Sequence record: OZ035799.1
From: Justusliebigvirus alia
Reading direction: 5' to 3' (one strand)
Length of the DNA stretch: 64,000 nt
Shown here: positions 1-64,000 of the stretch, piece by piece
Layout: each line of letters begins with the position of its first letter
How positions within the stretch are numbered: the first letter of the stretch is position 1
Notes under the pieces: generated by a model
The model's input: the letters and a program-made list of their open reading frames with translations, nothing else
The model's database searches: none
Told to the model about the DNA's origin: nothing
Program-made: the position numbers and the translations under genes

Positions 1-138
1 GAATAGCTGGGCGGTCGCTAACTTTGGGCAATGGTCGAGCGTTGAGTACATCGAAGCCTACCAGGTGCCAACGATTAGCCTAACCGATCTGAATGTTGAT
101 CGCTTGTTGTGCCTGGATCAATTAAATTAAAAATAATA

Positions 139-196
139 TTGACAAGATAACTAAAATCAGTAAAATGTAATGCATAGGGCGGCAATAGTGCCGCTC
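139..196 (+). promoter_or_regulatory. sigma70-like promoter (TTGACA-N17-TAAAAT) followed by GC-rich hairpin GGGCGGCAATAGTGCCGCTC (PeSL-like cassette)
   Basis: -35/-10 hexamers with about 17-bp spacer; inverted repeat immediately downstream, about 20 nt before ATG at 218. Confidence 0.6.
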
Positions 197-217
197 CTAG
201 TGAGAGAGATTATCAAA

Positions 218-433
218 ATGACTAATATCCGCACCTTGTTAAAAAATGCAAAGCAAGTTTTATTTTCAGATGACGAATATTTTAATAAAGATATTACAGG
301 CGTGAAAAATTTAAAAGACGTGAAGGATGTTATCGGTATCCGTGGATCTTTACGTAAAGGTGACATATACGGTAACAAGGTGCAATATAAACTGTCAAAA
401 GATTATGATTTTACTTTGACATTTATTTCATAA
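218..433 (+). CDS. hypothetical protein (71 aa; start refined to internal ATG behind RBS)
   Basis: ORF track 170..433; ATG at 218 follows purine-rich RBS and the 5-prime hairpin. Confidence 0.55.
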   Translation: MTNIRTLLKNAKQVLFSDDEYFNKDITGVKNLKDVKDVIGIRGSLRKGDIYGNKVQYKLSKDYDFTLTFIS

Positions 434-478
434 AACCGCTTGCAATACTGCAAAAATAAAGTAAACTGTACTCATCAA

Positions 479-500
479 GGCGGTGGAATAGCCCACCGCC
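479..500 (+). promoter_or_regulatory. 5-prime UTR hairpin GGCGGTGG-N6-CCACCGCC
   Basis: perfect 8-bp inverted repeat upstream of ATG at 524. Confidence 0.45.
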
Positions 501-523
501 TAACAAAGAGAAGAGGAAACATC

Positions 524-694
524 ATGATCACTTTCGCTACCCGTGAAGCCGCTCGCAACGTTGCACGTAAAGTTAACGCCGCCAACCTGGGCGCTACGCT
601 TAAAGCCCCGGTAAAAGATGAATCAGGTAAATGGATCTTCCCTGGTCTGCGTCACGCTGATAAGCTGGGAACGTTAACGCTAAAAAATAAATAA
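524..694 (+). CDS. hypothetical protein (56 aa)
   Basis: internal ATG of ORF 440..694 preceded by RBS AAGAGAAGAGGAAAC and hairpin. Confidence 0.5.
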   Translation: MITFATREAARNVARKVNAANLGATLKAPVKDESGKWIFPGLRHADKLGTLTLKNK

Positions 695-701
695 AATCCG
701 C

Positions 702-760
702 TTGACAGTAGCATCATTTATAAGTAAAGTAACAACAACGGCGGGAAATGGTTTCCCGCC
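702..760 (+). promoter_or_regulatory. PeSL-like cassette: TTGACA-N17-TAAAGT promoter plus hairpin GGCGGGAAATGGTTTCCCGCC
   Basis: promoter hexamers and 9-bp inverted repeat; same hairpin recurs at 3049, 3415, 5061. Confidence 0.65.
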
Positions 761-780
761 ATCAATAAAGAGATAAGATC

Positions 781-1140
781 ATGAAATCAGTAAAAGCAAT
801 TAAAACTTACATTGTGTCGGCTATTTCTTTTGATGGTACTACAACCGAAAAAGAAAAGATCACCGAACTGATGCGCCGTTTTAACTCTGAATACTGGTAT
901 CCCGATAATCAAAAACGTTACAATTATAACGTGATCAAGGCGATAGCCTCATGGTTACAAGGTTTACCGTCAGAAATCAATATTGCTTTTGATTATAACG
1001 AGATCGATCACTTGTTAATTGAATGGAAGTACATAAAAGAAACAAGCAAAGAAACAACCGTTACCCGTGAGCGGGAAAATTATTGGTTATATATTGCAAG
1101 CATGATCGTAATCCTGGCAAAACAGCATAACGTGGCGTAA
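781..1140 (+). CDS. hypothetical protein (119 aa)
   Basis: ORF with RBS AAAGAGATAAG; downstream of PeSL cassette. Confidence 0.65.
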   Translation: MKSVKAIKTYIVSAISFDGTTTEKEKITELMRRFNSEYWYPDNQKRYNYNVIKAIASWLQGLPSEINIAFDYNEIDHLLIEWKYIKETSKETTVTRERENYWLYIASMIVILAKQHNVA

Positions 1141-1155
1141 TTAAGAGGAAGAAAC

Positions 1156-1293
1156 ATGAACGCATCACAGCAGATCGAAAAATTCAACCGCAGCAAGGCG
1201 CGTAAAGATTGGAACGAAGAGATCACCAAAAAAGGCGACAAGCGGAACAAAACAAAGAGAGATCGCAGCACAAAAAGATACTGGAACGAATAA
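1156..1293 (+). CDS. small basic hypothetical protein (45 aa)
   Basis: ORF not in track (<60 aa); RBS AAGAGGAAGAAAC; followed by terminator. Confidence 0.45.
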   Translation: MNASQQIEKFNRSKARKDWNEEITKKGDKRNKTKRDRSTKRYWNE

Positions 1294-1300
1294 CAAAAAA

Positions 1301-1324
1301 GGGCGCAATAAGCGCCCTTTTAGC
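1301..1324 (+). terminator. rho-independent terminator (GGGCGC-AATAA-GCGCCC + T-run)
   Basis: GC hairpin followed by TTTT. Confidence 0.7.
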
Positions 1325-1411
1325 TTATATAGAGGCTTGTTACCCATAGGCAATGGTAATGCCAGGATAAGCCTATAAACCACGTTAGACAGCTTTACAG
1401 GAGCTTTAAAA

Positions 1412-1594
1412 ATGAAATTAGAAGAAATAAGCAAGGCACTAGCCCAGGGGCAAAGGTTAAACGCCCGTTATCGTGATCAATATGGCTTCATAACCAGCGG
1501 CGTGATCCTGGGGATTGAAGGCAATAAGATTTTTATTGACACGTTGAAAAACGTTGTATATAGTGACAATATAATCTCAATAAAACATATATGA
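1412..1594 (+). CDS. hypothetical protein (60 aa)
   Basis: ORF with RBS ACAGGAG. Confidence 0.55.
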   Translation: MKLEEISKALAQGQRLNARYRDQYGFITSGVILGIEGNKIFIDTLKNVVYSDNIISIKHI

Positions 1595-1602
1595 GGCAAG
1601 AA

Positions 1603-2004
1603 ATGAAAAAATTATTGATCGCTGGTTTAATCTCTTTTGGCATGGTTGGAACATCTAGCGCGGCGATATCCTCCACAGTAGCAGAATTAAGCGCCGTTGA
1701 TGCAATGGAAAACGTCATGCTTATTAATAATGCGATCCCCGATGAAATCATGGAGGATTCACACATGATCGCTTATGGTGCTGTTACACAACTAACGGCA
1801 AAAATAGATAAATCTATTGTTAATGGCTTAAATGAAGATGTACCATGTGAAATTATTACCAGTGTGCTCACTACTCAAAATTTTACGCCGTGGTTAAAAA
1901 GTATTCAAAAAGTACACAGTACAGCCGCAGATCGTAGCAATGAAAAACTAGTGTCAGCACTTGCAACGTATACCCTAGCAAAATGTACCGAGATAAAAGA
2001 TTGA
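1603..2004 (+). CDS. hypothetical secreted protein with N-terminal signal peptide (MKKLLIAGLISFGMVGTSSA)
   Basis: hydrophobic N-terminus with A-x-A-like cleavage context. Confidence 0.55.
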   Translation: MKKLLIAGLISFGMVGTSSAAISSTVAELSAVDAMENVMLINNAIPDEIMEDSHMIAYGAVTQLTAKIDKSIVNGLNEDVPCEIITSVLTTQNFTPWLKSIQKVHSTAADRSNEKLVSALATYTLAKCTEIKD

Positions 2005-2027
2005 CAATATAGAAAGCACGTTATAAG
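2001..2027 (+). promoter_or_regulatory. sigma70-like promoter (TTGACA ... TATAAG)
   Basis: hexamers upstream of CDS 2052. Confidence 0.45.
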
Positions 2028-2051
2028 ATACACACAACAAAGGAGAACTAC

Positions 2052-2354
2052 ATGAACGGCATAGCTAAAACGTTTTTTCTTTTTTCTGGTGTAAATGATC
2101 CATCAATAAAAGTCGATAGTGTAAAAGAAAACAATACTATCACAGCTAAATTGTCTCAAGATGAAACAAATAACGTGCTAATCATTAATCTTAAAGAAAT
2201 AACAAAAGGTTATTACACTATTGCTTACCATGCGATCTATAATGCTGGTACTAGTGAGGAAGTGCAAACAAGCAACAACGAAAGCGCGGCGCTACCTGGT
2301 GATCTGGTGCTGGGCGTTATCAGTTTAATTGTCAATGATTTTTTTAAGGAGTAA
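2052..2354 (+). CDS. hypothetical protein (100 aa), hydrophobic N-terminus
   Basis: ORF with RBS AAAGGAGAAC. Confidence 0.6.
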   Translation: MNGIAKTFFLFSGVNDPSIKVDSVKENNTITAKLSQDETNNVLIINLKEITKGYYTIAYHAIYNAGTSEEVQTSNNESAALPGDLVLGVISLIVNDFFKE

Positions 2355-2612
2355 AACCATGCCCTATTTACATTTATTTTTCGGTATCTTATTGACAGGA
2401 TCTTTTTTCTTCTGTATGCTTGTTTCTATTGTAAACCACGTTTTAAGACATTAAGGAAACAGCATGAAAATTATTCCCGTACAGTATAGCGTAATAAATC
2501 CAGCATATGAGGAAGGAAGGAAAACAAGCATGGCTTTATGTTGTATTGCTACTATAGCCATGTTATTATATATTGTGTTTTAATAGGTTTTATAGTTGTA
2601 CGCTTTAAAGGC

Positions 2613-2641
2613 TTGACAATTTTTTGTTATGCTTTAAAATA
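2613..2641 (+). promoter_or_regulatory. sigma70-like promoter
   Basis: TTGACA-N17-AAAATA upstream of CDS 2684. Confidence 0.45.
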
Positions 2642-2683
2642 TATCTTGAAAACGGCAAAGGCCGCAAACAAAAGGGTAAAATT

Positions 2684-3007
2684 ATGAAATCTGTGATCGG
2701 TGTTTATTTGGATAACTCTGATTTTTTCTATCATCGTGCGCGTTTCCTTGATGCGATTGAAATGATAGAATCAGGCTTTAAAGAGTATCGCCTTGCACAT
2801 GATGACCTGGAAGCATTACAGGGCAATAGTGTTTTTACATTGCAAGCTAAAGCACTATGCAAAAGCCGGATCGACATTGCAAGCAAAAAGATAGAACGCG
2901 GCATGTCCTGGTTGCGCACCGCAGAAATCAACATGGGGCAATGGTACGGCGAAAACTTAGAAAATAAACACACTTTTGTAAATGTAGAAAATATTAAAGA
3001 TTATTGA
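2684..3007 (+). CDS. hypothetical protein (107 aa)
   Basis: internal ATG of ORF 2624..3007 preceded by RBS AAAGGGTAAAATT. Confidence 0.55.
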   Translation: MKSVIGVYLDNSDFFYHRARFLDAIEMIESGFKEYRLAHDDLEALQGNSVFTLQAKALCKSRIDIASKKIERGMSWLRTAEINMGQWYGENLENKHTFVNVENIKDY

Positions 3008-3070
3008 TTGACAGCACACCTGATAAGTAATATATTGTATCTCATAGAGCGGGGAAATGGTTTCCCCGCC
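3008..3070 (+). promoter_or_regulatory. PeSL-like cassette (TTGACA-N17-TATATT + hairpin GCGGGGAAATGGTTTCCCCGC)
   Basis: promoter hexamers plus inverted repeat before ATG 3090. Confidence 0.65.
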
Positions 3071-3089
3071 TTAACAGAAGAGATAAGAT

Positions 3090-3374
3090 ATGAAGATCAC
3101 AAAAGCACTTTCCAACTATGCAGCACGTCGCGGCTTATGCTTAACCGTTGAAAACTTAGGGAAAGAAGATTTTTTGTGCTTTTGGGAGCTTGAGAATGAT
3201 AATGAGTGGATCTTCTCTTATTCTATCTGCAAAGATCAAAATGGTTGCTTGTTAACATGGCGAGGTAATATCTATTTACCGGAAGAAATAAAACAAGAAT
3301 TACCAGGCACGATCATGACTGAGAAACAGCTTAAGGAAGTGATCAATTTTGTAGGGCAAAACATTAAAAAATAA
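3090..3374 (+). CDS. hypothetical protein (94 aa)
   Basis: ORF with RBS AGAAGAGATAAG. Confidence 0.6.
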   Translation: MKITKALSNYAARRGLCLTVENLGKEDFLCFWELENDNEWIFSYSICKDQNGCLLTWRGNIYLPEEIKQELPGTIMTEKQLKEVINFVGQNIKK

Positions 3375-3375
3375 T

Positions 3376-3437
3376 TTGACAGTAGGCAAACAACGTAGTA
3401 AAGTTTATCACATAGGGCGGGAAATGGTTTCCCGCTC
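3376..3437 (+). promoter_or_regulatory. PeSL-like cassette (TTGACA-N17-TAAAGT + hairpin GGGCGGGAAATGGTTTCCCGC)
   Basis: promoter hexamers plus inverted repeat. Confidence 0.65.
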
Positions 3438-3458
3438 ACAACAAAAGAGAAACAAATC

Positions 3459-3629
3459 ATGATCCCGACTATGTTTTACGTATCGCGCAAAGGTCACAAT
3501 ATTTTTTGGTCTGAAGATTTAAATGAAGCCATGACGTTTGCCCGTGATCGTGTTGCTATCGGTGGCGTTAATATTACCGTAACCGATGAAAACGGCATTG
3601 AATACTACAACGGCGACGATGAAGAGTAA
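3459..3629 (+). CDS. hypothetical protein (56 aa)
   Basis: ORF not in track; RBS AAAAGAGAAAC; directly behind PeSL cassette. Confidence 0.5.
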   Translation: MIPTMFYVSRKGHNIFWSEDLNEAMTFARDRVAIGGVNITVTDENGIEYYNGDDEE

Positions 3630-3636
3630 TTAATAA

Positions 3637-3658
3637 GGCGGGGGGAGTATTCCCCGCC
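3637..3658 (+). promoter_or_regulatory. GC-rich hairpin GGCGGGGGGA-GTAT-TCCCCGCC in 5-prime UTR
   Basis: inverted repeat 20 nt upstream of ATG 3678, no T-run. Confidence 0.5.
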
Positions 3659-3677
3659 ATCAATAAAGAGATAAATC

Positions 3678-3947
3678 ATGAAAATATCATTGGACGTTGC
3701 AATCAAGGCCATCGAATCCGGTTACACCCTGGTAAAAGATGATAAGGCTAAAATAGTGCATCATGTTAACAAGGAAACAGGCGAAAGCATGATCACATAT
3801 AAAGCCGCCTACTTTCTCCAATCAGTAGCAGATCCGCGCGTACAGCGCCAGGTCACGGCGGCTATTGCTAAAAAATTATGTGCTTTACAGGGCACAAGTT
3901 TTAACGAGATCCCGCCGTGTTTTGACTGGTCGAGCTTGAAAAAATAG
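3678..3947 (+). CDS. hypothetical protein (89 aa)
   Basis: ORF with RBS AAAGAGATAAATC. Confidence 0.6.
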   Translation: MKISLDVAIKAIESGYTLVKDDKAKIVHHVNKETGESMITYKAAYFLQSVADPRVQRQVTAAIAKKLCALQGTSFNEIPPCFDWSSLKK

Positions 3948-3948
3948 T

Positions 3949-4005
3949 TTGACAAAAATTATAAATCGGGTAGAATGTATTTCGTAGGGCGGCAATAGTG
4001 CCGCT
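3949..4005 (+). promoter_or_regulatory. PeSL-like cassette (TTGACA-N17-TAGAAT + hairpin GGGCGGCAATAGTGCCGCTC)
   Basis: same hairpin sequence as at 177-196. Confidence 0.65.
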
Positions 4006-4027
4006 CGCAACTAAAAGAGAAATCATC

Positions 4028-4222
4028 ATGGCGCTTAAAAAACTAACAAGCAATACTCGTTGGGATGAAATCGACGGGGAAGTATACATTTTCGCCCGTA
4101 AACCAGGTGATCAAAAATGGTCAAAGGCTTTTACTTGTCACCCTGCAACAATAGATCTAATAAAAAGTAAAGGTTTACGTGAAGCAGTAGCGAGAAGTTT
4201 ACTGATTCCTTGTAAAAAATAG
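4028..4222 (+). CDS. hypothetical protein (64 aa)
   Basis: internal ATG of ORF 3998..4222 behind RBS AAAAGAGAAATC. Confidence 0.5.
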   Translation: MALKKLTSNTRWDEIDGEVYIFARKPGDQKWSKAFTCHPATIDLIKSKGLREAVARSLLIPCKK

Positions 4223-4223
4223 T

Positions 4224-4285
4224 TTGACAATATGCGGTTATCTGGTAAAGTGTACCACGTAGGGCGGGGCAATAAGGCAACGCCC
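4224..4285 (+). promoter_or_regulatory. PeSL-like cassette (TTGACA-N16-TAAAGT + hairpin GGGCGGGG...CGCCC)
   Basis: promoter hexamers plus inverted repeat; followed by a 34-aa membrane-peptide ORF at about 4304. Confidence 0.55.
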
Positions 4286-4418
4286 ACTAATGAGGGTAAA
4301 ATCATGTTAGAGAAAATTTTCACGGTTGTAATAGTGGGCCTGGCGTTATCGGTTGGAGTGATTGCAACTATGGCTAACATGATCCTATCTTCCCACGGTA
4401 TTGGATAAGGTGAATCAA

Positions 4419-4634
4419 ATGATCACGAATAAGACAGGTAAAACGGAATTTTTACGCGGCTTGCAAATAGGTAAACCTGAGATCTGGCATTGCACTAAAA
4501 GACCACGTGACGAAATGAAAGATTTCACCGCTACTTTACAACGTGTTAAAATATCTATCACACAGAAAAAAGCCTTGTTAGTAGTAGAAAACGAGATCCC
4601 GCAAACCATTATTATTGTCGAGCGTACAGCATGA
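4419..4634 (+). CDS. hypothetical protein (about 71 aa)
   Basis: ORF track 4401..4634; start ambiguous (4401 or 4419). Confidence 0.5.
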   Translation: MITNKTGKTEFLRGLQIGKPEIWHCTKRPRDEMKDFTATLQRVKISITQKKALLVVENEIPQTIIIVERTA

Positions 4635-5017
4635 AAACTGAAATCATTAACGAAATGATCAACGGCTATAAAGAAGCCTTTATTTTTGCCGAACCAGCGA
4701 CGGATCACAATGGGGAATATATTGAGAATCTAGACGATTATGATTTTTCTCCTAGCGCCCTGAAACGTATTACCAGCGATGTGACCGCCTTTTGTAGTGC
4801 CAATGTTGCCGCTATCTCTGAGGCAATGAGCGACGGCGCAACAGCAAACCAGATCGGGAATGACTTACATTTCACCCGTAACGGTCACGGCGTAGGCTTT
4901 TGGGATCGCCCTGAAATATACACTACTAACACCGCCAACCGCCTAACAAATGCAGCTAAATTAATGCCATCGGTGCATGCTTACATTGGTGAAGATAATT
5001 TGATTTATATTGAATAA
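4631..5017 (+). CDS. hypothetical protein (128 aa)
   Basis: ORF, start overlaps upstream stop (ATGA coupling). Confidence 0.6.
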   Translation: MKTEIINEMINGYKEAFIFAEPATDHNGEYIENLDDYDFSPSALKRITSDVTAFCSANVAAISEAMSDGATANQIGNDLHFTRNGHGVGFWDRPEIYTTNTANRLTNAAKLMPSVHAYIGEDNLIYIE

Positions 5018-5022
5018 AAGTA

Positions 5023-5081
5023 TTGACACCGATCCCCAGTATGGTATTATTTACCACGTAGGCGGGAAATGGTTTCCCGCC
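5023..5081 (+). promoter_or_regulatory. PeSL-like cassette (TTGACA-N17-ATTATT + hairpin GGCGGGAAATGGTTTCCCGCC)
   Basis: promoter hexamers plus inverted repeat. Confidence 0.65.
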
Positions 5082-5104
5082 AGGTAATCAAAAAGGTAAA
5101 TACT

Positions 5105-5494
5105 ATGCGCAACCTGGTTTCTGTTTCTAACGTTGAAAAATTCCAATCTTTACAGGGTATCGTTAACAACGTAGCGCCTTTTTTAGTCAATGGCTTGATT
5201 GCAAAGATGAAGAATAAACATCATGCCGCATGGTCTGCTTACTGCTTTGACAATGATGAAAAAGCGGCTGAAATGATGTTAAATATGCTGTTAGACAGTG
5301 TAGAATCATCTTTACCGGAAAACATCGCAGAAGAGATCACCTATCGTTATAATATGGCGATCACTTACCAGGAGGTTGCGCAATTTAATATGATGGATGA
5401 TGACGAACAACAGGATCAGGAAATTTTCTGGGAGTATGCTGATCGCCAATCGGCTTTTGATGAAAAATTAGCGATGTATTATAATGAATATTAA
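5105..5494 (+). CDS. hypothetical protein (129 aa)
   Basis: ORF track start 5069 lies inside the hairpin; ATG at 5105 has RBS AAAAGGTAAAT. Confidence 0.6.
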   Translation: MRNLVSVSNVEKFQSLQGIVNNVAPFLVNGLIAKMKNKHHAAWSAYCFDNDEKAAEMMLNMLLDSVESSLPENIAEEITYRYNMAITYQEVAQFNMMDDDEQQDQEIFWEYADRQSAFDEKLAMYYNEY

Positions 5495-5510
5495 TACACG
5501 GTAAAAGAAA

Positions 5511-5536
5511 GGGGCGCACTAAGCGCCCTTTTTTGT
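5511..5536 (+). terminator. rho-independent terminator (GGGGCGC-ACTAA-GCGCCCC + T6)
   Basis: GC hairpin plus TTTTTT. Confidence 0.75.
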
Positions 5537-5957
5537 ATTCTTTTTTCACAATGGAAGCGACACGTAAAGAATAGGCGTAAAGGTGGCGTAAAACCATCTA
5601 AAACCGACTGTAACCGCTTAAACAAGGTAGGAATGATTAATCACCTTACCAGGATGAAAAAGCCGTTATAAAGCTATCTAGAGCGTTTAAAGCACATAGG
5701 AAATAATTTGCTTTTTATCTTGCCTTTTATTCTGCTTTTGATTATTATTATGGAACGGGCGGCACCTGGGGACAGGGGGAAGATAATCACCGGACGACCC
5801 CGCTATATATTGATAGCTAACATCTATCAAACAACAAAACATCAAAGAAATAAACTATCAAATCTTTACAATCTCATCTATTGACCGATAAATCATAGCA
5901 GTTTAATATTGTTTTTAGAGGGTAGAACATACCCAAAACGAAAACAGGAAAAAGAAA

Positions 5958-6194
5958 ATGAAAGAAGTCATGATCCTCAAAAAATCACCTATTTTACGTG
6001 GTGGCTTTATCGCTTACTCTGATGATCTGTTAATTGCAACGGTTGCAAAAATACTAAAATCAGAAGAGGATAGTAAAAACGGCGTTTATCGTATCTGTTT
6101 CACCCGTGGGAAATTGCAAGGCAAGATCGCCTATGCTTTTGATTTACAAGATGTAAATGATAAAATCTGCGCTGTTATTGATTATGCAAAATAA
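5958..6194 (+). CDS. hypothetical protein (78 aa)
   Basis: ORF with RBS ACAGGAAAAAG; promoter-like TTGACC ... TAATAT upstream. Confidence 0.6.
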   Translation: MKEVMILKKSPILRGGFIAYSDDLLIATVAKILKSEEDSKNGVYRICFTRGKLQGKIAYAFDLQDVNDKICAVIDYAK

Positions 6195-6206
6195 TTAACT
6201 TTCTTA

Positions 6207-6240
6207 TTGACACCGGATCACGCTTACATTATTATTTATC
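6207..6240 (+). promoter_or_regulatory. sigma70-like promoter (TTGACA ... ATTATT)
   Basis: hexamers upstream of CDS 6282. Confidence 0.5.
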
Positions 6241-6281
6241 ACGTAGGGCAAATCATTTTAAACGGTAAACGAGGAAACACC

Positions 6282-6665
6282 ATGAGCAATATCATCAACC
6301 TGGCAGCGACTGTAAACGGTAAAGACTTTAACGGCGCTGTAGACCGTGATCCTATGTGGTGCTTATCAGTGTTTAAAGGCGACCTGGTTGAAGTTAGAAC
6401 AACCGAAGGGTATAGCGATGATTATAAATGCGAGATCCATTTACATAACTGGTACACGGGTAAAACTTATGCGCTGAATCACGCGTTTATCGGGAAAATT
6501 GAATATCGCGAAATGATCGACGAAGAAACGGGGCAAGATTTTAGCGATTATGTTTATATTCGTTCCGAAACATTAGCCGAACGGTTGATCGAGAAAATGA
6601 AAGCAAAAAATAAAATTAATTTATCTCATTGGATTGATATAACAAACGATCCAGCTTATCAGTAA
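6282..6665 (+). CDS. hypothetical protein (127 aa)
   Basis: internal ATG of ORF 6207..6665 behind RBS ACGAGGAAAC. Confidence 0.6.
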   Translation: MSNIINLAATVNGKDFNGAVDRDPMWCLSVFKGDLVEVRTTEGYSDDYKCEIHLHNWYTGKTYALNHAFIGKIEYREMIDEETGQDFSDYVYIRSETLAERLIEKMKAKNKINLSHWIDITNDPAYQ

Positions 6666-6681
6666 ATAACATTCCATACAA

Positions 6682-6707
6682 GGGCGCAATAAGCGCCCTT
6701 TCTTTTT
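6682..6707 (+). terminator. rho-independent terminator (GGGCGC-AATAA-GCGCCC + T-run)
   Basis: same hairpin as terminator at 1301. Confidence 0.75.
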
Positions 6708-6913
6708 ACCTCAATAAAGATGATAGCTTTTACCTATCAAAAACGTTCACCGAAAAAAGTGAATAGATCGCGGTATCGAGCTAATCAAGGAGCAGATGAA
6801 CAACCATACCATGAAGATCATAAGGCGCTTACAACGTGTTTTAGACCGCTTATTTTTAATTTCTTCATGCAACTATCTGGCAAAAACAGCCTTTTTCTTG
6901 TCTTTCCTCTTAA

Positions 6914-6987
6914 ATGATAATCATTCTTATTTATAGCTGATTATTTATGCAATAAACTGCATAATGCAATAATGATAATCATTCTTA
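6914..6987. repeat. two copies of 17-bp direct repeat AATGATAATCATTCTTA, each a Fur-box-like palindrome
   Basis: exact repeat at 6914-6930 and 6971-6987; core matches E. coli Fur consensus GATAATGATAATCATTATC. Confidence 0.55.
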
Positions 6988-7346
6988 ACTTATGACCATC
7001 TAACCTATAAAATAATAAGTTATCTAACTAAATTAAAACTAATTATCTTACTTTTATTTATAACTTACTGTTACTATCTCATTGATAACCTTATATTAAA
7101 CAACAATAACTAATATAAATCATTACTAAGCTAAATATAATCTATCTAACCTTTAAAACTATAACTATAATCTATTGAATTATTGCACAAAGTAACTATT
7201 AAATCGTTAGTAACATTACTAAATAATTAATATCCTATTTATTTATGATCTAATCTTTACCTTACTATCTATTACCTAAATAATCATTTTATACCGTAAT
7301 CATTTCATACAATAATTATAACAAGAAATATAATTAGCAAGCGTAT

Positions 7347-7523
7347 CATTAGCAGCCTATGCCGGACACATAGGCGGCTAATAATAACGCAACTACACAC
7401 CCCACATAATAACCATCACCGATAGTTATTATTTGTGCTTATGTAGCTTGCAACAACTGCAAGCGCAACAATATACATGGTATATTGTATTCCCTTACAT
7501 TGTTGCGGTGCGTTATTATTAGC
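7347..7523. repeat. nested inverted repeats (outer 15-bp IR GCTAATAATAACGCA at 7377-7391 / 7509-7523; inner hairpins at 7347-7369 and 7448-7466)
   Basis: reverse-complement matches seen directly in sequence. Confidence 0.5.
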
Positions 7524-7550
7524 TAATGTTTAGAACATTGGCTATAATAT

Positions 7551-7620
7551 AAGCTATCCAATAATATAAGCTATCCAATAATAATAAGCTATACAATAAT
7601 AATAAGCTATACAATAATAA
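7551..7620. repeat. four tandem copies of a 17-18 bp unit AAGCTAT(C/A)CAATAATAAT (iteron-like)
   Basis: head-to-tail repeats seen directly. Confidence 0.7.
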
Positions 7621-7916
7621 ACATCGTGAATAATGATGCTGATGATCATAATGCGCCACCTTCCAGGGCGGCGCTATGTGAACACAAAGAAATCTTTCTT
7701 GTCAAGAAAAATATTAACACTATTGCGCAAAATTATTTATATATGAATAGATGGTTTTTCATACTATTGCCCCTATAACATACCTCATTTGTTGCAATGT
7801 ACCTTCCTATTTGTTGAGTATAGTTATAGCCTATTTGTTGAGCCTACTTTCTTAAAAGCGCAATAAAGTAGAAATATCTTGATTTTTAGTCGGTTTTATA
7901 GTACAGAAAGTATGCA

Positions 7917-7932
7917 AATGATAATCATTATC
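7917..7932. promoter_or_regulatory. Fur-box-like palindrome AATGATAATCATTATC
   Basis: 17 of 19 positions match the 19-bp Fur consensus. Confidence 0.5.
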
Positions 7933-8097
7933 AGCTATCTTCCACGGGTAGCACTATTTCACGCCAGATCATTTCATTTGGCAAGGTGTATATAGATGTT
8001 TAGACTTGCCAAGCCATTGATTTACTTAGAATTTATCTGTTTTGTTGTGAGTAGTACCTTTCTTGCTCAGAAAATAATCAAAAGTCTTATAAGTCAT

Positions 8098-8133
8098 TGA
8101 ATGATAATGCAAATGATAATTATTCTCATTGAT
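8098..8133. promoter_or_regulatory. Fur-box-like elements (GAATGATAATG / AAATGATAATTATTCTCATT)
   Basis: partial matches to Fur consensus. Confidence 0.35.
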
Positions 8134-8502
8134 ATTTGAGGGGGACGGTCGGCAGAAATCGGGGGGCGCTGAAAATCGCGTTAAGCACCTCTCGCAAGCG
8201 AGCAGTATTTTGCGGCAAGTTATTGATATTATTGACTTTACGCTTATGAAAAGGGGGTGTGTCGAAATAAATCGGGTATACCGGAAAATTTTTGTGGCAT
8301 AGATATTTATTTGTCTATATTATGTACAAAGGGGTGTGTTAAAAATATTAGGTATATATAGAATAATTGATAGGGAAATCCTATGCTAATCCCTCCATTA
8401 ATGATGTTCCTATGTTACTGTTCTTGTAATAGATGAAAAGACGCTGTATGATGTGTGGCATGAAACGTAAACTTACAACGTAAACTTATAAAGGAGTCTG
8501 AT

Positions 8503-8880
8503 ATGTGTGTTCCTCTTAGCAGTCCACTGCTGTTAGAATTTTACAAAGCATGGATGCAAGATCATTCCTCAATGCATCGTGAGAATGTTGGTTTGTGTAT
8601 TTGCCTTATGGATTATCTGGCAACCACTATGTCAAAGAAAAAACCTACGCGAGAAGATATAGAACATTTCAAAATGGTTCGCAGTAAAACGCTGGAAGAG
8701 ATGAAATTGCAATTCACGTGTGCTGGGCTATCCTCCTTCCTGCCCTTTAATGATGATCTTCTGTGTTATGAAGATGAAGGTAAGAAACATTCTTGCCATA
8801 CTAACCCAGAGAGATTGCAGTGGGTGAAAGATCGTATTGCCGATTCATGTTTGGTGTTAGGGGGTGATAATGAAAAGTAA
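8503..8880 (+). CDS. hypothetical protein, paralog family member A (125 aa)
   Basis: RBS AAAGGAG; shares motifs GLCxCLxD, FTCAGL, LPFN, RLQWVKDRI with 8870, 11162 and 12154 ORFs. Confidence 0.7.
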   Translation: MCVPLSSPLLLEFYKAWMQDHSSMHRENVGLCICLMDYLATTMSKKKPTREDIEHFKMVRSKTLEEMKLQFTCAGLSSFLPFNDDLLCYEDEGKKHSCHTNPERLQWVKDRIADSCLVLGGDNEK

Positions 8881-9238
8881 TATTCCGTTGAGTAGTGCAG
8901 CTTTAATACGATTCTATAAAGCATGGATTGCCAACCATCCGGCAATGAATCGCACAACGAGTGGCTTGTGTGGTTGTCTGGTAGATTATGTAGATGATTT
9001 TGTTGGTGAGGTAACTAGAGAAGAAGATAAAAGATGGCGTGATCGTTTGTTGGATAGTTTGAAATACGAAATGAGGAAACAATTTACATGTGCAGGACTG
9101 GACTACAATCTTCCGTTCAATGCAGATTGCATGGATTACCTTTCAGAATGTATAGACTTGGCGTGTCATACCAACACGTTACGTCTTCAATGGGTGAAAG
9201 ACAGAATCGAAGATGCAAATAATGCTTGCATTGAATAG
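8870..9238 (+). CDS. hypothetical protein, paralog family member B (122 aa)
   Basis: RBS AGGGGGTGA; tandem to member A with same motifs. Confidence 0.7.
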   Translation: MKSNIPLSSAALIRFYKAWIANHPAMNRTTSGLCGCLVDYVDDFVGEVTREEDKRWRDRLLDSLKYEMRKQFTCAGLDYNLPFNADCMDYLSECIDLACHTNTLRLQWVKDRIEDANNACIE

Positions 9239-9309
9239 AAATGCCTGTACACTGTGTTCCATAAGATATGCAATATCGCGCATAACAAAACTACTAATGA
9301 GAGGTGTAA

Positions 9310-9768
9310 ATGAAAACTGTATCTTTGTATCTTGCTAACACGGAGCGTGTACATAATCTTGTAAAAGAATGCGGTGTGAGTGTTCAATTTAACATAGGAA
9401 CGCCTTCCGTGGTGACAGGCAGCGAGATGTGTGTTATTGATTTCATCAATGAATATTTTCGTGGGAAGCCTATTGCTCGTCACTTCATTCGAGAAATGCG
9501 AGATGTACAACAGGATTATGAATTCTACCCAGAAATTTGTGAACGCTATGAAACTATTCTTAGTTCTGTAGAAGATCCAGATACCAGTGAAACAGGTGTT
9601 TCCCACTTACTGTGGATGTTGAATGAAATCCAGGATGGGTGTAATGATATGTCTGAAACCAAACGCCATCGTTGGCTAGGCTATATTCAGGGTGTTATGG
9701 TTATGAAAAACCTTATTACAGTTGATGATGAACGTAACGCTACGCGCCCCGTCTTTAATGGAGCATAA
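9310..9768 (+). CDS. hypothetical protein (152 aa)
   Basis: ORF with RBS GAGAGGTG. Confidence 0.6.
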   Translation: MKTVSLYLANTERVHNLVKECGVSVQFNIGTPSVVTGSEMCVIDFINEYFRGKPIARHFIREMRDVQQDYEFYPEICERYETILSSVEDPDTSETGVSHLLWMLNEIQDGCNDMSETKRHRWLGYIQGVMVMKNLITVDDERNATRPVFNGA

Positions 9769-9769
9769 C

Positions 9770-9985
9770 ATGAAAAGCATCCAGGTGTGTATTGAAAATA
9801 ATTGTGGTTATCTGGGATTGACACACGTTGCTTTCCCTCTTATGTTAGATGCCGATATCGCTTACAGCGGAGTTGCTTATGTGTCATTCAAGACAATGAG
9901 CCAAGTACCTGGCTGGAAGTGGGAAGTAGTTGATGTTGTTGAAGGAGAAGACTATGTTTTCCTTCCACACGAATATACTGTTTAA
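9770..9985 (+). CDS. hypothetical protein (71 aa)
   Basis: internal ATG of ORF 9722..9985 with RBS AATGGAG. Confidence 0.5.
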   Translation: MKSIQVCIENNCGYLGLTHVAFPLMLDADIAYSGVAYVSFKTMSQVPGWKWEVVDVVEGEDYVFLPHEYTV

Positions 9986-9999
9986 AAGAGGAAAAGAAG

Positions 10000-10176
10000 A
10001 TGGATAAACAAACTACTGTGTACTTAGTAACAAAGAATACCCCAGGCTGGAGCCAATGCAGCACTGTACCTTACAAAATCTGTGCAACATTAGAACTAGC
10101 ACAACGTGCAGAAGCAGAAGTGAATGCCATGCAATACAGCTATGGTGAAATCATTCCTTTTACTCTTGAACAATAA
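10000..10176 (+). CDS. hypothetical protein (58 aa)
   Basis: ORF not in track; RBS AAGAGGAAAAG. Confidence 0.5.
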   Translation: MDKQTTVYLVTKNTPGWSQCSTVPYKICATLELAQRAEAEVNAMQYSYGEIIPFTLEQ

Positions 10177-10187
10177 GGAGTTGTGTA

Positions 10188-10640
10188 ATGTTTGAAATTG
10201 GTAAAGTGTATCGTTTTAAAAACCCATCTTATATCCGTAAGTTTGCTAACGTGTCTGAGTGCAATAGCAGGATTGCTTCTTTTTTAGGTGATTCCTATTT
10301 TCGTGTATTAGATGTGGATGACTGGTATGGTGTCACTGCTTTGCAATCCTTAGCAGGAGAACAAGAAATTATCGCTCAAAATGAAGGAGACTTTCTTCAG
10401 TGTTACACGTTGCTTGCAAAAAGTGAGTTTGAGTATTTTGTAGAAGTCTTAGAGGAAGCACCAAAAAGTAAACACGAAGAGAAATACCTGCTTGTAGTGG
10501 ATGGAGTTCCGATCATGGAAACCATCTCCCGTGAGGAAGTTGAAAAAGAGGCGAAACGTTACAAACTGGATCGTACACAGAGTGTAGTTGAAGTCTATTC
10601 TCTTGTTGGTGTTGCAGATATTCATGTGAACATTGTATAA
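10188..10640 (+). CDS. hypothetical protein (150 aa)
   Basis: RBS AAGGAG. Confidence 0.65.
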   Translation: MFEIGKVYRFKNPSYIRKFANVSECNSRIASFLGDSYFRVLDVDDWYGVTALQSLAGEQEIIAQNEGDFLQCYTLLAKSEFEYFVEVLEEAPKSKHEEKYLLVVDGVPIMETISREEVEKEAKRYKLDRTQSVVEVYSLVGVADIHVNIV

Positions 10641-10643
10641 TAT

Positions 10644-10856
10644 ATGTGTAATGACAGATACATTCTTCGTGTATCTGATAAGTCTCCTATGTTTGACTGG
10701 CGGGGCTGGTGGCTACTGGCTCCGATGCAAGGTCTGACTGACGTGGAAAAGGAGGCTTATGTGTATACAAAAGAAGATATAGAAGATAACCTTTATTTGA
10801 CAGATAACATTAAGAATGGTATCTTTGAGTGTAAATTGAAAGGAGAGGAAGAATGA
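10644..10856 (+). CDS. hypothetical protein (70 aa)
   Basis: ORF, weak RBS. Confidence 0.45.
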   Translation: MCNDRYILRVSDKSPMFDWRGWWLLAPMQGLTDVEKEAYVYTKEDIEDNLYLTDNIKNGIFECKLKGEEE

Positions 10857-11152
10857 CTGTTACAGAAAAACTGCGTTGTATTGCAAAGCAAAGTGGAGAA
10901 GGCTTATGGTTTCCTATTGATGAAGTTATTCAGGACTGTTATGATCAGGCTAAGACTGGCAAATATTCCAAAGCATTTAAACCATCTGTTTTCGGTTTGG
11001 ATGACTATCCGACAAATGAACAAGCAAGGAAACGCCAAGTTGATTTGATTGATCTTGCTATGGAAGCACTACGAGAGCGTGGGCTTAGTAAGGTGTATGC
11101 TTTAAACACCAAAGAGGGTTTTGTAGATTCAGTGATCGTAGATTGGCATTAA
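10853..11152 (+). CDS. hypothetical protein (99 aa)
   Basis: RBS AAAGGAGAGG. Confidence 0.6.
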   Translation: MTVTEKLRCIAKQSGEGLWFPIDEVIQDCYDQAKTGKYSKAFKPSVFGLDDYPTNEQARKRQVDLIDLAMEALRERGLSKVYALNTKEGFVDSVIVDWH

Positions 11153-11161
11153 GGAGAAGCC

Positions 11162-11530
11162 ATGCAAGAAAATAATAAAGTGTGTAACATGAAAAGCAGC
11201 CCCTATTTGCTACAATTTTATGAGTGGTGGTTAGAACAAGAAGATACAAACTTTAGCAAAAAGCATTATGGTCTTTGCACGTGTCTTGTAGACTTCTTAT
11301 ACAATATTGCTTGGATAAAAGATGTTGAGAATGTATCAAAGCTCCAATCCTCTGTACGAGAGGAAATGAAGGAACAATTTAAGAAAGCGGGTTTGAACCA
11401 TTTACATCCGTTTAATACGGATTTCTCGCACTACTTTACGGAAACAGAGCTAGGCATTGCACACCTTAATAAAGAACGTGTACAATGGGTGATTGATCGT
11501 ATTCGTGATATGGAGGAATACAATGGTTAA
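11162..11530 (+). CDS. hypothetical protein, paralog family member C (122 aa)
   Basis: RBS TAAGGAG; family motifs GLCTCLVD, PFN, VQWVIDRI. Confidence 0.7.
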   Translation: MQENNKVCNMKSSPYLLQFYEWWLEQEDTNFSKKHYGLCTCLVDFLYNIAWIKDVENVSKLQSSVREEMKEQFKKAGLNHLHPFNTDFSHYFTETELGIAHLNKERVQWVIDRIRDMEEYNG

Positions 11531-11741
11531 GTTTAAAACTTTCTGTGCAATCACTGTTTGTCTTATTCTTGCATACGTGTTATTCTCTGGTATCGTTCGT
11601 TTAGGTGAGTATATGGCAAGAGAAGCTCGTGCAAGCGAAGCTAAAAAAGAACAGTGTATTGTGTTCAAGCATCAAAGAGATGCTGAAAAGTTTCTCGCAC
11701 TTGATTGCAATCGTTATGTATCTTATCAAATGTATGAGTAA
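11523..11741 (+). CDS. small membrane-anchored hypothetical protein (73 aa); paralog of 15605..15829
   Basis: RBS GGAGGAA; N-terminal TM helix then KEQCIVFKHQRDAEKFL motif. Confidence 0.6.
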   Translation: MVKFKTFCAITVCLILAYVLFSGIVRLGEYMAREARASEAKKEQCIVFKHQRDAEKFLALDCNRYVSYQMYE

Positions 11742-11750
11742 GGAGGGTTT

Positions 11751-11975
11751 ATGGTAAAACGTCTAGAATGGGATGCGTGTACTGCTCACGCTTGTCACTG
11801 TGATATTGTTGAAGATCCTAACGGAGAGATGGTGTATTATGAGGATTACGAAGCATTGCACAATGCTGTGATTGCTTTGCTGGATGATATTAGCTCACGC
11901 TATCCAGGACAACAATTCACGTGTCCACATATCCAACTATTAGCCGAACTTACGGAGTATCCAAGTGTTCCATAA
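11751..11975 (+). CDS. hypothetical protein (74 aa); paralog of 16511..16774
   Basis: RBS TAAGGAGGG; shared CDIV-DP-GE motif. Confidence 0.6.
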   Translation: MVKRLEWDACTAHACHCDIVEDPNGEMVYYEDYEALHNAVIALLDDISSRYPGQQFTCPHIQLLAELTEYPSVP

Positions 11976-11977
11976 TA

Positions 11978-12145
11978 TGGGTGTCCCTGAACAACTCCTC
12001 TTTATTGTAGGATTAGTAGGCTTATTGGCGGCTGGAGCTAAAGCCGCTTCTCACACGCATCACATAATGTTAAGATTTCTATTCCTGCTCCCTTCTATCC
12101 TCGTACTACTAGTCATACTGATCGATAACATTTTTCACAATTAAG
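11978..12145 (+). CDS. small hydrophobic membrane protein (55 aa)
   Basis: ORF not in track; two predicted TM stretches. Confidence 0.4.
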
Positions 12146-12153
12146 GAGAGGCT

Positions 12154-12738
12154 ATGAGTAAAATTATACCAAGCAGTTATGAATTATTGCAGTTTTATGT
12201 ATATTATATAGACTGGGTTAATAGATCGAATGTTAAAGACAATGCGATGTTTAGTAAAAACATCTGTTTAACAGAAAGTATCTTCCGTTATTGGCACACA
12301 GGCAGAAAGTGTACACACAGTGAAGCTATGCGTATTGTAGGTGAATACCTGGAGCAATTGCAAAAAGCAGAACTTCCTGTCCTTCACCCATTCAATGAAT
12401 CTAAAGAAGAATTAGAACAAGAGTGTAGAGAAGGTAAGTGCCATCTGAATGAAAAACGTATCGAATGGGTGAGGCAACGTTTAGCCGATGCAGGAAATCC
12501 TCCTAGTGACTCTGACTATACGTGGTATGATGTAGAGGGTTTAGTTCAAGGTTTTGAGGCTTGTGCTATAGATAATACCAACTTTGCCAAAGTTTTATGC
12601 GAGGCTTATGACCTGGCAGATAAAATCCGAAATCACGGATGGAAACAAGAGCATAAAGAATCATATGAACGCCTTGACAAGATTTTCAAACAGATCTATT
12701 CTAACCACAAGAAGATGTTCCAAATGGAGGATGTGTAA
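12154..12738 (+). CDS. hypothetical protein, paralog family member D with C-terminal extension (194 aa)
   Basis: RBS TAAGGAGAGG; N-terminal 120 aa carries family motifs (LQFY, HPFN, RIEWVRQRL). Confidence 0.65.
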   Translation: MSKIIPSSYELLQFYVYYIDWVNRSNVKDNAMFSKNICLTESIFRYWHTGRKCTHSEAMRIVGEYLEQLQKAELPVLHPFNESKEELEQECREGKCHLNEKRIEWVRQRLADAGNPPSDSDYTWYDVEGLVQGFEACAIDNTNFAKVLCEAYDLADKIRNHGWKQEHKESYERLDKIFKQIYSNHKKMFQMEDV

Positions 12739-12804
12739 TGAAAGAGATTATGTTTGAAGGGCATCGCATTGAATTGCTAAAACACGTTAAATAAGGAGAG
12801 TAAT

Positions 12805-13209
12805 ATGTGGTCTGTTAAAATCAAATATAATGCGCAGTATTATGGTGGAAAGCCTTACGAAGTTGTTATTTGTGACTGTATCTCTAAAGAAGTTGCACAG
12901 CTTTGTGGTGCTGGTGTTAGTGAAGCTATGAACAAAATGCATAACTCGACTGTGCGTTACCTGGATCAAGATATTCCAGAAGATGTAAATGACTATGCTT
13001 ACGAAGTTATTTACAGTGAAGGTAAGAAGCTCTCTATTGAAGATGCACTTAAAGCACTACCTGCTATGTGCAGCCCAACACCAGAAGCAGTTAAAGAGAT
13101 TTTACCAGAATCCAACCCCGATGAATATGCCTCTATGGTTGCTTCAGATATGTGGAATCTCTGTCGAGAAACTATGATTAAAAATCTTGTGGAAATGGCA
13201 CATGAGTAA
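12805..13209 (+). CDS. hypothetical protein (134 aa)
   Basis: RBS TAAGGAGAG. Confidence 0.65.
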   Translation: MWSVKIKYNAQYYGGKPYEVVICDCISKEVAQLCGAGVSEAMNKMHNSTVRYLDQDIPEDVNDYAYEVIYSEGKKLSIEDALKALPAMCSPTPEAVKEILPESNPDEYASMVASDMWNLCRETMIKNLVEMAHE

Positions 13210-13420
13210 AACGCACTTTATACATCCGTTTGATCCAAAGAACAAAGAGGTTATACACCGCCGTTGGACTGAAACGCGCATTACAAAATGTCCTGTGCCA
13301 GCAGCACAGGAATATAACAAAACATATAAAGCAGAATTTGTGGAGTACACCTTTGTGAATAACAAAGGGAAGGAGGTTTATGTTCCAGAATACTGCCTTT
13401 GGATAAAATGGGAGGAATAA
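13202..13420 (+). CDS. hypothetical protein (72 aa)
   Basis: internal ATG of ORF 13187..13420. Confidence 0.45.
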   Translation: MSKTHFIHPFDPKNKEVIHRRWTETRITKCPVPAAQEYNKTYKAEFVEYTFVNNKGKEVYVPEYCLWIKWEE

Positions 13421-13587
13421 TGCAAACATTTTTTATCGACAAGTTCAATAAAAGTATGAACACGTGGATGGCAACATTCACTATGCAATTTGCGTCATTT
13501 AAAGAAGCTCAAGAATGGTGCGATCAACACAAGGATTTTGATTTTTACTATCAAGTTAATGCAAACCTTTCTCCAGAGGAGAAATAA
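13420..13587 (+). CDS. hypothetical protein (55 aa)
   Basis: RBS GGGAGG before ATG 13420. Confidence 0.45.
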   Translation: MQTFFIDKFNKSMNTWMATFTMQFASFKEAQEWCDQHKDFDFYYQVNANLSPEEK

Positions 13588-13588
13588 T

Positions 13589-13933
13589 ATGTTAGCTGAT
13601 ATTGAAATCCTTATGTACCGACAAGGTATGATCAAAATGTGGCTAGATTCTTTTAGCAACATATACTGCACAGTACGATCAGCAGACGAGCGTAAAACGC
13701 TTATTTTATCTGCTATTGTTGATAAACAACGTTTCTTCAAAGAAATTTTGCAAACAGGCTTCTCCGATGCAGGAGTAGAGATTGCAACGCTTAGTCTTGG
13801 AGTGCTGTCTTACTTGGAATCCGTTGTTTTATATGTCTTCTCTTTAGAAGAACACTTGCAATTTGAAGCATTAAAACTTATCTTAGATGCTGCAATTGAC
13901 ATAGAACAAAATCGAATTGATTCTTTTGAATAA
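13589..13933 (+). CDS. hypothetical protein (114 aa)
   Basis: internal ATG with RBS GAGGAGAAATAA. Confidence 0.55.
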   Translation: MLADIEILMYRQGMIKMWLDSFSNIYCTVRSADERKTLILSAIVDKQRFFKEILQTGFSDAGVEIATLSLGVLSYLESVVLYVFSLEEHLQFEALKLILDAAIDIEQNRIDSFE

Positions 13934-13949
13934 AAATAAGGAGGAAACT

Positions 13950-14408
13950 ATGCAAGAGGTTAAACATTATCCACATGGTCGTAGTTTTGTAGCTGTATGG
14001 CATGTTCCTGCTCGTAATGAACTATTTTGTGCATCTTTTCATTACAAAGATGGACAATATTTCACCTATGACGAAACGATGGATGATTTTATCCCAGAGT
14101 GCGATCATGGGTATACACCAATGTTCTTTAAACGTATGAAAGCTCGTTTCTTCGTTACAGATGTTGATGGTGAACCTACTTGGCACATCGAAGAAGATTG
14201 GCAAGATTCTGTGGATATTAAAGAAGCCCCAGAATGGGCTACATTACTGGTACACGTCAAAACCCCTACTCTTGACGTTATGGCGTGGGTTAATCATGAT
14301 GATACCCATTACCAATACATAAATGGTAGCACAGAGATTTCTGGTGAGATTATTGGTCGTTGGAAGCCTACGAATCAGGTTGCTATTGTCGGGTATAAGA
14401 CAGTATAA
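13950..14408 (+). CDS. hypothetical protein (152 aa)
   Basis: RBS AAGGAGGAAAC. Confidence 0.65.
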   Translation: MQEVKHYPHGRSFVAVWHVPARNELFCASFHYKDGQYFTYDETMDDFIPECDHGYTPMFFKRMKARFFVTDVDGEPTWHIEEDWQDSVDIKEAPEWATLLVHVKTPTLDVMAWVNHDDTHYQYINGSTEISGEIIGRWKPTNQVAIVGYKTV

Positions 14409-14409
14409 T

Positions 14410-14604
14410 ATGAAAAATAGTGTAGATTGGGATGATTTATCCGATTTTGAAAAATGGTTCTTAGGTAGTGGTTGTTATGCAGATGGGGATCTCGAAAGAG
14501 ATCCTTCTGGAAACTACACTATGCCATTAACCCAAGGTTTTTATGAGTGCTGGTGCGCAGCACAAAACAACGTACTGAATAAGGAGACAACACAATGCAA
14601 TTAA
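14410..14604 (+). CDS. hypothetical protein (64 aa)
   Basis: internal ATG of ORF 14323..14604. Confidence 0.45.
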   Translation: MKNSVDWDDLSDFEKWFLGSGCYADGDLERDPSGNYTMPLTQGFYECWCAAQNNVLNKETTQCN

Positions 14605-14834
14605 ACATCGGACAACCCATTTTTGATGCAGATACTGGTCAATATGCAGTGATTGTTGCTCGTATGAGCGGTGATGACCTTATTGTTTCAGAACTACTCG
14701 GATCAGATCCACAACTGCGCGTAGTATGTGACCTATATCTTCGAGACGAAAGTGATCGCATTGCACTGAAAGAAGATGGTATGCTCTACTATACCTGGAC
14801 TAGAGATCCTGGGGTAACGGAGGTAGAGGTATAA
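14595..14834 (+). CDS. hypothetical protein (79 aa)
   Basis: RBS AAGGAGAC. Confidence 0.6.
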   Translation: MQLNIGQPIFDADTGQYAVIVARMSGDDLIVSELLGSDPQLRVVCDLYLRDESDRIALKEDGMLYYTWTRDPGVTEVEV

Positions 14835-15133
14835 TGGTAAGGAATAGGGGTTTACATAAAAGAAGACACCTTACTTACTGGCATCGTAAAGTACATGAAC
14901 CTGTATCAAAGAAAGAATGGCAGTATCTGCCTTATGGGAAGGAGCGAAGAAAGTATTTGTTAGCTCATTTAAGGGTACATGGTTCTCTTCCTGTTAACAG
15001 TAAGTGGCAATTGCAAACAGCTTATGACGAAGATATGAAATATCTGTTAAAGAGGGGCATTATTTGCCTTGTTAAGATCGGACGATGGAAATCTCGTCAA
15101 TCTTATATCGTACTTAAACAGGAGAAACGATGA
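14834..15133 (+). CDS. basic hypothetical protein (99 aa)
   Basis: RBS GGAGGTAGAGG; Arg/Lys/His-rich. Confidence 0.55.
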   Translation: MVRNRGLHKRRHLTYWHRKVHEPVSKKEWQYLPYGKERRKYLLAHLRVHGSLPVNSKWQLQTAYDEDMKYLLKRGIICLVKIGRWKSRQSYIVLKQEKR

Positions 15134-15381
15134 ATATCAAAGATGTTGTAGCATACGTAGAAGATGAAGTTAAAAACCATACAAGTTTACTGAAAGTAAT
15201 GGTTGTGGTTAAAGATGGTATTGGACAAGTAAACGTACAACATGTCTTATCTGACACTGTATATAATGTGTTTGAATGTAAAGAAACACCTCATGGAGTA
15301 CGTGTGGTTTATATTGATAACAATTTCAAAGAATGTGTGAGACATACCTTAGAAAATGAACTAAGGATCACAATCTTATGA
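15130..15381 (+). CDS. hypothetical protein (83 aa)
   Basis: RBS CAGGAGAAAC. Confidence 0.55.
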   Translation: MNIKDVVAYVEDEVKNHTSLLKVMVVVKDGIGQVNVQHVLSDTVYNVFECKETPHGVRVVYIDNNFKECVRHTLENELRITIL

Positions 15382-15551
15382 GTTATTATGTTGTACCTTA
15401 TGCCAATAAGTGGAGAGTAAGAGAAACTTGTTTTCTATTCTCCTGGTGGGCTACGTTCGGAGATGGTTGTGGGAATGATACAGGAAAGCCTGTAGAGTAC
15501 GACACAAAAGAAGAATGTGAACAGTGGATAAAATTAACACAAAGATGTTGA
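15378..15551 (+). CDS. hypothetical Trp/Cys-containing small protein (57 aa)
   Basis: ORF not in track; start coupled to upstream stop. Confidence 0.4.
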   Translation: MSYYVVPYANKWRVRETCFLFSWWATFGDGCGNDTGKPVEYDTKEECEQWIKLTQRC

Positions 15552-15576
15552 CACGATCTTAACTTCTTGTTAGTAT
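15548..15576 (+). promoter_or_regulatory. sigma70-like promoter (TTGACA-N17-TAGTAT)
   Basis: hexamers upstream of CDS 15605. Confidence 0.5.
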
Positions 15577-15604
15577 CAATGTGTACTAACGATAAGGAGG
15601 GTTT

Positions 15605-15829
15605 ATGAAGTCTGTAAACAAGTTGCAACAATTTTTGTTATCAACAGCAATCTTTTTGCTTTTGTTAATTGGTATTCTGTATGGTGCATCTAATTTGTAC
15701 AATCTACATAATGATGTAGAACAGAACAAAGAGAAGTGCATCATTCTAAAACACAATAAACAAGCAGAAGATTTCTTAAAGAATAAGTGTTACAACTACA
15801 TTGATTATGAGGAGACAAACAATGATTAA
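15605..15829 (+). CDS. small membrane-anchored hypothetical protein (74 aa); paralog of 11523..11741
   Basis: RBS TAAGGAGGG; TM helix then KEKCIILKHNKQAEDFL. Confidence 0.6.
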   Translation: MKSVNKLQQFLLSTAIFLLLLIGILYGASNLYNLHNDVEQNKEKCIILKHNKQAEDFLKNKCYNYIDYEETNND

Positions 15830-16064
15830 AGAATTAGGTATGCGAGTATACAGTGAGTGGACTCCAAGCAATGGCCCAGGAGTTGTTGCAGCTAAATGTA
15901 TCAATGGTCGTATTGAGTACCTGGAAGGGTATGAAGATAATGAAGAGTTAGTAGATTATGCTAAATCTTTTATTGAAGATGATACAGACTTTATTGTATT
16001 ATATGATACAGGAGAGTTAGAGTATGGATATGATGGAGATGGGGATATCTTTGAACTTCAATAA
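15822..16064 (+). CDS. hypothetical acidic protein (80 aa)
   Basis: internal ATG with RBS GAGGAGACAAAC. Confidence 0.5.
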   Translation: MIKELGMRVYSEWTPSNGPGVVAAKCINGRIEYLEGYEDNEELVDYAKSFIEDDTDFIVLYDTGELEYGYDGDGDIFELQ

Positions 16065-16112
16065 GAGTAGTAAGTAAGATATAAAGAGTAGTAAGTAAGA
16101 TATAAAGAGTAT
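16064..16112. repeat. tandem direct repeat, about 2.5 copies of 20-bp unit AAGAGTAGTAAGTAAGATAT
   Basis: seen directly. Confidence 0.7.
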
Positions 16113-16292
16113 ATAGTTAGTTATAGAGTTAGTAACATTACATATACTCTTTCCATGTATAACATGGAATATTCTCTACCTCGCTATCGCTCGGTATATA
16201 AGATTAGGGTAGCATGTTTTTCACGAAAAGTAAAACTGTTTATACCGATTGATAGCAGGTTTTTAATAGATTCTATCTATGAGGAGTAGAAA

Positions 16293-16511
16293 GTGTACAA
16301 ATTATATAAAGGAAAAGATAAGTTTACGGGTAATACATCTGGTTTCTATGTAACACCACGTGGTGTTGCTGTATTTGATTGGATTCCTGGTACTCCAGAT
16401 CGTGAAATGATCTCTCTTGTAAAACTGTCGGAACAAGAATATACTTATGGTGACATTACAACATTCTATTCTCGTGCAGAAAATCCAAAACTGATCGCGG
16501 AGTGGGAATAA
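16293..16511 (+). CDS. hypothetical protein (72 aa), GTG start
   Basis: RBS GAGGAGTAG before GTG. Confidence 0.5.
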   Translation: MYKLYKGKDKFTGNTSGFYVTPRGVAVFDWIPGTPDREMISLVKLSEQEYTYGDITTFYSRAENPKLIAEWE

Positions 16512-16774
16512 TGGTTACACGATATGGTTTAGAGGTGTACAGCCAAGGTGCTGCTGGTCAATGTGATATTGTACCAGATCCAGAAGGAGACTATGTTCTT
16601 CTTGCTGATTACAACAAGCTAGAAGAAAGACTTCTGGCTGTGTATGCTAAAGAGAACAAAACAATCTGTCCTTATTGCAATGGAATGGGTTGGGTGGTTG
16701 CAGATGTTGGACAAATGTATGAATGTGTACCTTGTAAAACCACAGGCTTTATTGAAAAGGATACTGACAAATGA
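16511..16774 (+). CDS. hypothetical protein with C-terminal CxxC...CxxC zinc-ribbon-like motif (87 aa); paralog of 11751..11975
   Basis: CPYCNG...CVPC; shared N-terminal motif. Confidence 0.55.
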   Translation: MVTRYGLEVYSQGAAGQCDIVPDPEGDYVLLADYNKLEERLLAVYAKENKTICPYCNGMGWVVADVGQMYECVPCKTTGFIEKDTDK

Positions 16775-17019
16775 CTGTAGCAGATAAAATGAGAGAACTG
16801 GCAGAAAACGCAGAACTTAACAAAGCAAAGGAGAGTTTACAAAACATCTACGCGTATATTGAAAGAGCAGCTAAAGATGGAGACAGAGAAGCTGCTATAT
16901 ACACGCTTTATCCAACTTTTGTAAAAGTTAGCTTGGATGCTGAAGGTTTTTCAACTTTTATTGATACAGAAACATCTCATTACGATGAAAACTTTACTCG
17001 AATAGTTATTCGATGGTAA
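16771..17019 (+). CDS. hypothetical protein (82 aa)
   Basis: ORF, translationally coupled. Confidence 0.55.
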   Translation: MTVADKMRELAENAELNKAKESLQNIYAYIERAAKDGDREAAIYTLYPTFVKVSLDAEGFSTFIDTETSHYDENFTRIVIRW

Positions 17020-17124
17020 ATTTCTGATATTTATGCGCCCTGGCTACCTGGGCGTAATAAATTCAGCTTATATTTGATCCGCGCCTTCGGCGCTTAGGCA
17101 AAGCCACGCCACACAGGAGAGTTT

Positions 17125-17535
17125 ATGTTCAAATGGTTAAAAGAGTTTCTAACATCTTTGGTAGAACCTAAGCAAGACGTTATTAAAAGCTCTATCACAG
17201 GAAAACCGCTTGTTATAGTTACAGGCGGCTTTGGTCATGGGTTTTCTCTTAAACAAACAGATATAGGTTTACAGGGATCTTTGATTAGTTTTAGAATCAC
17301 TCAATTAGGAGATAATAGACAAACAATCTTAGACCTTTTCAATGGGGAATTTGATGACTATTTATCCAAGAGTGGTAAAGAACGTCTGATCGAGCATATA
17401 AAACACCGCTATGAGCATGGTGGTTACTACTTAGATACAAAACGTAATGCACAAGGTGATCTTGACATAGTTCGTATAGCGTGGGATAATGAATTTAAAA
17501 CTAAACTTGGTAAACTTCTGGAGGAGTTATGGTAA
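17125..17535 (+). CDS. hypothetical protein (136 aa)
   Basis: RBS ACAGGAGAG. Confidence 0.6.
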   Translation: MFKWLKEFLTSLVEPKQDVIKSSITGKPLVIVTGGFGHGFSLKQTDIGLQGSLISFRITQLGDNRQTILDLFNGEFDDYLSKSGKERLIEHIKHRYEHGGYYLDTKRNAQGDLDIVRIAWDNEFKTKLGKLLEELW

Positions 17536-17711
17536 ATATTAAAACAGGTGATATTGTACGTCTTGCTAGTGAAGAAATGTTAATGACTGTAATGGTATCT
17601 ACCTACGATACTTGCGAAGTGGTGTGGTTTGATGTTAATGAACAACTACAGAAAGCTACATTTGATAAACGTATGCTTCGTAAAGTTGAAGAAGTGAAGG
17701 AGGAAGAATAA
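17529..17711 (+). CDS. hypothetical protein (60 aa)
   Basis: RBS GGAGGAG. Confidence 0.5.
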   Translation: MVNIKTGDIVRLASEEMLMTVMVSTYDTCEVVWFDVNEQLQKATFDKRMLRKVEEVKEEE

Positions 17712-17712
17712 T

Positions 17713-17925
17713 ATGACAATGTTGCTTCGTATGTTTGTGTTTCTTATGTTCTGGATTATCGTTGGTAACGGTATTGTGTTTTTGATTTTTCCTGAAGTAA
17801 TGACAGGTAATGAAAATAAGGCAGTGCCTTACATTATGCTTATCGGTTACGGTATTGGTACACTCGGATTACTGTTTGCTGACTGGTTAGTCAATACTTT
17901 GTTCTCTAAGTACAGGAACAACTAA
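17713..17925 (+). CDS. small membrane protein (70 aa, two TM helices)
   Basis: hydrophobic stretches. Confidence 0.55.
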   Translation: MTMLLRMFVFLMFWIIVGNGIVFLIFPEVMTGNENKAVPYIMLIGYGIGTLGLLFADWLVNTLFSKYRNN

Positions 17926-17926
17926 T

Positions 17927-18199
17927 ATGTCGGAAAAATTACCTAATGTTTTCTTTTGTTTTGTAGATTGTGTTACACAAGAAATTATAGTTGACGAAGA
18001 AGGTATGTTTACTTATTTTGCATCTGAAGAAGAGGCAAAACTGTCAGCTATGAAATGTATAAGCCAATTGTCAGTACCTGCTGTCAACAGGTTCGGTATT
18101 GCACAGGTGTATAAAACAGTGACAGAGTTTACACCAGATCGAAAACTAACTTTTCTTAACGTTCACTTTATTTGTAAGTTTAGTGAACTACGACATTAA
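17927..18199 (+). CDS. hypothetical protein (90 aa)
   Basis: ORF in operon context. Confidence 0.5.
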   Translation: MSEKLPNVFFCFVDCVTQEIIVDEEGMFTYFASEEEAKLSAMKCISQLSVPAVNRFGIAQVYKTVTEFTPDRKLTFLNVHFICKFSELRH

Positions 18200-18212
18200 A
18201 TCAGGAGTAAAA

Positions 18213-18812
18213 ATGAAAGAATATTGGAGTGGTGAGAAGGGCTTACTAAAGCCAGGAATGCTTTTGCGAGTGAAGAACATGTTGATCACACAAGATTACA
18301 TAATGCCTAATCCTGGAGCATTAGTAGAATTCCTTACTGCGCGAGATCAACCTGGGGTTGGTGAAATGTGGATAGTAACGTGGATATCTCTCGATGGTAA
18401 ATTGCGCGTTGCTCCTATTGACCCAAAACACCTAGAATCTCCTTACGCCAGTATTGATCCTCGGATCATAGATTTGGCTAGAGTTTATAAAGCTCGTACT
18501 GGTGTAGAATTAAATGTGGAAATTTTAAATCAATGTATTGACTTCTTACCGGAAAAAGTGCATAATGCACAACAAGAAGGTAACGGTTTAGAAGTTGTTC
18601 TTCTTAATGATGGGATGTTCTCTGGTTTGGCATCCGTAGATTTTCCAATAACATTAAGATTGTTACCTGGAGAATATGTACTGGATGAAGATACTATTGC
18701 TATATCCTCTAAAATTTTAGAACTCATTCCAGGTGCAAGGTGTGTTGGTGATACATCTTCCTTGCTGTTTACTCTGAATGAAGAAGCCATTATAGTTAAA
18801 AAGGAGAAGTAA
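18213..18812 (+). CDS. hypothetical protein (199 aa)
   Basis: internal ATG with RBS TCAGGAGTAAAA. Confidence 0.6.
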   Translation: MKEYWSGEKGLLKPGMLLRVKNMLITQDYIMPNPGALVEFLTARDQPGVGEMWIVTWISLDGKLRVAPIDPKHLESPYASIDPRIIDLARVYKARTGVELNVEILNQCIDFLPEKVHNAQQEGNGLEVVLLNDGMFSGLASVDFPITLRLLPGEYVLDEDTIAISSKILELIPGARCVGDTSSLLFTLNEEAIIVKKEK

Positions 18813-18967
18813 ATGATGACGTTTATTGTTGGTGTTGTTGTTGGTTATTTTGGTCACAAGTACCAGGATGTTATCATCGCTAAAGTTGACGAAGTAATCG
18901 AAAAATTTAAACACTAATTTTTTAAAAGGCTGTACTGCTGTGCAGCCTATCTTTCAAAGGAGAGTAA

Positions 18968-19141
18968 AATGTTCAAAGATACCAATTATAAATGTGTACA
19001 TTGTGGTAAATCTTTTGGTGATCACAAAGCTAAAACATTCAATTGTCCACGAAAAGGGCGGGGTAGCTTTAAAGGTTTTAATCCATCCCACGTTTATTCT
19101 CCCAACTACGAGAAACCAGAAGAAGAAAAATTTGTAATCTG
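18968..19141 (+). CDS. small zinc-finger-like protein (57 aa, CxxC...H...C)
   Basis: ORF not in track; RBS AAAGGAGAG. Confidence 0.5.
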
Positions 19142-19151
19142 AGGAGGCAAT

Positions 19152-19439
19152 ATGGAACTAGTGCAAGAAGTTTATGAAAAACTGAAAGAAGAGAATCTTG
19201 ATTGGCCTGAACATGCTCTTATTGTCGTCAAAGATACTAATGGTGAAATAAAATTCTCAAGTGTAAGTGAAGATGATGTTGTTTTAAGTCCTACAGGATA
19301 TTATATGAGAGGTGTTACGTGTCTATTCAACACCAAAGTGTATCCTGAAATTAAACTTAGTTACGGTGAACCTGATCATCCAGAAATCGTTACACGTAAT
19401 GAATATGAAAATTATTATTTTGCTCGTGAAAGCAAATAA
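19152..19439 (+). CDS. hypothetical protein (95 aa)
   Basis: RBS GAGGAGG. Confidence 0.6.
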   Translation: MELVQEVYEKLKEENLDWPEHALIVVKDTNGEIKFSSVSEDDVVLSPTGYYMRGVTCLFNTKVYPEIKLSYGEPDHPEIVTRNEYENYYFARESK

Positions 19440-19447
19440 GGAAAACT

Positions 19448-19771
19448 ATGCAAAAAATAAACACTGGTTCTCGTTATAAACAGAAGCAAACAAAAGCAAG
19501 GGTATCTTATGTTGACAACTCTTGTTATAATTTCAAAAATGTTAAAGAAGTTATCATTGATGAAAAAGAAGGTTTGATTCACATTTCATCTGAACGTTTG
19601 AAAGGTAGTGTTACTCTTCGTGAGAATGTATCTATACCTATGAAAGTTGTGGCTACACTCTGTGTTGATAAACCAGATGTTGTTAACTACTATGTGTTCC
19701 GTGATAGTTGTATTTCATTACATAATAAGATTTTTAAATCTTCGCACGTTAAAACAAAACACATTGTATAA
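19448..19771 (+). CDS. hypothetical protein (107 aa)
   Basis: RBS AAGGAAAAC. Confidence 0.55.
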   Translation: MQKINTGSRYKQKQTKARVSYVDNSCYNFKNVKEVIIDEKEGLIHISSERLKGSVTLRENVSIPMKVVATLCVDKPDVVNYYVFRDSCISLHNKIFKSSHVKTKHIV

Positions 19772-19779
19772 CACATAAA

Positions 19780-19800
19780 CCCGCTCCGGCGGGTTTTCTT
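19780..19800 (+). terminator. rho-independent terminator (CCCGC-TCCG-GCGGG + TTTTCTT)
   Basis: GC hairpin plus T-run. Confidence 0.7.
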
Positions 19801-19845
19801 GTATGTGTGTTTTTATTTGTCTTAGCATAAACAATAGGAGGTATT

Positions 19846-20067
19846 ATGTCTGTAGTTGTAGAAGGTAGTATTGGTTTCTTAGTAGATAACCCTCACCCTT
19901 TCGTGGTTAAGGTTCATATTCAAGAAAAGGTAAGCAACAATACGTGGTTGTGCTTGTTAGATAGTAAGATACACTCTTATACAGAGGTTTATCTTCACAC
20001 TTGGCAAATTGGTACGATAACAGCAGAGGATGAATTGATAATTGAACTATATGAACGAGATCTATAG
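19846..20067 (+). CDS. hypothetical protein (73 aa)
   Basis: RBS ATAGGAGG. Confidence 0.55.
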   Translation: MSVVVEGSIGFLVDNPHPFVVKVHIQEKVSNNTWLCLLDSKIHSYTEVYLHTWQIGTITAEDELIIELYERDL

Positions 20068-20148
20068 ATGACTTTATTAGAGAGTATTGTAGTGTTAATC
20101 ATCTTTATCGTTGTTGTCATAGGATATTTTACAGAAGACTAAAATAAA

Positions 20149-20179
20149 GCCCCTAGAAGCGATTCTAGGGGCTTTTGTT
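20149..20179. terminator. bidirectional terminator hairpin (GCCCCTAG-N7-CTAGGGGC + T-run) between convergent blocks
   Basis: 8-bp stem flanked by A-run and T-run. Confidence 0.7.
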
Positions 20180-20242
20180 TGCATTAGATAGGGAAACGTA
20201 TTACTAAAATAAAAAGTGCGTTAGAATGCGTTACAGGAGGTT

Positions 20243-20500
20243 TTAAGAATGCATAAAATCTTCTTCAGGGCAGGTTGAGAGATAAGAGATGCACGTTGGG
20301 ACAACAACAACATTATCTTTAAGGTTTGCAACCAAGCCTTTTGTAATTCCAGCCACTGCCCCGTTAATATCTGCTTGACGGATACCAAAACCTTGTTGTG
20401 CGGATAGATAACAAAATCCCTCACCTTTCTGTTGATTATTATTGAAGTAATAAACGTAGTGCATCATAAAATGGTCTTTAACGATTTGTTCTGTGGTCAT
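20243..20500 (-). CDS. hypothetical protein (85 aa)
   Basis: minus-strand ORF with RBS AGGAGAATATT. Confidence 0.55.
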   Translation of the reverse strand: MTTEQIVKDHFMMHYVYYFNNNQQKGEGFCYLSAQQGFGIRQADINGAVAGITKGLVANLKDNVVVVPTCISYLSTCPEEDFMHS

Positions 20501-20513
20501 AATATTCTCCTAT

Positions 20514-20536
20514 AAGAAAAGGGGCTTTCGCCCCTT
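20514..20536 (-). terminator. terminator hairpin GGGGCTTTCGCCCC (recurrent motif)
   Basis: identical hairpin also at 31806 and 44892. Confidence 0.6.
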
Positions 20537-20543
20537 GGTCAAG

Positions 20544-21356
20544 TTACTTAGTCAAATGATCTTCTATCATTTTTATGAAAGCAGGATTGCTAAAAGCATC
20601 TGCTGCCTTTTCTCTATAAACAAAGACTCCTCTATCTTCGTAAAGAAGAGTTTCTTCGTAATTAATTCCTGGGTTAACAACAATCATTTTTGTACCCATA
20701 CTAAGTGCAGGGAATAATTCCCAATTAAAATTGATAACTTGGTTTGAACATCCTACTACAACAACCAAATCTTGCATGGTCAAAGTATCAAACAAGTGAG
20801 CCATATCTGCATACAAAGGTGCAGCCTCACCAAAAAATACAACATTAGGCTTCACCCAATTATAATCATCTATGTTTATACTATTGTAACCAATGTCTAC
20901 CAGTGTTTTGTAATCTCCAGGATGCATACGGTAAACTACTTCAGGAAGATACCCGTGCACGTGAATAACAGAATCCCTGTCCACACCTGCTCGCTCTAGT
21001 AGATCATCAACGTTTGTTGTCAAGTTTACTACTTGGTTAGGATATTCCTTAAACCACTTTGCTATTTGAATATGTGCAGCATTAGGTTGTACATCTTTAA
21101 GCTCAACACGTCTTTTGTTATAAAATTCGTGTGTTTTGGCATACAAGTCCATACCGTTCTCGTCTACACCACCGACCACTGGAAGATCTGGTGATGTTCT
21201 CACACGATAACCTGCTTGGAAAGCTCCAATATCGCAGATCTCTTCTAAATCCCATTCTTCCCATAAGGCACGACCACTATCTGTGTCTGTTCGGAATGTT
21301 CGAATCCCACTGTCTGCACTTAAACCAGCTCCACTAACAAAAATTACTCTTCGCAT
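20544..21356 (-). CDS. Sir2-family (sirtuin-like) NAD-dependent protein lacking the zinc-ribbon module
   Basis: motifs GAGLSADSGIRTFR, QPNAAH, TTNVDDLLERAG, HVHG, VVFFGE; no CxxC pairs. Confidence 0.75.
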   Translation of the reverse strand: MRRVIFVSGAGLSADSGIRTFRTDTDSGRALWEEWDLEEICDIGAFQAGYRVRTSPDLPVVGGVDENGMDLYAKTHEFYNKRRVELKDVQPNAAHIQIAKWFKEYPNQVVNLTTNVDDLLERAGVDRDSVIHVHGYLPEVVYRMHPGDYKTLVDIGYNSINIDDYNWVKPNVVFFGEAAPLYADMAHLFDTLTMQDLVVVVGCSNQVINFNWELFPALSMGTKMIVVNPGINYEETLLYEDRGVFVYREKAADAFSNPAFIKMIEDHLTK

Positions 21357-21913
21357 TCAATATCCTCTTCGTAATCATCATCCCAAGAAGATGCATCGTA
21401 ACGCTCTTCCTCTTCGAAATCCCAATTAATTTCTACTCCAAAATCTAAAAACAATTTAACAATGTTTTCTGTAGAATAGTATTTATCATAAGCGTTAGCT
21501 AGTTCCCAATACTTGTCACTCAATTTTTTATAAGTAGGATCATTATAGTCATAATCTACTTTATAACCATAGTCATACATCTCTTGTTCAGCTTTAAGCA
21601 TAGCTTCTGGTGTAAGAAGATTAGGGAACGGACGATTTCTTTCTTTTAACTTAGAAGCGATCCAGTTTGCAACATTCACCACTTCACCATCTCGATTATC
21701 ACCTAAACAACTTGCATAATCTCCATCTTCGTAAGTGCCTAAATCCCCACTAACTTCATGTACAATAGACGAATACGATCCACACGTTTCACAATCTGAA
21801 AAAGTGTCTACTGTTGTAATATCAACAGATAAAACTGGTAAAGCCATAGCTTCTTTCACACAAGCCTCCTCATATAATAACATGTCATCAAAACCCATAT
21901 ATCCTCCAGACAA
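21344..21913 (-). CDS. acidic hypothetical protein (189 aa)
   Basis: ORF overlapping Sir2 start; D/E/Y-rich. Confidence 0.55.
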   Translation of the reverse strand: MSGGYMGFDDMLLYEEACVKEAMALPVLSVDITTVDTFSDCETCGSYSSIVHEVSGDLGTYEDGDYASCLGDNRDGEVVNVANWIASKLKERNRPFPNLLTPEAMLKAEQEMYDYGYKVDYDYNDPTYKKLSDKYWELANAYDKYYSTENIVKLFLDFGVEINWDFEEEERYDASSWDDDYEEDIECEE

Positions 21914-21953
21914 ATAAAGCCCCTGCTTGGGGGCTTTGGTTAAGTTTTACGGA

Positions 21954-22562
21954 TTATACCAGACTTTTAAGGTACTTGTCAAGGGCTTCTTGATCACCTT
22001 GACAAACATAGCAACGGAAGTCTTGAGCAGAAGGTTCTTTGTCTTCGTCCCAATCCCAATAGACAGTACCTTTATAGCGTGAACCTGGGAACTCGAAATA
22101 TGCTGTATGAGTAATATGATGTGGGCCACCCCAAAACTGTGTAAAAGTAAATTGAGGATACGCTGCTTTAACTGTATTTTCAAACCAAGTTTTACGATCT
22201 AATGCTTCGTTTATAAAATAAGCATGGCGTTCCATTTCATCCCAGTTTTTCCAAACGCATTTTTCATCCAGAGAAAAAACAAAATCTTCACTGTTGAATT
22301 CATCTGTATCTTCCAAAATATCATAATCATGTGCACTAGGTATCCACCATCCAGCTTCTAGTAGTGCTTTCACGGGTACAAAACCTTTTTCAGCATATTG
22401 ATCAAATTCTTTTACTCTACGTACAGTGCAGTATTCATCTTCACCACCAATGTCCAGTAGACAAGCACCTTTGCGTCTTGCTGCAAGACCATGTGTATCA
22501 AAAACTACAACACTACCTTCACCGTCTTCACGATCTACTTGATATGCAACTTTTTGAGTCAT
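21954..22562 (-). CDS. hypothetical protein (202 aa)
   Basis: long ORF, no motif recognised. Confidence 0.6.
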   Translation of the reverse strand: MTQKVAYQVDREDGEGSVVVFDTHGLAARRKGACLLDIGGEDEYCTVRRVKEFDQYAEKGFVPVKALLEAGWWIPSAHDYDILEDTDEFNSEDFVFSLDEKCVWKNWDEMERHAYFINEALDRKTWFENTVKAAYPQFTFTQFWGGPHHITHTAYFEFPGSRYKGTVYWDWDEDKEPSAQDFRCYVCQGDQEALDKYLKSLV

Positions 22563-22685
22563 ATTACCCCCAATGTATATGGGAAATTAACCAAAAGATA
22601 AATTCCCAAAAACACCAACCAAGAAAAGTTAATGGAATTATAAAAGCTATCAGAGCAGTCTTCCAGCCTTTCCACAATGTTTCCA

Positions 22686-23675
22686 CTATTCCTCCATACA
22701 TTTAAGAATATGTGCAATGACAGGTATAGTCCAACCGTTACCTAACATCTTATATGCTTGTGTATTACTACTCACTTTAAAGTAGTCATCTGGCACACCT
22801 TGCAAACGGCAACACTCTTTAACGGTTAACTTTCTATAATGTACGCCTTCACTCAATTTTTCAAAAGCATCTAAATATCTTCCAGGTGGAATGTAAGCTA
22901 ATAGTACGTCTTTCGGCACAGTCGTGAGGCAACGAGTTTTTTCACTGTCCTGAACTTCCAAACAATGTACCAAACGATCAGTTTTAGATGTACTACGTTT
23001 GCCATTTTCATTAATTCTACGCCCATATATTGCTGCTGGATAAAAAACCAGTTGTCTGCGACTCTTTTCAAAATACTGTTCTATATTACCACCTTTGGCA
23101 TAATTTGCATCTATGCAATAAGCCTTATCTCTGTCTACAATACTATCATCTTCAATGATATCTTGCAACACTTCATTGGTAATATCCCAGGGTTTTATTT
23201 CCCAGTTGCACCAGTATAAACGTTGTCTATTCTGTGCCGTGAAATCTGCGGAGTTAATGAATACGGGATCAACACCTAAGTAACTTGTGATCACGTTTTC
23301 CCACTCCACTTTCATCTTAACGTTTTCGAGCATGAACTTAACATTAGGGTTAAACTTTTTAATATGTTCAAGAATCTCAACATATTCGAAGAATAGCTTA
23401 GATCGCGGATCTTGAAAGTTCAAACCCTTACCAGAAGAAGAGAAGCCTTGACACGGACTACCACCTAACAAAAGATCAATTTCTCCCCACGGAATATCCC
23501 ATTCTCTCCATTTTGTAACATCGCCTAACTGAATAATATCTGGAAAATTTGCTTGGCTTTCAGCTATGGCGAATTTGTCTAATTCTGAAGCATAATATGT
23601 ATCTACTTCAATACCTGCACTTTTTAGCGCAAGCATTCCTCCTGACATACCATCAAAAAGACTTAAAACTTTCAT
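22686..23675 (-). CDS. DNA cytosine-5 methyltransferase
   Basis: motif I FDGMSGG, motif IV GSPCQGFS, motif VI ENV. Confidence 0.8.
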   Translation of the reverse strand: MKVLSLFDGMSGGMLALKSAGIEVDTYYASELDKFAIAESQANFPDIIQLGDVTKWREWDIPWGEIDLLLGGSPCQGFSSSGKGLNFQDPRSKLFFEYVEILEHIKKFNPNVKFMLENVKMKVEWENVITSYLGVDPVFINSADFTAQNRQRLYWCNWEIKPWDITNEVLQDIIEDDSIVDRDKAYCIDANYAKGGNIEQYFEKSRRQLVFYPAAIYGRRINENGKRSTSKTDRLVHCLEVQDSEKTRCLTTVPKDVLLAYIPPGRYLDAFEKLSEGVHYRKLTVKECCRLQGVPDDYFKVSSNTQAYKMLGNGWTIPVIAHILKCMEE

Positions 23676-24088
23676 TATTGCTTCTTCTCCTTAACACTAG
23701 CTGGTAATTCTGCCTTGAGGCAGAAGTTTAAACGGTAAGCCTCATTTTCATTTAAAAGTACAGATTCACACGATAACCAGAACAAGAGATCCTCAATACC
23801 AGGGCTGTTAAGCCAACAGTGCAGAAGAGAATGTTGTTCTATATCAATGTAATTTAGTAACAAGGCTTGTAAGGCGTAACTAGTTCCTGTCGTTTTTGCT
23901 TTTTCAAGGATGATATTGTGTTTACTAACAACTTTCTTCCTAAGACCAAACCATTTATTAACAACAACAGTCTCCTCTTGTAGTTGTTTTCTTATTTTCT
24001 CACATTCTTTAACTACAATCTGCATCTTATCCACTGCCGATTGAAGTTGTTCTTTTGTTGGGTTTACAAAATAATCACTATAATACAT
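23675..24088 (-). CDS. hypothetical protein (137 aa)
   Basis: ORF with RBS GAGGAG; own promoter. Confidence 0.6.
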   Translation of the reverse strand: MYYSDYFVNPTKEQLQSAVDKMQIVVKECEKIRKQLQEETVVVNKWFGLRKKVVSKHNIILEKAKTTGTSYALQALLLNYIDIEQHSLLHCWLNSPGIEDLLFWLSCESVLLNENEAYRLNFCLKAELPASVKEKKQ

Positions 24089-24114
24089 GCTAATCTCCTC
24101 TTCTGTTTTTCTGT

Positions 24115-24143
24115 AGTTTATTCGAAAAAACTGGTGTTGTCAA
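24115..24143 (-). promoter_or_regulatory. sigma70-like promoter on minus strand (TTGACA-N17-TAAACT)
   Basis: reverse-complement hexamers upstream of CDS start 24088. Confidence 0.5.
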
Positions 24144-24170
24144 CAAAAAACCCGCCGAAGCGGGTTTATA
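24144..24170 (-). terminator. rho-independent terminator (CCCGC-CGAA-GCGGG, T-run on minus strand)
   Basis: hairpin flanked by A6/T-run. Confidence 0.65.
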
Positions 24171-24428
24171 TTATTCTACAGGAACTTCTTCACCAAGAGA
24201 GACTTCTAAACGGAATGCTTTACTTTCAATACACTCACTACCTTTTAGAAAATCAAATTGCACTATAGACTGACTTAATAGGATAGATAGAATCACATCG
24301 CAATCTTCACTAGGAGCTAGATGTTTGTATTCTTCCTTCAAGGTAACATCATAAAAACATAAATCCCCTACTCCTAGTTCATCCCATCCTTCCCACGCAT
24401 CTACAAAGTTAAATTCTAAACCTTTCAT
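24171..24428 (-). CDS. hypothetical protein (85 aa)
   Basis: ORF. Confidence 0.5.
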   Translation of the reverse strand: MKGLEFNFVDAWEGWDELGVGDLCFYDVTLKEEYKHLAPSEDCDVILSILLSQSIVQFDFLKGSECIESKAFRLEVSLGEEVPVE

Positions 24429-24949
24429 ACAACCTCCTCGTAGTTGTTATTGTGTTTTACTGTCTCAACATACAATAAAGATTCCATCTGTAATACATTA
24501 CCAGAAATAATAAACCCATAGGCCATTTCAGATGTGTCTATATCATATGCCCCGTCTTCCGGTTTAGCAAAGTGTAAAACTATTTCATCTGGGTTTTCTT
24601 CATCCCATAGTTTAGAAATTTTCCGAACCAGAATGTTCGCTAAAATAGTTGACATTCGGGATAAAGCTGTATCCTCATATCTTTTAAAACCTAGCCAATA
24701 GAGGTTAAGAATTTCTACTTCTTCTTGTGTTAAGTTTTTGTCTAAAGTAATCAGATCTGTAGAGCACGGCGTTTTTGTTGAACCTACTGTTACAAAACCT
24801 GGGGTGTTATGAAAAACAATCTTAACTTTATCACGTATAAAGTTTAAACCTTGTGCCTCAACTATATATTGTATTGTAGGTACAATATCGTTTGTTACAT
24901 CAATAAAACTATCTTTAATGACGCTTATATTATTTCTGGACAAGACCAT
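24425..24949 (-). CDS. hypothetical protein (174 aa)
   Basis: ORF. Confidence 0.6.
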   Translation of the reverse strand: MVLSRNNISVIKDSFIDVTNDIVPTIQYIVEAQGLNFIRDKVKIVFHNTPGFVTVGSTKTPCSTDLITLDKNLTQEEVEILNLYWLGFKRYEDTALSRMSTILANILVRKISKLWDEENPDEIVLHFAKPEDGAYDIDTSEMAYGFIISGNVLQMESLLYVETVKHNNNYEEVV

Positions 24950-25508
24950 TCTCCTCTAAAATAGGCTTAATAAATTCGAAAATTTGTTTTTTACTTTTAC
25001 CTCGAATATTAAAACAAGGAACATTAAACTTTTTAGCCAACATCCAAGCTGTTCTTGTACCACCTAAAGGATCTCCATTTTTATCTGTATTTGCACAAGC
25101 TAAAAGAAAACAAGATGGTTTTGGATTCTCAAGATCTCTTCCAAGAACTTGGTGGATATTTCTTTGATGTAATTTTTTAGCACCTTGAGATAATCTGTCC
25201 CAAGCTGGATGCAATTCTTTTGCATATTGCAAGGTTAAAGCATAGTTTACACTATCTGGTCTATCAAGAACAATAACCTCTCCCTCTATCTCATTACCTT
25301 TAAACGAGAGCCAAGGAATGTATATTTCTTTCTTTGTATTGTTCCCACTCTCATATACCCCGCATTCAAATGCGGAATCTGCACCTTCTGCTTTACCAGA
25401 TCGCAAAATGAACCATGTAGATAACCATTTTGCAACAGATACCATAGTATCCCATTCTTCGTCTGTAATATCTCTGCTACCAACACCTGTGTAGAATAAA
25501 TCGCTCAT
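24930..25508 (-). CDS. DprA/Smf-like (SLOG-superfamily Rossmann) protein, putative
   Basis: N-terminal YTGVGSRDIT motif; start refined to MSDLFYTG with RBS AAGGAGAAAAC. Confidence 0.45.
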   Translation of the reverse strand: MSDLFYTGVGSRDITDEEWDTMVSVAKWLSTWFILRSGKAEGADSAFECGVYESGNNTKKEIYIPWLSFKGNEIEGEVIVLDRPDSVNYALTLQYAKELHPAWDRLSQGAKKLHQRNIHQVLGRDLENPKPSCFLLACANTDKNGDPLGGTRTAWMLAKKFNVPCFNIRGKSKKQIFEFIKPILEENGLVQK

Positions 25509-25518
25509 GGTTTTCTCC

Positions 25519-25839
25519 TTAACAAGTAATATTGGGAGTAACAATTGGATTAACAATTGGAGTGATAGGGTACGTAAACCAAGGGCTTCCAATTTCCCAA
25601 GGATTATAAGGTCTACGAGGATCAAATGGAGGAGTTACTTCAGGCTTTTTCCAAATCTCCGCTAGTTGTTTCTTCCATTTATCCCTTGCTGTCTCATTAT
25701 CTTCATCCAACTGTTCATCATTATCTTTTATTTCTGGTTTTGGAAATAAAAGCTCTTTGACTAACTCAACATCTTCCGTCTCAATAGTAGTTTCTTTCGT
25801 AAGTTCTCCTACTGTTTCTTTAATTGTGATTTTATACAT
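25519..25839 (-). CDS. hypothetical protein with Pro-rich C-terminus (106 aa)
   Basis: ORF. Confidence 0.5.
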   Translation of the reverse strand: MYKITIKETVGELTKETTIETEDVELVKELLFPKPEIKDNDEQLDEDNETARDKWKKQLAEIWKKPEVTPPFDPRRPYNPWEIGSPWFTYPITPIVNPIVTPNITC

Positions 25840-26585
25840 TAGTCCTCCTCTAAAGTAGAATAAAATTGTAACGTATTTGAATCATCAAAATATGCAAAGG
25901 TTAAATTACCATTGAAGCAAGATCCTGTGTCCATATATACCCTATTACTGCTAATTACAGGCTTAGGAACATAAGAATGCCCGTGAAATACATAATCTAC
26001 TCCTGAAACTCTAGGAAGAAGAATCCCTTCAAGTGCGCAATCTATCATATCACGATCCCACATTAAAGATTCTGTGAATCGAGAAACTTGCTCTTTATTC
26101 ATATTCAAACAAAATGGCAAAACTTCTGTCACTGGTAAATGTTCCAAAACTGAAGGATACCCACCGTGAATAAAGCCTAGTTTCATATTACGATAATTGA
26201 CAACAAGTACAACAGGTAAATCTTCTAGCATCAAAGCAAGAGCAGTTGCACCCTCTTCTCCACACTCGTCTAGAACTGTATGGCCTCCGTTCTGAAACCA
26301 ACATTCGTAATATCGTCTATCACCTTCTAGCAACCCTTTAATCATCATATCTTCATGATTTCCACGAATACCATAACGATTTAGCTTTCTGGTGAATTCA
26401 ACAACACAACGAAAATTCTGCTTGCCGCGATCTGTAAGATCTCCTAGAGATACAACAACATCTTGATCTCGGATACCTAAAGTATTAACACCTTTCTGGT
26501 ACAAATCAAAGCAACCATGTAAATCACCAATAATAAACAGGTCTTGATCATCTTTTACACTAATTTCTTGATATACTAACATCAA
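25839..26585 (-). CDS. Ser/Thr protein phosphatase (PPP-family metallophosphatase)
   Basis: motifs GDLHG, GDLTDRG, GNHE. Confidence 0.8.
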   Translation of the reverse strand: MMLVYQEISVKDDQDLFIIGDLHGCFDLYQKGVNTLGIRDQDVVVSLGDLTDRGKQNFRCVVEFTRKLNRYGIRGNHEDMMIKGLLEGDRRYYECWFQNGGHTVLDECGEEGATALALMLEDLPVVLVVNYRNMKLGFIHGGYPSVLEHLPVTEVLPFCLNMNKEQVSRFTESLMWDRDMIDCALEGILLPRVSGVDYVFHGHSYVPKPVISSNRVYMDTGSCFNGNLTFAYFDDSNTLQFYSTLEED

Positions 26586-26908
26586 CTCTCCTCAAAATCC
26601 ATAAGTATAAAGATATTAACTTTACCTTCTATATTATGTTCTACAACAAGATCTGCAAATTCTTTGTAGGCTTTTTCTTCTATTTGTTCAATGTGAGACG
26701 CTACATCTTTGTATATAGCGTCACCATCTACTTTAACAAGGAGGAATAGAGATCTTACTTCAATCTCTTTATTTTTACGGGGTAGAAAATCGACGGCTTC
26801 TTGTATACGCCAGCCGAGATACCCTGGAGTCCTTTGAATATCCTCCAAATGACTTTCTAAGATTTCCCTTCCTTTGTCTATTAAAGCCTGTTCTGTCGTT
26901 ATTTTCAT
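26582..26908 (-). CDS. hypothetical protein (108 aa)
   Basis: ORF. Confidence 0.55.
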   Translation of the reverse strand: MKITTEQALIDKGREILESHLEDIQRTPGYLGWRIQEAVDFLPRKNKEIEVRSLFLLVKVDGDAIYKDVASHIEQIEEKAYKEFADLVVEHNIEGKVNIFILMDFEES

Positions 26909-26918
26909 CCCCTTCTCC

Positions 26919-27491
26919 TTAATGTGTTAATGAAACTGCGTAGCTAAACACAGGTTCAGATATTACATCGGCTACAGTAATAAAAACGTCTTCGTCTTGA
27001 GTTGTTTCTACACGACATACAGTTACACCATTCACCACGAATTCAACGCAATGTGGAATATCTTCACAAACGAAGGTAGTGTAAGTAACACCCAAAGCAT
27101 CATACAAAGATTTAACAGTGTTTGCAAGTGCCGCAGTTTCTTCTTTTTCTGAGACAATGAATGCTGTAACAACAAGATTGTTTGCATAGTTTAGACTGTC
27201 CTCTATAGCCAATGATTTACAAGGTAGTAATGCAAAATATTTACCTGGTTTAATCAGACCTGCTTCCCATTGATTCAAAATTGCCTGGGATGGTTTAGTA
27301 ATATAAAACAGATTTTCACTTGGGTTATCAATATTACTTCTGGCGATACAACGTGAAGGATTATTAATATCAAATACATGATCAAAATCTACACAAACAG
27401 GTAAACTGAAAGGTGTGAATTTTTTACCTAATAATCCTATGGCTGATAATATGTTTGCTGTGCTTATCTTCCCGTTAAAAGCTAAACGCAT
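26919..27491 (-). CDS. hypothetical protein (190 aa)
   Basis: ORF. Confidence 0.6.
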   Translation of the reverse strand: MRLAFNGKISTANILSAIGLLGKKFTPFSLPVCVDFDHVFDINNPSRCIARSNIDNPSENLFYITKPSQAILNQWEAGLIKPGKYFALLPCKSLAIEDSLNYANNLVVTAFIVSEKEETAALANTVKSLYDALGVTYTTFVCEDIPHCVEFVVNGVTVCRVETTQDEDVFITVADVISEPVFSYAVSLTH

Positions 27492-27502
27492 ATTTAACTC
27501 CT

Positions 27503-27706
27503 TTAACTAGCAACCGTAACTTCCGAACTTTCTTCTTTCGTACTGTCTACGATATGCCTGGTGGCAATATACGAGACTTGCCAGTTACCATCTGGTGTAG
27601 TCTCAATAAGTACCCTATCTACTTCGAGAAAATGCAAAAATTCAACCATCGCTCGCTTCGATAGGAATTGTTTTTTAACAGTCTCCTCAAAAGATTGAAC
27701 TGCCAT
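27503..27706 (-). CDS. hypothetical protein (67 aa)
   Basis: ORF. Confidence 0.5.
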   Translation of the reverse strand: MAVQSFEETVKKQFLSKRAMVEFLHFLEVDRVLIETTPDGNWQVSYIATRHIVDSTKEESSEVTVAS

Positions 27707-27715
27707 GTTTCCTCC

Positions 27716-28378
27716 TTATTTAATATTCAATTTTGCACAAAGACGTTGTACCGCTTTGGCATCGAACAAACTCCCACGAATAGTTCTCTTTCCTGATTCA
27801 TTCAGATGCTTTGCAATCGTCATATATGGCGTTCTACAAGCTCTGTATGCAACTAAAGAATCTTTTAAAGAAAGCGCAAACTCTCTTGAGCGTTTTGCTT
27901 CTTCCGTTTTCGTATAATCTGTTCTTTTGTATTTAGGGTTTGCTGCACCAAGAAGCGTTCCCTTCGCTTTTGCTACCTTAAGGCTCTTCTTAACACGATC
28001 AGATATTGCACGAGCCTCTTCTTCTGCCAGAACTGCTAAAATATTTATTATCATATTTTCAGCGGAGGGCATAGTTGCAATCCGTACATTAATCATCTCT
28101 AACAAGGTTGCAACAGAAGCTGTGTTACGTCCAAGACGGTCAACCTTAGCAACAACAAGTGTAGCACCTGTTTCTTTGCAAAGATTAACAGCTTTTACAA
28201 GCTCTCTACGTTGCTTCCAATCGCCTTTACCAGAATAAAACTCTGCAAAGCTACCTACAATAGTATAATTTTCTTGTGAATCCAGGAAGCGTTGGATATC
28301 TGCTTCCTGTGATTCTATACCATACTGGTTGCCTTGTTGTTTCTTCTTAGAAAGTCGATGATACAGTACAAACTTCAT
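27716..28378 (-). CDS. small serine recombinase (resolvase/invertase family) with C-terminal HTH
   Basis: N-terminal YHRLSKKKQ...GIESQ and LVVAKVDRLGRN motifs. Confidence 0.75.
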   Translation of the reverse strand: MKFVLYHRLSKKKQQGNQYGIESQEADIQRFLDSQENYTIVGSFAEFYSGKGDWKQRRELVKAVNLCKETGATLVVAKVDRLGRNTASVATLLEMINVRIATMPSAENMIINILAVLAEEEARAISDRVKKSLKVAKAKGTLLGAANPKYKRTDYTKTEEAKRSREFALSLKDSLVAYRACRTPYMTIAKHLNESGKRTIRGSLFDAKAVQRLCAKLNIK

Positions 28379-28435
28379 AATACCCTCCTGTTCTGTTGCA
28401 GGAAGTATGCACTACCTTAATGTTAAAGTCAACAG

Positions 28436-28651
28436 TTAAGTAGTGGTAATATCATCCTCTTGAATAGCAGGGTCAACTTCTGCAAAGATAGCCTCTACAG
28501 GAATTTCTTCACCTGCTATTCTAGAAAGAAGCACTGAACCAATAGCTTTTGCGTGTTCTTCGGATTCCGCATAAACATTAGTTCCTGTGTCTTTTTTCTT
28601 AGTTTCGTTAAAATATACCAGATAGTAATTGTATGCCATTATTCTTCCCAA
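28436..28651 (-). CDS. hypothetical protein (71 aa)
   Basis: ORF. Confidence 0.5.
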   Translation of the reverse strand: MGRIMAYNYYLVYFNETKKKDTGTNVYAESEEHAKAIGSVLLSRIAGEEIPVEAIFAEVDPAIQEDDITTT

Positions 28652-28890
28652 TCGTTGTTACGAGCACTTTCAAGAACCTTGACAACTTCTGCATACTCTA
28701 CAGCTAAACCAGCACACACTTCAGCTTGTTTTGCAATTGCTTGTTTAAAGAACATAGCGATTGCAACACTCTGTGTTGTGTGAATGTTATCTGCTTTAGT
28801 TGATACATGAAGATCAAAATCTTCTTCATCAAAGGTGAGTTCCATAGTAACAATAAATTTCTCGGTCATAAAAATGCTCCTCTTAAACAA
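28639..28890 (-). CDS. hypothetical protein (83 aa)
   Basis: ORF. Confidence 0.5.
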   Translation of the reverse strand: MFKRSIFMTEKFIVTMELTFDEEDFDLHVSTKADNIHTTQSVAIAMFFKQAIAKQAEVCAGLAVEYAEVVKVLESARNNDWEE

Positions 28891-29392
28891 AATAGAAAGG
28901 TTGAGTTAAACCCAGCCTGTTTTTTGGGTCGTAGACGTACCAAGCATATGCTGTCTTGTCAGTACCACCTGCAACAAAAGATGGTCGTTCAGAAAGAACG
29001 ATCAAATTTGTTGGTGGATTCTGTTTATGGAATTCCCTTCGTTTAATAGACTCTAGGAACCCAAGACGCAACAAGTATATGCAAACGTCTGCTTCTTTTA
29101 AGCTCTTTTGCAAGAACTCAAGTGCAAGTCTGAATGGTGGATTTGTGATTATAATATCCGGCTTAGTATGCCATTCGTGGTTAAAATAATCCTTCCCTTC
29201 TTCTAACTCACAATATTCTGATCCTTCTGGAAAATGTTGATAAATTGCAGCAGCAGCGCCTTTACACGGTTCTGCAAAAATAAAACCTTCTTCTTTAAGG
29301 TTATTAAAATCTATTACACTAAATAATGCATTTATACATTTTTGTGGAGTAGGATAGTAATCAGTTGGTGGACGATCATACTTATTTGCCAC
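28883..29392 (-). CDS. SAM-dependent methyltransferase, probable DNA N6-adenine/N4-cytosine type
   Basis: IITNPPF catalytic motif, DYYPTP N-terminal motif. Confidence 0.55.
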   Translation of the reverse strand: MANKYDRPPTDYYPTPQKCINALFSVIDFNNLKEEGFIFAEPCKGAAAAIYQHFPEGSEYCELEEGKDYFNHEWHTKPDIIITNPPFRLALEFLQKSLKEADVCIYLLRLGFLESIKRREFHKQNPPTNLIVLSERPSFVAGGTDKTAYAWYVYDPKNRLGLTQPFYFV

Positions 29393-29810
29393 TACTTAAA
29401 ATCTCCTCTTTTGTGATTTCAGGGTCTTCTTCAAAAACCATAATATCTCTTAAGAACGTTAATTCTTCCATAGATACTGGTATTGTATCTTCTTCTGTTT
29501 TTCGTTTACATAAATCGTCAAGAAAGTTTTTAAAGTTTTCTGACAAATCATAAAATTTCAACAGTTGATAATCACAGGAGGAGATCCTATCTAGTTCTAA
29601 CATTCTTTCTAAGATATTTTCTGTGTTGCCGTACAACACACGAACTTCTCCAAAAGGGTTGACTGAATATTGTGAAGTTCTGAACCATCCCTTTTTAGAT
29701 ACAGTGTAACGCTGTTCTGCTAAACTTTCAATAAAATTTTTAGCTCTTTTACAGTTTTGTTCTAAAGAGTAGTAGGCTTTTTCTACAAAGGTTACAGGTA
29801 CTGGTAACAT
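29382..29810 (-). CDS. hypothetical protein (142 aa)
   Basis: ORF. Confidence 0.55.
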   Translation of the reverse strand: MLPVPVTFVEKAYYSLEQNCKRAKNFIESLAEQRYTVSKKGWFRTSQYSVNPFGEVRVLYGNTENILERMLELDRISSCDYQLLKFYDLSENFKNFLDDLCKRKTEEDTIPVSMEELTFLRDIMVFEEDPEITKEEILSSGK

Positions 29811-29852
29811 ATCTCCTCCTAATAACCCCCCTTGAAGGGGGTTTATACTAGA

Positions 29853-30506
29853 TTAATTATCAGAGGACACTTTATCAAGTTTTTCAGAGACTGTCAATAC
29901 TTTTTCTTGTGATTCTTTCATTTCTGCTAAAATACTTTCAGCTTCATCACTATCAGGATCACCAGTCAACAGCATACTAATTAGTTGCTCCTTGCTGAAG
30001 TTCAGAATATCTTCCGCTGTTAGCTCCAGTTGTTCTTCGATCTCTTCGATAAAAGTTTCACCGCCGGAAAAAGCATCTCGTAGTTTTGCAACTTCCATCG
30101 CTTCTTCTGGAGTTGCCCCTGCATCTAAAGCTGCTAAAGCAAAATCTGCCCCACTACCAACAGCATAATAATCTTCAGTTAAAGGATATGCTCGCGTGGG
30201 ATTATTACCCTCGTGCATATAAATTTTACCGTCTGGGTGAACAACCAATGCCACAAACTCTTCATCTTCTTTATCAGGATCTGACTGGATCACCAAACCT
30301 GGGATTGTCTCTTGTGCTGCTTGGCATTGTAAGTTTTGTTCGAACCAAGAAAAGAAAGTCAGGATAGAAGACAGACGTCCTGCACCACCAACAAGGTAAT
30401 CCCCAATTTTACGCACTTTCTTGAAATTTAAAGTGTCTACACGACTACCTACTGTTACTTTACCGTCAGACAGAATTTTGTTACGTGTTGCAATAATTGT
30501 TGTCAT
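29853..30506 (-). CDS. HslV/ClpQ-like N-terminal-nucleophile peptidase (proteasome beta-subunit fold) with acidic C-terminal extension
   Basis: starts MTTIIA (Thr2 nucleophile after Met), KKVRK, AVGSGADFALAALDAG resembling HslV GSGG region. Confidence 0.7.
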   Translation of the reverse strand: MTTIIATRNKILSDGKVTVGSRVDTLNFKKVRKIGDYLVGGAGRLSSILTFFSWFEQNLQCQAAQETIPGLVIQSDPDKEDEEFVALVVHPDGKIYMHEGNNPTRAYPLTEDYYAVGSGADFALAALDAGATPEEAMEVAKLRDAFSGGETFIEEIEEQLELTAEDILNFSKEQLISMLLTGDPDSDEAESILAEMKESQEKVLTVSEKLDKVSSDN

Positions 30507-30997
30507 TGTACTTCCTCCTGTAGTGTTTTAAGGACTGCTTTACCACCGCTTACATATTTACGGAGGTAATCAATAGCTCTTAGTGTTTCTTTATCCACAA
30601 GAATTTTATTAGTTCTTGTTAGTGGATGATTTAGTAAATCACTGCAATTTCTTACTAACATAGATTTCTTGTGAAAGATACTGCTAAGAAAAAGAAGTTT
30701 AGAATCTTCTTCATCAATCAGGAGTAATTCTGAATTAGACCCAGCTATATTTATTATACACTCAAACAAGCCTTCTTGACTATCAGATAATTCCTGGTAA
30801 TATTTAGTTAGCCAATCCTCGCCTTTTAACCAACTAAAAAACATCTGAACTTTTTGCAAAGTTGTCATGTTCTCTAAACGAAGAGATATTTCTTTTTCAA
30901 TCTTGTCAATATAAATCTGTCTAAACTCATTCGGCTTAACTAAGCCAGCTTGATAGCATTCATCAATACCATTGCGATCAATCTCAATTAGCGTCAT
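30503..30997 (-). CDS. hypothetical protein (164 aa), translationally coupled to HslV-like gene
   Basis: ORF overlapping downstream start by 4 nt. Confidence 0.6.
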   Translation of the reverse strand: MTLIEIDRNGIDECYQAGLVKPNEFRQIYIDKIEKEISLRLENMTTLQKVQMFFSWLKGEDWLTKYYQELSDSQEGLFECIINIAGSNSELLLIDEEDSKLLFLSSIFHKKSMLVRNCSDLLNHPLTRTNKILVDKETLRAIDYLRKYVSGGKAVLKTLQEEVQ

Positions 30998-31033
30998 TTA
31001 ACCTCCATAACAGGCATCCTTGCCTTGTAATTA

Positions 31034-31786
31034 TTAATATACTTCCGTAATGAACTGAGACAAACGGGAACGTTGGTTATCAGCAGTTGTCATTTCAACA
31101 TAACCAATAAAATCCACAATAGCTTCCCTTTCTCCTTCTTCATTAATAGGAACAACACGATCTAACAAATCACCTAACCCGTTAGCTCTTCGTTTAATTG
31201 CATATGTTTGATTAACATCACCCATAATGACAATACGTGTATTAAGACCTGCTCGCTCAAGGAGAAGTTTTACTGTATTTGGTGACATAAGTTGAACTTC
31301 ATCAATAAGAATAATGCTGTTATCCCACGTAGCACCTAGTGCATAGTTTGGAATATTAAGTTCAATTTTGCCACTTGCAATATCGTTTTCCAATTTATTT
31401 GCAGTCATAAACTGTTGGAAAATTCTTTTAGTTGATTCATAGTGTGCTGCTAGTTTATCAGTCTTATCTCCAGATAAGAAACCAATTTGATCATCACCTA
31501 CTTCTGTCGGGTTTTTAAGGAAAATCAACTTTCTGAAATCACCAGCTTTAAGCATTTGCAATGCTTTCCATAGTGCTGTTGTTGTTTTTCCTGTTCCTGC
31601 TGGGGCATTAACAATGGTTAAATCATTCCAAACCATGCTTCTTACAATAGCTTCTTGATTCCCAACAGGGGTAAATTCATCAAGACGGTAATCATCATTT
31701 CCTACTGCTTTAGCCGCATAACGACTGGCACGTTTGTCATCATTGGCTGCTGATTGACGACGAGCCTTTGCGGTTTTGTTTCCCAT
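31034..31786 (-). CDS. phoH: PhoH-like ATPase
   Basis: Walker A NAPAGTGKTT and PhoH-like length/architecture. Confidence 0.8.
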   Translation of the reverse strand: MGNKTAKARRQSAANDDKRASRYAAKAVGNDDYRLDEFTPVGNQEAIVRSMVWNDLTIVNAPAGTGKTTTALWKALQMLKAGDFRKLIFLKNPTEVGDDQIGFLSGDKTDKLAAHYESTKRIFQQFMTANKLENDIASGKIELNIPNYALGATWDNSIILIDEVQLMSPNTVKLLLERAGLNTRIVIMGDVNQTYAIKRRANGLGDLLDRVVPINEEGEREAIVDFIGYVEMTTADNQRSRLSQFITEVY

Positions 31787-31801
31787 GTTTGCACTCCTTA
31801 T

Positions 31802-31824
31802 AAAAGGGGCTTTCGCCCCTTTGT
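31802..31824 (-). terminator. terminator hairpin GGGGCTTTCGCCCC
   Basis: recurrent hairpin with flanking A/T runs. Confidence 0.6.
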
Positions 31825-32325
31825 TTAGTTATAAGCGTCTAATGTTCCAGTTTTAAGTACCTGAATTACACGCTCTGCGCGATTAGGCGTTTGGCGATAC
31901 CATTTACTTTTACGTAAATTTATAGAGGCTTGAGTATAATATGAATTACTCACTAAAGTCAAGCTATTTTTGAAAGATTCTGCACCTTTCAACCCCATTT
32001 GAAATACCATATTAATAATAGCCATTTTACGATTAGGACTTACTTTATCGTAAATAGGAGATAGTATGGTACTTGAATGGATTTGTTGTATCGCTTTCTT
32101 TACATCACTCTCAAAGATTTTTCTAACTTCCGCTTCAGTAATAACTCCATTGGTTTTTCTACCTACTAAGTTATCAAGAATGCGTATAGCTTCTGCTTTA
32201 TCTTTGCGTTTTGTCAGAAGGTGTCCAATACCAACTGTCCAATACCCTTCGGTATCAGGATATACAGTTAGCTTTAGTCCTTCATCAAAACGTAACATAT
32301 CAAACACATCAACTACTTTAGCCAT
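31825..32325 (-). CDS. T4 e-type lysozyme (endolysin)
   Basis: close match to T4 lysozyme along its length (DEGLKLTVYPDTEGYWTVGIGHLLTK, NMVFQMG, WYRQTPNRAERVI). Confidence 0.9.
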   Translation of the reverse strand: MAKVVDVFDMLRFDEGLKLTVYPDTEGYWTVGIGHLLTKRKDKAEAIRILDNLVGRKTNGVITEAEVRKIFESDVKKAIQQIHSSTILSPIYDKVSPNRKMAIINMVFQMGLKGAESFKNSLTLVSNSYYTQASINLRKSKWYRQTPNRAERVIQVLKTGTLDAYN

Positions 32326-32337
32326 GTTTTCCTTATA

Positions 32338-32481
32338 TCAGTCGCCCTCCCCATGATCTAGCTCTTGAAACAGTAGGTGTTCAGGAGACATTTCACGTTT
32401 AGGCTTCGTCTTTTTAGTTTGGGACTTAAGCTCTGTTGCCAAAGCACGAGAAAAGATCTTACGTTTCTGTTTACCTTTCAT
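32338..32481 (-). CDS. small basic hypothetical protein (47 aa)
   Basis: ORF not in track. Confidence 0.35.
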   Translation of the reverse strand: MKGKQKRKIFSRALATELKSQTKKTKPKREMSPEHLLFQELDHGEGD

Positions 32482-32485
32482 ATTG

Positions 32486-32752
32486 TTACTCCGCAATCTG
32501 AGCCATGAATTCACGTAGTTCAGAAAAACCTCCTACGTGGGTTAGCTGTTCACCATCTTCCACAAAAATCTGAGGAAATGTGCGTGGTAGAACACCTGTT
32601 TTCTCTAAAACCAGATTCTGAATCTGATCTAAAGAATAGTCTTCATCTAAGGTAAGATATTTAAAATCCTGTTCACGCTGTTCTAGTAGAATCTTAGCGT
32701 TAGTGCAGAAAGGACAATTTGGTTTACCGTAGATAATAAAATTCATTTTCAC
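32486..32752 (-). CDS. glutaredoxin-like protein (NrdH/Grx-type)
   Basis: CPFC active-site motif in IYGKPNCPFC. Confidence 0.75.
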   Translation of the reverse strand: MKMNFIIYGKPNCPFCTNAKILLEQREQDFKYLTLDEDYSLDQIQNLVLEKTGVLPRTFPQIFVEDGEQLTHVGGFSELREFMAQIAE

Positions 32753-33579
32753 TCCTTGTTTAAAAGTATAGTTAAAGTTCTTACAATACCGCTATCAACA
32801 CTTCGCGGATTTAAAGTAGGATCTGTTTTTAAATAAGATGTTGCTGGTCTGACTGCTTTGGAATTATAGGTTGAAGCAGATACAGGATTAACTGTAACAG
32901 ATAAATCTATAACAAGAAATATCTTTCGTGCAAAATCATACCAAGAAATATAATCTGCACCTGCATAGTGTACAATTTTACTATTTACACCATCTTTTAC
33001 AAGTTTAAAAATTGTTTCTGCAAGATCAGGTGCATAAGTAGGACATGACAAATGATCACATACTACATTAAATTCTTTTTGACCACCGTTGTAGCGTTCC
33101 AACATAGTTTTCAAAAAGTTATGTCCAAATTCACTATAAACAGAAGCTGTTCTGATAATAAGTGCTGTAGGACAAACTGTTTGTACTAAAGTTTCACCTA
33201 ATTGTTTACTGTAACCGTAGGTGTTCAAGGGGTTTGTTTTACTATCTTCTGTGCCAGCAACACGCCCATCAAAAACATAGTCTGTTGAAATATGTACAAA
33301 CTGTATCAGTAAATCATTACATGCTTTGGCAATGTTTGTTGCACCGTATGCATTAACATTTATACAGGTGTTAACATCTTCTTCAGCTTTATCTACTGCC
33401 GTGTAAGCCGCACAATTCACAACAACATCAGGCACATGCTGTACAAGACTATTCATAACATCTTTAAAGTTGGTAATGTCTACATCACTTGCTTCAATCA
33501 AAATAACATCTTCGGGCGCAACTTTTGCCAAAGACTGTCCTAATTGACCTTTTGAACCAAAGATTAAAAATTTTGTCAA
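32749..33579 (-). CDS. rmlD: dTDP-4-dehydrorhamnose reductase
   Basis: Rossmann N-terminus FGSKGQLG and RmlD-like length; operon with rmlBAC. Confidence 0.75.
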   Translation of the reverse strand: MTKFLIFGSKGQLGQSLAKVAPEDVILIEASDVDITNFKDVMNSLVQHVPDVVVNCAAYTAVDKAEEDVNTCINVNAYGATNIAKACNDLLIQFVHISTDYVFDGRVAGTEDSKTNPLNTYGYSKQLGETLVQTVCPTALIIRTASVYSEFGHNFLKTMLERYNGGQKEFNVVCDHLSCPTYAPDLAETIFKLVKDGVNSKIVHYAGADYISWYDFARKIFLVIDLSVTVNPVSASTYNSKAVRPATSYLKTDPTLNPRSVDSGIVRTLTILLNKE

Positions 33580-34130
33580 AATATGATCTCCTTTAGTGTT
33601 TTGGCTTGCTGATCTTTTTGTGACAAGATAGGTTTAAAATTAATATCATTAAAGATTAAATCAAAACCCCAATCAATATTGATATCTGGATCATTCCACG
33701 CAAGACTACATTCTGAAGTCGGATCGTAATATTCTGTACATTTATATTCAAAATCAGCAATGTCACTAATCACAACAAAGCCATGAGCGAAACCAGGAGG
33801 AATCCAAAATTGTGTTTTATTCTTTTCAGATAAGAGAACACCTACCCATTCTCCAAATGTTGGACTACCAACCCTAATATCTACAGCAACATCATAAACT
33901 TCACCACGAACACAACGTACTAACTTCCCTTGTGGGTTTTTCTTTTGAAAATGAAGCCCACGTAGAACTCCTCGAATAGAACGTGAATGGTTATCTTGGA
34001 CAAAGTTTTGTTTACCTATGTATTGATCATATAAAGCCTGATTAAAACTTTCTAAGAAAAAACCACGTTCATCTCCGTAAACGTCAGGTTGAATGATCAA
34101 CAAATCTTCGATTTTTGTTGCTTGAATCAT
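33576..34130 (-). CDS. rmlC: dTDP-4-dehydrorhamnose 3,5-epimerase
   Basis: motifs RGFFLESF, FVQDNHS, GVLRGLHFQ. Confidence 0.85.
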   Translation of the reverse strand: MIQATKIEDLLIIQPDVYGDERGFFLESFNQALYDQYIGKQNFVQDNHSRSIRGVLRGLHFQKKNPQGKLVRCVRGEVYDVAVDIRVGSPTFGEWVGVLLSEKNKTQFWIPPGFAHGFVVISDIADFEYKCTEYYDPTSECSLAWNDPDINIDWGFDLIFNDINFKPILSQKDQQAKTLKEIIF

Positions 34131-34142
34131 TTAATCTCCCCT

Positions 34143-35012
34143 TTATTTTAATTTAAGTAAATACTTGCCGTAGTCTGTTTTACTTAAAACCTCTCCAGAA
34201 CTTTTTACGGAATCTAAAGTAATCCATTCATTTTTAAAAGCAATCTCTTCCAGGCATGCAACCTTCATACCTTGTTGCTTTTCTATTGCATGAACAAATT
34301 GAGATGCTTCCATAAGACTTTCATGTGTCCCTGTATCCAGCCAAGTGAAACCTCTTCCTAGTTTACAGACACGTAAAGCCTTTTCTTTCCAGTACATCTC
34401 ATTTATATCTGTAATCTCTAACTCCCCTCTAGCAGAAGGTTTAACGCTTTTAGCTTTCTGTATAACAGAATTATCGTAAAAGTACAAGCCTGTGATTGCA
34501 TAGTTGCTTTTTGGTGCTTTTGGTTTTTCTTCAATACTCACCACTGTACCTTCAGAATCAAACTCAACAACACCAAATCTTTCAGGATCATTTACGTGAT
34601 ACCCAAAAATATTAGCTCCACCATTCTTCTCAATATGTTCTTTAGCAGAATCTAAAATGCTACCAAAACTCTGACCAAAGAATAAATTATCACCTAGCAC
34701 AAGTGCTACAGAATCTTCACCAATAAAGTTCTCACCAATAATAAATGCTTCTGCTAAACCTTTTGGGCTGTTCTGTACTGCATACTGTAGGGAAATACCA
34801 AAAGAAGAACCATCACCTAGGAGATTTACAAAATTAATTTGATCTTCTGGTGTTGTAATTATTAGTATTTCCCTAATTCCAGAAAGCATTAGGACAGAGA
34901 GTGGATAATAAATCATAGGCTTATCGTAAATTGGTAATAGTTGTTTACTAACCCCTTTAGTAACTGGGTAAAGTCTTGTTCCACTACCACCTGCTAAGAT
35001 AATACCTTTCAT
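34143..35012 (-). CDS. rmlA: glucose-1-phosphate thymidylyltransferase
   Basis: N-terminus [39 protein letters not shown] nearly identical to bacterial RmlA. Confidence 0.9.
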
Positions 35013-35020
35013 ACTCCTCC

Positions 35021-36010
35021 TTAAACTTTATTTTCCCACCACTCTTTGTTATCTACATACCAATCAATGGTTGAATAAAGTTTTTCTTCAAATGTGCCTT
35101 TAGCTTTCCACCCTAATTCCTTTTCAATCTTATAAGGATTCACTTCATATCTTAAATCATGCCCAGGTCTATCTGTAACCATTTCAATGAGGCTACAAGC
35201 ATCTGTTTCAGATGGATACACCGCATCCATATAATCACAAATCATATAGATTACATCAATATTAGTTCTAGGGTTTCTGCTCCCAATATTATATGTTTCT
35301 CCAGATTTGCCTTTAGTTACTACTAGGTGTAATGCTTCTGCGTGATCGTCAACGTATAACCAGTCTCTTACTTGAAGACCATTGCCATAAACAGGGATTG
35401 GTTTATGCATCAAGATATTTGTTATCGTTTTAGGTATTAGTTTTTCTGGATGATGATACGCTCCAAAATTATTTGAACAATTTGTTATAACTGTCGGAAT
35501 ACCATAAGTACGATGCCACGCTCTTACCAAATGATCGCTTGCAGCTTTAGATGCAGCATATGGACTACTTGGTTTATAAGGATTCTGTTCTGTAAACGGA
35601 TAATCCCCTTCTTCCATATCACCATACACTTCATCTGTTGAAATATGATGAAACATTTTAAGATTTGATTTATCTCCCATTAAACGAACAGCTTCTAGAA
35701 GATTAAATGTTCCAACAATATTTGAATTTATAAAAACACTCGGTGATGCTATTGAATTATCTACGTGACTTTCTGCTGCAAGATGCATTATATAATCTGG
35801 GTTAACATCTGCCACAATCTTAGCAGTTAACTGAGCATTTGTCAAGTCAACACGACAAAACTTTACATTAGGTGTTTCTGATAAATTTCTAGGGTCTGAA
35901 GCGTAACCCCATTTATCTATAACGTAAATATCATTCTTAGTATTTTTAGCCAGGAAACGAACTACCGCACTTCCAATAAAACCTAAACCACCTGTTACTA
36001 AGTATTTCAT
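35021..36010 (-). CDS. rmlB: dTDP-glucose 4,6-dehydratase
   Basis: [15 protein letters not shown] Rossmann and C-terminal RPGHDLRY...WYVDNKEWW motifs. Confidence 0.9.
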
Positions 36011-36204
36011 TTAGTCTCCTTCCAATTATTCCCTTCAGTAAAAATAATACCTTCATAAAACAACCATCTGGAACCTTTTTCAACAGGAACAGGAAGCTCT
36101 TCTTCAGTAAAGTTATAAACCTCTCTAGCATCTTCTAAAAGTGACGCAAATGTTTTTGGACTTACTGTTACGCGAGGAGCATTGATCAGTTGATCTAGCA
36201 TCAT
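36007..36204 (-). CDS. hypothetical protein (65 aa)
   Basis: start refined to internal ATG with RBS AAGGAGGA. Confidence 0.45.
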   Translation of the reverse strand: MMLDQLINAPRVTVSPKTFASLLEDAREVYNFTEEELPVPVEKGSRWLFYEGIIFTEGNNWKETK

Positions 36205-36217
36205 TCTACTATCCTCC

Positions 36218-36544
36218 TTACCAAACGTGTTGAGAAATAATAGTTTCCGTTTCAATGTTATATTTTTCAAGAAGTTGTGCGTAGGCTTCTTTTGCATTCT
36301 TATTTAGTTGCTCAAGATCTACAGCTACACTTCCTTCGCCACCTTCTAAATAAATCCCATATATGCAATAAGATGCATCAGCGTCATAGAAAGGTGAGAT
36401 ACGGCTTAAATCAAGACCTTCTTGTAAGAACCAATTAAAATCTCCATCAAATTCTTCTTCAATTCTAGGATCTTCTCCTACAGCCTCTTCCCATTTATTA
36501 AAAGGTGCACCCTGTAACATACGCCATTCAGTGGCAACTCCCAT
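36218..36544 (-). CDS. hypothetical acidic protein (108 aa)
   Basis: ORF. Confidence 0.55.
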   Translation of the reverse strand: MGVATEWRMLQGAPFNKWEEAVGEDPRIEEEFDGDFNWFLQEGLDLSRISPFYDADASYCIYGIYLEGGEGSVAVDLEQLNKNAKEAYAQLLEKYNIETETIISQHVW

Positions 36545-36680
36545 TATCTTCCTCCTCTTCTTTTTCTTCCGTGTGAACGAAGCCTAAACCGTTACAATTC
36601 CAACACGGAATAAATTGTTCCATACTAACAATAAAATTCCCAGTACCACCGCAGATAGGACAAATACTTACATCGTCCAT
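36528..36680 (-). CDS. small zinc-ribbon protein (50 aa; CPICGG...CWNC)
   Basis: ORF not in track. Confidence 0.45.
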   Translation of the reverse strand: MDDVSICPICGGTGNFIVSMEQFIPCWNCNGLGFVHTEEKEEEEDNGSCH

Positions 36681-36682
36681 TA

Positions 36683-36889
36683 TTAAAGCTCCTCAATCTT
36701 TTCTAACATCTGTTTTAACTCATTCTCTGTTAATAGAATTTCTGTGATACCATCATAAGTTTCTACCATCAGAGTAAAACATTTCTCTCCATCTGAACAT
36801 ATAAAAGCACCACCTTCATCTTCTGTTAAGTCAGAATTAATATCTACATCAACAAAATCAATCATCTTTTTCTCCTTTGATAATTTCAA
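36683..36889 (-). CDS. hypothetical protein (68 aa)
   Basis: ORF. Confidence 0.5.
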   Translation of the reverse strand: MKLSKEKKMIDFVDVDINSDLTEDEGGAFICSDGEKCFTLMVETYDGITEILLTENELKQMLEKIEEL

Positions 36890-37076
36890 ACTTGGCTACA
36901 CCATTAACTATAATATGACCGCAAGACATAACTCCTAGCCAATGATCACCATTCTTTTTTAAACGTTTGCCGTAAACATCACAGAAACCATTCTGTAATT
37001 CGGAAGCCTCATAAGAGGCTCCCTTTTCGAAAACGTCTTTGAAGTCAGAAATTAATCCAACACAAAGTAGTTTCAT
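36858..37076 (-). CDS. hypothetical protein (72 aa)
   Basis: ORF. Confidence 0.45.
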   Translation of the reverse strand: MKLLCVGLISDFKDVFEKGASYEASELQNGFCDVYGKRLKKNGDHWLGVMSCGHIIVNGVAKFEIIKGEKDD

Positions 37077-38161
37077 TAGAAGTCTAACTCCTCGTCATCA
37101 CTTACATCTTTATTTGCTGAATTCAGTTTGTAAGCTGTAATTTGGATCTCCTGTGCTGCTGCTTGAATTTGATCTGGATTTAACCAAACATCCATCCAAG
37201 GCAGTGGACTTTTCTTCGGTGCACGGAATTTGTGTTTCATTTTCAGTCTGCGATAGATAGGCGCAGCATTGAAGTAAACCCAAAGTTTGAACAACTCTGC
37301 GTTACCACCAACGATAATCCTTCCTTCACTAAACAGATAGTCACACCAATCTTCCTCTTGTCCAACTACCGTGTCAAGAATTTCTGTCAGAACGTCGATA
37401 TTATCTTCGTATACTTTTCTCCAGACAGGATCTTTCAGCAGTGCATCAATAATAGCATAATCCATTTTAACGTGCAATAGTTCATCCAACATAATTTTTT
37501 GAATGAGTTTAGCTGCACCTACAAACAGTTGCTGCTCTGCTAAGGCAAATGTTGCAGCAAAAGATGATATGAATTGAATGCCTTCCAGACCGATAAGTGC
37601 AATCATTCCTTTCAGAATCAGTAGACGAAGATTATCATCCTTCTCAATCAGACCTAGAGCATATTTATGTCCTGCCTCTGCCAGATCACTCATTATCTCT
37701 TCAACTATACCCATCCTCTGGAAGATTCTTTCATTCTCCATGATCTGATCGATAACTTCATTTGGATTAGGGATACACTGACGAATAATTTCAGAATATG
37801 TCAAAGCGTGTAAAACTTCCATCTCTGATTGCTTCATCATCATTGCACATGCTTCGTTGTTGCTTAAAAATGGTGCAAACAAAGTGATGATTGATTTAGC
37901 AAGTGAATCATTTTCCCATTGGAAAGATAGGTTTTTGATCATAACATCATAGTTGCTTTTAGAACAAGCTACGAAATCTTTTCGTGTCTGATCTAAGTTT
38001 ACTTCGTTTTCATCCCAATCTTGCTGTTTTTGTAGTTTGTACAGACGATGCATTTCTGGGTATGTTACATTAATAGAATCAAAAATACCTAACTGTTCTC
38101 CCAAAAATACAGGGTAGAAACCTTCTTTGTAAGTGTCGTTGTATAAGTTAATTGCTGCCAT
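37076..38161 (-). CDS. nrdB: ribonucleotide reductase class Ia beta subunit
   Basis: ferritin-like R2 size and motifs; adjacent to nrdA. Confidence 0.85.
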   Translation of the reverse strand: MAAINLYNDTYKEGFYPVFLGEQLGIFDSINVTYPEMHRLYKLQKQQDWDENEVNLDQTRKDFVACSKSNYDVMIKNLSFQWENDSLAKSIITLFAPFLSNNEACAMMMKQSEMEVLHALTYSEIIRQCIPNPNEVIDQIMENERIFQRMGIVEEIMSDLAEAGHKYALGLIEKDDNLRLLILKGMIALIGLEGIQFISSFAATFALAEQQLFVGAAKLIQKIMLDELLHVKMDYAIIDALLKDPVWRKVYEDNIDVLTEILDTVVGQEEDWCDYLFSEGRIIVGGNAELFKLWVYFNAAPIYRRLKMKHKFRAPKKSPLPWMDVWLNPDQIQAAAQEIQITAYKLNSANKDVSDDEELDF

Positions 38162-38483
38162 TTAAATCCTCCACAATATCACACATTGCTTTTATTGTAT
38201 CAATGTGTTCTCTCTCCATACCATCCTCTAGGTAAGCCTTCTCTAATGCGTCCCATACACTCTTTGTGAGTAGTATAGTAACCTCTCCCTCATACCTTGC
38301 TCTGGTTAAAGCATACCAGGTAGCTATGGGATCATTGGAAGCCCATATTTCAACACTGGAAAATTGAAAACCTGCAATATAATGACAACACCAATCGAAT
38401 GTAAAATCTTTACTATCTACCAGTGTATAATTTCCCCAGCGTCTTTGTGGTGTTGCCCCAGGTAATACAACTAATGTAGGCAT
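38148..38483 (-). CDS. hypothetical protein between nrdA and nrdB (111 aa)
   Basis: start refined to MPTLVV with RBS AAGGAGGA. Confidence 0.45.
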   Translation of the reverse strand: MPTLVVLPGATPQRRWGNYTLVDSKDFTFDWCCHYIAGFQFSSVEIWASNDPIATWYALTRARYEGEVTILLTKSVWDALEKAYLEDGMEREHIDTIKAMCDIVEDLNGSN

Positions 38484-38493
38484 ATTCCTCCTT

Positions 38494-38516
38494 AAGAAAG
38501 GGGGACAAAGCCCCCT
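38494..38516 (-). terminator. hairpin GGGGG-ACAAAG-CCCCC with T-run on minus strand
   Basis: seen directly. Confidence 0.5.
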
Positions 38517-38523
38517 AGTTTCA

Positions 38524-40785
38524 TTACATCTTACAAGCCTCACAACCGGATTCTTCATCCTCTTGAGCGAGTGAGGTTGCCGATTTTGTTCTGCTATTTA
38601 GATAGTACAAAGATTTACCACCAAGTTTTGCAAACTGAAGAATATATTGCATTTCTGATTTAATGGATAAACGACCACCTTCCATCTTAGAATAGTCAAT
38701 CCACTTATCACATGATGCACCTTGATCTAAGAATTTAGTCAACAGTCCATATGCTTCAGCCATATCTTTATCTGGTGTATCCCAAGCCGATTGGTAAATA
38801 TCTTTTAGTTTATCGTAGTCTGGCACAATAAACAGAACATTACCCTTTTGGCTTTGTTTATAAACTATAGTATCACGTACAGGATACACAGAGTTAGTCG
38901 TATTACTTACAAGACTACTGGACTCATTTGGAGCAATAGCTGCTAATACGCTATTTCGGATACCACCTTGTGCAATGATATCTTGTCGTAAACCTTCCCA
39001 ATCCATTTTAAGTTTAAAATTGCCAATATCGTCTACAGCTTTAGCGTAGGTGTCAATAGGCAACCATCCTTCAGGCCATTTGGTTTTATGCATCCATTCT
39101 GCATTACCTTTCTCTTTTGCCAAACGAAGAGAAGCTCTTGCTAACCAATAATAATGTCTTTCTGCTAATTCGTGAATTAGTTTTTTGCCGTAAGGATCTG
39201 AATAAGTAACAAAATTACTTGCCAGATAATGTGCAAGGTTTGTAATACCTACACCGATAGACCTACGTGCTTTAGCAGTGATTTCGTTATGTTTAAACGG
39301 ATACTGCATTGTTTCAATAACATTATCAATAGTTAGAACGGTATAATATGCAACATCTTCATATTCTTCTGGTGTAACACGACCAGCTACAATAGAAGAC
39401 AGGAAGCATAATGCCAATTCTTGATCTTCTGTATTCTCACCCGTGAAAAGATCAGTCATATTGTGAAATGCTTTCGTAGGTAAGAAAATTTCTTGGCACA
39501 AGTTTGACTGATAAATAACATCCTTAAACGGAGTATGTTTATTAACATTGTCAGCAAAGAACATATAAATACGTCCTGTCTCTGCTCTTTGTGTAATAAT
39601 TTCTGCCAGAAGATCTCGTGCTTTTACAAACTTCTTCTTAATTCGTTTGCGACTAACTTTTTCATATACTTCTTCAAACTCTTCCTCGCTTTTATAAAGC
39701 GCCTCATAGAGTTCTGGTGCTTCGTCATAACTGACTAGCATCCAATCTTTACCTTTTGCTGCACGACGCAGGAAAGCATTGTTTACTACGATAGAGTAAT
39801 CAAGTTTATCTACTCGTTTTTCACTAACCGTAGTTGGGTTTTTCAAACGTACCAGATCTTCAAAGTCAGGCTCTAATATTGTGAACGTTACTGTTGCACT
39901 TCCACCACGACTTGCTTGTTTTGATGCTCCAACACTTGTTTCCATCCACTTCAGATATGGTAAAAGACCACCGTGAACGATACGGTTGTTCTTAACACCT
40001 TGTCCTGTAGCACGGGTTTGGAGGTTAACACCAATACCTGCATTATTCAAGGTATATTCATGAGCAAGATAGTTAGCAATTGCTAAAGATTCTGCTGTAT
40101 CATCTGCTCTAAACAGACAACAAGAAGCACTACCTTTAATCTTAGTACGCAAAGTTGTTAAATAAGGCGATGGTAAATTAATCTTAAGATCACTTACGTA
40201 GGTATATAGACGTTTAATGTCTTCTACTCTGCGATCTTTTGGTTGAATTTCCATTACCTTCATTGCTACACCAATGAATAAAAACTGTGGTGATTCAAAA
40301 ACAACATCATTGATCGCATCTTTCACAAGATACTTATCAACCATCTGGCGCAGTACGGAATAACCATAAGTTAGGTTTTTATCGTGATTGACAATTTTAC
40401 CAATCTCAATAATTTCTTCTTCTGTATAATCCATTTTTCCCCAATAGCCTTTACTTACAGACATATTGTAGAAATCCAGGAGGGAGGGGATATTGTGATA
40501 TCCCCCATGAGCCTGTTTATAAATCATACCAAGAAGTAACCGACCTGCCATATCACTATATGCCTGATCTTTCTTATCAATACATGCTGCTATCATAGCT
40601 TTATGTAAATCACGAGTAGGCACACCGTCGTAACAACGTTTAACAGCTTCAAGTTCAATTTCAGACCAATTTAATTTACCAGCAGCAAACTCTGACCATT
40701 TACGAAGTTTTTCTGGATTAAATTCTTCTTTCTTGCCGTTTGTTTTTGTTACATAACGGATAGATTTGCTTAGATACTGAGTCAC
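38524..40785 (-). CDS. nrdA: ribonucleotide reductase class Ia alpha subunit
   Basis: 753 aa, N-terminal ATP-cone and catalytic-core motifs. Confidence 0.9.
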   Translation of the reverse strand: MTQYLSKSIRYVTKTNGKKEEFNPEKLRKWSEFAAGKLNWSEIELEAVKRCYDGVPTRDLHKAMIAACIDKKDQAYSDMAGRLLLGMIYKQAHGGYHNIPSLLDFYNMSVSKGYWGKMDYTEEEIIEIGKIVNHDKNLTYGYSVLRQMVDKYLVKDAINDVVFESPQFLFIGVAMKVMEIQPKDRRVEDIKRLYTYVSDLKINLPSPYLTTLRTKIKGSASCCLFRADDTAESLAIANYLAHEYTLNNAGIGVNLQTRATGQGVKNNRIVHGGLLPYLKWMETSVGASKQASRGGSATVTFTILEPDFEDLVRLKNPTTVSEKRVDKLDYSIVVNNAFLRRAAKGKDWMLVSYDEAPELYEALYKSEEEFEEVYEKVSRKRIKKKFVKARDLLAEIITQRAETGRIYMFFADNVNKHTPFKDVIYQSNLCQEIFLPTKAFHNMTDLFTGENTEDQELALCFLSSIVAGRVTPEEYEDVAYYTVLTIDNVIETMQYPFKHNEITAKARRSIGVGITNLAHYLASNFVTYSDPYGKKLIHELAERHYYWLARASLRLAKEKGNAEWMHKTKWPEGWLPIDTYAKAVDDIGNFKLKMDWEGLRQDIIAQGGIRNSVLAAIAPNESSSLVSNTTNSVYPVRDTIVYKQSQKGNVLFIVPDYDKLKDIYQSAWDTPDKDMAEAYGLLTKFLDQGASCDKWIDYSKMEGGRLSIKSEMQYILQFAKLGGKSLYYLNSRTKSATSLAQEDEESGCEACKM

Positions 40786-40796
40786 TTCCTCTCCTA

Positions 40797-41057
40797 TTAA
40801 TTGTGCATGTTTAGAACATCTACATCATAACCGCCACGCATCTCATTATATAAGCCATTTGCGTATAGAAAACCTTCAAAATGATCTATACCTTCAAAAC
40901 CTTTTGCCTTTGCTTTGCGGTCTGCTTCTTGTCTTTTTGGGGATAATCTTTTAGATGTATCAAGGATAACTGTTACATTGCAACCTAATGTTTCATCAAA
41001 ATAGACTTCAATTTCACAGCCTTCATATTTATTACTTTCTGTCATTTGGCCTCTCAA
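40797..41057 (-). CDS. hypothetical protein (86 aa)
   Basis: ORF. Confidence 0.5.
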   Translation of the reverse strand: MRGQMTESNKYEGCEIEVYFDETLGCNVTVILDTSKRLSPKRQEADRKAKAKGFEGIDHFEGFLYANGLYNEMRGGYDVDVLNMHN

Positions 41058-41468
41058 TTAGAATTCAGAATCATCATCTCGTGATGGATCATGTTCATTT
41101 CCGAAGTCTTCCATTTTGATATGAGAGCTACCCCAACCTGTAAAATCTTCTTCTCCAAAGTGCAAAATATCTACACCTTGATAGATTCGCTTATATTTAT
41201 AGTCTTGTCGAACTGGGAAAGTATACAATGTAGTATTTGCAAACACCACACGTCGATTGTTGTTACTACGAATATTAACACCACGTTCTACTGTATAATG
41301 TCCATCGGTAGACATACCAAGCATTACTAATGCTGCTCGCAATGTAGTGTTATGATACTCGTGAGGAATTTTTCCTCCGTGCTTTTTAGCCATTTCTTTC
41401 CAGATCGGTGTAGCCTTAATGGTAGACATACTTACGGTCGCCCAAATGGTTGTATTAATTAGTGACAT
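41058..41468 (-). CDS. hypothetical protein (136 aa)
   Basis: ORF. Confidence 0.55.
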   Translation of the reverse strand: MSLINTTIWATVSMSTIKATPIWKEMAKKHGGKIPHEYHNTTLRAALVMLGMSTDGHYTVERGVNIRSNNNRRVVFANTTLYTFPVRQDYKYKRIYQGVDILHFGEEDFTGWGSSHIKMEDFGNEHDPSRDDDSEF

Positions 41469-41565
41469 AAATTCTCCTTCTCTCTTTTAAGGAGAGCATA
41501 GCTCTCCTAACGTTAGCCTATACTACACGAATCTCAATTAAAAGTCAACTATAATTTTAAGTTGA

Positions 41566-42537
41566 TCACCATTTTGTATGGTTAGTCAAAAGTTGACGAT
41601 GTTGAATCCAACCGCAGAAGTTTCCACTCCACAAACGATGTTTACGATCCATATGTGTAATACCTTCTTCCCAAGAAGTAGGGAACGGAGGAATATTAAT
41701 ACCACCTTTCTGTTGTTTTAATCCTGACAAATCCATTTCTTTCATTGGCGTTGCCTGGTGTTCAAACGGAGATGCATGTACCTTTTGTCCAGACAGCAAA
41801 CGAGAATAGATATCCAATGCTTTATCTTTAGTATCATTCAACTTACGATAACTTACCTGAGCGCAACAAGAAGCTGAAATAGCTTTTGCTTCCTCTTCTG
41901 TCAACATTTTCTCGTTGGAGAAGGTTTCACCCAAGAAATAACGGATCATACCAGTTTCTGGATCTCGATCACGATTAACGTAAGGTGTATGCCATTCCCC
42001 TGGGAAAAGAAGATATGGTTCAGAAGATTCATACAGTTTTTTAATTTCTTTAGCAAGAGCCTCAATAGTAGGATCTGCATCAGCATCTACACGCAACCAC
42101 AAGAAGTTTTCTAGCTCTGTAGTGGTTACTACAGTCTTCATACGCTGGAATGGTTCTAGTAGGCGGTTTGCAACCTGTTTATGATAACCAGCAAGGGCAA
42201 ACTCTTCTGCAAAACGTGCAGCACTTAGTGCAGCCAAGTCCCACCATTCTTTTGCAGTGTAACCTGCATCAATCAGGGCATCGTGATCTGTGCCTTTATC
42301 TTGCATACCTGGTTGGTTAGCACCAAAACGATAAGGACGTGCTGGAGATTGCCGTACCATTTCAATTAGAGTTTTAACAGGGATAGCTCGACTTGATGCG
42401 GCATTACGAGAAAACAAACGATGCGTCATCAATTCAGAGTGAATGATTCGAGGATATTCAAGTTCAAAGGTAACAATATCCTTACCTTCAGATGTTTGAG
42501 AGTGTGCAATAATTTTTGCTGAAATAGAGTTTGTCAT
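41566..42537 (-). CDS. thyX: FAD-dependent thymidylate synthase ThyX-like
   Basis: ThyX-like signature HR-x7-SSR in ELMTHRLFSRNAASSRAIP. Confidence 0.6.
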   Translation of the reverse strand: MTNSISAKIIAHSQTSEGKDIVTFELEYPRIIHSELMTHRLFSRNAASSRAIPVKTLIEMVRQSPARPYRFGANQPGMQDKGTDHDALIDAGYTAKEWWDLAALSAARFAEEFALAGYHKQVANRLLEPFQRMKTVVTTTELENFLWLRVDADADPTIEALAKEIKKLYESSEPYLLFPGEWHTPYVNRDRDPETGMIRYFLGETFSNEKMLTEEEAKAISASCCAQVSYRKLNDTKDKALDIYSRLLSGQKVHASPFEHQATPMKEMDLSGLKQQKGGINIPPFPTSWEEGITHMDRKHRLWSGNFCGWIQHRQLLTNHTKW

Positions 42538-42546
42538 TATTTCTCC

Positions 42547-43137
42547 TTAAGGTAGTAAAATACTTTCAATTTCTTCCCACTGATTATCTAAACCAGTGAT
42601 AATTACATTAGGAAGTTTCTTTAACTCTTCCAAGTATGGATCTTCGTAAATAGTGTTGAAATATATTTTCAACGTTTCATCTGGAAATAGGACAAGATTT
42701 TCAGCCCTATCGTCAATAGTTACGTCGCAAGGTAATAAGTATTTTTCTTTTGTTGCGAAAAAGCCATTACCAGATGTTCTACTAAAGTCCACTTTATCTA
42801 AAGATCGTGTTACGTGTCTATATTTAGAACTAAGGTGTCCACCCTTAGTGTGGCTTGCTATAGATATATTAGCTCCATTTGCAATTATACGATGAACAAC
42901 ATCTGTACTATTAGGTACTACTCCCATAGTATCATATAGATGTTGGTTATCCCAAAAAGAGTAAGGATCTACACCAAATTGCTTTTTAAAATCAGGAAAA
43001 TATTTCGTAATATCATAATGCACAGTCTTTTGTGTCTTATCAAACTTGATATTAGATCTACTTACCGCATTTAACCAACTCAACCATTCTATATCGGCAG
43101 GAGCTATTACTAAATCCCAATCACATACTAGACGCAT
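42547..43137 (-). CDS. HAD-family 5-prime(3-prime)-deoxyribonucleotidase-like phosphatase
   Basis: N-terminal DxDxV motif (CDWDLV); start refined to MRLVCDWDLV with RBS AGGAGAAAAA. Confidence 0.5.
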   Translation of the reverse strand: MRLVCDWDLVIAPADIEWLSWLNAVSRSNIKFDKTQKTVHYDITKYFPDFKKQFGVDPYSFWDNQHLYDTMGVVPNSTDVVHRIIANGANISIASHTKGGHLSSKYRHVTRSLDKVDFSRTSGNGFFATKEKYLLPCDVTIDDRAENLVLFPDETLKIYFNTIYEDPYLEELKKLPNVIITGLDNQWEEIESILLP

Positions 43138-43684
43138 TTTTTCTCCTGTTATAACATTTTCTACACATTGTTTCGTAAATGTCTTCTCCTCCAATAACAA
43201 TCTGTTCTTTAGAGTCGATAAGTCTAGCATTGAAAATAGCTTTTCTTCCACATTTACAAATGCTTTTCAATTCTGTAATTGAATCTGCTATGGCTAATAA
43301 CCGTTCAGAACCTTCGAACAATTCTGTAGCAAAATCTGTTTTAAGCCCATAACAGAATACAGGAATATCGTAATTATCTACCACATCTCCAAGAATGTCA
43401 ACCATATCTTTAGTTAGGAATTGTGATTCGTCCACAAATACTGCATCTACTGGATTTTCTTTAAGTTGTGTATAAATTTCCAGCATATCTTCTTTTGTTT
43501 TAACTGGTTTTGCTTCCTCTTTAATACCTATCCTAGAAGCAATAGCACAACCAGATCTGGTATCTAAAGCTGAAGTTAAAAGAAGAACTTTCATATTTCT
43601 TTCTTTATAGTTCCAAGCTGTTTGTAGCAGATGTGTGCTTTTACCACTGTTCATCGGACTATATCGGAAATAAAGTTTAGCCAT
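43121..43684 (-). CDS. tdk: thymidine kinase
   Basis: P-loop YSPMNSGKST and C-terminal zinc-binding cysteines. Confidence 0.85.
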   Translation of the reverse strand: MAKLYFRYSPMNSGKSTHLLQTAWNYKERNMKVLLLTSALDTRSGCAIASRIGIKEEAKPVKTKEDMLEIYTQLKENPVDAVFVDESQFLTKDMVDILGDVVDNYDIPVFCYGLKTDFATELFEGSERLLAIADSITELKSICKCGRKAIFNARLIDSKEQIVIGGEDIYETMCRKCYNRRKNASSM

Positions 43685-43729
43685 ATTTTCTCCTCTAACG
43701 CTCCCATTTGTGGGAGCGATAATACTTTA

Positions 43730-44305
43730 TTATTTCTCTTCGTCAAGAAGAATTTTTACTATTTGTTTTCTTCGCTTACTTACTGTACTTTCTGGTGAAA
43801 TTCCGCGCTTCGTTAGCCAATTTTTATCCTTTTTAGACTGGCATAAAGCTATCGCTTCCTTCTCCGCTTTTGCTTCCCTGAATGTCATATCGTGCTTGTC
43901 AGCGTAAGCCAGGATAGCGTTACACTGCTTACAAACTACACGCAGGTCGTCTTCTGTTACGTACAATAGGCGTAAAACAAAACTTGGGATATCTTCATAA
44001 CAGGTTAATGTACCTGCTGCATTAATATGGTCTACTTGAAAGTCTTTCATACCTCCTGTATGTCCACACAATTCACATTTACAATTCCAAACCTGTTTCG
44101 GTTTGCCTGTTTTCTTATCTAAAACTATATTTCCATCTTTATCCAACCTATCAGCTTTAAATCGTACAGATTGGATCTTTTTTATCTTATTCGGGTGTCT
44201 CACCCATGCCTTCCTTAAGCAACCCCTTAAATATGTATAAAAGGCTGCTTGAGTTTTCCAAGGTGTTCCATCTCCCCAAATAACTTTAGGTTCTTTATTT
44301 TCCAA
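43730..44305 (-). CDS. endonuclease VII-like / HNH (His-Me finger) nuclease, putative
   Basis: CELCG...QVDH...CKQCN pattern resembling T4 EndoVII. Confidence 0.45.
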   Translation of the reverse strand: MENKEPKVIWGDGTPWKTQAAFYTYLRGCLRKAWVRHPNKIKKIQSVRFKADRLDKDGNIVLDKKTGKPKQVWNCKCELCGHTGGMKDFQVDHINAAGTLTCYEDIPSFVLRLLYVTEDDLRVVCKQCNAILAYADKHDMTFREAKAEKEAIALCQSKKDKNWLTKRGISPESTVSKRRKQIVKILLDEEK

Positions 44306-44489
44306 TAGTGCTCACCTTTTTAGCTACATAATCTCCTGGTGGAATGTTATATTTAAAGAAAAGCATACGGTCTAAACCAGCTTTACACATGTTTTCTGGG
44401 ATTGTGATTGTATATAGGAGTTTATCTCCACGCTTATTGTATATTTTATATACTTCACCCTCTCCGTATTGTTTACCATGAGAAGTCAT
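44295..44489 (-). CDS. hypothetical protein (64 aa)
   Basis: ORF. Confidence 0.45.
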   Translation of the reverse strand: MTSHGKQYGEGEVYKIYNKRGDKLLYTITIPENMCKAGLDRMLFFKYNIPPGDYVAKKVSTIGK

Positions 44490-44874
44490 CTACACTCTCC
44501 TTCAATGTTTCAATAGCACCTGCTGCTTCAATATACTTACCTTTGTACATTGCTTTTAAAGCCTTACGAACAAGATCATCGTCTGTGTATAAATCAATTA
44601 ACTGATTAGCTAACTCAATTTTTACAGGATTTTTTAAGTTAGGGTAGGCTTCATACAACATATTGTAATACTTATCACTTAATTCTTTTTCAATATGAAT
44701 AACGTGAATCGCTTTGTTTAGGTTGATCACACGATCACCTTTGTTTCGACAAGCATACTTAGCTAACTTAGTGAAACAAGGAGTTGCACCAATTAGATAT
44801 GCAAGTTCCAAAGGTTGCATACGCATACGTTTGTAGTGATCACCATCAATTTGAATATCCAGTGCTGTAGTCAT
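44473..44874 (-). CDS. hypothetical protein (133 aa)
   Basis: ORF. Confidence 0.55.
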   Translation of the reverse strand: MTTALDIQIDGDHYKRMRMQPLELAYLIGATPCFTKLAKYACRNKGDRVINLNKAIHVIHIEKELSDKYYNMLYEAYPNLKNPVKIELANQLIDLYTDDDLVRKALKAMYKGKYIEAAGAIETLKESVDDFSW

Positions 44875-44883
44875 AAATCCTCC

Positions 44884-44911
44884 AAAAATAAAGGGGCTTT
44901 CGCCCCTTTTT
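44884..44911 (-). terminator. terminator hairpin GGGGCTTTCGCCCC flanked by A-run/T-run
   Basis: third copy of the same hairpin. Confidence 0.65.
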
Positions 44912-44913
44912 TA

Positions 44914-45876
44914 TTAAATTCCAATAACAGTGTTTACACGCTTCTCTTTGCTACGCAAATTAACACGTCCACGAGACAGGCTATTACATGATGTGCATCT
45001 TAGCACTTGGAATGTACTAACCGCTGTTGTGTAAACCTTACCAGGAACAACTTCAAGGTGCTCTTTACCGCAACGAGGACAACGAAGTTTTTCATCGTCA
45101 TAGAATGCAGATACGTTAGGATGTTGTGGAATCCATGCACGAAGTTTGATGTAAAGATCTCGAAGAGAAACAACATCACCATCATTGTATGTTTGCATAC
45201 GGAAGAAGGCATGTCTATCTCCTTCACAACATGCTTTCCACAAAGGAAAACCTTCATTATCAAGTTTAAAGTTTTCTGTATCAAAATACAAACACATTTC
45301 TTTAAGCGCATTAGAAGGTAGTGCAAACTGCTTCTTAGCTGCCTTGAGTGTATCAATTACAACATAATGTGATGGTGGCTCCATACCGTGAAAAGCAAAA
45401 CGTTGGTTAATATAAGCCTTATCAAACTTAATACCGTTGTGCGCGATCACAATATCGGCATCGTCAAGCAAGTGCCAGAGATCTTGACATAATTCCCAAT
45501 CATCTGTATGATCTATGTCAAACAAGGGGTAATTGCTAAGGTTCTTACCTTCTACTTCCCCTGTTTCTAAATCAGAAGATGAATAGGAAAGCAAGTAACC
45601 TCGACGAATAACTTGTTCAGGTGCAATAAAGGCTTTGAAACGTGAGAAGCTATACACAATCTCCGGTGCTGTCTCTACGTCAATAATTTTAATTACTGGC
45701 CCACCTTTATCTTGCGGAGCACCTCGATGTGGTGAATTTACACGAGCTAAGTAATCATTTACTGTGCTCTTCTTAGTAGAACTTCCCAACACCTCTTGTG
45801 CAATCTTACGCGAAGAATAACCTTGTGCTTTCATAGATACAATCAAGGCTTTCTGTTCGTCTGTTAATTTACTCAA
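44914..45876 (-). CDS. DEDD-family 3-prime-5-prime exonuclease (DexA-like) with N-terminal HTH-like region
   Basis: Exo motifs IIDVETA, HNGIKFD, YNDGD. Confidence 0.65.
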   Translation of the reverse strand: MSKLTDEQKALIVSMKAQGYSSRKIAQEVLGSSTKKSTVNDYLARVNSPHRGAPQDKGGPVIKIIDVETAPEIVYSFSRFKAFIAPEQVIRRGYLLSYSSSDLETGEVEGKNLSNYPLFDIDHTDDWELCQDLWHLLDDADIVIAHNGIKFDKAYINQRFAFHGMEPPSHYVVIDTLKAAKKQFALPSNALKEMCLYFDTENFKLDNEGFPLWKACCEGDRHAFFRMQTYNDGDVVSLRDLYIKLRAWIPQHPNVSAFYDDEKLRCPRCGKEHLEVVPGKVYTTAVSTFQVLRCTSCNSLSRGRVNLRSKEKRVNTVIGI

Positions 45877-46907
45877 TGTTCCTCCTGCTCTGAAATATAT
45901 GCTTGTAGCATACTTTCAAAAGTTGTTTCATCATTCGCCCAACGTTTCATATATACCAACTGAAAAATTGTCTCTATCCATTCATCAGTTGTCATTTCTA
46001 CTTCTTCACCATCCCAAGAAGTAAATTTAACGCCATCTGGGAACCATTCGTAATACTGATCTTTAACTGTCTGAAAAAGTTCAGCCTGTGTTTTACATTT
46101 GGAAATAAGATTAAAGCAAGTAATATCTCCAAACTTAACATCGAAATCTTGGTAAGGTCGAATACTATCTGTCTTATCGCCCATTAGCATTTGATAGGCT
46201 AACCAGTAACTACCCCAGCCCTTAATTTCTTTTTTCTTACCTTTTTCTACGATCCAGATATCACCGATAGATTCATCAATCAGAATAATACAAGGATTTT
46301 TATAAACACCATCCTCTTTATAAAAGTTAAAGAGTAAACTTGGTGTGTGCAAGCTATCTTTGTCGATAGACGCTACAATATGAGAAAACTTACCAGTTTC
46401 CTTGTAGGCTTTATACCCTGCATATCCATAGATTTCTAAAGCATCATCTGCCTCAATACCAGTAACAACGTCACCGTTATGTTTTTCAACTAGATAATCT
46501 TTAGTATCTGATAAATGGATTGGTCTTAAATCTGATCGTTCTGATTTATATTCTTTTGGCATTTTGAAAGAATGCCGGAAGGTTTTTCCTACCCCGATGA
46601 CACCGCAATACTTTTGAAGTTTTAGGTGATCCATCATCTGGGTTATTTTTGTCTTTGCAGCTTGAAACGTAAAAGAAATATTATCTGGGACTATTTGAAC
46701 ATCTTTTATTTCAAAATCTTCTCTAGAGAACAACTTCTTACCAGCAGCTTCGCGTTGCGCGTTAAGTGCTCCTAACCATCCTCCAATATTTTTTGAAGAT
46801 TTACCCCAAAAATCTGTTCTTGTTTCAAACTCTTTTACATTACCGGAAGCCTTGTGTACAGCGTGGATTTTTCTTTGTTCTAAAGCTGAAGATGCTTGGA
46901 ACGCCAC
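45873..46907 (-). CDS. FEN-family 5-prime-3-prime exonuclease / RNase H
   Basis: motifs IEADDALEIY, IDKDSL, MLMGDKTDSIRP resembling T4 RNase H. Confidence 0.65.
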   Translation of the reverse strand: MAFQASSALEQRKIHAVHKASGNVKEFETRTDFWGKSSKNIGGWLGALNAQREAAGKKLFSREDFEIKDVQIVPDNISFTFQAAKTKITQMMDHLKLQKYCGVIGVGKTFRHSFKMPKEYKSERSDLRPIHLSDTKDYLVEKHNGDVVTGIEADDALEIYGYAGYKAYKETGKFSHIVASIDKDSLHTPSLLFNFYKEDGVYKNPCIILIDESIGDIWIVEKGKKKEIKGWGSYWLAYQMLMGDKTDSIRPYQDFDVKFGDITCFNLISKCKTQAELFQTVKDQYYEWFPDGVKFTSWDGEEVEMTTDEWIETIFQLVYMKRWANDETTFESMLQAYISEQEEH

Positions 46908-46999
46908 TTGATCGTAGTCTATTGCAAGAATTGTGTTCTCGTCAACATATTTGTGCAGGTCTTCCGGTTGGATTAAAATGTAACCGCTAATATTACCTC

Positions 47000-47212
47000 C
47001 TATTCATCATCTGAACTCTCTGTTGAGAATGTTCGTGTGTAGGGACACTGACGACTTGCAGAAACCTCTATAACCTTGTCGTACATACCGTTAGAGTAAA
47101 AACAGTATTTTGTACTTCCAGAAACTTGTTCTCCAGAATTAATTAAAGTTATTTGACCAGCATAAGAATAAGAACTGATTACTAAAAGTAAACCGACAAG
47201 AAGTTTTTTCAT
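47000..47212 (-). CDS. small secreted protein with signal peptide (70 aa)
   Basis: MKKLLVGLLLVISSYSYA signal-like N-terminus, two Cys. Confidence 0.5.
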   Translation of the reverse strand: MKKLLVGLLLVISSYSYAGQITLINSGEQVSGSTKYCFYSNGMYDKVIEVSASRQCPYTRTFSTESSDDE

Positions 47213-47287
47213 TGGTGTGTCTCCTTAAAAGCCCACCTAACTAAGTAGGTAGGCATATTAACACATATTAAATTAGTAAGTCAAGTA

Positions 47288-48172
47288 TTATTTTTGAATA
47301 GTTGACTTAATAAGGTCTTGCATAATACCACGGATTTCATTAAAGCACAGAAGGACAGATGCTTCAAAAGATCCTTCTTCATCGTTAAAGTATTTAGGGA
47401 ATTTAATACCACTCAACTTAAATTCTTTATCAACAATAAAGTTAACGAAACCGTCATATTCCAGGCCAATGGCAACAACGTGCTTACCATCTTCCATAAG
47501 TTCTACTGCACGAGATTCATAAAGGGATTCTTTACTCCATACAACCACACCTTCAGAATCTTCAAGTTTAATATAATTACCAAGGGTCAGTCGTTCAGCC
47601 TCATGTTCTTCTAAGATGGTATCAAAACCTTTAATAATGGCTTCTTCGTGTACACTAAACGGCAGGACTGGGAAAGTACCCAACACCTCACGAAGAAACA
47701 CAGCAATATCTTCACTAATTTTCTTAGTACCATTAAGAACGTAGGTAATACTGTTTTCAGTGTCTACAACAACATAGTTATAGAAATCATCTGCCTCTGT
47801 TTCTGGGAGCAGAGAAAACACGATATCAGCCTCAATTGCTTTTTTACTTTCTTTGTCCAAGAAGAATTCTTTAGTAGGATTTGCAGCAATAAACTCTTGT
47901 TCCATCTCTTGGAGTTTTTCATTAAGAATGCGTTTAACTTTTTTCTTGTTAACTTTTTTAACAGATTGCCCTACTTTAATAACCTCTAAACCAGAGAACA
48001 CTTTTACATAGGAACCATCATCTTCAAAACGAACAAGACCAATGGTATGTGCTTGTTGACCCTGTGCCACAACAAAATCCAGCGGTTTGTCTGTTACTGT
48101 GTTCAGTGCGGAAATAGACAGACCATCACCAGAAATCAGGGTTACGCAAGATTTGAAATTTTTAGCAAACAT
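47288..48172 (-). CDS. RdgC-like recombination-associated protein
   Basis: about 300 aa; GTFPVLPFSV resembles RdgC GSLPVVPLSM. Confidence 0.55.
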   Translation of the reverse strand: MFAKNFKSCVTLISGDGLSISALNTVTDKPLDFVVAQGQQAHTIGLVRFEDDGSYVKVFSGLEVIKVGQSVKKVNKKKVKRILNEKLQEMEQEFIAANPTKEFFLDKESKKAIEADIVFSLLPETEADDFYNYVVVDTENSITYVLNGTKKISEDIAVFLREVLGTFPVLPFSVHEEAIIKGFDTILEEHEAERLTLGNYIKLEDSEGVVVWSKESLYESRAVELMEDGKHVVAIGLEYDGFVNFIVDKEFKLSGIKFPKYFNDEEGSFEASVLLCFNEIRGIMQDLIKSTIQK

Positions 48173-48182
48173 AGTTTTCTCC

Positions 48183-48461
48183 TCAAATAATAACTACAAA
48201 ATATTTTACACCATCATATTCGACAATATGATCAGGATATTTAAATCCTTTATAAGATTTACCAAACAGACTAACAGCCTCATTAGCTTTGTTTTGCGGA
48301 TTACTCAGCCACTGTTCTTCTGTGTAAAACTTAAACTCTGTTCTCTTACCTTCTTTTTCTAAACCAACAATTTCCTGTGTGATATCTTCAATACCTGCAT
48401 TCTTCAAGGATTTAATTACCTGACGCAAACCGTGTTTAAAGATATCTTCTGCTGTTAACAT
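48183..48461 (-). CDS. hypothetical protein (92 aa)
   Basis: ORF. Confidence 0.5.
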   Translation of the reverse strand: MLTAEDIFKHGLRQVIKSLKNAGIEDITQEIVGLEKEGKRTEFKFYTEEQWLSNPQNKANEAVSLFGKSYKGFKYPDHIVEYDGVKYFVVII

Positions 48462-48497
48462 AATACCTCCAATAAGCCCCCGAAGGGGCTTTATTTC

Positions 48498-49220
48498 TTA
48501 AGCAATGATTGCTGCGATATTAGGTTTAACAAAGGTAGATGGTTTCATAATTTTACCTTTGTCATCAAAGAATACGTACACCTTTTGAACTTCGTTATAT
48601 ACAGCATGTACCCCAGTATAAGAACCTTCTGCACGATCTTTGCTTCGCATCTCGATAGCATCGCACTCTTTTTCAAGAGCTTCAATAATATCCTTAGTTT
48701 CCCAAATAGCCAGGAGTTGCTTCTTGGTAGGATACTTGGACTCATTGCTATTCAACACTTCACGCATAACCTTCTTCTCGTTATAAACAGAACGCACCAA
48801 AGTATCTCGTGCCATACGGGTAAGTGTAAGAGACATTAAGGCAAATTGCAAGTCATTTTCTACCATTTTATCAAATTCAATGATAACATCGTAAATGTTC
48901 TCTGCCAGAACATCTCCTGTCGGCATTTCCAGAGCTTTATCAACACCTTCTTTACCAAAGAACATAAATGCCAGATAGGATGCTACCACAAAAATATCTG
49001 CTGCTGCATCAAGCAATTCAACGTGATCATTTTCCTGTGCTGCTGCTTGAAACTCTTTAAGTTCTTCTCGTACAAAAGAAAGTTGAGCTTCAAACATCTC
49101 TTGAGTAAATTCTGGAGTTACTCCACCACGTGCCTTAGCATTCCAGGCAACAATTTGATCGGCAGCTTTGATAAAGAAGCTATTGTCCACTTTTACTTGT
49201 TTGAAAAAATTCTCGATCAT
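48498..49220 (-). CDS. MazG-like all-alpha nucleoside-triphosphate pyrophosphohydrolase, putative
   Basis: EELKEF...ELLDAAADIFVV pattern. Confidence 0.4.
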   Translation of the reverse strand: MIENFFKQVKVDNSFFIKAADQIVAWNAKARGGVTPEFTQEMFEAQLSFVREELKEFQAAAQENDHVELLDAAADIFVVASYLAFMFFGKEGVDKALEMPTGDVLAENIYDVIIEFDKMVENDLQFALMSLTLTRMARDTLVRSVYNEKKVMREVLNSNESKYPTKKQLLAIWETKDIIEALEKECDAIEMRSKDRAEGSYTGVHAVYNEVQKVYVFFDDKGKIMKPSTFVKPNIAAIIA

Positions 49221-49229
49221 TGTTTCTCC

Positions 49230-49409
49230 TTATTTAAAATATTGTTCTAACAAAACACTAATGCGAACTACCGATTCGCCCATATACGCCCCAGCACAGA
49301 GGAAAACAACAAATCTACAAAAATTGCAGTACCATTTGTCCACTGGAAACGAGGCTAACATTATAATTGCAATAGCAATTAACATCATAAGAACTGTTAC
49401 TAATACCAT
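49230..49409 (-). CDS. small membrane protein (59 aa)
   Basis: start refined to MVLVTVL with RBS AAGAGG. Confidence 0.45.
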   Translation of the reverse strand: MVLVTVLMMLIAIAIIMLASFPVDKWYCNFCRFVVFLCAGAYMGESVVRISVLLEQYFK

Positions 49410-49417
49410 ATTACCTC

Positions 49418-50533
49418 TTACTCTGCTGGTTCCCAAGTACCTGGAATCATCTTACGTACACGTACCCCAACAGGCTTGGTAGGAATACCTTCGTCTGAAA
49501 ATTCTTCGTACTCTATTTCAACAAATTGACCAATAAGTGTCAAAGCATTTTCTTCTTTACGATAGTTAATGGTTTCATCTGAATCCTTACGCATCAGGAA
49601 TTCGACTACTTTACCATTTTCCATCTCGCCTGTCAATACCCCGTCACCATTTTTATCACGCTTTGCACTTACCACTTTAACTTCAAGCGTCTGACGTGGT
49701 TTACGTTTAATAACATCATAAGAACGTTTATCGAATTCGTAAACACCTTTTGCGTTACGATACACCACACCTTCCGCTTTCTCACGTAGAGCTTTTGCAT
49801 AGAAAGCATCAAACTGTTCTTGGTTTTCAATGTACTCTGTATGTACTACACAAATAAGTTCATCTAAACCTTTATCTTCAACAACTTCTTTTAGAGCAGC
49901 CAAAACTTGAACCCTCTTCTCAAATGGTACAGATGCCACAGGAACATCATATACATAGTATTTAAGAAGCGGTGTGTTAGCATTATGCTTTTTCCACGCA
50001 CTATTAATTTGTTGAAGGCTAAGGATACCTAAACCAGCAAAAACTTCACCGTCAAGAGGATGACCAACTACTTCTTTAATGAAGGTTGGAATTTCTTCCC
50101 AGTGAGGTGGAAGTTTATATACCTCCCCAGCTTTAGATAAACATTCACCTTGCATGTTAATCATTGAACGTAGACCATTCAATTTATATTGTGCATAACC
50201 AGGGAACAAAACACGATCAGCATAATCTTTATAATCCTGACATTTCATGGGTGTGGAAGGAACATGGTTTTCAGCTTCCTCTTTTGTTTTATAGTACCCA
50301 TTCTTAAGTTGCTTTGTCCATTTGGCAAGAGCTTCTATTTCAGCTTGTTCTTCTGCTGTTGTTTCATTTGAGCGACCAATATTTTTAGGTTCTGCCATAT
50401 AAGATTTGCTAGTGATCTTTCCACCTAATTGACCATGAGCAACAGTTACAACACTACCTTCGGTATAGACTGACCACTGTCTAATTTTACCTGTAGAAGT
50501 TTTACCATATAATGTAGGATTAGTTTGTTTCAT
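49418..50533 (-). CDS. ATP-dependent DNA ligase (nucleotidyltransferase with KxNG motif)
   Basis: motif I YKLNGLR; start refined to MKQTNP with RBS GGAGGT. Confidence 0.6.
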   Translation of the reverse strand: MKQTNPTLYGKTSTGKIRQWSVYTEGSVVTVAHGQLGGKITSKSYMAEPKNIGRSNETTAEEQAEIEALAKWTKQLKNGYYKTKEEAENHVPSTPMKCQDYKDYADRVLFPGYAQYKLNGLRSMINMQGECLSKAGEVYKLPPHWEEIPTFIKEVVGHPLDGEVFAGLGILSLQQINSAWKKHNANTPLLKYYVYDVPVASVPFEKRVQVLAALKEVVEDKGLDELICVVHTEYIENQEQFDAFYAKALREKAEGVVYRNAKGVYEFDKRSYDVIKRKPRQTLEVKVVSAKRDKNGDGVLTGEMENGKVVEFLMRKDSDETINYRKEENALTLIGQFVEIEYEEFSDEGIPTKPVGVRVRKMIPGTWEPAE

Positions 50534-50723
50534 CTTTAACCTCCAGTTGCGAAAGAACCCATTTAGCAATTTCAATTTCACCGTGTAGTCTGCCTAGTTC
50601 ATAGGCATCATCAATATTACCACCAGTGTAATCATCCACCATAAAGTAAGGATCTTCACTACTGTTAGGCGCGTTTGCAATTCTCGTTAGTTCTTCAATA
50701 AATGTCATAGTTAACCTTACCAA
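50520..50723 (-). CDS. hypothetical protein (67 aa)
   Basis: ORF. Confidence 0.45.
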   Translation of the reverse strand: MVRLTMTFIEELTRIANAPNSSEDPYFMVDDYTGGNIDDAYELGRLHGEIEIAKWVLSQLEVKDETN

Positions 50724-50941
50724 TTATACACAAGAGTTTGAATTTCTTCCATCAAGTCTTCAAGATCTGTATCAACATATTCAGAAGATGTTGCCATAAA
50801 GTATGTAATCATTGTGAACCCTTCAGAAGAAAGGGCATCAAGAATATCATTAAACATATCTTCCATTTCAGTATTCTCACCAAACGAGAATAACATTTGT
50901 TGATCTTCGCTTACACCTTTAACATAGATAGCTGTGCTCAT
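50717..50941 (-). CDS. hypothetical acidic protein (74 aa)
   Basis: ORF. Confidence 0.45.
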   Translation of the reverse strand: MSTAIYVKGVSEDQQMLFSFGENTEMEDMFNDILDALSSEGFTMITYFMATSSEYVDTDLEDLMEEIQTLVYNW

Positions 50942-50944
50942 ATA

Positions 50945-51265
50945 TTAATCCTTAAGACGTTCATTTAAATCTGCAATAACATCACCTAAATCTTCACATT
51001 CTAGGGTTAACTCTGAAACTTGTCCACTCAAATAACAAACTTCTTCATTTAGATCTGAAATAATGTTTTCTAATGAATCTACTTGGTCATCATATGAACG
51101 TTTTGTTTCTTCAAGTTCTTCCGTAAGATCATTAATCAAATGCAGCAAAGATAAGATATAGCCGTCTCCTGTCTCGTTCCTCCACTCACTTCCGTAGCGA
51201 TAAATAATAATTTCACCATTATCGACTACTGTAAAATACTTACCTTCACCAGAATAAATTTCCAT
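50945..51265 (-). CDS. coiled-coil hypothetical protein (106 aa)
   Basis: heptad-like LxxE repeats. Confidence 0.5.
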   Translation of the reverse strand: MEIYSGEGKYFTVVDNGEIIIYRYGSEWRNETGDGYILSLLHLINDLTEELEETKRSYDDQVDSLENIISDLNEEVCYLSGQVSELTLECEDLGDVIADLNERLKD

Positions 51266-51274
51266 ACACTCTCC

Positions 51275-51679
51275 TTATTGTAGCTTAAGTGAACTGCGAA
51301 GACGTTTTTCTTGCTGATCACGAATATGTTGTGGAACCTCATGAATTGAGTCGTTACCGTGCCTATTTTCAACTACTAAAGAGATAACTTGATAACCAAA
51401 CTCTTCAGCAAGAGTTAAATAAGGTTTAAGTTCTTTCTCTGTGGTTGAAGTGTTAGAGACAATAATCTTTTTAATATTAGATGCCATAGCATCACGAACA
51501 ATACTCTGACACCATGCGTGTGCTTTACCTACATTCTCTGGCTTCCAATCGTAAACACCACTTTCTGTGTAATGATATTGATCTGCCTCACAGATAGGCC
51601 AATAACCTTCAGAAATAATTTCTGCTACTGTAGATTTACCTGCACCTGAAACACCACGTAAGATGATAAGTTGTTTCAT
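51275..51679 (-). CDS. P-loop kinase, polynucleotide 5-prime-kinase-like
   Basis: Walker A GVSGAGKST at N-terminus. Confidence 0.55.
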   Translation of the reverse strand: MKQLIILRGVSGAGKSTVAEIISEGYWPICEADQYHYTESGVYDWKPENVGKAHAWCQSIVRDAMASNIKKIIVSNTSTTEKELKPYLTLAEEFGYQVISLVVENRHGNDSIHEVPQHIRDQQEKRLRSSLKLQ

Positions 51680-52612
51680 TTAGCCTCCAAAGAAGTTTTC
51701 TATTTCTTTACGTCTCTCTTGTGGGTCGAGAGCAGCCCATTGAGCCTTCGTAAATTTATTTCGAAGCCATTCTAGCAAAGTATAATATTCTTCGTCAACA
51801 ATTTGTTTAGCATTGTTTGGGTTGTCCCAAATCATATCCCACTTCTTATTGCCACCACGCATAAGGAATTTCTTAGCAAGATAGTATGGTGACTTAATCT
51901 TTAACAGTAAGTTAAACGGATAGTTTGTTTCACGAACAACAAACCCTTCGTGTTTACAATGTTTAGACATTTCAACAACATCTGAAAATTTAATCATCGG
52001 ATAAACTTCAGGACGTTTAAACTTTGTAATAGATGCAATCCCATCAAGAACACCTTCAGGTAACATGAAACTTGTCCCATCAAGATTTTGAATTCTTGCT
52101 CCAATTAAGTATGCGCCTGGTTCTTCTTCGACAATATGTGGATCAGAAGGATCACAGATTTCAAAAAGAAAAGTTGCTTTTGCACTTTCTGTCCACTTAA
52201 TGAAATACTCTATGTCGTCACACTCGGAAACAATACGGTTCTTTGCCATAATTGCGAAATCTGATTCTAGGCTCCCTGTTGTTGATACAACAAGTTTCCC
52301 TTTGTACACACCTACAGATGCCATAAAACCGTTTACTTTACGGACAGCATCTACAATTTCGTCTGCTGGAAGATCTGTACCATTTTCAAAACGATTAAAG
52401 ATTTTAGTAAAAGGCCAAATAACAACATTGTCTTCTGAGTCAACAACCAACCCACGACAATCTAGAAGTCGTTTGTCAACGTTCCACAAATTATCCCAGA
52501 ATACATTATTTTTGTATTTAAGCACAGCAAGACCAGCATACTCTCCAGATTTAACTTCTTTTTTATGCACTAAACCTTTTGCAATCAGGTCATCACAATT
52601 GAACTTAGCCAC
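51680..52612 (-). CDS. RNA ligase-like nucleotidyltransferase (putative tRNA repair ligase)
   Basis: KxNG motif (RKVNGF); between kinase and phosphoesterase genes. Confidence 0.5.
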   Translation of the reverse strand: MAKFNCDDLIAKGLVHKKEVKSGEYAGLAVLKYKNNVFWDNLWNVDKRLLDCRGLVVDSEDNVVIWPFTKIFNRFENGTDLPADEIVDAVRKVNGFMASVGVYKGKLVVSTTGSLESDFAIMAKNRIVSECDDIEYFIKWTESAKATFLFEICDPSDPHIVEEEPGAYLIGARIQNLDGTSFMLPEGVLDGIASITKFKRPEVYPMIKFSDVVEMSKHCKHEGFVVRETNYPFNLLLKIKSPYYLAKKFLMRGGNKKWDMIWDNPNNAKQIVDEEYYTLLEWLRNKFTKAQWAALDPQERRKEIENFFGG

Positions 52613-52613
52613 C

Positions 52614-53165
52614 TTAATCTCCTTTGATTATCTTATGATGATCTACAACAATAATATCACGCTTATCCATAATAGAGATGATTTCGTCAAAATGCAAGAT
52701 TTTCCCGTGTGCATCCCAACCAACATCCAACATTTTCCCATACAAATGATCAGGGAATGATCCGTGAGAGTGTCCGTGTAGCATGATTGATCCATGCCCT
52801 TGTTTATTCCATGCAGCCATAGGGTAATGGCTTAAGACGAAGAACAGCTTCTGATATTTCACTTCGTCATAATACACAACTTCTCCATACTCTGCAAGCA
52901 CTTTTCTGTGTTTACTATAATCATGGTTCCCAACACAGTAAGTAATATCCCCTTGGAGACGGGAAGCAATCTTACGGGTATCTTCTTCAGTCCCGAAACA
53001 GAAGTCCCCAAGATGGTACATCTTTACTCCTGGTGTTGTGGCACATTTATTCCATGCTTCGATCAGTGCTTCTGTCATATGCTCCATATCTTCCCACGGG
53101 CGATATTCAGGAGCAAACTCTCGGATACGTTTGTGCATAAAATGCAAATCACTTGTAATAAACAT
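52614..53165 (-). CDS. calcineurin-like metallophosphoesterase
   Basis: motifs SDLHF, GDFCFG, GNHDY. Confidence 0.7.
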   Translation of the reverse strand: MFITSDLHFMHKRIREFAPEYRPWEDMEHMTEALIEAWNKCATTPGVKMYHLGDFCFGTEEDTRKIASRLQGDITYCVGNHDYSKHRKVLAEYGEVVYYDEVKYQKLFFVLSHYPMAAWNKQGHGSIMLHGHSHGSFPDHLYGKMLDVGWDAHGKILHFDEIISIMDKRDIIVVDHHKIIKGD

Positions 53166-53527
53166 TAGTATAATCCCTCGCTGAATAGTTCACTGTTGTG
53201 ACCATTTCTTTCGTAGTTAATTTGTTTGGCGTTATCTGCAATGATATAAGCATCTTTGCGACTCCACCAGTTATAATACTGATCAATAAACCCTTGATTA
53301 TCAGGTAAGCAAAACAGTTTATCAATCAATCCTGCATCTTTTAAAACATTAAGTTGTGCAGATAGTACAGGATTTGCATGCCTAACACAAGGAATAATTA
53401 ACTCTTCGCCATTATTGAGAATATACTTATTCGCAGCGCAGACTATAACACGTTGAGCATAGTGATCCTCACCAATCCAAGTAAGAGGTTGGTAACAAAT
53501 ATCATGTTGATTAGTAGCGCACATCAA
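53165..53527 (-). CDS. hypothetical protein (120 aa)
   Basis: ORF. Confidence 0.5.
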   Translation of the reverse strand: MMCATNQHDICYQPLTWIGEDHYAQRVIVCAANKYILNNGEELIIPCVRHANPVLSAQLNVLKDAGLIDKLFCLPDNQGFIDQYYNWWSRKDAYIIADNAKQINYERNGHNSELFSEGLY

Positions 53528-53673
53528 TTTTCTCCGTACTCTTTTAATCTATCAGCGAAAAAACTGTAATCAGGAAGTAAAAGATCATTACTCATATCGT
53601 TACAGTTTTCTTCCTCTTTATAGATAAAACGCCCTTCATCCTCTTCTTGCTCTGACCAAACTGAATAATGCAT
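53524..53673 (-). CDS. small acidic hypothetical protein (49 aa)
   Basis: ORF not in track. Confidence 0.35.
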   Translation of the reverse strand: MHYSVWSEQEEDEGRFIYKEEENCNDMSNDLLLPDYSFFADRLKEYGEN

Positions 53674-53682
53674 AATACCTAC

Positions 53683-54057
53683 TTAATAGTTAACACGTTT
53701 AATTTCAACACCATAGGATGAAATAAAATTTTCCTTAGCTAACATATATTTACTAGCAGCAGAAGGATTTGATGTATGAACATAGATAGTTTTAAGAGCA
53801 TCCCATTCACCTGCGTACAACATACATTCTACGTCTAAGAACGCATGATATCCTTCTTGATCTTCTCCAAGATCATTATCGAAGTGTATCTCTGAGATAT
53901 TATTGAAATTATCTTCATCTGAAACAAAAGATGACCAATCCCCAAAAGATTTTAACCAAATGGCATCCTCATAACCATAATCTTTAGGATCTCTTAAATC
54001 GTCTAACCAAAGAATTTTAGCCACTATCAACCCCCTTCCTGTTTCTCTTCTTTCCAA
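53683..54057 (-). CDS. hypothetical protein (124 aa)
   Basis: ORF. Confidence 0.5.
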   Translation of the reverse strand: MERRETGRGLIVAKILWLDDLRDPKDYGYEDAIWLKSFGDWSSFVSDEDNFNNISEIHFDNDLGEDQEGYHAFLDVECMLYAGEWDALKTIYVHTSNPSAASKYMLAKENFISSYGVEIKRVNY

Positions 54058-54218
54058 GTTTTACCTTTATCTACCAATTGCTTAGAAACAGCAAATCTTT
54101 CTCCATTGACATAAAACAGATAAAGAATAAAGGATTTTCCTATAGTTACAGTATCTACTACTTCTACACGCTTTACACCTTGCATGTATTTGGCTTTACC
54201 TGAATAAATAAGGAACAT
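54027..54218 (-). CDS. hypothetical protein (63 aa)
   Basis: ORF. Confidence 0.4.
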   Translation of the reverse strand: MFLIYSGKAKYMQGVKRVEVVDTVTIGKSFILYLFYVNGERFAVSKQLVDKGKTWKEEKQEGG

Positions 54219-54496
54219 TATTTATTCCTTTTGTTGTTGATCACATCTAAAGCTGTGTAAGGTTTGTTTGTACCGCTGTATTCAAGAATAATTGGTGCAT
54301 GTTCATAGACAAACTCAAAAGTACCATACACAGAATCTGCAACTGAAATAAGCATTTCAGTGTCTTCATCGTTCTTAATTAATGAAAACCTTGCCCCTGG
54401 TTTATTGAGCACTTCATATTTCTTACCTGCTGTCAGCAAACCTGAATACCATTCATTTTGCACAACAGACAAACACTTCAGATAGGTTTTTCTCAT
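54218..54496 (-). CDS. hypothetical protein (92 aa)
   Basis: ORF. Confidence 0.5.
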   Translation of the reverse strand: MRKTYLKCLSVVQNEWYSGLLTAGKKYEVLNKPGARFSLIKNDEDTEMLISVADSVYGTFEFVYEHAPIILEYSGTNKPYTALDVINNKRNK

Positions 54497-54834
54497 TTCT
54501 TTTTGCTCCTTCTTTTAGGCTTCTCGTATAAACCTAACACAGCAGACTCTTTTGCACAGATAGGAACTGACTTCATTCCTCGTTTTTTGGCTTCTGGTAG
54601 ATTCAAAACCCACCAGCCAAACCAATACAATTCATCTTCTGTGAAAGGATCTGCCATAGGATCTGCATCACGTTCTTCAAATCTAGCAAGAGCTTCTTCT
54701 ATCTTCTCTATTGGAGTATCAAAGACAAAAGCCTCTGTGTCAAATTTTTGTTTCTTAGGAGAGGCTTTTGCCGCCCCATCTTTAGATGCGCGCTTTGTTA
54801 CGGATCGCTTCTTCGGTGTTTTCGCCATCAACAA
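54493..54834 (-). CDS. lysine-rich basic protein (113 aa), possible nucleic-acid binding
   Basis: KKR-rich N- and C-termini. Confidence 0.5.
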   Translation of the reverse strand: MLMAKTPKKRSVTKRASKDGAAKASPKKQKFDTEAFVFDTPIEKIEEALARFEERDADPMADPFTEDELYWFGWWVLNLPEAKKRGMKSVPICAKESAVLGLYEKPKRRSKKK

Positions 54835-55021
54835 CCTCCATACGGTGTAAGAAATCTTGCTGGAATCGCCAATACTGTTGACCAGTCCTTACATCTTCGT
54901 AGATCACAACAGGATCAAATACTTTAGATACACCCGCTGGTTTAGGAAAGCCAACTACACGATATAAACCACCTTTGCTAATACAAGAATATGTTACATC
55001 AGTTAAAATTTCTTTTTTCAT
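54782..55021 (-). CDS. hypothetical protein (79 aa)
   Basis: ORF, overlaps neighbour by about 50 nt. Confidence 0.4.
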   Translation of the reverse strand: MKKEILTDVTYSCISKGGLYRVVGFPKPAGVSKVFDPVVIYEDVRTGQQYWRFQQDFLHRMEVVDGENTEEAIRNKARI

Positions 55022-55215
55022 TTTTTAATAAACTCCAAAACAGGTACGTGATCAGCAGTCAAAGTTACACAATTGTAACTTACCTTTTCAACTTCAGAGA
55101 ATGCTTCAACCCAAAGCAAGAAATTCTCTTTAGCTTCTTCATAATTCAATGTTGACTTAACAACATGGAACTCACCAAGAATTACTCTATAGATTGTTTG
55201 CATAGTTTGATTCAT
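55018..55215 (-). CDS. hypothetical protein (65 aa)
   Basis: ORF. Confidence 0.45.
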   Translation of the reverse strand: MNQTMQTIYRVILGEFHVVKSTLNYEEAKENFLLWVEAFSEVEKVSYNCVTLTADHVPVLEFIKK

Positions 55216-55281
55216 TTCTTTTTCCTTTGTTTAAAATGTGTTAAACAATCGCAAATGCTTGTGACGCACTTTGTGATCCCA

Positions 55282-55650
55282 CTAATTAACGTCAGCACTA
55301 TGATTGTTGAGAGTATAGGATACTCCATCGCCCAAGTCAACATGAATCTCAACTCCTAACTGTCTTTCTAATGGTAAACGTTTTGAGAATTGATAATTAC
55401 AAAGTTTACAATCTAAGTCAAGCAACTCATGTTTGCTTAAACCTGGGATGATAACTTTGCTTCCCACTGTCCACTCAATACCTTCAAAGTTATCTCTTCT
55501 TTTCAAAATGTCAAGTAAGAAGATGATTTGTTGCCATTCCGTAGACAAGTCTTCTTCGTAGAACGCAGAACAAAAAGTTTTATCATCGTAGAAAGCATAC
55601 ATTATGCCTCCATCTACTGTTTCACTTCTAACGTAACGTGTGACCCTCAT
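55282..55650 (-). CDS. hypothetical protein (122 aa), first gene of minus-strand block
   Basis: ORF with RBS GGAGGGAATA. Confidence 0.55.
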   Translation of the reverse strand: MRVTRYVRSETVDGGIMYAFYDDKTFCSAFYEEDLSTEWQQIIFLLDILKRRDNFEGIEWTVGSKVIIPGLSKHELLDLDCKLCNYQFSKRLPLERQLGVEIHVDLGDGVSYTLNNHSADVN

Positions 55651-55671
55651 TATTCCCTCCTGTACGGCTCT

Positions 55672-55732
55672 GTAACGAGTTAATAGCCTTTAAGATATGC
55701 AATCACCTTACCTCACAGTAAAACTCGTTACA
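55672..55732. repeat. 10-bp inverted repeat GTAACGAGTT / AACTCGTTAC separated by about 40 bp in divergent promoter region
   Basis: seen directly. Confidence 0.5.
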
Positions 55733-56003
55733 ATCGTTTTTAGGAGGTTTAGGTTGTACTTAAAAATAATCCAAAAAGGTGTTGACAAACGCAAAAAAGT
55801 ATGCTACCCTAACCCCCGAAAAACGCCGAGCGCAGCGAGGGGGTGTTATCTAATCTTGTGATACATGATCTAACAGACAACTGAGTAGTCTACATATAGC
55901 ACTATGTTATGTCTATAATACTAACATACATGCTCTATACTAACAATAGATTCTTTATTAATTTTATTATTAATTAAATAATAAATTAAATAATAAATAT
56001 CTA

Positions 56004-63696: not shown

Positions 63697-63931
63697 GCAG
63701 TGTAAAGCTGTAGCAACACAACAAATAAAAGCCCCTGATTCTGTTAGTATGGAGAAACCATCTACCCCTGTTTTATATACTCCCAATCAAATAAAGAAAG
63801 GGGTTACAAGATCAGAGGTAGTTGATAATCAAACTTTAAACAACGCTTTGTGGGAAAAAGATAGGATAAAACTTATCAGTTTACAAAACTATATTAAAAC
63901 ATTACAAAGTGAAGGAATAATTTCTAATTAG
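63602..63931 (+). CDS. o-spanin (Rz1-like outer-membrane lipoprotein), overlapping i-spanin 3-prime end in another frame
   Basis: signal peptide plus lipobox LMMTGC. Confidence 0.65.
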   Translation: MRKHLLALCLVLALMMTGCASSTTASQPLLIEQCKAVATQQIKAPDSVSMEKPSTPVLYTPNQIKKGVTRSEVVDNQTLNNALWEKDRIKLISLQNYIKTLQSEGIISN

Positions 63932-63939
63932 GAGGAGAT

Positions 63940-64000
63940 GTGGCAAGGAAACCTGTCAAACAATCTTTTGAAAATGTAGATATTGAAGTTAAAGCCCAAC
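63940..64000 (+). CDS. partial CDS (5-prime end only), possible GTG start
   Basis: RBS AGGAGGAG; ORF runs off window end. Confidence 0.3.
   Translation, partial: MARKPVKQSFENVDIEVKAQ

Follow-up and report, generated by a model that had tools for sequence, protein, structure and literature searches.

The minus-strand block that occupies about 11 kb of the Justusliebigvirus alia sequence OZ035799.1 is probably not an island; its gene content points to a conserved, largely dispensable toolkit for host manipulation and DNA modification that is carried by phi92-like phages. The window, by which we mean the whole 64-kb stretch that was analyzed, is 100% identical to Justusliebigvirus alia OZ035770.1, a phi92-like myovirus, and 98.5% identical to phi92, and positions 20243-30997 on the minus strand are the already annotated genes gp037–gp059 of this type of E. 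coli phage, as numbered in the phi92 annotation. The block is the promoter-distal third of a long leftward (minus-strand) cluster of non-structural genes, and a nucleotide-metabolism and replication cluster on the same strand (ribonucleotide reductase, ThyX, exonucleases, ligase, RdgC) runs directly into it.

The block contains 22 ORFs, all on the minus strand and at the positions given in the original prediction, whose seven domain calls were each borne out. The number of ORFs without a named domain is 15 of 22 rather than the 12 first counted, and two of these (gp039 and gp051) have been annotated by others as aaRS-like. Every protein-coding ORF of the block except gp042 matches a PHROG family, and a Shine-Dalgarno sequence is present before most of them. 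The genes with named domains are as follows.

20544..21356, minus strand: gp038, CobB-like sirtuin, 270 aa (Pfam SIR2, E=2.8e-22)
22686..23675, minus strand: gp043, C5 cytosine DNA methyltransferase, 329 aa (Pfam DNA_methylase PF00145, E=1.4e-43, full length)
24930..25508, minus strand: gp047, stand-alone SLOG/DprA-like Rossmann protein, 192 aa (phrog_768, E=1e-59)
25839..26582, minus strand: gp049, PPP-family Ser/Thr phosphatase, 247 aa (Pfam Metallophos, E=3e-13)
27716..28378, minus strand: gp053, small serine recombinase of the resolvase/invertase type, 220 aa (Pfam Resolvase, E=8e-22; phrog_125)
28883..29392, minus strand: gp056, small NPPF amino-methyltransferase-type DNA methyltransferase, 169 aa (phrog_799, E=1.7e-56)
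29853..30506, minus strand: gp058, HslV-like N-terminal-threonine peptidase, 217 aa (Pfam Proteasome, E=1.6e-5)

The gp038 sirtuin, found in 982 phage records, matches PDB CobB 1s5p (E=6e-18) and NCBIfam deacylase models, and has the NAD-binding motif and catalytic His, with the zinc-ribbon cysteines missing; it is nearest to housekeeping CobB and unlike the ThsA or DSR NADases. The gp043 protein is a Dcm-type cytosine methyltransferase that matches TIGR00675 and contains the PC, ENV and QNRQR motifs. The phosphatase, which has the three PPP motifs (GDLHG, GDLTDRG, GNHE) and NCBIfam matches to PRK11439 and PRK09968, is lambda NinI/PrpA/PrpB-like, being nearest to PrpA/PrpB, and is 75% identical to gp183 of phAPEC8 and 48% identical to its FBKp34 homologue. 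The NPPF motif of gp056 lies at residue 84; this protein has no match in a Pfam search and a weak PADLOC MTase_II match, and its identity is 86% in phAPEC8, 48% in rV5 (gp118) and 50% in FBKp34. The gp058 peptidase matches PDB HslV 1m4y (E=5e-8) and NCBIfam HslV models, has an N-terminal MTT, a GSG motif and an acidic C-terminal extension, and occurs in 166 phage records that include Vibrio, Aeromonas and Shewanella phages.

Most of these enzymes are probably phage counterparts of proteins that the host itself uses for regulation or housekeeping, the set comprising a sirtuin of the CobB type, a phosphatase of the PrpA/PrpB or lambda-NinI type, an HslV-type peptidase, a Dcm-type cytosine methyltransferase, a small amino-methyltransferase, a DprA/SLOG-fold protein and a small serine recombinase. 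The toolkit would also include a protein with a minimal class II aaRS-like fold and the short lineage-specific ORFs between the enzymes. By altering host protein acylation, phosphorylation and proteolysis, these enzymes may tune the infected cell, and methylation of phage DNA may allow particular restriction enzymes to be evaded; they would be individually useful accessories, not one machine. The earlier suggestion of non-structural, probably host-directed or DNA-modifying functions holds as a general idea that homology makes plausible, and the term ‘host manipulation’ is itself read from homology because neither expression nor functional studies of these genes turned up in the papers searched.

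The proposal that this is an accessory island conflicts with its distribution, since the genus and the subfamily share the block with its gene order preserved. At least 95% identity to the 11.5-kb query was found in 60 records, 51 of which have one continuous place covering at least 80% of it, and when the block is compared tile by tile with phi92 and EmilieFrey the identity is 94-99.8%, the same as in its flanks. In phAPEC8, a member of the sister genus Phapecoctavirus, there are homologues of 19 of the 22 genes, 18 of them collinear and the recombinase located elsewhere. Conservation is far stronger here than in the plus-strand early block next to it: 86% of the ORFs have a phAPEC8 homologue, at a median identity of 58%, versus 42% and 48% there. 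The corresponding values for the downstream nucleotide-metabolism block are 92% and 73%. The GC content of the block (0.35-0.38) is that found elsewhere in the window, its composition is ordinary, and no flanking repeats, tRNA genes or other mobility signatures were found around it.

Part of a PhoH/HslV/DprA-like backbone also reaches the rV5, PVP-SE1, Vibrio and Aeromonas phages. FBKp34 retains PhoH, gp059, HslV, the phosphatase, the DprA-like protein, the small methyltransferase and the recombinase; Vibrio phage qdvp001 and Aeromonas phage 2L372D have lysozyme, PhoH and HslV in unchanged order, with a DprA-like gene close to this run in 2L372D; and in rV5 and PVP-SE1 PhoH is still followed by a protease and then the small methyltransferase, the place of HslV being taken by a ClpP-like protease. 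The block is conserved and syntenic in Justusliebigvirus and the Stephanstirmvirinae, but this is not accompanied by clear housekeeping roles for its genes.

Conservation across the subfamily, and the direct continuity with the same-strand nucleotide-metabolism and replication cluster, are also what one would see if the genes served phage DNA metabolism rather than host manipulation. In such a housekeeping module the DprA-like protein would load recombinase on ssDNA, the serine recombinase would resolve replication or concatemer intermediates, the methyltransferases would label DNA to control its replication or packaging, and replication would have the help of PhoH, HslV and the phosphatase. 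The AlphaFold model of gp047 (pLDDT 96.5) does have DprA (5mll, E=1e-5) as its best Foldseek match, its GSR and SGxAxGxD motifs are invariant, and some homologues carry PF02481, a Pfam search with gp047 itself giving no match. However, gp047 is no more than a Rossmann domain of 192 aa, whereas longer solved DprA chains (280-380 residues) have additional domains; MCP, LOG, YpsA, ShosA and the ThsA SLOG domain are among the further best PDB matches of the model, which resembles LOG, MCP and YpsA nearly as closely as DprA. In addition, phAPEC8 and FBKp34 carry the recombinase gene elsewhere, a sirtuin, a phosphatase and a peptidase would have no evident part in DNA transactions, and viable isolates have lost HslV, gp059, part of PhoH and the C5 methyltransferase, which together make this reading quite improbable.

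The truly variable part of the block is only a ~2.1-kb cassette, gp041-gp045, that includes the C5 methyltransferase gene and the following ORFs.

21954..22562, minus strand: gp041, 202 aa (phrog_8514; 68% to phAPEC8 gp195)
22564..22701, minus strand: gp042, hydrophobic ORF, 45 aa (‘bad prodigal statistics’ in the phi92 record)
23675..24088, minus strand: gp044, 137 aa (phrog_16551; 25% to phAPEC8 gp193)
24171..24428, minus strand: gp045, 85 aa (phrog_4991; 44% to phAPEC8 gp187)

Phage JohannJBalmer lacks window positions 22261-24377, a deletion that takes the N-terminal half of gp041; at the same position phAPEC8 has a different methyltransferase and extra ORFs. The deletions and the replacement lie around one unit, made up of gp044, the C5 methyltransferase gene, gp042 and gp041, plus part of gp045. 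In some Phapecoctavirus records gp041 is 97.7% identical at the DNA level, and gp042, which has no PHROG or Pfam match, is doubtful as a real gene. Among phage records the identity of gp043 homologues is at least 95% and then 52%, with nothing between, and none is present in phAPEC8, rV5 or PVP-SE1; gp043 is the genus-specific, variable gene of the block. The cassette is bounded by a terminator/promoter pair on one side and a promoter/hairpin pair on the other, and it behaves like a moron cassette. Natural deletions show that this cassette, as well as HslV, gp059 and part of PhoH, which are missing from viable isolates, is dispensable in the laboratory. Dispensability from two natural deletions is equally what an accessory function would predict.

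Several of the domains had been regarded as building blocks of defence systems, a view that fits the methyltransferases, which match PADLOC, but not the sirtuin, phosphatase and peptidase, which resemble housekeeping enzymes; at the subfamily level the argument is weak. When all 22 proteins were pooled in a PADLOC scan, the best 25 of 59 matching families were all methyltransferase models; among the matches listed, the two methyltransferases were the only proteins of the block to be hit, and individual scans gave no match for the sirtuin, SLOG protein, phosphatase, recombinase, HslV or five ORFs of unassigned function. A counter-defence island, in which host immune systems are neutralized by the sirtuin, the SLOG protein, the phosphatase, the methyltransferases and the small ORFs (for example, through destruction or sequestration of signals derived from NAD, reversal of the action of defence kinases or methylation of restriction sites), would be in keeping with the methyltransferase matches, the swapping or loss of the C5 methyltransferase slot between lineages that an arms race with restriction would predict, the presence of the SLOG fold in ThsA and ShosA, the natural deletions of part of the block, the numerous small ORFs without assigned function, and the presence elsewhere in the same phage of genes of known counter-defence type (NAD salvage, a MazG/Atd1-like gene and an RNA-repair set). 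However, the sirtuin is CobB-like rather than ThsA/DSR NADase-like, the block is conserved and not variable, and phi92-like phages, termed ‘exceptionally susceptible’ to restriction-modification systems, form no plaques on EcoRI, EcoRV, EcoP1 or Fun/Z even when they carry the full block, and the cassette makes no difference to this (PMC8594841). Furthermore, Bas62, a natural cassette deletion, plates within roughly 2-4 fold of the intact Bas61 on 11 immunity systems (PMC8594841); therefore, loss of the cassette changes nothing measurable on the systems tested. A counter-defence role may be compatible with conservation across a subfamily, and some of the 15 ORFs without assignable function could act against host defences, but as an account of the whole block this proposal is unlikely.

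The terminators and promoters predicted inside the block by the original analysis are present, and the main sites in the block and at its edge are the following.

20146..20175, both strands predicted: bidirectional terminator hairpin with a 13-bp stem
20519..20536, minus strand: terminator hairpin AAGGGGCGAAAGCCCCTT between Sir2 and gp037
21916..21982, minus strand: perfect sigma-70 consensus promoter, TTGACA-18-TATAAT with extended TG, upstream of gp039
24115..24167, minus strand: terminator (24167-24148), then promoter-like TTGACA-17-TAAACT (24143-24115)
28404..28432, minus strand: promoter-like TTGACT-17-CATACT in the gap that precedes the recombinase gene
29827..29897, minus strand: promoter-like TTGACA-17-TAAAGT with TG, then a hairpin, upstream of gp057

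The block has more terminator-like hairpins than expected (16 observed versus 6.2 +/- 2.8 expected). The top-scoring promoter-like sites are on the coding strand, at or adjoining gene boundaries, but overall such sites are no commoner than chance (44 observed versus 40 +/- 6.4 expected), so the map in which terminators and sigma-70-like promoters divide the block into some five or six short units of transcription is a prediction only. The hairpin at 20146..20175 lies where the plus-strand early block runs up against the minus-strand block, the AAGGGGCGAAAGCCCCTT hairpin has three identical copies in the window (the others at 31804 and 44891), a GC-rich hairpin directly follows the consensus promoter at 21916..21982, the pair at 24115..24167 delimits the variable cassette on its upstream side, and the promoter-like site of 29827..29897 falls within the HslV gene, at its 3' end.

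These hairpins are the only notable repeats, which bears on the idea that gp053 inverts or excises part of the block to create a programmed variable segment, as Gin, Cin and Hin do. The enzyme is a small resolvase/invertase type with its catalytic serine (Ser10, within YHRLS), and the position of its gene varies between genera, the homologues being gp216 in the plus-strand early block of phAPEC8 and gp002 of FBKp34. However, no inverted repeats flank gp053, no inverted or direct repeats fit as crossover sites, all close relatives have a single orientation over the full 11.5 kb, and the observed indels do not adjoin the recombinase gene; a recombinase-driven switch or mobile cassette is therefore extremely improbable and already largely refuted.

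The other ORFs of the proposed toolkit are listed below.

20243..20500, minus strand: gp037, 85 aa (phrog_15991, E=4e-52; 47% to syntenic phAPEC8 gp198)
21344..21898, minus strand: gp039, acidic, 184 aa (phrog_9509; 36% to phAPEC8 gp196)
24425..24949, minus strand: gp046, 174 aa (phrog_8569; 31% to phAPEC8 gp186)
25519..25839, minus strand: gp048, 106 aa (phrog_15301; 37% to phAPEC8 gp184)
26582..26908, minus strand: gp050, 108 aa (phrog_15398; 74% to phAPEC8 gp182)
26919..27491, minus strand: gp051, truncated class II aminoacyl-tRNA-synthetase-like fold, 190 aa (phrog_4806)
27503..27706, minus strand: gp052, 67 aa (weak phrog_27804 match; no phAPEC8 homologue found)
28436..28639, minus strand: gp054, 67 aa (phrog_15892; 66% to phAPEC8 gp179)
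28639..28869, minus strand: gp055, 76 aa (phrog_14731; 41% to phAPEC8 gp178)
29382..29810, minus strand: gp057, 142 aa (phrog_15078; 46% to phAPEC8 gp176)
30503..30997, minus strand: gp059, 164 aa (phrog_14834; 67% in phAPEC8, 39% in FBKp34)

The stop of gp059 overlaps the start of the HslV gene, and in relatives the slot upstream of HslV also holds a gene without assigned function, with no detectable similarity between gp059 and the gene in this slot of the Vibrio and Aeromonas phages. The gp039 protein, labelled ‘putative aaRS’ in BASEL records as a record annotation only, has no Pfam, NCBIfam or PADLOC match, and no relationship was found between it and gp051. The gp051 model (pLDDT 76) matches PylRS, PheRS-alpha and Bll0957 in Foldseek (TMq 0.55-0.60), and its family is very small and phage-only, with 28 clusters at 90% identity and 12 at 50%.

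The minus-strand block at 20243-30997 comprises 22 ORFs and corresponds to gp037-gp059 of phage phi92 (NC_023693), with equal gene content and order and 98.5% DNA identity; phi92 gene numbers are used here. Each of the seven domain calls in the original prediction was borne out by Pfam, motif, PHROG, fold or structure matches: a sirtuin (gp038), a C5 methyltransferase (gp043), a DprA/SLOG-like protein (gp047), a phosphatase (gp049), a serine recombinase (gp053), a putative small NPPF methyltransferase (gp056) and an HslV-like peptidase (gp058). The ORFs without a named domain are also numerous, as described, and count 15 instead of 12. The observation is sound, and the block is already known at the annotation level, since the GenBank entries of phi92 and EmilieFrey (Bas61 of the BASEL collection, where the corresponding stretch is likewise annotated gp037-gp059) carry the same names: Sir2, DNA methyltransferase, DprA-like, NinI-like phosphatase, 'histidyl tRNA synthetase', DNA invertase, second methyltransferase and HslV-family peptidase. 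Product names have remained essentially unchanged since the phi92 genome was published and are repeated in >50 GenBank records, so the finding as it stands has little importance. At the DNA level, Justusliebigvirus alia OZ035770.1 shows 100% identity to positions 20000-31500, and phi92 and ~50 further phi92-like myoviruses of E. coli match this whole stretch at 97-99% identity; phi92 and the window phage, two isolates of one genus, show no substantive difference, and BASEL phages Bas60-62 carry an equal block, apart from the deletion in Bas62 described below.

The proposal that this block is an accessory island is not supported, since it is conserved and collinear in the genus and in the sister genus Phapecoctavirus, has an ordinary composition and lacks mobility signatures in its flanks. 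Sixty records match the block at ≥95% identity, 51 of them with a single place that covers at least 80% of the query, and the listed exceptions to full coverage are record ends or three small indels. When compared with phi92 and EmilieFrey in 500-base tiles, the block shows 94-99.8% identity, as do its flanks, and presence/absence polymorphism among close relatives is confined to 22261-24377. Phapecoctavirus phAPEC8 contains homologues of 19 of the 22 block genes, 18 of which are collinear. A comparison based on one crude ORF set for the window, in which a homologue was a phAPEC8 match over at least half the ORF length, found homologues for 23 of 55 ORFs of the early block on the plus strand (1-20.2 kb; median identity 48%), 18 of 21 in the flagged region (58%) and 22 of 24 in the downstream nucleotide-metabolism block (73%); the ATG-only ORF caller missed the small methyltransferase, which is 86% identical in phAPEC8.

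Conservation also extends beyond these genera. The divergent Klebsiella phage FBKp34 retains PhoH, gp059 (the ORF upstream of HslV), HslV, the phosphatase, the DprA-like gene, the small methyltransferase and the recombinase, and the lysozyme-PhoH-HslV order is retained in the unclassified Vibrio phage qdvp001 and in Aeromonas phage 2L372D, which has a DprA-like gene nearby as well. The GC content of the block (0.35-0.38) equals that of the rest of the window, no flanking repeats were detected at 19-33 kb beyond terminator hairpins, an Rfam scan of this interval returned no RNA family, and no tRNA genes flank the block, the nearest being 28 kb away. An 18-base terminator lies near both block ends, and a further copy at 44.9 kb indicates that it is not a boundary marker. 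This negative outcome is useful: handling the region as a variable island for anti-defence is unwarranted, and the sequence that is really plastic in the window consists of the plus-strand early block plus a single methyltransferase cassette of ~2 kb.

The early block was noted in its own right as the truly plastic portion of the window:

1-20200, plus strand: ~55 small ORFs

If an anti-defence or takeover 'island' exists in this DNA, the plus-strand early block is the better candidate.

Internal terminator/promoter pairs had also been proposed for the block, and this idea was upheld in part: terminator-like hairpins are enriched (16 versus 6.2 +/- 2.8 expected) and the top-scoring promoter-like sites fall near gene boundaries, but promoter-like sites are not enriched overall (44 versus 40 +/- 6.4 expected). 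For the predicted transcription units, putative promoters are placed at 31962, 29897, 28432, 24143 and 21982 and putative terminators at 31822, 24167, 21937, 20536 and 20175.

Best-scoring promoter-like sites, all on the coding strand and at or near gene boundaries
21982-21953, coding strand: promoter-like site with perfect consensus
24143-24115, coding strand: promoter-like site
28432-28404, coding strand: promoter-like site
29897-29869, coding strand: promoter-like site

A recurrent arrangement was seen at two places, each with a strong sigma-70-like promoter, a GC-rich hairpin within ~10-25 bases and then the ribosome-binding site of the next gene:

21916-21982, minus strand: promoter/hairpin pair
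29827-29897, minus strand: promoter/hairpin pair

In both pairs, transcription from the promoter would run immediately into the hairpin, which could act as a 5' stabilising stem-loop, as an attenuator or, for upstream transcription, as a terminator that overlaps the promoter.

The variable segment of the block is the gp041-gp045 cassette. JohannJBalmer (Bas62) lacks positions 22261-24377, a deletion that takes most of gp045, a terminator/promoter pair, gp044, the C5 methyltransferase, gp042 and the N-terminal half of gp041. At the same spot phAPEC8 encodes a smaller, distinct protein with a methyltransferase annotation and no Pfam match, a DUF7275/DUF7277 protein and four small ORFs, and these extra genes sit between homologues of gp041, gp044 and gp045. 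Among all phage records the C5 methyltransferase is either ≥95% (54 records) or ≤52% identical, and this gap has the pattern of a putative genus-level acquisition; the sirtuin, in contrast, has matches in 982 phage records that range from 100% to <60% identity. The cassette is edged by a terminator/promoter pair at 24115-24167 and by the promoter/hairpin pair at 21916-21982.

Large lytic phages are known to contain hyperplastic regions and morons, and the T4 superfamily has been described as a conserved core with a plastic periphery. The gp041-gp045 cassette is moron-like in that a terminator and promoters of its own accompany it, close relatives have lost or replaced it, and one of its genes encodes a methyltransferase; an insert beside Sir2 in phages muut and BME3, where an HNH endonuclease-like gene lies between the sirtuin gene and gp039, also resembles such plastic regions. 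Unlike plastic regions or morons, the remaining ~9 kb of the block is collinear across the subfamily, the Stephanstirmvirinae. The delimitation of this cassette is a modestly new result.

An additional observation concerns the gene at one edge of the cassette:

21954-22562: gp041, 97.7% identical at the DNA level in Phapecoctavirus records vB_EcoM_REC, ESCO5 and ECML-183-2

Elsewhere in the region, Phapecoctavirus sequences have diverged too far for megablast, and the gp041 tile is the least conserved within the genus (94-96% identity). The identity of gp041 suggests a recent inter-genus exchange right beside the variable cassette.

Other small-scale events were also seen in the block. In one VEcB record, a deletion joins PhoH to the C-terminal portion of HslV and eliminates gp059, and a second VEcB record is intact; the recombinase gene is at another locus in phAPEC8 and FBKp34. 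At the level of gene order, a common arrangement of PhoH, a small ORF, a compartmentalising protease and the small NPPF methyltransferase is shared with rV5 and PVP-SE1, two members of the Vequintavirinae:

Window, 28883-31786: PhoH-protease-methyltransferase order
rV5, 39374-42272: PhoH-protease-methyltransferase order
PVP-SE1, 2958-6794: PhoH-protease-methyltransferase order; a DprA-like gene is also at this site

Both proteases are self-compartmentalising and lie between PhoH and the small methyltransferase, but the protease family differs by subfamily, being ClpP-like in the Vequintavirinae (rV5, PVP-SE1) and HslV-like in the Stephanstirmvirinae and the Vibrio and Aeromonas relatives. The presence of ClpP-like and HslV-like enzymes at one position is a non-homologous replacement, and the conserved order, with one slot filled by either protease depending on the lineage, is again modestly new.

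Catalytic motifs are intact in the sirtuin, C5 methyltransferase, phosphatase, recombinase and peptidase. The sirtuin gp038, which has Pfam and NCBIfam matches, carries GAGLSADSGIRTFR at residue 9, HG at 134 and FGE at 175, and shares with E. coli CobB, its closest solved structure, the GAGxS...GIxxFR NAD-binding motif, the catalytic His and FGE. Its best NCBIfam matches are protein-deacylase models, and it groups with housekeeping deacylases. No zinc-binding Cys4 module was found, as the protein contains no CxxC and an alignment with CobB shows no counterpart cysteines; the zinc-ribbon cysteines are likewise absent from the KVP40 and phiSt2 sirtuins (PMC5107563). The coexistence of a zinc-less sirtuin with phage NAD-salvage genes was described earlier for Vibrio phages (PMC5107563), and the window resembles KVP40-like Vibrio phages in having candidate NAD-salvage genes in a sirtuin-bearing genome; a sirtuin is also known from phage T5. 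The genes concerned lie outside the block:

56072-58770, plus strand: PRPP-synthetase-like protein (Pribosyltran / Pribosyl_synth) adjoining a Nampt/NAPRTase-family protein

Homologues of the two proteins in PVP-SE1 are gp96 and gp95, and the two genes look like an NAD-salvage pair, which would be relevant to a phage sirtuin and to host defences that deplete NAD.

For the C5 methyltransferase gp043, PF00145 matches residues 1-327 (E=1.4e-43), TIGR00675 scores above its cut-off, and the PC, ENV and QNRQR motifs are present. The phosphatase gp049 contains GDLHG at residue 19, GDLTDRG at 47 and GNHE at 74 (Metallophos E=3e-13), and its best NCBIfam matches, PrpA/PrpB, score below the equivalog cut-offs. 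The recombinase gp053 matches PF00239 (E=8e-22) and has YHRLS with Ser10; a search for crossover sites in the form of inverted or direct repeats at 19-33 kb found only terminator hairpins. In the predicted small methyltransferase gp056, NPPF lies at residue 84 and PCKGAA, a candidate motif I, at residue 42; the protein matches the PHROG 799 methyltransferase family strongly (E=2e-56) and has no Pfam, NCBIfam or PDB sequence match. Searches of PDB sequences with gp047, gp051 and gp056 returned nothing significant, nor did Pfam and NCBIfam scans of the ORFs without assigned function.

The DprA/SLOG call for gp047 was tested separately because it had no Pfam support. Its homologues are numerous, a few of them carry PF02481, and the GSR and SGxAxGxD motifs are invariant across 44 of them. 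The AlphaFold model (pLDDT 96.5) has H. pylori DprA (5mll) as its best solved match (Foldseek E=1e-5), followed by the Moco carrier protein (MCP), LOG, YpsA, ShosA and the ThsA SLOG domain, and there are weak profile matches to five DprA structures. The full DprA architecture is absent from this single-domain protein of 192 aa, and LOG, MCP and YpsA match almost equally well, so gp047 is best filed as a predicted bare SLOG-superfamily domain, not as a DprA orthologue.

The peptidase gp058 shares with bacterial HslV an N-terminal Thr nucleophile and GSG: its MTT N-terminus aligns to position 1 of the TIGR03692 profile, GSG is at residue 117, HslV structures in the PDB are matched, and the Pfam support is weaker than for the sirtuin, C5 methyltransferase, phosphatase and recombinase. 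NCBIfam HslV scores are below the equivalog cut-offs, and unlike bacterial HslV the protein bears a ~70-residue acidic C-terminal extension. No HslU-like ATPase was found among the window ORFs that were annotated or scanned, and use of the host HslU by this peptidase is a conjecture. An annotation in an Aeromonas phage raised the idea that gp059 is a second proteasome-like subunit; it was rejected, as gp059 has no Pfam match, and gp059 showed no similarity to the genes upstream of HslV in Aeromonas and Vibrio phages.

The protein named 'histidyl tRNA synthetase', gp051, has 190 aa compared with 250-320 aa in the matched class II aminoacyl-tRNA synthetase (aaRS) cores. Foldseek matched its model to PylRS, PheRS-alpha and Bll0957 (probability 1.0, TMq 0.55-0.60); this model has a mean pLDDT of just 76, and the residues conserved best (C33-F40, R51-N53 and E59-Y63) form loops that are poorly placed in it. 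No sequence-profile match to any aaRS was obtained, and an exhaustive HMM search of 1.84 billion representatives placed its relatives in 12 clusters at 50% identity, all phage-sized stand-alone proteins, with no link to a known system. The model is thus that of a probable minimal class II aaRS-fold protein, not a full-size aaRS. A paralogous relationship of gp039 and gp051, both called 'aaRS' in BASEL records, was considered and rejected because no relationship was found. The fold-level support that these models give to the SLOG and aaRS-like calls is also new to a modest degree.

The original prediction regarded several of these domains as building blocks of defence systems, which is valid at the superfamily level and does not extend beyond it. 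The PADLOC matches listed above chance level are to methyltransferase models, and the nearest relatives of the sirtuin, phosphatase and peptidase are regulatory or housekeeping enzymes. PADLOC was run on the pooled 22 proteins, with the sirtuin as the displayed member, and on ten more individually. All the families listed from the pooled scan (25 of 59) are methyltransferase models; among the individual scans (sirtuin plus ten) the small methyltransferase gave the only real match (MTase_II, weak), and the gp038 match (0.0066) is at chance level. The sirtuin and SLOG proteins share superfamily folds with the defence effectors ThsA, DSR1/2, SIR2-HerA and ShosA, and the ThsA SLOG domain and ShosA are among the fold matches of gp047. 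Unlike those effectors, gp038 and gp047 each consist of one domain, have no sensor or effector partners and match no PADLOC profile. The sirtuin is nearest E. coli CobB, the phosphatase resembles PrpA/PrpB, and the peptidase resembles HslV.

A counter-defence role for the block, also predicted, is unproven, and is weakened for restriction systems by published plating raw data that provide a natural knock-out, EmilieFrey having the block intact and JohannJBalmer the cassette deleted (PMC8594841). Both phages form zero plaques on EcoRI, EcoRV, EcoP1 and Fun/Z, plate at ~0.1-0.4 on EcoKI and 0.06-0.4 on EcoCFT_II, and plate at ~1 on RexAB, PifA, Old and Tin (PMC8594841). On these data the block confers no broad protection, and K-12 reveals no cost of losing five of its genes. 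The two methyltransferases resemble orphan phage methyltransferases in being a stand-alone C5 enzyme of patchy distribution and a predicted amino-methyltransferase, with intact catalytic motifs and no cognate nuclease; unlike orphan methyltransferases used against restriction, they were seen to give no protection against the EcoRI, EcoRV, EcoP1, EcoKI or EcoCFT systems. An arms race with restriction enzymes would nevertheless be expected to yield a swapped methyltransferase slot of this kind.

Further genes were noted outside the block, some with a possible bearing on defence:

32749-36010, minus strand, directly upstream of the block: four genes annotated as the dTDP-rhamnose pathway in phi92 and phAPEC8 (reductase, 3,5-epimerase, glucose-1-phosphate thymidylyltransferase, dehydratase/epimerase)
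48498-49220, minus strand: MazG-like (PRA-PH family) nucleotide pyrophosphohydrolase
51275-53165, minus strand: T4-type RNA ligase 1, P-loop kinase (AAA_33) and metallophosphoesterase side by side
59517-62140, plus strand: array of 15 tRNA genes

The sole anti-defence gene reported for Justusliebigvirus is Atd1, a MazG-like pyrophosphatase, and the gene at 48498-49220 is likely the counterpart of this anti-TIR gene. The ligase, kinase and phosphoesterase genes, a set conserved in rV5 and PVP-SE1, look like a putative RNA (tRNA) repair set, and T4 uses such a set against anticodon nucleases. The sugar genes were termed a 'putative dTDP glycosylation machinery' in the BASEL paper, yet confer no restriction protection (PMC8594841).

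Observations on the block itself establish its identity, intact active sites, conservation and partial dispensability. The papers searched mention the block or phage sirtuins at annotation level only, with no functional or expression data. In the simplest reading, the block would be a set of auxiliary genes, each useful by itself, for adjusting the infected cell and modifying phage DNA; several short units at the end of the non-structural cluster would express them. Most of the enzymes may be phage versions of proteins with which the host regulates protein state, through deacylation (CobB), dephosphorylation (PrpA/B) or proteolysis (HslV); with them are two DNA methyltransferases, a recombinase, a minimal class II aaRS-fold protein and a SLOG domain that putatively binds nucleotides or single-stranded DNA. 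A bolder proposal, which we consider quite improbable, is that the genes conserved across the subfamily work together as a coordinated toolkit and, early in infection, redirect the host's post-translational regulation and its NAD-linked signalling. Such a toolkit would comprise the zinc-less CobB-like sirtuin, the PrpA/B-like phosphatase, the HslV-like peptidase and its neighbour gene, the stand-alone SLOG protein and the aaRS-fold protein; one possibility is that immune signals derived from NAD are bound or destroyed by the SLOG protein and the sirtuin is fed by phage NAD salvage, and another is that the peptidase recruits HslU from the host and so eliminates regulators of stress or defence. 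Any of these activities, if true, would represent a new phage mechanism of counter-defence or takeover.

Functional questions about the sirtuin, SLOG, HslV-like and aaRS-like proteins are common to many other large phages. In addition, phi92-like phages attract therapeutic interest owing to their very broad host range, so it is of practical relevance that the methyltransferases do not provide protection against common restriction systems and that several enzymes are dispensable.

A final observation concerns five records, including MG065639, MG065645, MG065656 and MG065689, which are labelled 'Campylobacter phage' with Campylobacter jejuni as host and are 97.6% identical to the window phage across the whole 11.5 kb; these labels are probably wrong, or the isolates are contaminants.

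What the first reader, a model, noticed from the sequence alone, without database searches (positions are those of the whole stretch)
20544..22562. Sir2-like protein lacking the zinc-ribbon, followed by two unknown genes, in a genome that also carries an NAD+ reconstitution module
The ORF has the full set of sirtuin Rossmann motifs (GAGLSADSGIRTFR, QPNAAH, TTNVDDLLERAG, HVHG, VVFFGE) but no CxxC...CxxC zinc module. Zinc-less Sir2 domains often act as NADases or ADP-ribosyltransferases rather than deacetylases. A phage encoding both an NAD-consuming Sir2-type enzyme and an NAD-rebuilding pair points to deliberate manipulation of the NAD pool or ADP-ribosylation of host targets. The overlapping acidic 189-aa ORF and the 202-aa ORF downstream may be partners.
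Basis: partly seen in the sequence, partly recalled or inferred. Interest (0 to 1): 0.65.

Follow-up and report, generated by a model that had tools for sequence, protein, structure and literature searches.

The report
Known zinc-free phage sirtuin gene
This is an ordinary copy of a sirtuin gene that about a thousand sequenced phages carry, already described as lacking zinc; what it does is still untested, and the two neighbouring genes are not its regular partners.

Summary
Window 20544-21356(-) encodes a 270-aa Sir2 protein with every catalytic motif and no zinc cysteines. Two unknown ORFs lie beside it, and a NARP1 NAD+-rebuilding pair lies at 56072-58770. None of this is new. The window is Justusliebigvirus alia (phi92-like) and the gene is annotated as Sir2 in many records. 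It belongs to a phage-specific sirtuin clade (PHROG 2162; 982 phage records) that lacks the zinc ligands in every lineage examined. Skliros et al. 2016 reported the zinc loss and the link to phage NAD+ salvage. Iyer et al. 2022 predicted an RNA-repair role like KptA. In sequence and predicted fold the protein is closest to CobB/SIRT5 deacylases, not defence NADases, so "zinc-less means NADase" is not supported. In five other lineages it sits beside cyclic-phosphate or RNA-end enzymes (cREC, HAD_SAK_2, Nudix, 2H). Here that set lies about 30 kb away. NAD+-rebuilding modules are not obligatory companions: rV5-like phages have the Sir2 and none. The two unknown ORFs are lineage-restricted. The acidic one appears co-transcribed, but Sir2 alleles swap independently of it. 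Function remains open: KptA-like RNA 2'-phosphate removal about 0.4, protein deacylation about 0.3.

The parts
20544..21356 (-). Zinc-free sirtuin (Sir2) of the phage-specific clade, 270 aa
   Evidence: Pfam PF02146 E=2.8e-22. PHROG 2162 E=7e-104 over the full length. Best PDB sequence match is CobB 1s5p, E=6e-18. AF2 pLDDT 90.5; Foldseek top hit CobB with TM 0.86 normalised to the target. No Cys between H134 and E177.
21344..21898 (-). Acidic 184-aa ORF (listed as 189 aa from a TTG at 21913) with a conserved CxxC...C cluster and a disordered acidic tail; function unknown
   Evidence: PHROG 9509, no function. No Pfam, PDB, NCBIfam or PADLOC match. SD plus ATG at 21898. pI 4.05, 46 D+E against 14 K+R. 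AF2 pLDDT 85.6. No fold match in PDB, and BFVD returns only its own uncharacterised family.
21954..22562 (-). 202-aa ORF of unknown function (PHROG 8514)
   Evidence: 153 phage records including small Vibrio, Pseudomonas and Xanthomonas phages. 224 representative clusters and no consistent Pfam domain.
21953..21982 (-). Perfect extended sigma-70 consensus promoter (TTGACA, 18 nt, TGgTATAAT) overlapping the stop codon of the 202-aa ORF
   Evidence: 12/12 match. It is the only exact TTGACA-N16-18-TATAAT in the 64-kb window, where 0.11 is expected. A near-consensus equivalent (TTGACA, 18 nt, TATAGT) sits at the same place in Phapecoctavirus nepoznato.
21916..21937 (-). GC-rich hairpin between the promoter and the acidic ORF's Shine-Dalgarno sequence (terminator-like, weak T tract)
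   Evidence: A hairpin with a diverged sequence that can still form a stem, followed by a stronger T tract, sits at the same position in nepoznato (stem read by eye).
20519..20536 (-). Terminator-like hairpin plus T tract 8 nt after the Sir2 stop codon
56072..56965 (+). Adps-like (PRPS-fold) first enzyme of NARP1
   Evidence: PF00156 and PF14572. PRPP synthetases are the best PDB matches. It is adjacent to the Namat, the same Pfam pattern as the NARP1 operon of Osterman et al..
57037..58770 (+). Namat (nicotinamide ADP-ribose transferase), second enzyme of NARP1
   Evidence: PF04095. Best PDB matches 9w5x/9w5w at E=9e-118 are the published Namat structures.
53683..54057 (-). cREC (cyclic-phosphate processing receiver) domain protein. 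This is the usual close neighbour of this sirtuin in other lineages; here it is about 33 kb away.
   Evidence: PF20274 E=1.9e-13, 51 bits against a 27-bit cutoff. 48% identical to the cREC next to the Sir2 in rV5-like AlexBoehm.
51275..53165 (-). RNA-end repair block: P-loop kinase (51275-51679), Rnl1-type RNA ligase (51680-52612) and a probable metallophosphoesterase (52614-53165)
   Evidence: PF13671, PF09511 and PF12850. The PF12850 match is below its cutoff (20.6 bits against 27). Annotated as PNK, RNA ligase and phosphoesterase in EmilieFrey.

Best explanation
The ORF is an orthologue of the phage-specific, zinc-independent sirtuin clade that descends from class III (CobB/SIRT5-like) sirtuins. 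It is probably an active NAD+-consuming transferase acting on a specific substrate, not a bulk NADase. Shown here: the NAD+-binding and catalytic residues are intact (GAGxS, FR, N115, D117, H134, FGE, N228). The three-stranded module that normally holds zinc is kept in the model, with mostly hydrophobic or aromatic residues at the former ligand positions. The anion-binding Tyr/Arg pair of class III sirtuins (Y79, R82, plus R83) is invariant in the 50-sequence alignment. Inferred: the substrate carries an anionic oxygen nucleophile that attacks C1'' of NAD+ and releases nicotinamide. The conserved gene neighbourhood in other lineages is the only evidence that discriminates between substrates. 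On that evidence I take the most likely substrate to be a phosphate on a damaged or religated RNA, as in the Tpt1/KptA reaction. A 2'-phosphate would be ADP-ribosylated. The His134-activated ribose hydroxyl would then attack the phosphorus, giving RNA with a 2'-OH and ADP-ribose 1'',2''-cyclic phosphate. That product would be cleared by cREC, 2H, Nudix or HAD enzymes. In this phage the gene has moved about 30 kb from the RNA ligase, kinase, phosphoesterase and cREC block. It appears to be expressed with the acidic ORF from its own strong sigma-70 promoter, which suggests transcription by host RNA polymerase. NARP1 in the same genome is an independent counter-defence module. At most it could recycle the nicotinamide and ADP-ribose by-products.
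For: Identity and clade: PHROG 2162 E=7e-104; 982 phage records; all six phage lineages aligned lack the zinc cysteines. Catalytic integrity and pocket: C41, Y79, R82, R83, T114, N115, V116, D117, H134, V172, F175, E177 and N228 are 50/50 invariant, and they map onto CobB A76, Y92, R95, R96, I131, H147 and V187. Fold: pLDDT 90.5, with strands 135-143, 151-154 and 167-172 at the zinc-ribbon position. Not a defence NADase. RNA/ADPR-phosphate linkage reproduced here in five lineages: rV5-like has RNA ligase, cREC, Sir2; Mydo has RNA ligase, cREC, kinase, a 74-aa ORF, Sir2, DNA ligase; T5-like has Sir2 then HAD_SAK_2, E=8e-20; BF-like jumbo has 2H/Acb1-like, a small ORF, Sir2, Nudix-cREC; Turkey5 jumbo has Sir2, Nudt16-like Nudix, cREC. 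The same hypothesis was published from independent analysis (PMC9503650). Departures from canonical sirtuins fit a changed substrate interface: TQNID becomes TTNVD, the substrate-strand VYP becomes VIN (N in 46/50), and A76 becomes an invariant Cys. Operon.
Against: No biochemical data exist for any member of the clade. The acyl-lysine tunnel residues of CobB are largely preserved, which is what a lysine deacylase would need and an RNA 2'-phosphotransferase would not obviously need. An internal RNA phosphate is bulky for that tunnel. In this window the Sir2 is not next to any RNA-repair gene. T5-like phages carry the Sir2 with no detectable Rnl1 or cREC. In KVP40-like phages the two upstream ORFs tested have no recognised domain. 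The functions of cREC and HAD_SAK_2 are themselves predictions. Nudix neighbours would suit disposal of O-acyl-ADP-ribose from a deacylase equally well.
Confidence: 0.4

Rival explanations
1. It is a protein lysine deacylase like CobB/SIRT5, with a preference for acidic acyl groups (succinyl, malonyl). It would strip acyl marks from host or phage proteins to reprogramme metabolism or gene expression early in infection. This is the function assumed by the database annotations and by Skliros et al. 2016.
For: The closest sequence relatives (CobB E=6e-18), NCBIfam models and structures (CobB, Sir2-Af1, SIRT5) are all deacylases. The class III YxxR motif and the hydrophobic tunnel residues are invariant. 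The promoter suggests host-RNAP expression, which would fit host reprogramming. Modelling by Skliros et al. reached the same view.
Against: It scores far below every CobB equivalog cutoff (105 bits against 243; 84 against 320). The peptide-binding VYP strand is changed to VIN, the conserved Gln of TQNID is lost, and there is a clade-invariant Cys in the pocket. A deacylase role does not explain the recurrent linkage to cREC, HAD_SAK_2 and 2H in five lineages. No substrate is known.
Confidence: 0.3
2. It is an ADP-ribosyltransferase that stably modifies host proteins or nucleic acids, like T4 Alt/Mod or SirTM enzymes.
For: Sirtuin chemistry allows ADP-ribosyl transfer. An invariant pocket Cys and the altered substrate strand suggest an unusual acceptor. 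The promoter suggests host-RNAP expression.
Against: No adjacent Macro or other reversing enzyme, unlike SirTM systems: the neighbours have no such Pfam hit. The catalytic His that drives the second, acyl- or phosphoryl-transfer step is invariant. There is no similarity to known ADP-ribosylating sirtuins beyond the shared family fold.
Confidence: 0.12
3. It is a free NADase that, together with NARP1, deliberately reshapes the host NAD+ pool.
For: Loss of zinc is shared with the defence SIR2 NADases (established knowledge). The phage also rebuilds NAD+. In BF-like jumbo phages the Sir2 lies about 1 kb from NMNAT and NAMPT genes.
Against: It is not related to defence SIR2: no SIR2_2 Pfam hit, no meaningful PADLOC hit, and none among the top 50 fold matches. 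A phage NADase would oppose its own NARP1, which works only on NAD+ breakdown products. rV5-like phages have the Sir2 with no NAD+ rebuilding genes. The substrate pocket is conserved as if for a specific co-substrate.
Confidence: 0.08

Closest known systems
Phage-specific sirtuin clade (PHROG 2162; 'T5.102-like Sir2'; Iyer, Burroughs, Anantharaman and Aravind 2022, PMC9503650; KVP40/phiSt2 Sir2/CobB of Skliros et al. 2016, PMC5107563)
   Same: Full-length match (E=7e-104). No zinc ligands. The same clade-specific motifs (EVC[N/D]I in all lineages; GCSNxVINFNWELFP in the main clade). The same kind of host phage: large virulent phages rich in tRNA genes. An identical protein is already deposited (ECGD1, 100% identity) and annotated as Sir2-like.
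   Different: In phi92-like phages the gene is detached from the RNA ligase, cREC and kinase cluster and sits behind an acidic ORF with its own promoter. The protein carries a roughly 20-26-residue insertion (about residues 47-72) that 30 of 50 aligned relatives share and 20 lack.
E. coli/Salmonella CobB and human SIRT5 (class III sirtuin deacylases)
   Same: Best sequence and structure match. GAGxS, GIRTFR, N/D, HG and FGE motifs. The YxxR anion pocket. A small-domain segment of similar length.
   Different: About 25% identity. All zinc cysteines replaced or deleted. TQNID becomes TTNVD, VYP becomes VIN, A76 becomes Cys. Below every NCBIfam CobB cutoff. Activity untested.
Tpt1/KptA RNA 2'-phosphotransferase
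   Same: Proposed to work the same way: NAD+-dependent removal of an RNA 2'-phosphate through an ADP-ribosylated intermediate, yielding nicotinamide and ADPR 1'',2''-cyclic phosphate. Similar gene company (cREC, 2H, RNA ligase, kinase).
   Different: Unrelated fold (ART fold against a Rossmann-type sirtuin). The resemblance is a functional hypothesis from gene context only. No homology and no assay.
Defence-associated SIR2 NADases (ThsA, DSR1/2, SIR2-HerA, SPARSA)
   Same: Sir2 superfamily; no zinc ribbon; NAD+ as substrate.
   Different: No HMM match (PADLOC, PF13289). Not among the 50 listed fold matches. No sensor or partner domain. Encoded by a lytic phage with a conserved acceptor pocket.
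NARP1 (Adps + Namat; Osterman et al. 2024)
   Same: The pair at 56072-58770 has the defining two-gene architecture, and its Namat is far closer to the Namat crystal structures than to NAMPT.
   Different: It lies 35 kb from the Sir2 on the other strand and is phylogenetically uncoupled from it. Its activity was not tested for this phage.

Membership tests
Sir2/sirtuin family (Pfam PF02146) | HMM score above the curated gathering threshold | tested here: met
   80 bits against a 24-bit cutoff, E=2.8e-22
Sir2/sirtuin family (Pfam PF02146) | NAD+-binding and catalytic residues (GAGxS, xFR, N and D of the QNID motif, catalytic His of HG, FGE) | tested here: met
   G9-A10-G11-x-S13, F21-R22, N115, D117, H134 and F175-G176-E177 are present. 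All are invariant in 50 relatives except G176 (42/50).
Sir2/sirtuin family (Pfam PF02146) | Four-cysteine zinc ribbon in the small domain | tested here: not met
   No Cys between H134 and E177. CobB C155, C174 and C176 align to Y142, Y165 and W167, and C177 is deleted.
Class III sirtuin / CobB equivalog | YxxR motif that binds acidic acyl groups | tested here: met
   Y79 and R82 align to CobB Y92 and R95 and are 50/50 invariant
Class III sirtuin / CobB equivalog | Score above the NCBIfam equivalog or subfamily cutoffs | tested here: not met
   104.6 bits against 243; 84.3 against 320; 81.8 against 318
Class III sirtuin / CobB equivalog | NAD+-dependent lysine deacylase activity | not testable with these tools
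   Needs an enzyme assay. No published assay found.
Phage-specific zinc-free sirtuin clade (PHROG 2162; Iyer et al. 2022) | Full-length match to the phage family profile | tested here: met
   E=7.3e-104, residues 1-269 on profile positions 10-270 of 277
Phage-specific zinc-free sirtuin clade (PHROG 2162; Iyer et al. 2022) | Clade signature residues (pocket Cys in EVC[N/D]I; GCSNxVINFNWELFP; no zinc ligands) | tested here: met
   C41 50/50, C203 46/50, I208 49/50, N209 46/50. C41 and the loss of zinc ligands are shared by rV5-, T5-, Mydo-, KVP40- and BF-like proteins; the GCS...VIN motif is not kept in the KVP40- and BF-like proteins.
Phage-specific zinc-free sirtuin clade (PHROG 2162; Iyer et al. 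2022) | Gene neighbourhood with cREC, HAD_SAK, 2H, Nudix or RNA ligase | tested here: not met
   Immediate neighbours here are the acidic ORF, the 202-aa ORF, Dcm and an 85-aa ORF. cREC, Rnl1, a kinase and a probable phosphoesterase are present but 30-33 kb away. The neighbourhood is met in five other lineages.
Defence-type SIR2 NADases (PF13289; PADLOC models) | Match to defence SIR2 profiles | tested here: not met
   Only PF02146 in Pfam. The only PADLOC hit is an unrelated model at E=0.0066.
Defence-type SIR2 NADases (PF13289; PADLOC models) | Structural similarity to ThsA, DSR or SIR2-HerA rather than to deacylases | tested here: not met
   All 50 listed Foldseek PDB hits are CobB, Sir2-Af, Sir2Tm, SIRT5 or SIRT2
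SirTM (macrodomain-linked ADP-ribosylating sirtuins) | Adjacent Macro-domain gene | tested here: not met
   No Macro hit in the flanking ORFs
Tpt1/KptA 2'-phosphotransferase (functional analogy only) | NAD+-dependent removal of an RNA 2'-phosphate producing ADPR 1'',2''-cyclic phosphate | not testable with these tools
   Hypothesis from gene context (PMC9503650). No homology is expected or claimed.
NARP1 (for the module at 56-59 kb) | Adjacent PRPS-like Adps and NAMPT-like Namat, with the Namat nearer to Namat than to NAMPT | tested here: met
   PF00156/PF14572 plus PF04095, 71 nt apart. 9w5x/9w5w at E=9e-118 against NAMPT at about 1e-48.

The most novel reading that the evidence does not exclude
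The zinc-free phage sirtuins, this one included, are not protein deacylases. They would be the first sirtuins to act on nucleic acid: NAD+-dependent RNA 2'-phosphotransferases, a Rossmann-fold analogue of Tpt1/KptA. They would use the class III Tyr/Arg anion pocket and a clade-invariant cysteine, and would complete a yeast-like tRNA repair pathway (kinase, cyclic phosphodiesterase/cREC, ligase, sirtuin) that lets large phages survive host tRNA nucleases. In phages such as this one, the by-products could be returned to NAD+ by NARP1.
Probability: 0.35. Interest if true: 0.7.

Novelty: already known. Interest (0 to 1): 0.3.

Why it matters
The finding is not a discovery. The gene is annotated, an identical protein is deposited, the family's zinc loss was reported in 2016, and its likely role was discussed in 2022. 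What remains important is that a sirtuin clade present in roughly 2% of sequenced phages, including T5-, rV5-, phi92- and KVP40-like phages and several jumbo phages, has never been assayed. If it is a KptA-like RNA repair enzyme, that would extend sirtuin chemistry to nucleic acids and add a counter-defence against tRNA-cleaving immunity. If it is a deacylase, it would show phages rewriting the host acyl-proteome. The residue map given here (H134, N115, C41, Y79, R82/R83) and the dispersed gene set in this phage make either hypothesis directly testable.

Tried and rejected
(1) Acidic ORF as a paralogue of the second 'putative aaRS' ORF at 26919-27491: no similarity. The aaRS label probably rests on a sub-threshold PheRS-B1 hit (E=0.024).

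(2) Acidic ORF as cREC: rejected. The real cREC is at 53683-54057.

(4) Acidic ORF supplying the missing zinc ribbon in trans: it has a conserved CxxC...C cluster. However, it is absent from most Sir2 phages, lies about 36 kb from the Sir2 in BF-like phages, and is not co-inherited with the Sir2 allele. I treat this idea as unsupported.

(5) 'The Sir2 always travels with a NARP module': this looked promising (phi92-like and Mydo NARP1; BF-like and KVP40-like NARP2; T5-like NARP3-type). It fails for rV5-like AlexBoehm, whose whole genome has none of the six query proteins.

(6) 202-aa ORF: an exhaustive HMMER search found 224 clusters but no consistent Pfam domain.

(8) Literature searches for any assay of a phage sirtuin found none.
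Full report
**Observation.** The Sir2 call is secure: Pfam PF02146 at E=2.8e-22, 80 bits against a 24-bit cutoff. All quoted motifs are present. The protein has only two cysteines, C41 and C203, neither in the HG-to-FGE segment that carries the zinc ribbon in canonical sirtuins. On the transcribed strand the order is 202-aa ORF, acidic ORF, Sir2, so the unknown genes precede the Sir2 rather than follow it.

**What the genome is.** The window is 100% identical to Justusliebigvirus alia OZ035770.1, a phi92-like E. coli myovirus, and 97-99% identical to dozens of relatives. In those records the gene is annotated 'Sir2-like', 'sirtuin family protein' or 'NAD-dependent deacetylase'. An identical protein is deposited for phage ECGD1.

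**The zinc-free state belongs to the whole clade.** The protein matches PHROG 2162 over its full length (E=7e-104). tblastn finds it in 982 of 50,697 phage records: phi92-like, Phapecoctavirus, rV5-like, Mydo-like, T5-like, KVP40-like and several jumbo phages. In an alignment of six lineages with E. coli CobB, none has the zinc cysteines. CobB C155, C174 and C176 align to Y142, Y165 and W167, and C177 is deleted. In 50 relatives these positions are Y/V/I, Y/F and W/Y. In the KVP40-like and BF-like proteins they are Q/E, G and R/I instead. The AlphaFold model is confident (pLDDT 90.5, pTM 0.87). It keeps three beta-strands (135-143, 151-154, 167-172) where the zinc ribbon sits. The module is therefore retained, plausibly held by a hydrophobic core in place of the metal in the main clade.

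**Which kind of sirtuin.** The nearest solved sequence is CobB (E=6e-18). The 50 listed Foldseek PDB hits are CobB (TM 0.86 on the target), Sir2-Af1/Af2, Sir2Tm, SIRT5 and SIRT2. No defence SIR2 profile matches. Catalytic and pocket residues are invariant in 50 relatives: N115, D117, H134, V116, V172, F175, E177, N228, and the class III anion-binding Y79/R82 (CobB Y92/R95) plus R83. It is still not a CobB equivalog, scoring 105 bits against a 243-bit cutoff and 84 against 320. It also departs from canonical sirtuins at three conserved places. TQNID becomes TTNVD. The substrate-strand VYP becomes VIN. CobB A76 in the acyl pocket becomes a Cys that is invariant in all sequences examined.

**Prior art.** Skliros et al. 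2016 (PMC5107563) modelled the orthologue of Vibrio phages phiSt2/phiGrn1. They reported the absence of the zinc ligand, as in KVP40, and connected the gene to the phage NAMPT/NMNAT genes. They proposed deacetylation of host enzymes and listed T5, SPC35, GAP32, My1 and JD001 as carriers. Iyer et al. 2022 (PMC9503650) defined most viral sirtuins as a distinct clade and predicted a KptA-like role in RNA repair from three conserved neighbourhoods. I found no biochemical study of any member.

**Comparative context, reproduced here.**

| Lineage | Gene order around the Sir2 |
|---|---|
| rV5-like AlexBoehm | RNA ligase, cREC (PF20274, E=4e-14), Sir2 |
| Mydo | RNA ligase, cREC (E=2e-17), P-loop kinase, 74-aa ORF, Sir2, DNA ligase |
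| T5-like L6jm | Sir2, overlapping HAD_SAK_2 (E=8e-20) |
| BF-like jumbo | 2H/Acb1-like phosphodiesterase, small ORF, Sir2, Nudix-cREC fusion (cREC E=1e-24) |
| Turkey5 jumbo | Sir2, Nudt16-like Nudix, cREC (E=6e-23) |

This window contains the same toolkit: cREC at 53683-54057, a probable metallophosphoesterase at 52614-53165 (Pfam match below cutoff), an Rnl1 RNA ligase at 51680-52612, a kinase at 51275-51679, a DNA ligase at 49418-50581 and a MazG-like gene at 48498-49220. The Sir2, however, lies about 30 kb away from it. The linkage is the only evidence that discriminates between candidate substrates, and it points to phosphate or cyclic-phosphate chemistry on RNA ends or ADP-ribose derivatives.

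**NAD+ rebuilding.** The pair at 56072-56965 and 57037-58770 is NARP1. It combines a PRPS-like protein with an NAPRTase-family protein whose best solved relatives are the Namat structures 9W5X/9W5W, at E=9e-118 against about 1e-48 for NAMPT (pathway). I tested whether the Sir2 and NAD+ rebuilding travel together:

| Lineage | NAD+ module |
|---|---|
| phi92-like, Mydo | NARP1 |
| BF-like | NARP2-like genes |
| KVP40-like | NARP2 |
| T5-like TrudiGerster | NadR plus PnuC, as in NARP3 |
| rV5-like AlexBoehm (complete genome) | none of Adps, Namat, NAMPT, NMNAT, NadR, PnuC |

Conversely, NAMPT/Namat occurs in 1824 records, many of them Staphylococcus, Pseudomonas, Mycobacterium and Bacillus phages, groups that do not feature in the Sir2 result. 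The association is frequent but not obligatory. NARP1 is an established counter-defence that acts only on NAD+ breakdown products.

**The two unknown ORFs.**
- *Operon structure.* A perfect extended sigma-70 promoter (TTGACA, 18 nt, TGgTATAAT; 21982 to 21953) overlaps the stop of the 202-aa ORF. It is the only exact consensus in the window, where 0.11 is expected. A GC hairpin (21937-21916) follows, then a GGAGGA Shine-Dalgarno sequence and an ATG at 21898. The acidic ORF is therefore probably 184 aa, the length of homologue P0121. Its last codons overlap the Sir2 ATG by 13 nt. A terminator-like hairpin follows the Sir2 stop (20536-20519). The promoter, hairpin and SD arrangement recurs in Phapecoctavirus. 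The acidic ORF and Sir2 thus look like a two-gene unit, with the 202-aa ORF outside it.
- *Distribution.* The acidic ORF occurs in 136 phage records and the 202-aa ORF in 153, against 982 for the Sir2. The acidic-ORF homologue of BF-like jumbo phages lies about 36 kb from their Sir2. The 202-aa family extends to small Vibrio, Pseudomonas and Xanthomonas phages.
- *Family and fold.* Neither ORF has a Pfam, PDB, NCBIfam or PADLOC match. The acidic protein has pI 4.05, a conserved CxxC...C cluster and a disordered acidic tail. It folds confidently (pLDDT 85.6) but has no structural relative outside its own family.
- *Allele shuffling.* Phapecoctavirus ESCO37 carries a phi92-type Sir2 (96.7% identical to the window's). 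Its flanking Dcm, acidic ORF and downstream ORF are 97-99.6% identical to those of Phapecoctavirus nepoznato, whose own Sir2 is only 66% identical to ESCO37's. Nucleotide similarity to the window is confined to 21358-20496. In nepoznato a gene with a weak HNH match sits between the acidic ORF and the Sir2. Sir2 alleles therefore move as a cassette, independently of the acidic ORF. This argues against a co-adapted complex.

**Mechanism.**
- *Shown.* The catalytic centre is intact, the small domain is zinc-independent, the anion pocket is conserved, and the protein has no relationship to defence NADases.
- *Inferred.* The enzyme transfers ADP-ribose from NAD+ to an anionic oxygen on a specific substrate.
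- *Best explanation (0.4).* From the gene context I favour a Tpt1/KptA-like removal of RNA 2'-phosphates, with cREC, 2H, Nudix or HAD enzymes clearing ADPR cyclic phosphate.
- *Rivals.* Lysine deacylation, favoured by the preserved CobB-like tunnel, is a close rival (0.3). Stable ADP-ribosylation is at 0.12 and free NADase activity at 0.08.

**Verdict.** The feature is already known and annotated, so novelty is low. Its interest lies only in the unresolved biochemistry of a widespread phage sirtuin clade.

Noticed in passing
window 21916-21982 (-): The only perfect sigma-70 consensus promoter in the 64-kb window is followed within about 16 nt by a terminator-like GC hairpin, before the Shine-Dalgarno sequence of the acidic ORF. 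The same promoter-then-hairpin order occurs in Phapecoctavirus with a diverged hairpin sequence. Whether the hairpin attenuates transcription, terminates upstream transcripts or stabilises the mRNA 5' end is unknown.
   Followed up: partly
window 20496-21358; L018 (ESCO37) 2593-3458; L010 (nepoznato) 4477-6022: The Sir2 gene behaves as an exchangeable cassette between Justusliebigvirus and Phapecoctavirus. ESCO37 has a phi92-type allele in a Phapecoctavirus backbone. In nepoznato a gene with a weak HNH-like match is inserted next to the Sir2, and the FKP3 record annotates an HNH endonuclease at its Sir2 hit. Homing-endonuclease-driven gene conversion is a possible cause.
   Followed up: partly
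L004 (Serratia phage BF) 7001-7528: The BF homologue of the acidic ORF has an in-frame stop codon and is annotated as two CDS (34 aa and 125 aa). It may be a pseudogene, a sequencing error or a read-through.
   Followed up: no
window 24930-25625 (-) and 25839-26585 (-): Within 6 kb of the Sir2 lie a DprA-like protein (PHROG 768, E=2e-59, no Pfam hit) and a calcineurin-like phosphoesterase (PF00149) nearest to PrpA/PrpB-type Ser/Thr phosphatases. If the DprA-like protein has a SLOG fold, as I recall for DprA, both domain types would feature in NAD+/ADP-ribose conflict systems. No link to the Sir2 was tested.
   Followed up: no
window about 32.5-36 kb (-), by correspondence with EmilieFrey bas61_0211-0214: The phage carries a complete dTDP-L-rhamnose pathway (RmlA, B, C and D homologues as annotated in the BASEL record), next to glutaredoxin and ribonucleotide reductase genes.
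   Followed up: no
window 29853-30506 (-) and 27716-28378 (-): There is a proteasome/HslV-like protein (annotated 'putative proteasome component' in EmilieFrey) and a serine-recombinase-like ORF in a strictly lytic phage.
   Followed up: no
L012 (T5-like TrudiGerster) 22730-24464: This T5-like phage, which carries the same Sir2 clade, encodes NadR-like and PnuC-like genes matching the recently described NARP3 pair, and also an NAD+-dependent DNA ligase. The Sir2 clade thus co-occurs with all three NARP types in different lineages, but with none in rV5-like phages.
   Followed up: yes
window 20146-20175 and GC-skew switches near 20 kb and 56 kb: A strong bidirectional terminator marks the convergence of the plus-strand gene block (1-20 kb) and the long minus-strand block (20-55.6 kb). 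GC skew changes sign at both block boundaries.
   Followed up: no
window 20544-21356, Sir2 residues about 47-72: A roughly 20-26-residue insertion in the helical part of the small domain is modelled with high confidence (block means about 89-95). It is present in phi92-like, Phapecoctavirus and some T5-like proteins (30 of 50 aligned sequences) and absent from rV5-, Mydo-, KVP40- and BF-like ones.
   Followed up: partly

What the first reader, a model, noticed from the sequence alone, without database searches (positions are those of the whole stretch)
27716..28378. Small serine recombinase (resolvase/invertase type) inside a lytic-looking genome
The 220-aa product has the catalytic N-terminus YHRLSKKKQ...GIESQ, the LVVAKVDRLGRN motif and a C-terminal HTH. 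It is too small for a large serine integrase, so it is likely a DNA invertase or resolvase. In phages these drive inversion switches such as tail-fibre host-range variation, or resolve replication dimers. Its target site is not obvious in this window.
Basis: partly seen in the sequence, partly recalled or inferred. Interest (0 to 1): 0.55.

Follow-up and report, generated by a model that had tools for sequence, protein, structure and literature searches.

The report
Serine recombinase without an inversion switch
The gene is a real, intact site-specific recombinase already annotated in phi92-like virulent coliphages; comparison of 55 sibling genomes shows it does not flip tail-fibre or other segments, and what it recombines is still unknown.

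Summary
Window 27716-28378 (-) encodes a 220-aa serine recombinase with an intact catalytic set (Pfam PF00239, 78 bits). The window is a phi92-like Justusliebigvirus, and the gene is phi92 gp053, already labelled 'DNA invertase/recombinase' in GenBank.

The invertase and tail-fibre-switch reading is not supported:
- The 148-kb genome has no inverted-repeat pair other than terminator or promoter hairpins.
- All 55 sibling records are collinear over the whole genome, tail-fibre modules included.
- The one exception is a ~1-kb inversion 10 kb outside the window. It has no repeats at its junctions and is a fixed, old haplotype.

No res-like site was found. A 36-bp dyad over the gene's promoter is unique in the genome but not conserved in relatives. 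Footprinting of ±1.5 kb shows no embedded cis-element.

What stands out:
- The C-terminus resembles the start of the 'recombinase domain' of large serine integrases, not a resolvase HTH.
- The gene has its own conserved sigma-70-type promoter and dN/dS of about 0.06.
- It is conserved in large virulent myoviruses as distant as Shewanella and Vibrio phages.
- No prophage or plasmid copy exists in 5,426 E. coli genomes.

My best guess, at low confidence, is a lox/res-like single-site recombination between phage genome copies.

The parts
27716..28378 (-). CDS of the 220-aa small serine recombinase (orthologue of phi92 gp053)
   Evidence: ORF listing. Pfam PF00239 78 bits and PHROG 125. 99-100% identical in 55 Justusliebigvirus records. 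dN/dS of 0.06 against Klebsiella phage FKP3.
27956..28378 (-). Catalytic domain plus helix E (aa 1-141). The Ser10 codon TCT lies at 28349-28351.
   Evidence: Pfam match to residues 4-141. Invariant Y6, R8, S10, D80, R81, R84, E121 and R128. Predicted beta-alpha fold with a long helix at 108-138. Foldseek matches to the Sin catalytic domain with TM 0.70-0.76 normalised to the target.
27731..27907 (-). C-terminal four-helix DNA-binding domain (aa 158-216), related to the first part of the 'recombinase domain' of large serine recombinases
   Evidence: Helices at 158-170, 172-180, 185-194 and 207-216, with block pLDDT mostly 83-93. Family motif IA..LN..G..T..G......V.R. PF07508 hits in 41 of 64 members, best 3e-07. 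The full-length model aligns best to Bxb1 and PhiC31 integrases over about 250 columns. The query itself has no HTH_7 hit.
28404..28432 (-). Dedicated sigma-70-type promoter: TTGACT (28432-28427), 17-nt spacer, CATACT (28409-28404)
   Evidence: Consensus scan. TTGAC and cATAcT are conserved at the same spacing in 9 lineages of 78-100% protein identity, while the spacer is not. TTGACA-type promoters also occur in the 50-70-bp gap before the phAPEC8, Shewanella 1/40 and Vibrio orthologues.
28384..28389 (-). Ribosome-binding site AGGAGG
   Evidence: Read directly from the sequence. Conserved in all lineages. Annotated as an RBS in phi92.
28410..28445 (-). Imperfect 36-bp dyad CACTACTTAACTGTTGA-ct-TTAACATTAAGGTAGTG overlapping the -35. 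A weak candidate operator or binding site.
   Evidence: For: 13 of 17 symmetric positions, p=0.02 against shuffles, in the top 3.2% of genome windows, and unique in the genome. Against: not conserved in relatives, and the combined test without alia is not significant (statistic recomputed by hand from the per-lineage p-values).
28386..28403 (-). Small inverted repeat TCCTG-N8-CAGGA between the -10 and the start codon, overlapping the RBS
   Evidence: (D16). Comparable 5'-leader dyads occur in the FKP3, P0023 and Vibrio orthologues. Function not tested.

Best explanation
SHOWN. The gene encodes a catalytically intact small serine recombinase of a large, mostly phage-borne clade. It combines a resolvase-type catalytic domain and helix E with a truncated DNA-binding domain of the large-serine-recombinase type. 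It lacks a zinc ribbon and a coiled coil. It is a vertically inherited gene of phi92-like virulent myoviruses under strong purifying selection. It has its own conserved sigma-70-type promoter inside a DNA-metabolism operon. It does not operate an inversion switch in this genome.

INFERRED, low confidence. The host RNA polymerase transcribes the gene early. Dimers bind a simple site that is present once per genome copy. When two copies of that site meet, on sister genomes, in circular dimers or in head-to-tail concatemers, two dimers form a tetramer. Ser10 then cuts all four strands, the subunits rotate, and the ends are rejoined. The outcome would be lox/res-like interconversion of monomeric and multimeric phage DNA, either resolution or Int-like dimer formation. 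This would not depend on host RecA.

The site itself was not identified.
For: Identity and activity:
- Domain matches.
- Invariant catalytic residues in the 64-sequence family alignment.
- dN/dS of 0.06.

Architecture:
- Structure model.
- Fold matches.
- PF07508 hits in 41 of 64 members.
- Family size: 3,126 representative clusters at E<=1e-30. Most of the best 150 are about 215-245 aa and match end to end.

Vertical, conserved core gene:
- Present in 55 of 55 Justusliebigvirus records.
- Strict synteny in seven lineages of 78-88% identity.
- The order HslV ... recombinase ... DprA is shared with Shewanella phage 1/40.
- Homologues occur in Phapecoctavirus and in marine Vibrio phages of 127-160 kb.

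Own promoter.

Not an inversion switch.

No lysogeny: no match in 5,426 complete E. coli genomes.

A one-site-per-genome system fits the absence of any repeated site pair in the genome. From general knowledge of loxP, cer and res, such systems need only one site per monomer. Small serine recombinases on non-integrating replicons are most often resolvases.
Against: - No site has been identified.
- The only candidate, the promoter dyad, is not conserved in relatives.
- There are no accessory subsites.
- Footprinting of ±1.5 kb across 8 lineages shows no conserved non-coding or synonymous element. Classical res sites lie next to the resolvase gene.
- A virulent phage with direct terminal repeats packages from concatemers, so the benefit of resolution is not obvious.
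- In Phapecoctavirus the gene sits in an unrelated neighbourhood.
- No experimental data exist. The literature offers only speculation.
Confidence: 0.33

Rival explanations
1. The protein is a DNA invertase that flips a segment of the phage genome bounded by inverted crossover sites, for example to vary tail fibres or to flip a promoter.
For: Weak sequence and fold resemblance to Gin and to the Bacteroides master invertase Mpi. Many GenBank records call it 'DNA invertase'. One ~1-kb inversion polymorphism does exist in the genus, with 24 of 55 records in the other orientation.
Against: - No inverted-repeat pair exists in the 148-kb genome beyond hairpins.
- Tail-fibre regions and the rest of the genome are collinear in all siblings.
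- The single inversion has no inverted repeats at its junctions.
- It carries unique junction sequence, and one breakpoint lies inside an ORF.
- Its orientation is perfectly linked to 66-86%-identity alleles in 6 of 6 versus 6 of 6 genomes.
- The protein has no HTH_7 domain and scores 32 bits against the Mpi model cutoff of 272.
Confidence: 0.04
2. The recombinase acts on host DNA rather than phage DNA. It would rearrange, excise or break a host locus, such as a defence island, a phase-variable element or another chromosomal site, as part of takeover or counter-defence.
For: It is expressed from a host-type promoter, so presumably early. No partner site or repeated site exists in the phage genome. 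Catalytic residues are conserved.
Against: Orthologues occur in phages of E. coli, Klebsiella, Shewanella and Vibrio, so a shared host target is not obvious. A scan of one genome per bacterial species for the promoter dyad gave one hit, which is chance level, in a Bacillota MAG. There is no precedent in the literature searched.
Confidence: 0.15
3. The gene is a selfish or dispensable passenger: a minimal mobile module (promoter plus recombinase, IS607-like in spirit) or a remnant of one, with no role in the lytic cycle.
For: It has its own promoter. In Phapecoctavirus and a Vibrio phage only the recombinase is shared with the phi92 neighbourhood. phi92-like genomes carry other selfish genes, namely HNH endonucleases. 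Small serine recombinases of similar size are common in giant viruses and uncultured phages.
Against: - It is present in 55 of 55 siblings at the same position.
- Seven more lineages are strictly syntenic.
- dN/dS is 0.06.
- It occurs once per genome (one place per record).
- No terminal repeats or target duplications flank it.
- The catalytic domain is N-terminal, unlike IS607 TnpA.
Confidence: 0.12
4. The protein supports a hidden non-lytic state, acting either as an integrase for rare lysogeny or as the dimer resolvase of a plasmid-like carrier state.
For: The C-terminal domain is of the integrase (large-serine-recombinase) type. Resolvases are typical of plasmid prophages (paper PMC8026635, listed).
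Against: There is no megablast match to the gene region in 20,395 replicons of 5,426 complete E. coli genomes. The protein lacks the zinc-ribbon and coiled-coil domains that give large serine recombinases their attP x attB selectivity (220 aa). These phages are described as strictly lytic.
Confidence: 0.04
5. It works mainly as a sequence-specific DNA-binding regulator (repressor or architectural protein) with a recombinase fold, and strand exchange is not its biological output.
For: Dyads overlap the promoter or leader in several orthologues, which suggests autoregulation. No recombination product is detectable in 55 genomes.
Against: The whole catalytic set is invariant across 64 sequences down to 31% identity. 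That is not expected if catalysis were unused. The dyads are not conserved.
Confidence: 0.07

Closest known systems
Sin, Tn3 and gamma-delta resolvases (small serine recombinases of plasmids and transposons)
   Same: Same catalytic domain and helix E. These are the best sequence matches among solved structures (profile E of 3e-16 to 1e-14) and the best fold match for the catalytic domain. The Y6/R8/S10 and D-R-x-x-R motifs match. The size class is similar.
   Different: The C-terminus has no HTH_7. There is no adjacent multi-subsite res. The segment between strand 4 and helix E is about 10 residues shorter (alignments). There is a 5-residue insertion after Ser10, as in large serine recombinases (the comparison rests on my own knowledge). 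The host replicon is a virulent phage.
Gin, Hin, Cin and Pin DNA invertases of temperate phages and enterobacteria
   Same: Serine recombinases of about 190 aa encoded by phages. Weak homology (E about 1e-14 with the profile, catalytic core only).
   Different: No invertible segment, no gix/hix-like inverted repeats, and no orientation heterogeneity in tail-fibre genes. The DNA-binding domain is different. An enhancer and Fis dependence cannot be tested here.
Large serine recombinases (Bxb1, PhiC31, TP901-1 integrases; CcrB)
   Same: The full-length model aligns best to these over about 250 columns, covering the catalytic domain, helix E and the start of the recombinase domain. PF07508 hits occur in 41 of 64 members. 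The best NCBIfam resemblance is the N-terminal 225 of 542 positions of CcrB.
   Different: It is less than half their size. It has no zinc ribbon and no coiled coil, which are the elements that select attP x attB and control direction. No prophages are known.
Cre/loxP of phage P1 and Xer/cer (single-site multimer resolution)
   Same: A functional analogy only: one simple site per genome copy, with recombination between sister copies and no need for a second site in the monomer. This is the model I favour.
   Different: Those enzymes are tyrosine recombinases with known sites, and P1 is a plasmid prophage. Here no site is known and the phage is virulent.
Bacteroides master invertase Mpi (NF009949)
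   Same: A serine recombinase of about 200 aa that acts in trans on distant sites. Partial profile match over residues 6-195.
   Different: 32 bits against a cutoff of 272, so it is not a member. Mpi acts on many inverted-repeat-flanked promoters, and none are found here.

Membership tests
Serine recombinase superfamily (PF00239 catalytic domain) | Resolvase-type catalytic domain scoring above the Pfam gathering threshold | tested here: met
   78.3 bits against a cutoff of 23.3, residues 4-141. All 64 family members match.
Serine recombinase superfamily (PF00239 catalytic domain) | Nucleophilic serine in a Y-x-R-x-S motif, plus the conserved Arg/Asp/Glu set | tested here: met
   Y6, R8, S10, Q24, D80, R81, R84, E121 and R128 are invariant in 64 sequences. 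That these correspond to gamma-delta Y6/R8/S10/D67/R68/R71 rests on my own knowledge.
Serine recombinase superfamily (PF00239 catalytic domain) | Long helix E following the catalytic core | tested here: met
   Predicted helix at residues 108-138, pLDDT about 90.
Classical resolvase/invertase subfamily (Tn3, gamma-delta, Sin, Hin, Gin) | C-terminal HTH_7-type helix-turn-helix of about 40 residues | tested here: not met
   No HTH_7 hit at E<=1. The C-terminal region is about 80 residues with four helices and gives PF07508 hits in 41 of 64 members.
Classical resolvase/invertase subfamily (Tn3, gamma-delta, Sin, Hin, Gin) | Resolvases: a res region with several dimer-binding subsites next to the gene | tested here: not met
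   The upstream gap is 57 bp. It holds a single weak dyad, there are no accessory half-sites within ±300 bp, and no conserved element within ±1.5 kb.
Classical resolvase/invertase subfamily (Tn3, gamma-delta, Sin, Hin, Gin) | Invertases: an invertible segment bounded by inverted crossover sites, seen in both orientations | tested here: not met
   No such inverted repeats in the genome. The 55 genomes are collinear. The single inversion lacks inverted repeats and is haplotype-locked.
Classical resolvase/invertase subfamily (Tn3, gamma-delta, Sin, Hin, Gin) | Invertases: a Fis-bound recombinational enhancer | not testable with these tools
   This needs biochemistry. No unusual synonymous conservation was seen inside the gene, where Hin and Gin enhancers lie.
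Large serine recombinases (phage integrases, CcrAB, TnpX) | Complete recombinase domain plus zinc-ribbon domain with a coiled coil; length above about 400 aa | tested here: not met
   The protein is 220 aa. The model ends after a four-helix bundle. NCBIfam CcrB matches only profile positions 10-225 of 542, at 35 bits against a cutoff of 900.
Large serine recombinases (phage integrases, CcrAB, TnpX) | Integration into a host attB (prophage state) | tested here: not met
   No match in 5,426 complete E. coli genomes.
IS607-type serine transposases | N-terminal MerR-like HTH preceding a C-terminal catalytic domain | tested here: not met
   The catalytic domain starts at residue 4 and the DNA-binding domain is C-terminal.
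Mpi family master DNA invertase (NF009949) | Score above the NCBIfam equivalog cutoff | tested here: not met
   32.1 bits against a cutoff of 272.

The most novel reading that the evidence does not exclude
These ~220-aa 'mini large-serine-recombinases' may form a phage-specific class that carries out a lytic-cycle task by site-specific recombination. That task could be processing the phage's own replicating DNA at a fast-evolving single site (a serine-recombinase counterpart of Cre/loxP in a virulent phage). It could also be cutting and rejoining a host locus during takeover. Either would explain why a deep lineage of strictly virulent myoviruses, from E. coli to Vibrio and Shewanella phages, keeps the enzyme under strong purifying selection.
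Probability: 0.25. Interest if true: 0.6.

Novelty: new member of a known kind. Interest (0 to 1): 0.33.

Why it matters
Phage-therapy safety screens treat recombinase genes as markers of a temperate lifestyle. phi92-like and phAPEC8-like phages are therapy candidates and all carry this gene. One genome paper even states that no recombinase is present in ESCO5 and ESCO13, although both encode it.

The evidence here argues that the gene is not a lysogeny marker. There are no prophage or plasmid copies in 5,426 E. coli genomes, no att-type machinery, and no inversion switch.

The open biological question is modest but real. An active site-specific recombinase is a conserved early gene in a deep lineage of virulent phages, and its job is unknown. 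The architecture, a catalytic domain plus a truncated integrase-type DNA-binding domain, is very common in metagenomic phages (3,126 clusters at E<=1e-30). It could also interest those seeking compact recombinases as tools, if it recombines simple sites.

Tried and rejected
1. Inverted and direct repeats in the window and in the whole genome. Only terminators, promoter-proximal hairpins, tRNA arms and Fur-box-like palindromes turned up.
2. A second copy of the gene's upstream region anywhere in the genome. The best matches equal the null.
3. A genome-wide inversion census in 55 siblings. It was negative except for one locus. Apparent extra 'places' were record ends, palindromic promoter hairpins or joining artefacts; one of them, in ESCO9, was checked locally and is collinear.
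4. The ~1-kb inversion as the recombinase's product. I rejected this for three reasons: no inverted repeats at the junctions, unique junction sequence with a breakpoint inside an ORF, and perfect linkage to old alleles. The 'ins' gene shared by both orientations can be explained by local homologous exchange.
5. The promoter dyad as a crossover or operator site. It is unique, has no accessory sites, and is only in the top 3% of genome windows. It is not conserved: after removing alia, the discovery case, the combined test (recomputed by hand) is not significant.
6. A host partner site. The result was chance level.
7. Prophage or plasmid forms. None were found.
8. Footprinting and synonymous-site conservation within ±1.5 kb. 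Nothing was found.
9. The Fur-box-like palindromes at the genome terminus as recombinase sites. The symmetric core is only 13 bp and matches the Fur consensus, so these are more likely regulatory.
10. Literature. No functional study exists.

Full report
OBSERVATION

It matches the Pfam resolvase catalytic domain PF00239 at 78.3 bits (cutoff 23.3) over residues 4-141. It also matches PHROG 125 'DNA invertase' (2e-31) and the N-terminal part of PHROG 95 'integrase'. Among solved structures it matches Sin, Tn3 and gamma-delta resolvases and Gin. The quoted motifs are present. In a 64-sequence family alignment Y6, R8, S10, Q24, E46, G50, D80, R81, R84, E121 and R128 are invariant.

WHAT GENOME THIS IS

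The window is 100% identical to the last 64 kb of OZ035770.1, Justusliebigvirus alia. This is a 148,442-bp phi92-like virulent myovirus of the Stephanstirmvirinae. The gene is the orthologue of phi92 gp053. Various GenBank and RefSeq records already annotate it as 'DNA invertase', 'recombinase family protein' or 'hypothetical protein'. All 55 closely related records (about 49 distinct genomes) carry it at 98.6% amino-acid identity or more, once per genome and at the same position.

THE PROTEIN

An AlphaFold model built from 64 homologues is confident (mean pLDDT 88.6). It shows the resolvase beta-alpha core, a long helix E (108-138), a lower-confidence linker, and a four-helix C-terminal domain (158-216).

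The catalytic core superposes best on Sin. The full-length model aligns best with large serine recombinases (Bxb1, PhiC31) over about 250 columns. The query has no HTH_7 hit, but 41 of 64 family members give PF07508 'Recombinase' hits in the C-terminus, the best at 3e-07.

No NCBIfam model is reached. The nearest are the N-terminal half of CcrB, the Bacteroides master invertase Mpi and YneB, all far below their cutoffs.

So the protein is a small serine recombinase, but its DNA-binding domain is a truncated integrase-type domain rather than the resolvase/invertase HTH. The architecture is very common. A profile search of 1.84 billion representatives finds 3,126 clusters at E<=1e-30. Most of the best 150 are about 215-245 aa and match end to end. 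Those looked up are almost all unnamed metagenomic sequences. Similar proteins of about 230 aa occur in uncultured phages and giant viruses.

CONSERVATION AND CONTEXT

Homologues occur in the following phages, all large myoviruses described as lytic:
- Klebsiella phage FKP3 (78% identity)
- Phapecoctavirus (57%)
- Klebsiella phage KP13-16 (51%)
- Shewanella phage 1/40 (40%)
- marine Vibrio phages of 127-140 kb (33-38%)

Seven lineages at 78-88% identity are strictly syntenic. The order HslV-like peptidase ... recombinase ... DprA-like is shared with Shewanella phage 1/40. In phAPEC8 and a Vibrio phage, only the recombinase is shared with the phi92 neighbourhood. A 37%-identical member sits among NAMPT, PRPP-synthetase, ligase and rIIB genes of another large phage.

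dN/dS between alia and FKP3 is about 0.06, with synonymous sites near saturation.

In every lineage a gap of 50-70 bp precedes the gene within an otherwise tightly packed operon. The gap contains a sigma-70-type promoter. In alia it is TTGACT-17-CATACT at 28432-28404. The -35, -10 and RBS are conserved across nine lineages while the spacer is not.

TEST OF THE INVERTASE IDEA

1. Repeats. A self-comparison of the complete genome finds no inverted repeats other than terminator hairpins and a family of promoter-proximal hairpins.
2. Census. I compared the whole genome in seven chunks with all phage records. All 55 siblings are collinear, including the structural module and both tail-fibre/tailspike regions. 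There, coverage gaps reflect divergent fibre modules, not segments on the opposite strand. Extra 'places' were record ends, palindromic hairpins or joining artefacts; one of them, in ESCO9, was checked locally and is collinear.
3. One real inversion surfaced. A block of about 1 kb at genome 74,594 to about 75,600 (10 kb left of the window) has the opposite orientation in 24 of 55 records. The block holds two small genes, a divergent promoter region and the 5' part of the phi92 gp217-like ORF.

That inversion is not a switch:
- Its junctions show no inverted repeat in either orientation, and the score equals shuffled controls.
- One breakpoint splits an ORF that is intact (183 aa) in the other orientation.
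- The B-type junction holds about 100 bp of unrelated sequence.
- In 6 of 6 genomes of orientation B, the sequences next to the breakpoints are deeply diverged alleles: X at 74-75%, the promoter region at 85-86%, and g141 at 66-70%.
- In 6 of 6 genomes of orientation A, the same regions are 93-100% identical.

This is the signature of one ancient rearrangement inherited as a haplotype.

TEST OF THE RESOLVASE IDEA AND SEARCH FOR A SITE

The upstream gap of alia contains a 36-bp imperfect dyad over the -35. It has 13 of 17 symmetric positions, p=0.02 against shuffles, and falls in the top 3.2% of genome windows. It is unique in the genome, since the next best dimer site scores 25/34, which equals the null. 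It has no accessory half-sites.

A single site per genome is what a lox- or res-like multimer-resolution system needs. However, the dyad is not conserved. With the axis constrained to the -35 region, only 2 of 10 other lineages reach p<0.05. The combined test including alia gives p=0.016. Removing alia, the discovery case, and recombining the per-lineage p-values by hand gives X2 of about 26 with 20 degrees of freedom, which is not significant.

Footprinting of ±1.5 kb across eight lineages shows no conserved non-coding stretch. There is no invariant run of 11 nt or more. Synonymous sites in the gene show no suppression beyond the first codons.

The dyad has no counterpart in bacterial genomes beyond chance.

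The gene region has no match in 5,426 complete E. coli genomes, so lysogeny or plasmid carriage is unsupported.

INTERPRETATION

Firmly shown:
- The gene encodes an intact, selected serine recombinase with its own promoter.
- It belongs to a large phage-borne clade.
- It is a long-standing gene of a virulent phage lineage.
- No inversion switch or repeated site pair exists in the genome.

Inferred: the most economical mechanism is recombination between identical simple sites on different copies of the phage genome, which would resolve multimers or form dimers. Three considerations support this. Most small serine recombinases on non-integrating replicons do this. It needs only one site per genome. 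And a recombinase without the directionality domains of large serine recombinases should accept identical sites.

I rate this at about one in three. No site was found, and the usefulness of resolution for a concatemer-packaging phage is unclear. Action on host DNA, a selfish passenger, a regulator, and the invertase model are rivals, with confidences given in their own section.

The literature held here has no functional data. One paper merely suggests a resolvase role (PMC10282059). Another overlooks the gene (PMC5374246).

VERDICT

This is a correct identification of an already annotated gene. The attractive invertase/host-range story is refuted at the level of about 49 genomes. What remains is a modest open question about the role of this recombinase clade in virulent phages.

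Noticed in passing
L003:24594-25600 (OZ035770.1 genome 74,594 to about 75,600; 9-10 kb left of window position 1): A ~1-kb inversion polymorphism in Justusliebigvirus. The block [g142, g143, divergent promoter region, 5' part of the phi92 gp217-like ORF] is in the opposite orientation in 24 of 55 records. In orientation A, the 5' part and g141 form one 183-aa ORF. In orientation B they are split into two genes. There are no inverted repeats at the junctions, and orientation is perfectly linked to old alleles.
   Followed up: yes
window 6913-6925, 6971-6983, 7917-7929, 8112-8124; also L003:30200-30262: Clusters of a near-perfect Fur-box-like palindrome (AATGATAATCATT). The site at 7917 matches 17 of 19 positions of the E. 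coli Fur consensus, which I cite from my own knowledge. They lie in the long non-coding region around the phi92-type genome terminus and in a second non-coding region. Counts were 17 matches with up to 2 mismatches against 6.7 expected, reached by 0 of 100 shuffles. This suggests iron/Fur-responsive control or Fur titration by the phage.
   Followed up: partly
window 6840-8340: A 1.5-kb non-coding region spanning the position that corresponds to phi92 base 1 (window 7841; 343-bp direct terminal repeat in phi92). It contains four tandem 18-bp repeats (7549-7619), an extremely AT-rich stretch (7000-7330) and GC-rich hairpins (7330-7520). It may be an origin or packaging region.
   Followed up: no
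window 129-5090 and L003:31244-34336: Repeated early-promoter modules (TTGACA ... TAGAATGTA), each followed by a conserved near-palindromic hairpin (GGCGGGAAATGGTTTCCCGCC or GGGCGGCAATAGTGCCGCTC). There are at least eight copies in direct orientation. These palindromes cause spurious opposite-strand hits in genome comparisons.
   Followed up: no
window 59517-62140: A cluster of 15 tRNA genes on the plus strand.
   Followed up: no
public records MG065639, MG065645, MG065656, MG065689 ('Campylobacter phage'); PQ110661 (vB_EcoM_ZYD); OP562383 (Acinetobacter phage ABPW7): Likely mislabelled records. Four 'Campylobacter jejuni phages' are 96-99% identical to this coliphage over the regions compared. 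ZYD carries a Vequintavirus taxonomy line although it is a Justusliebigvirus. An 'Acinetobacter phage' shows the same tblastn identity (56.9%) and score to the query as the E. coli Phapecoctavirus records.
   Followed up: no
NC_047776.2 (ESCO5) 10023-10685; KX552041.2 (ESCO13) 12540-13202: The ESCO5/ESCO13 genome announcement states that no integrase or specific recombinase is present (PMC5374246). Both genomes nevertheless encode the 57%-identical orthologue, and the ESCO13 record even labels it 'resolvase'.
   Followed up: partly
P0084 (902 aa, 4 matched stretches), P0085 (683 aa, 7 stretches) and about 30 others: Some database proteins contain two to seven matched stretches of this recombinase profile. 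These could be tandem arrays fused by gene calling or true multi-module proteins.
   Followed up: no
window 26919-27491 (-): A 190-aa ORF is annotated 'histidyl tRNA synthetase' in RefSeq relatives. That is far too short for a HisRS, so it is probably an over-annotation of a partial domain.
   Followed up: no
window 24900-25500 (DprA-like), 29853-30506 (HslV-like), compared with L006: Gene order HslV-like peptidase ... serine recombinase ... DprA-like protein is shared between phi92-like coliphages and Baltic Sea-ice Shewanella phage 1/40, despite only about 40% protein identity.
   Followed up: partly
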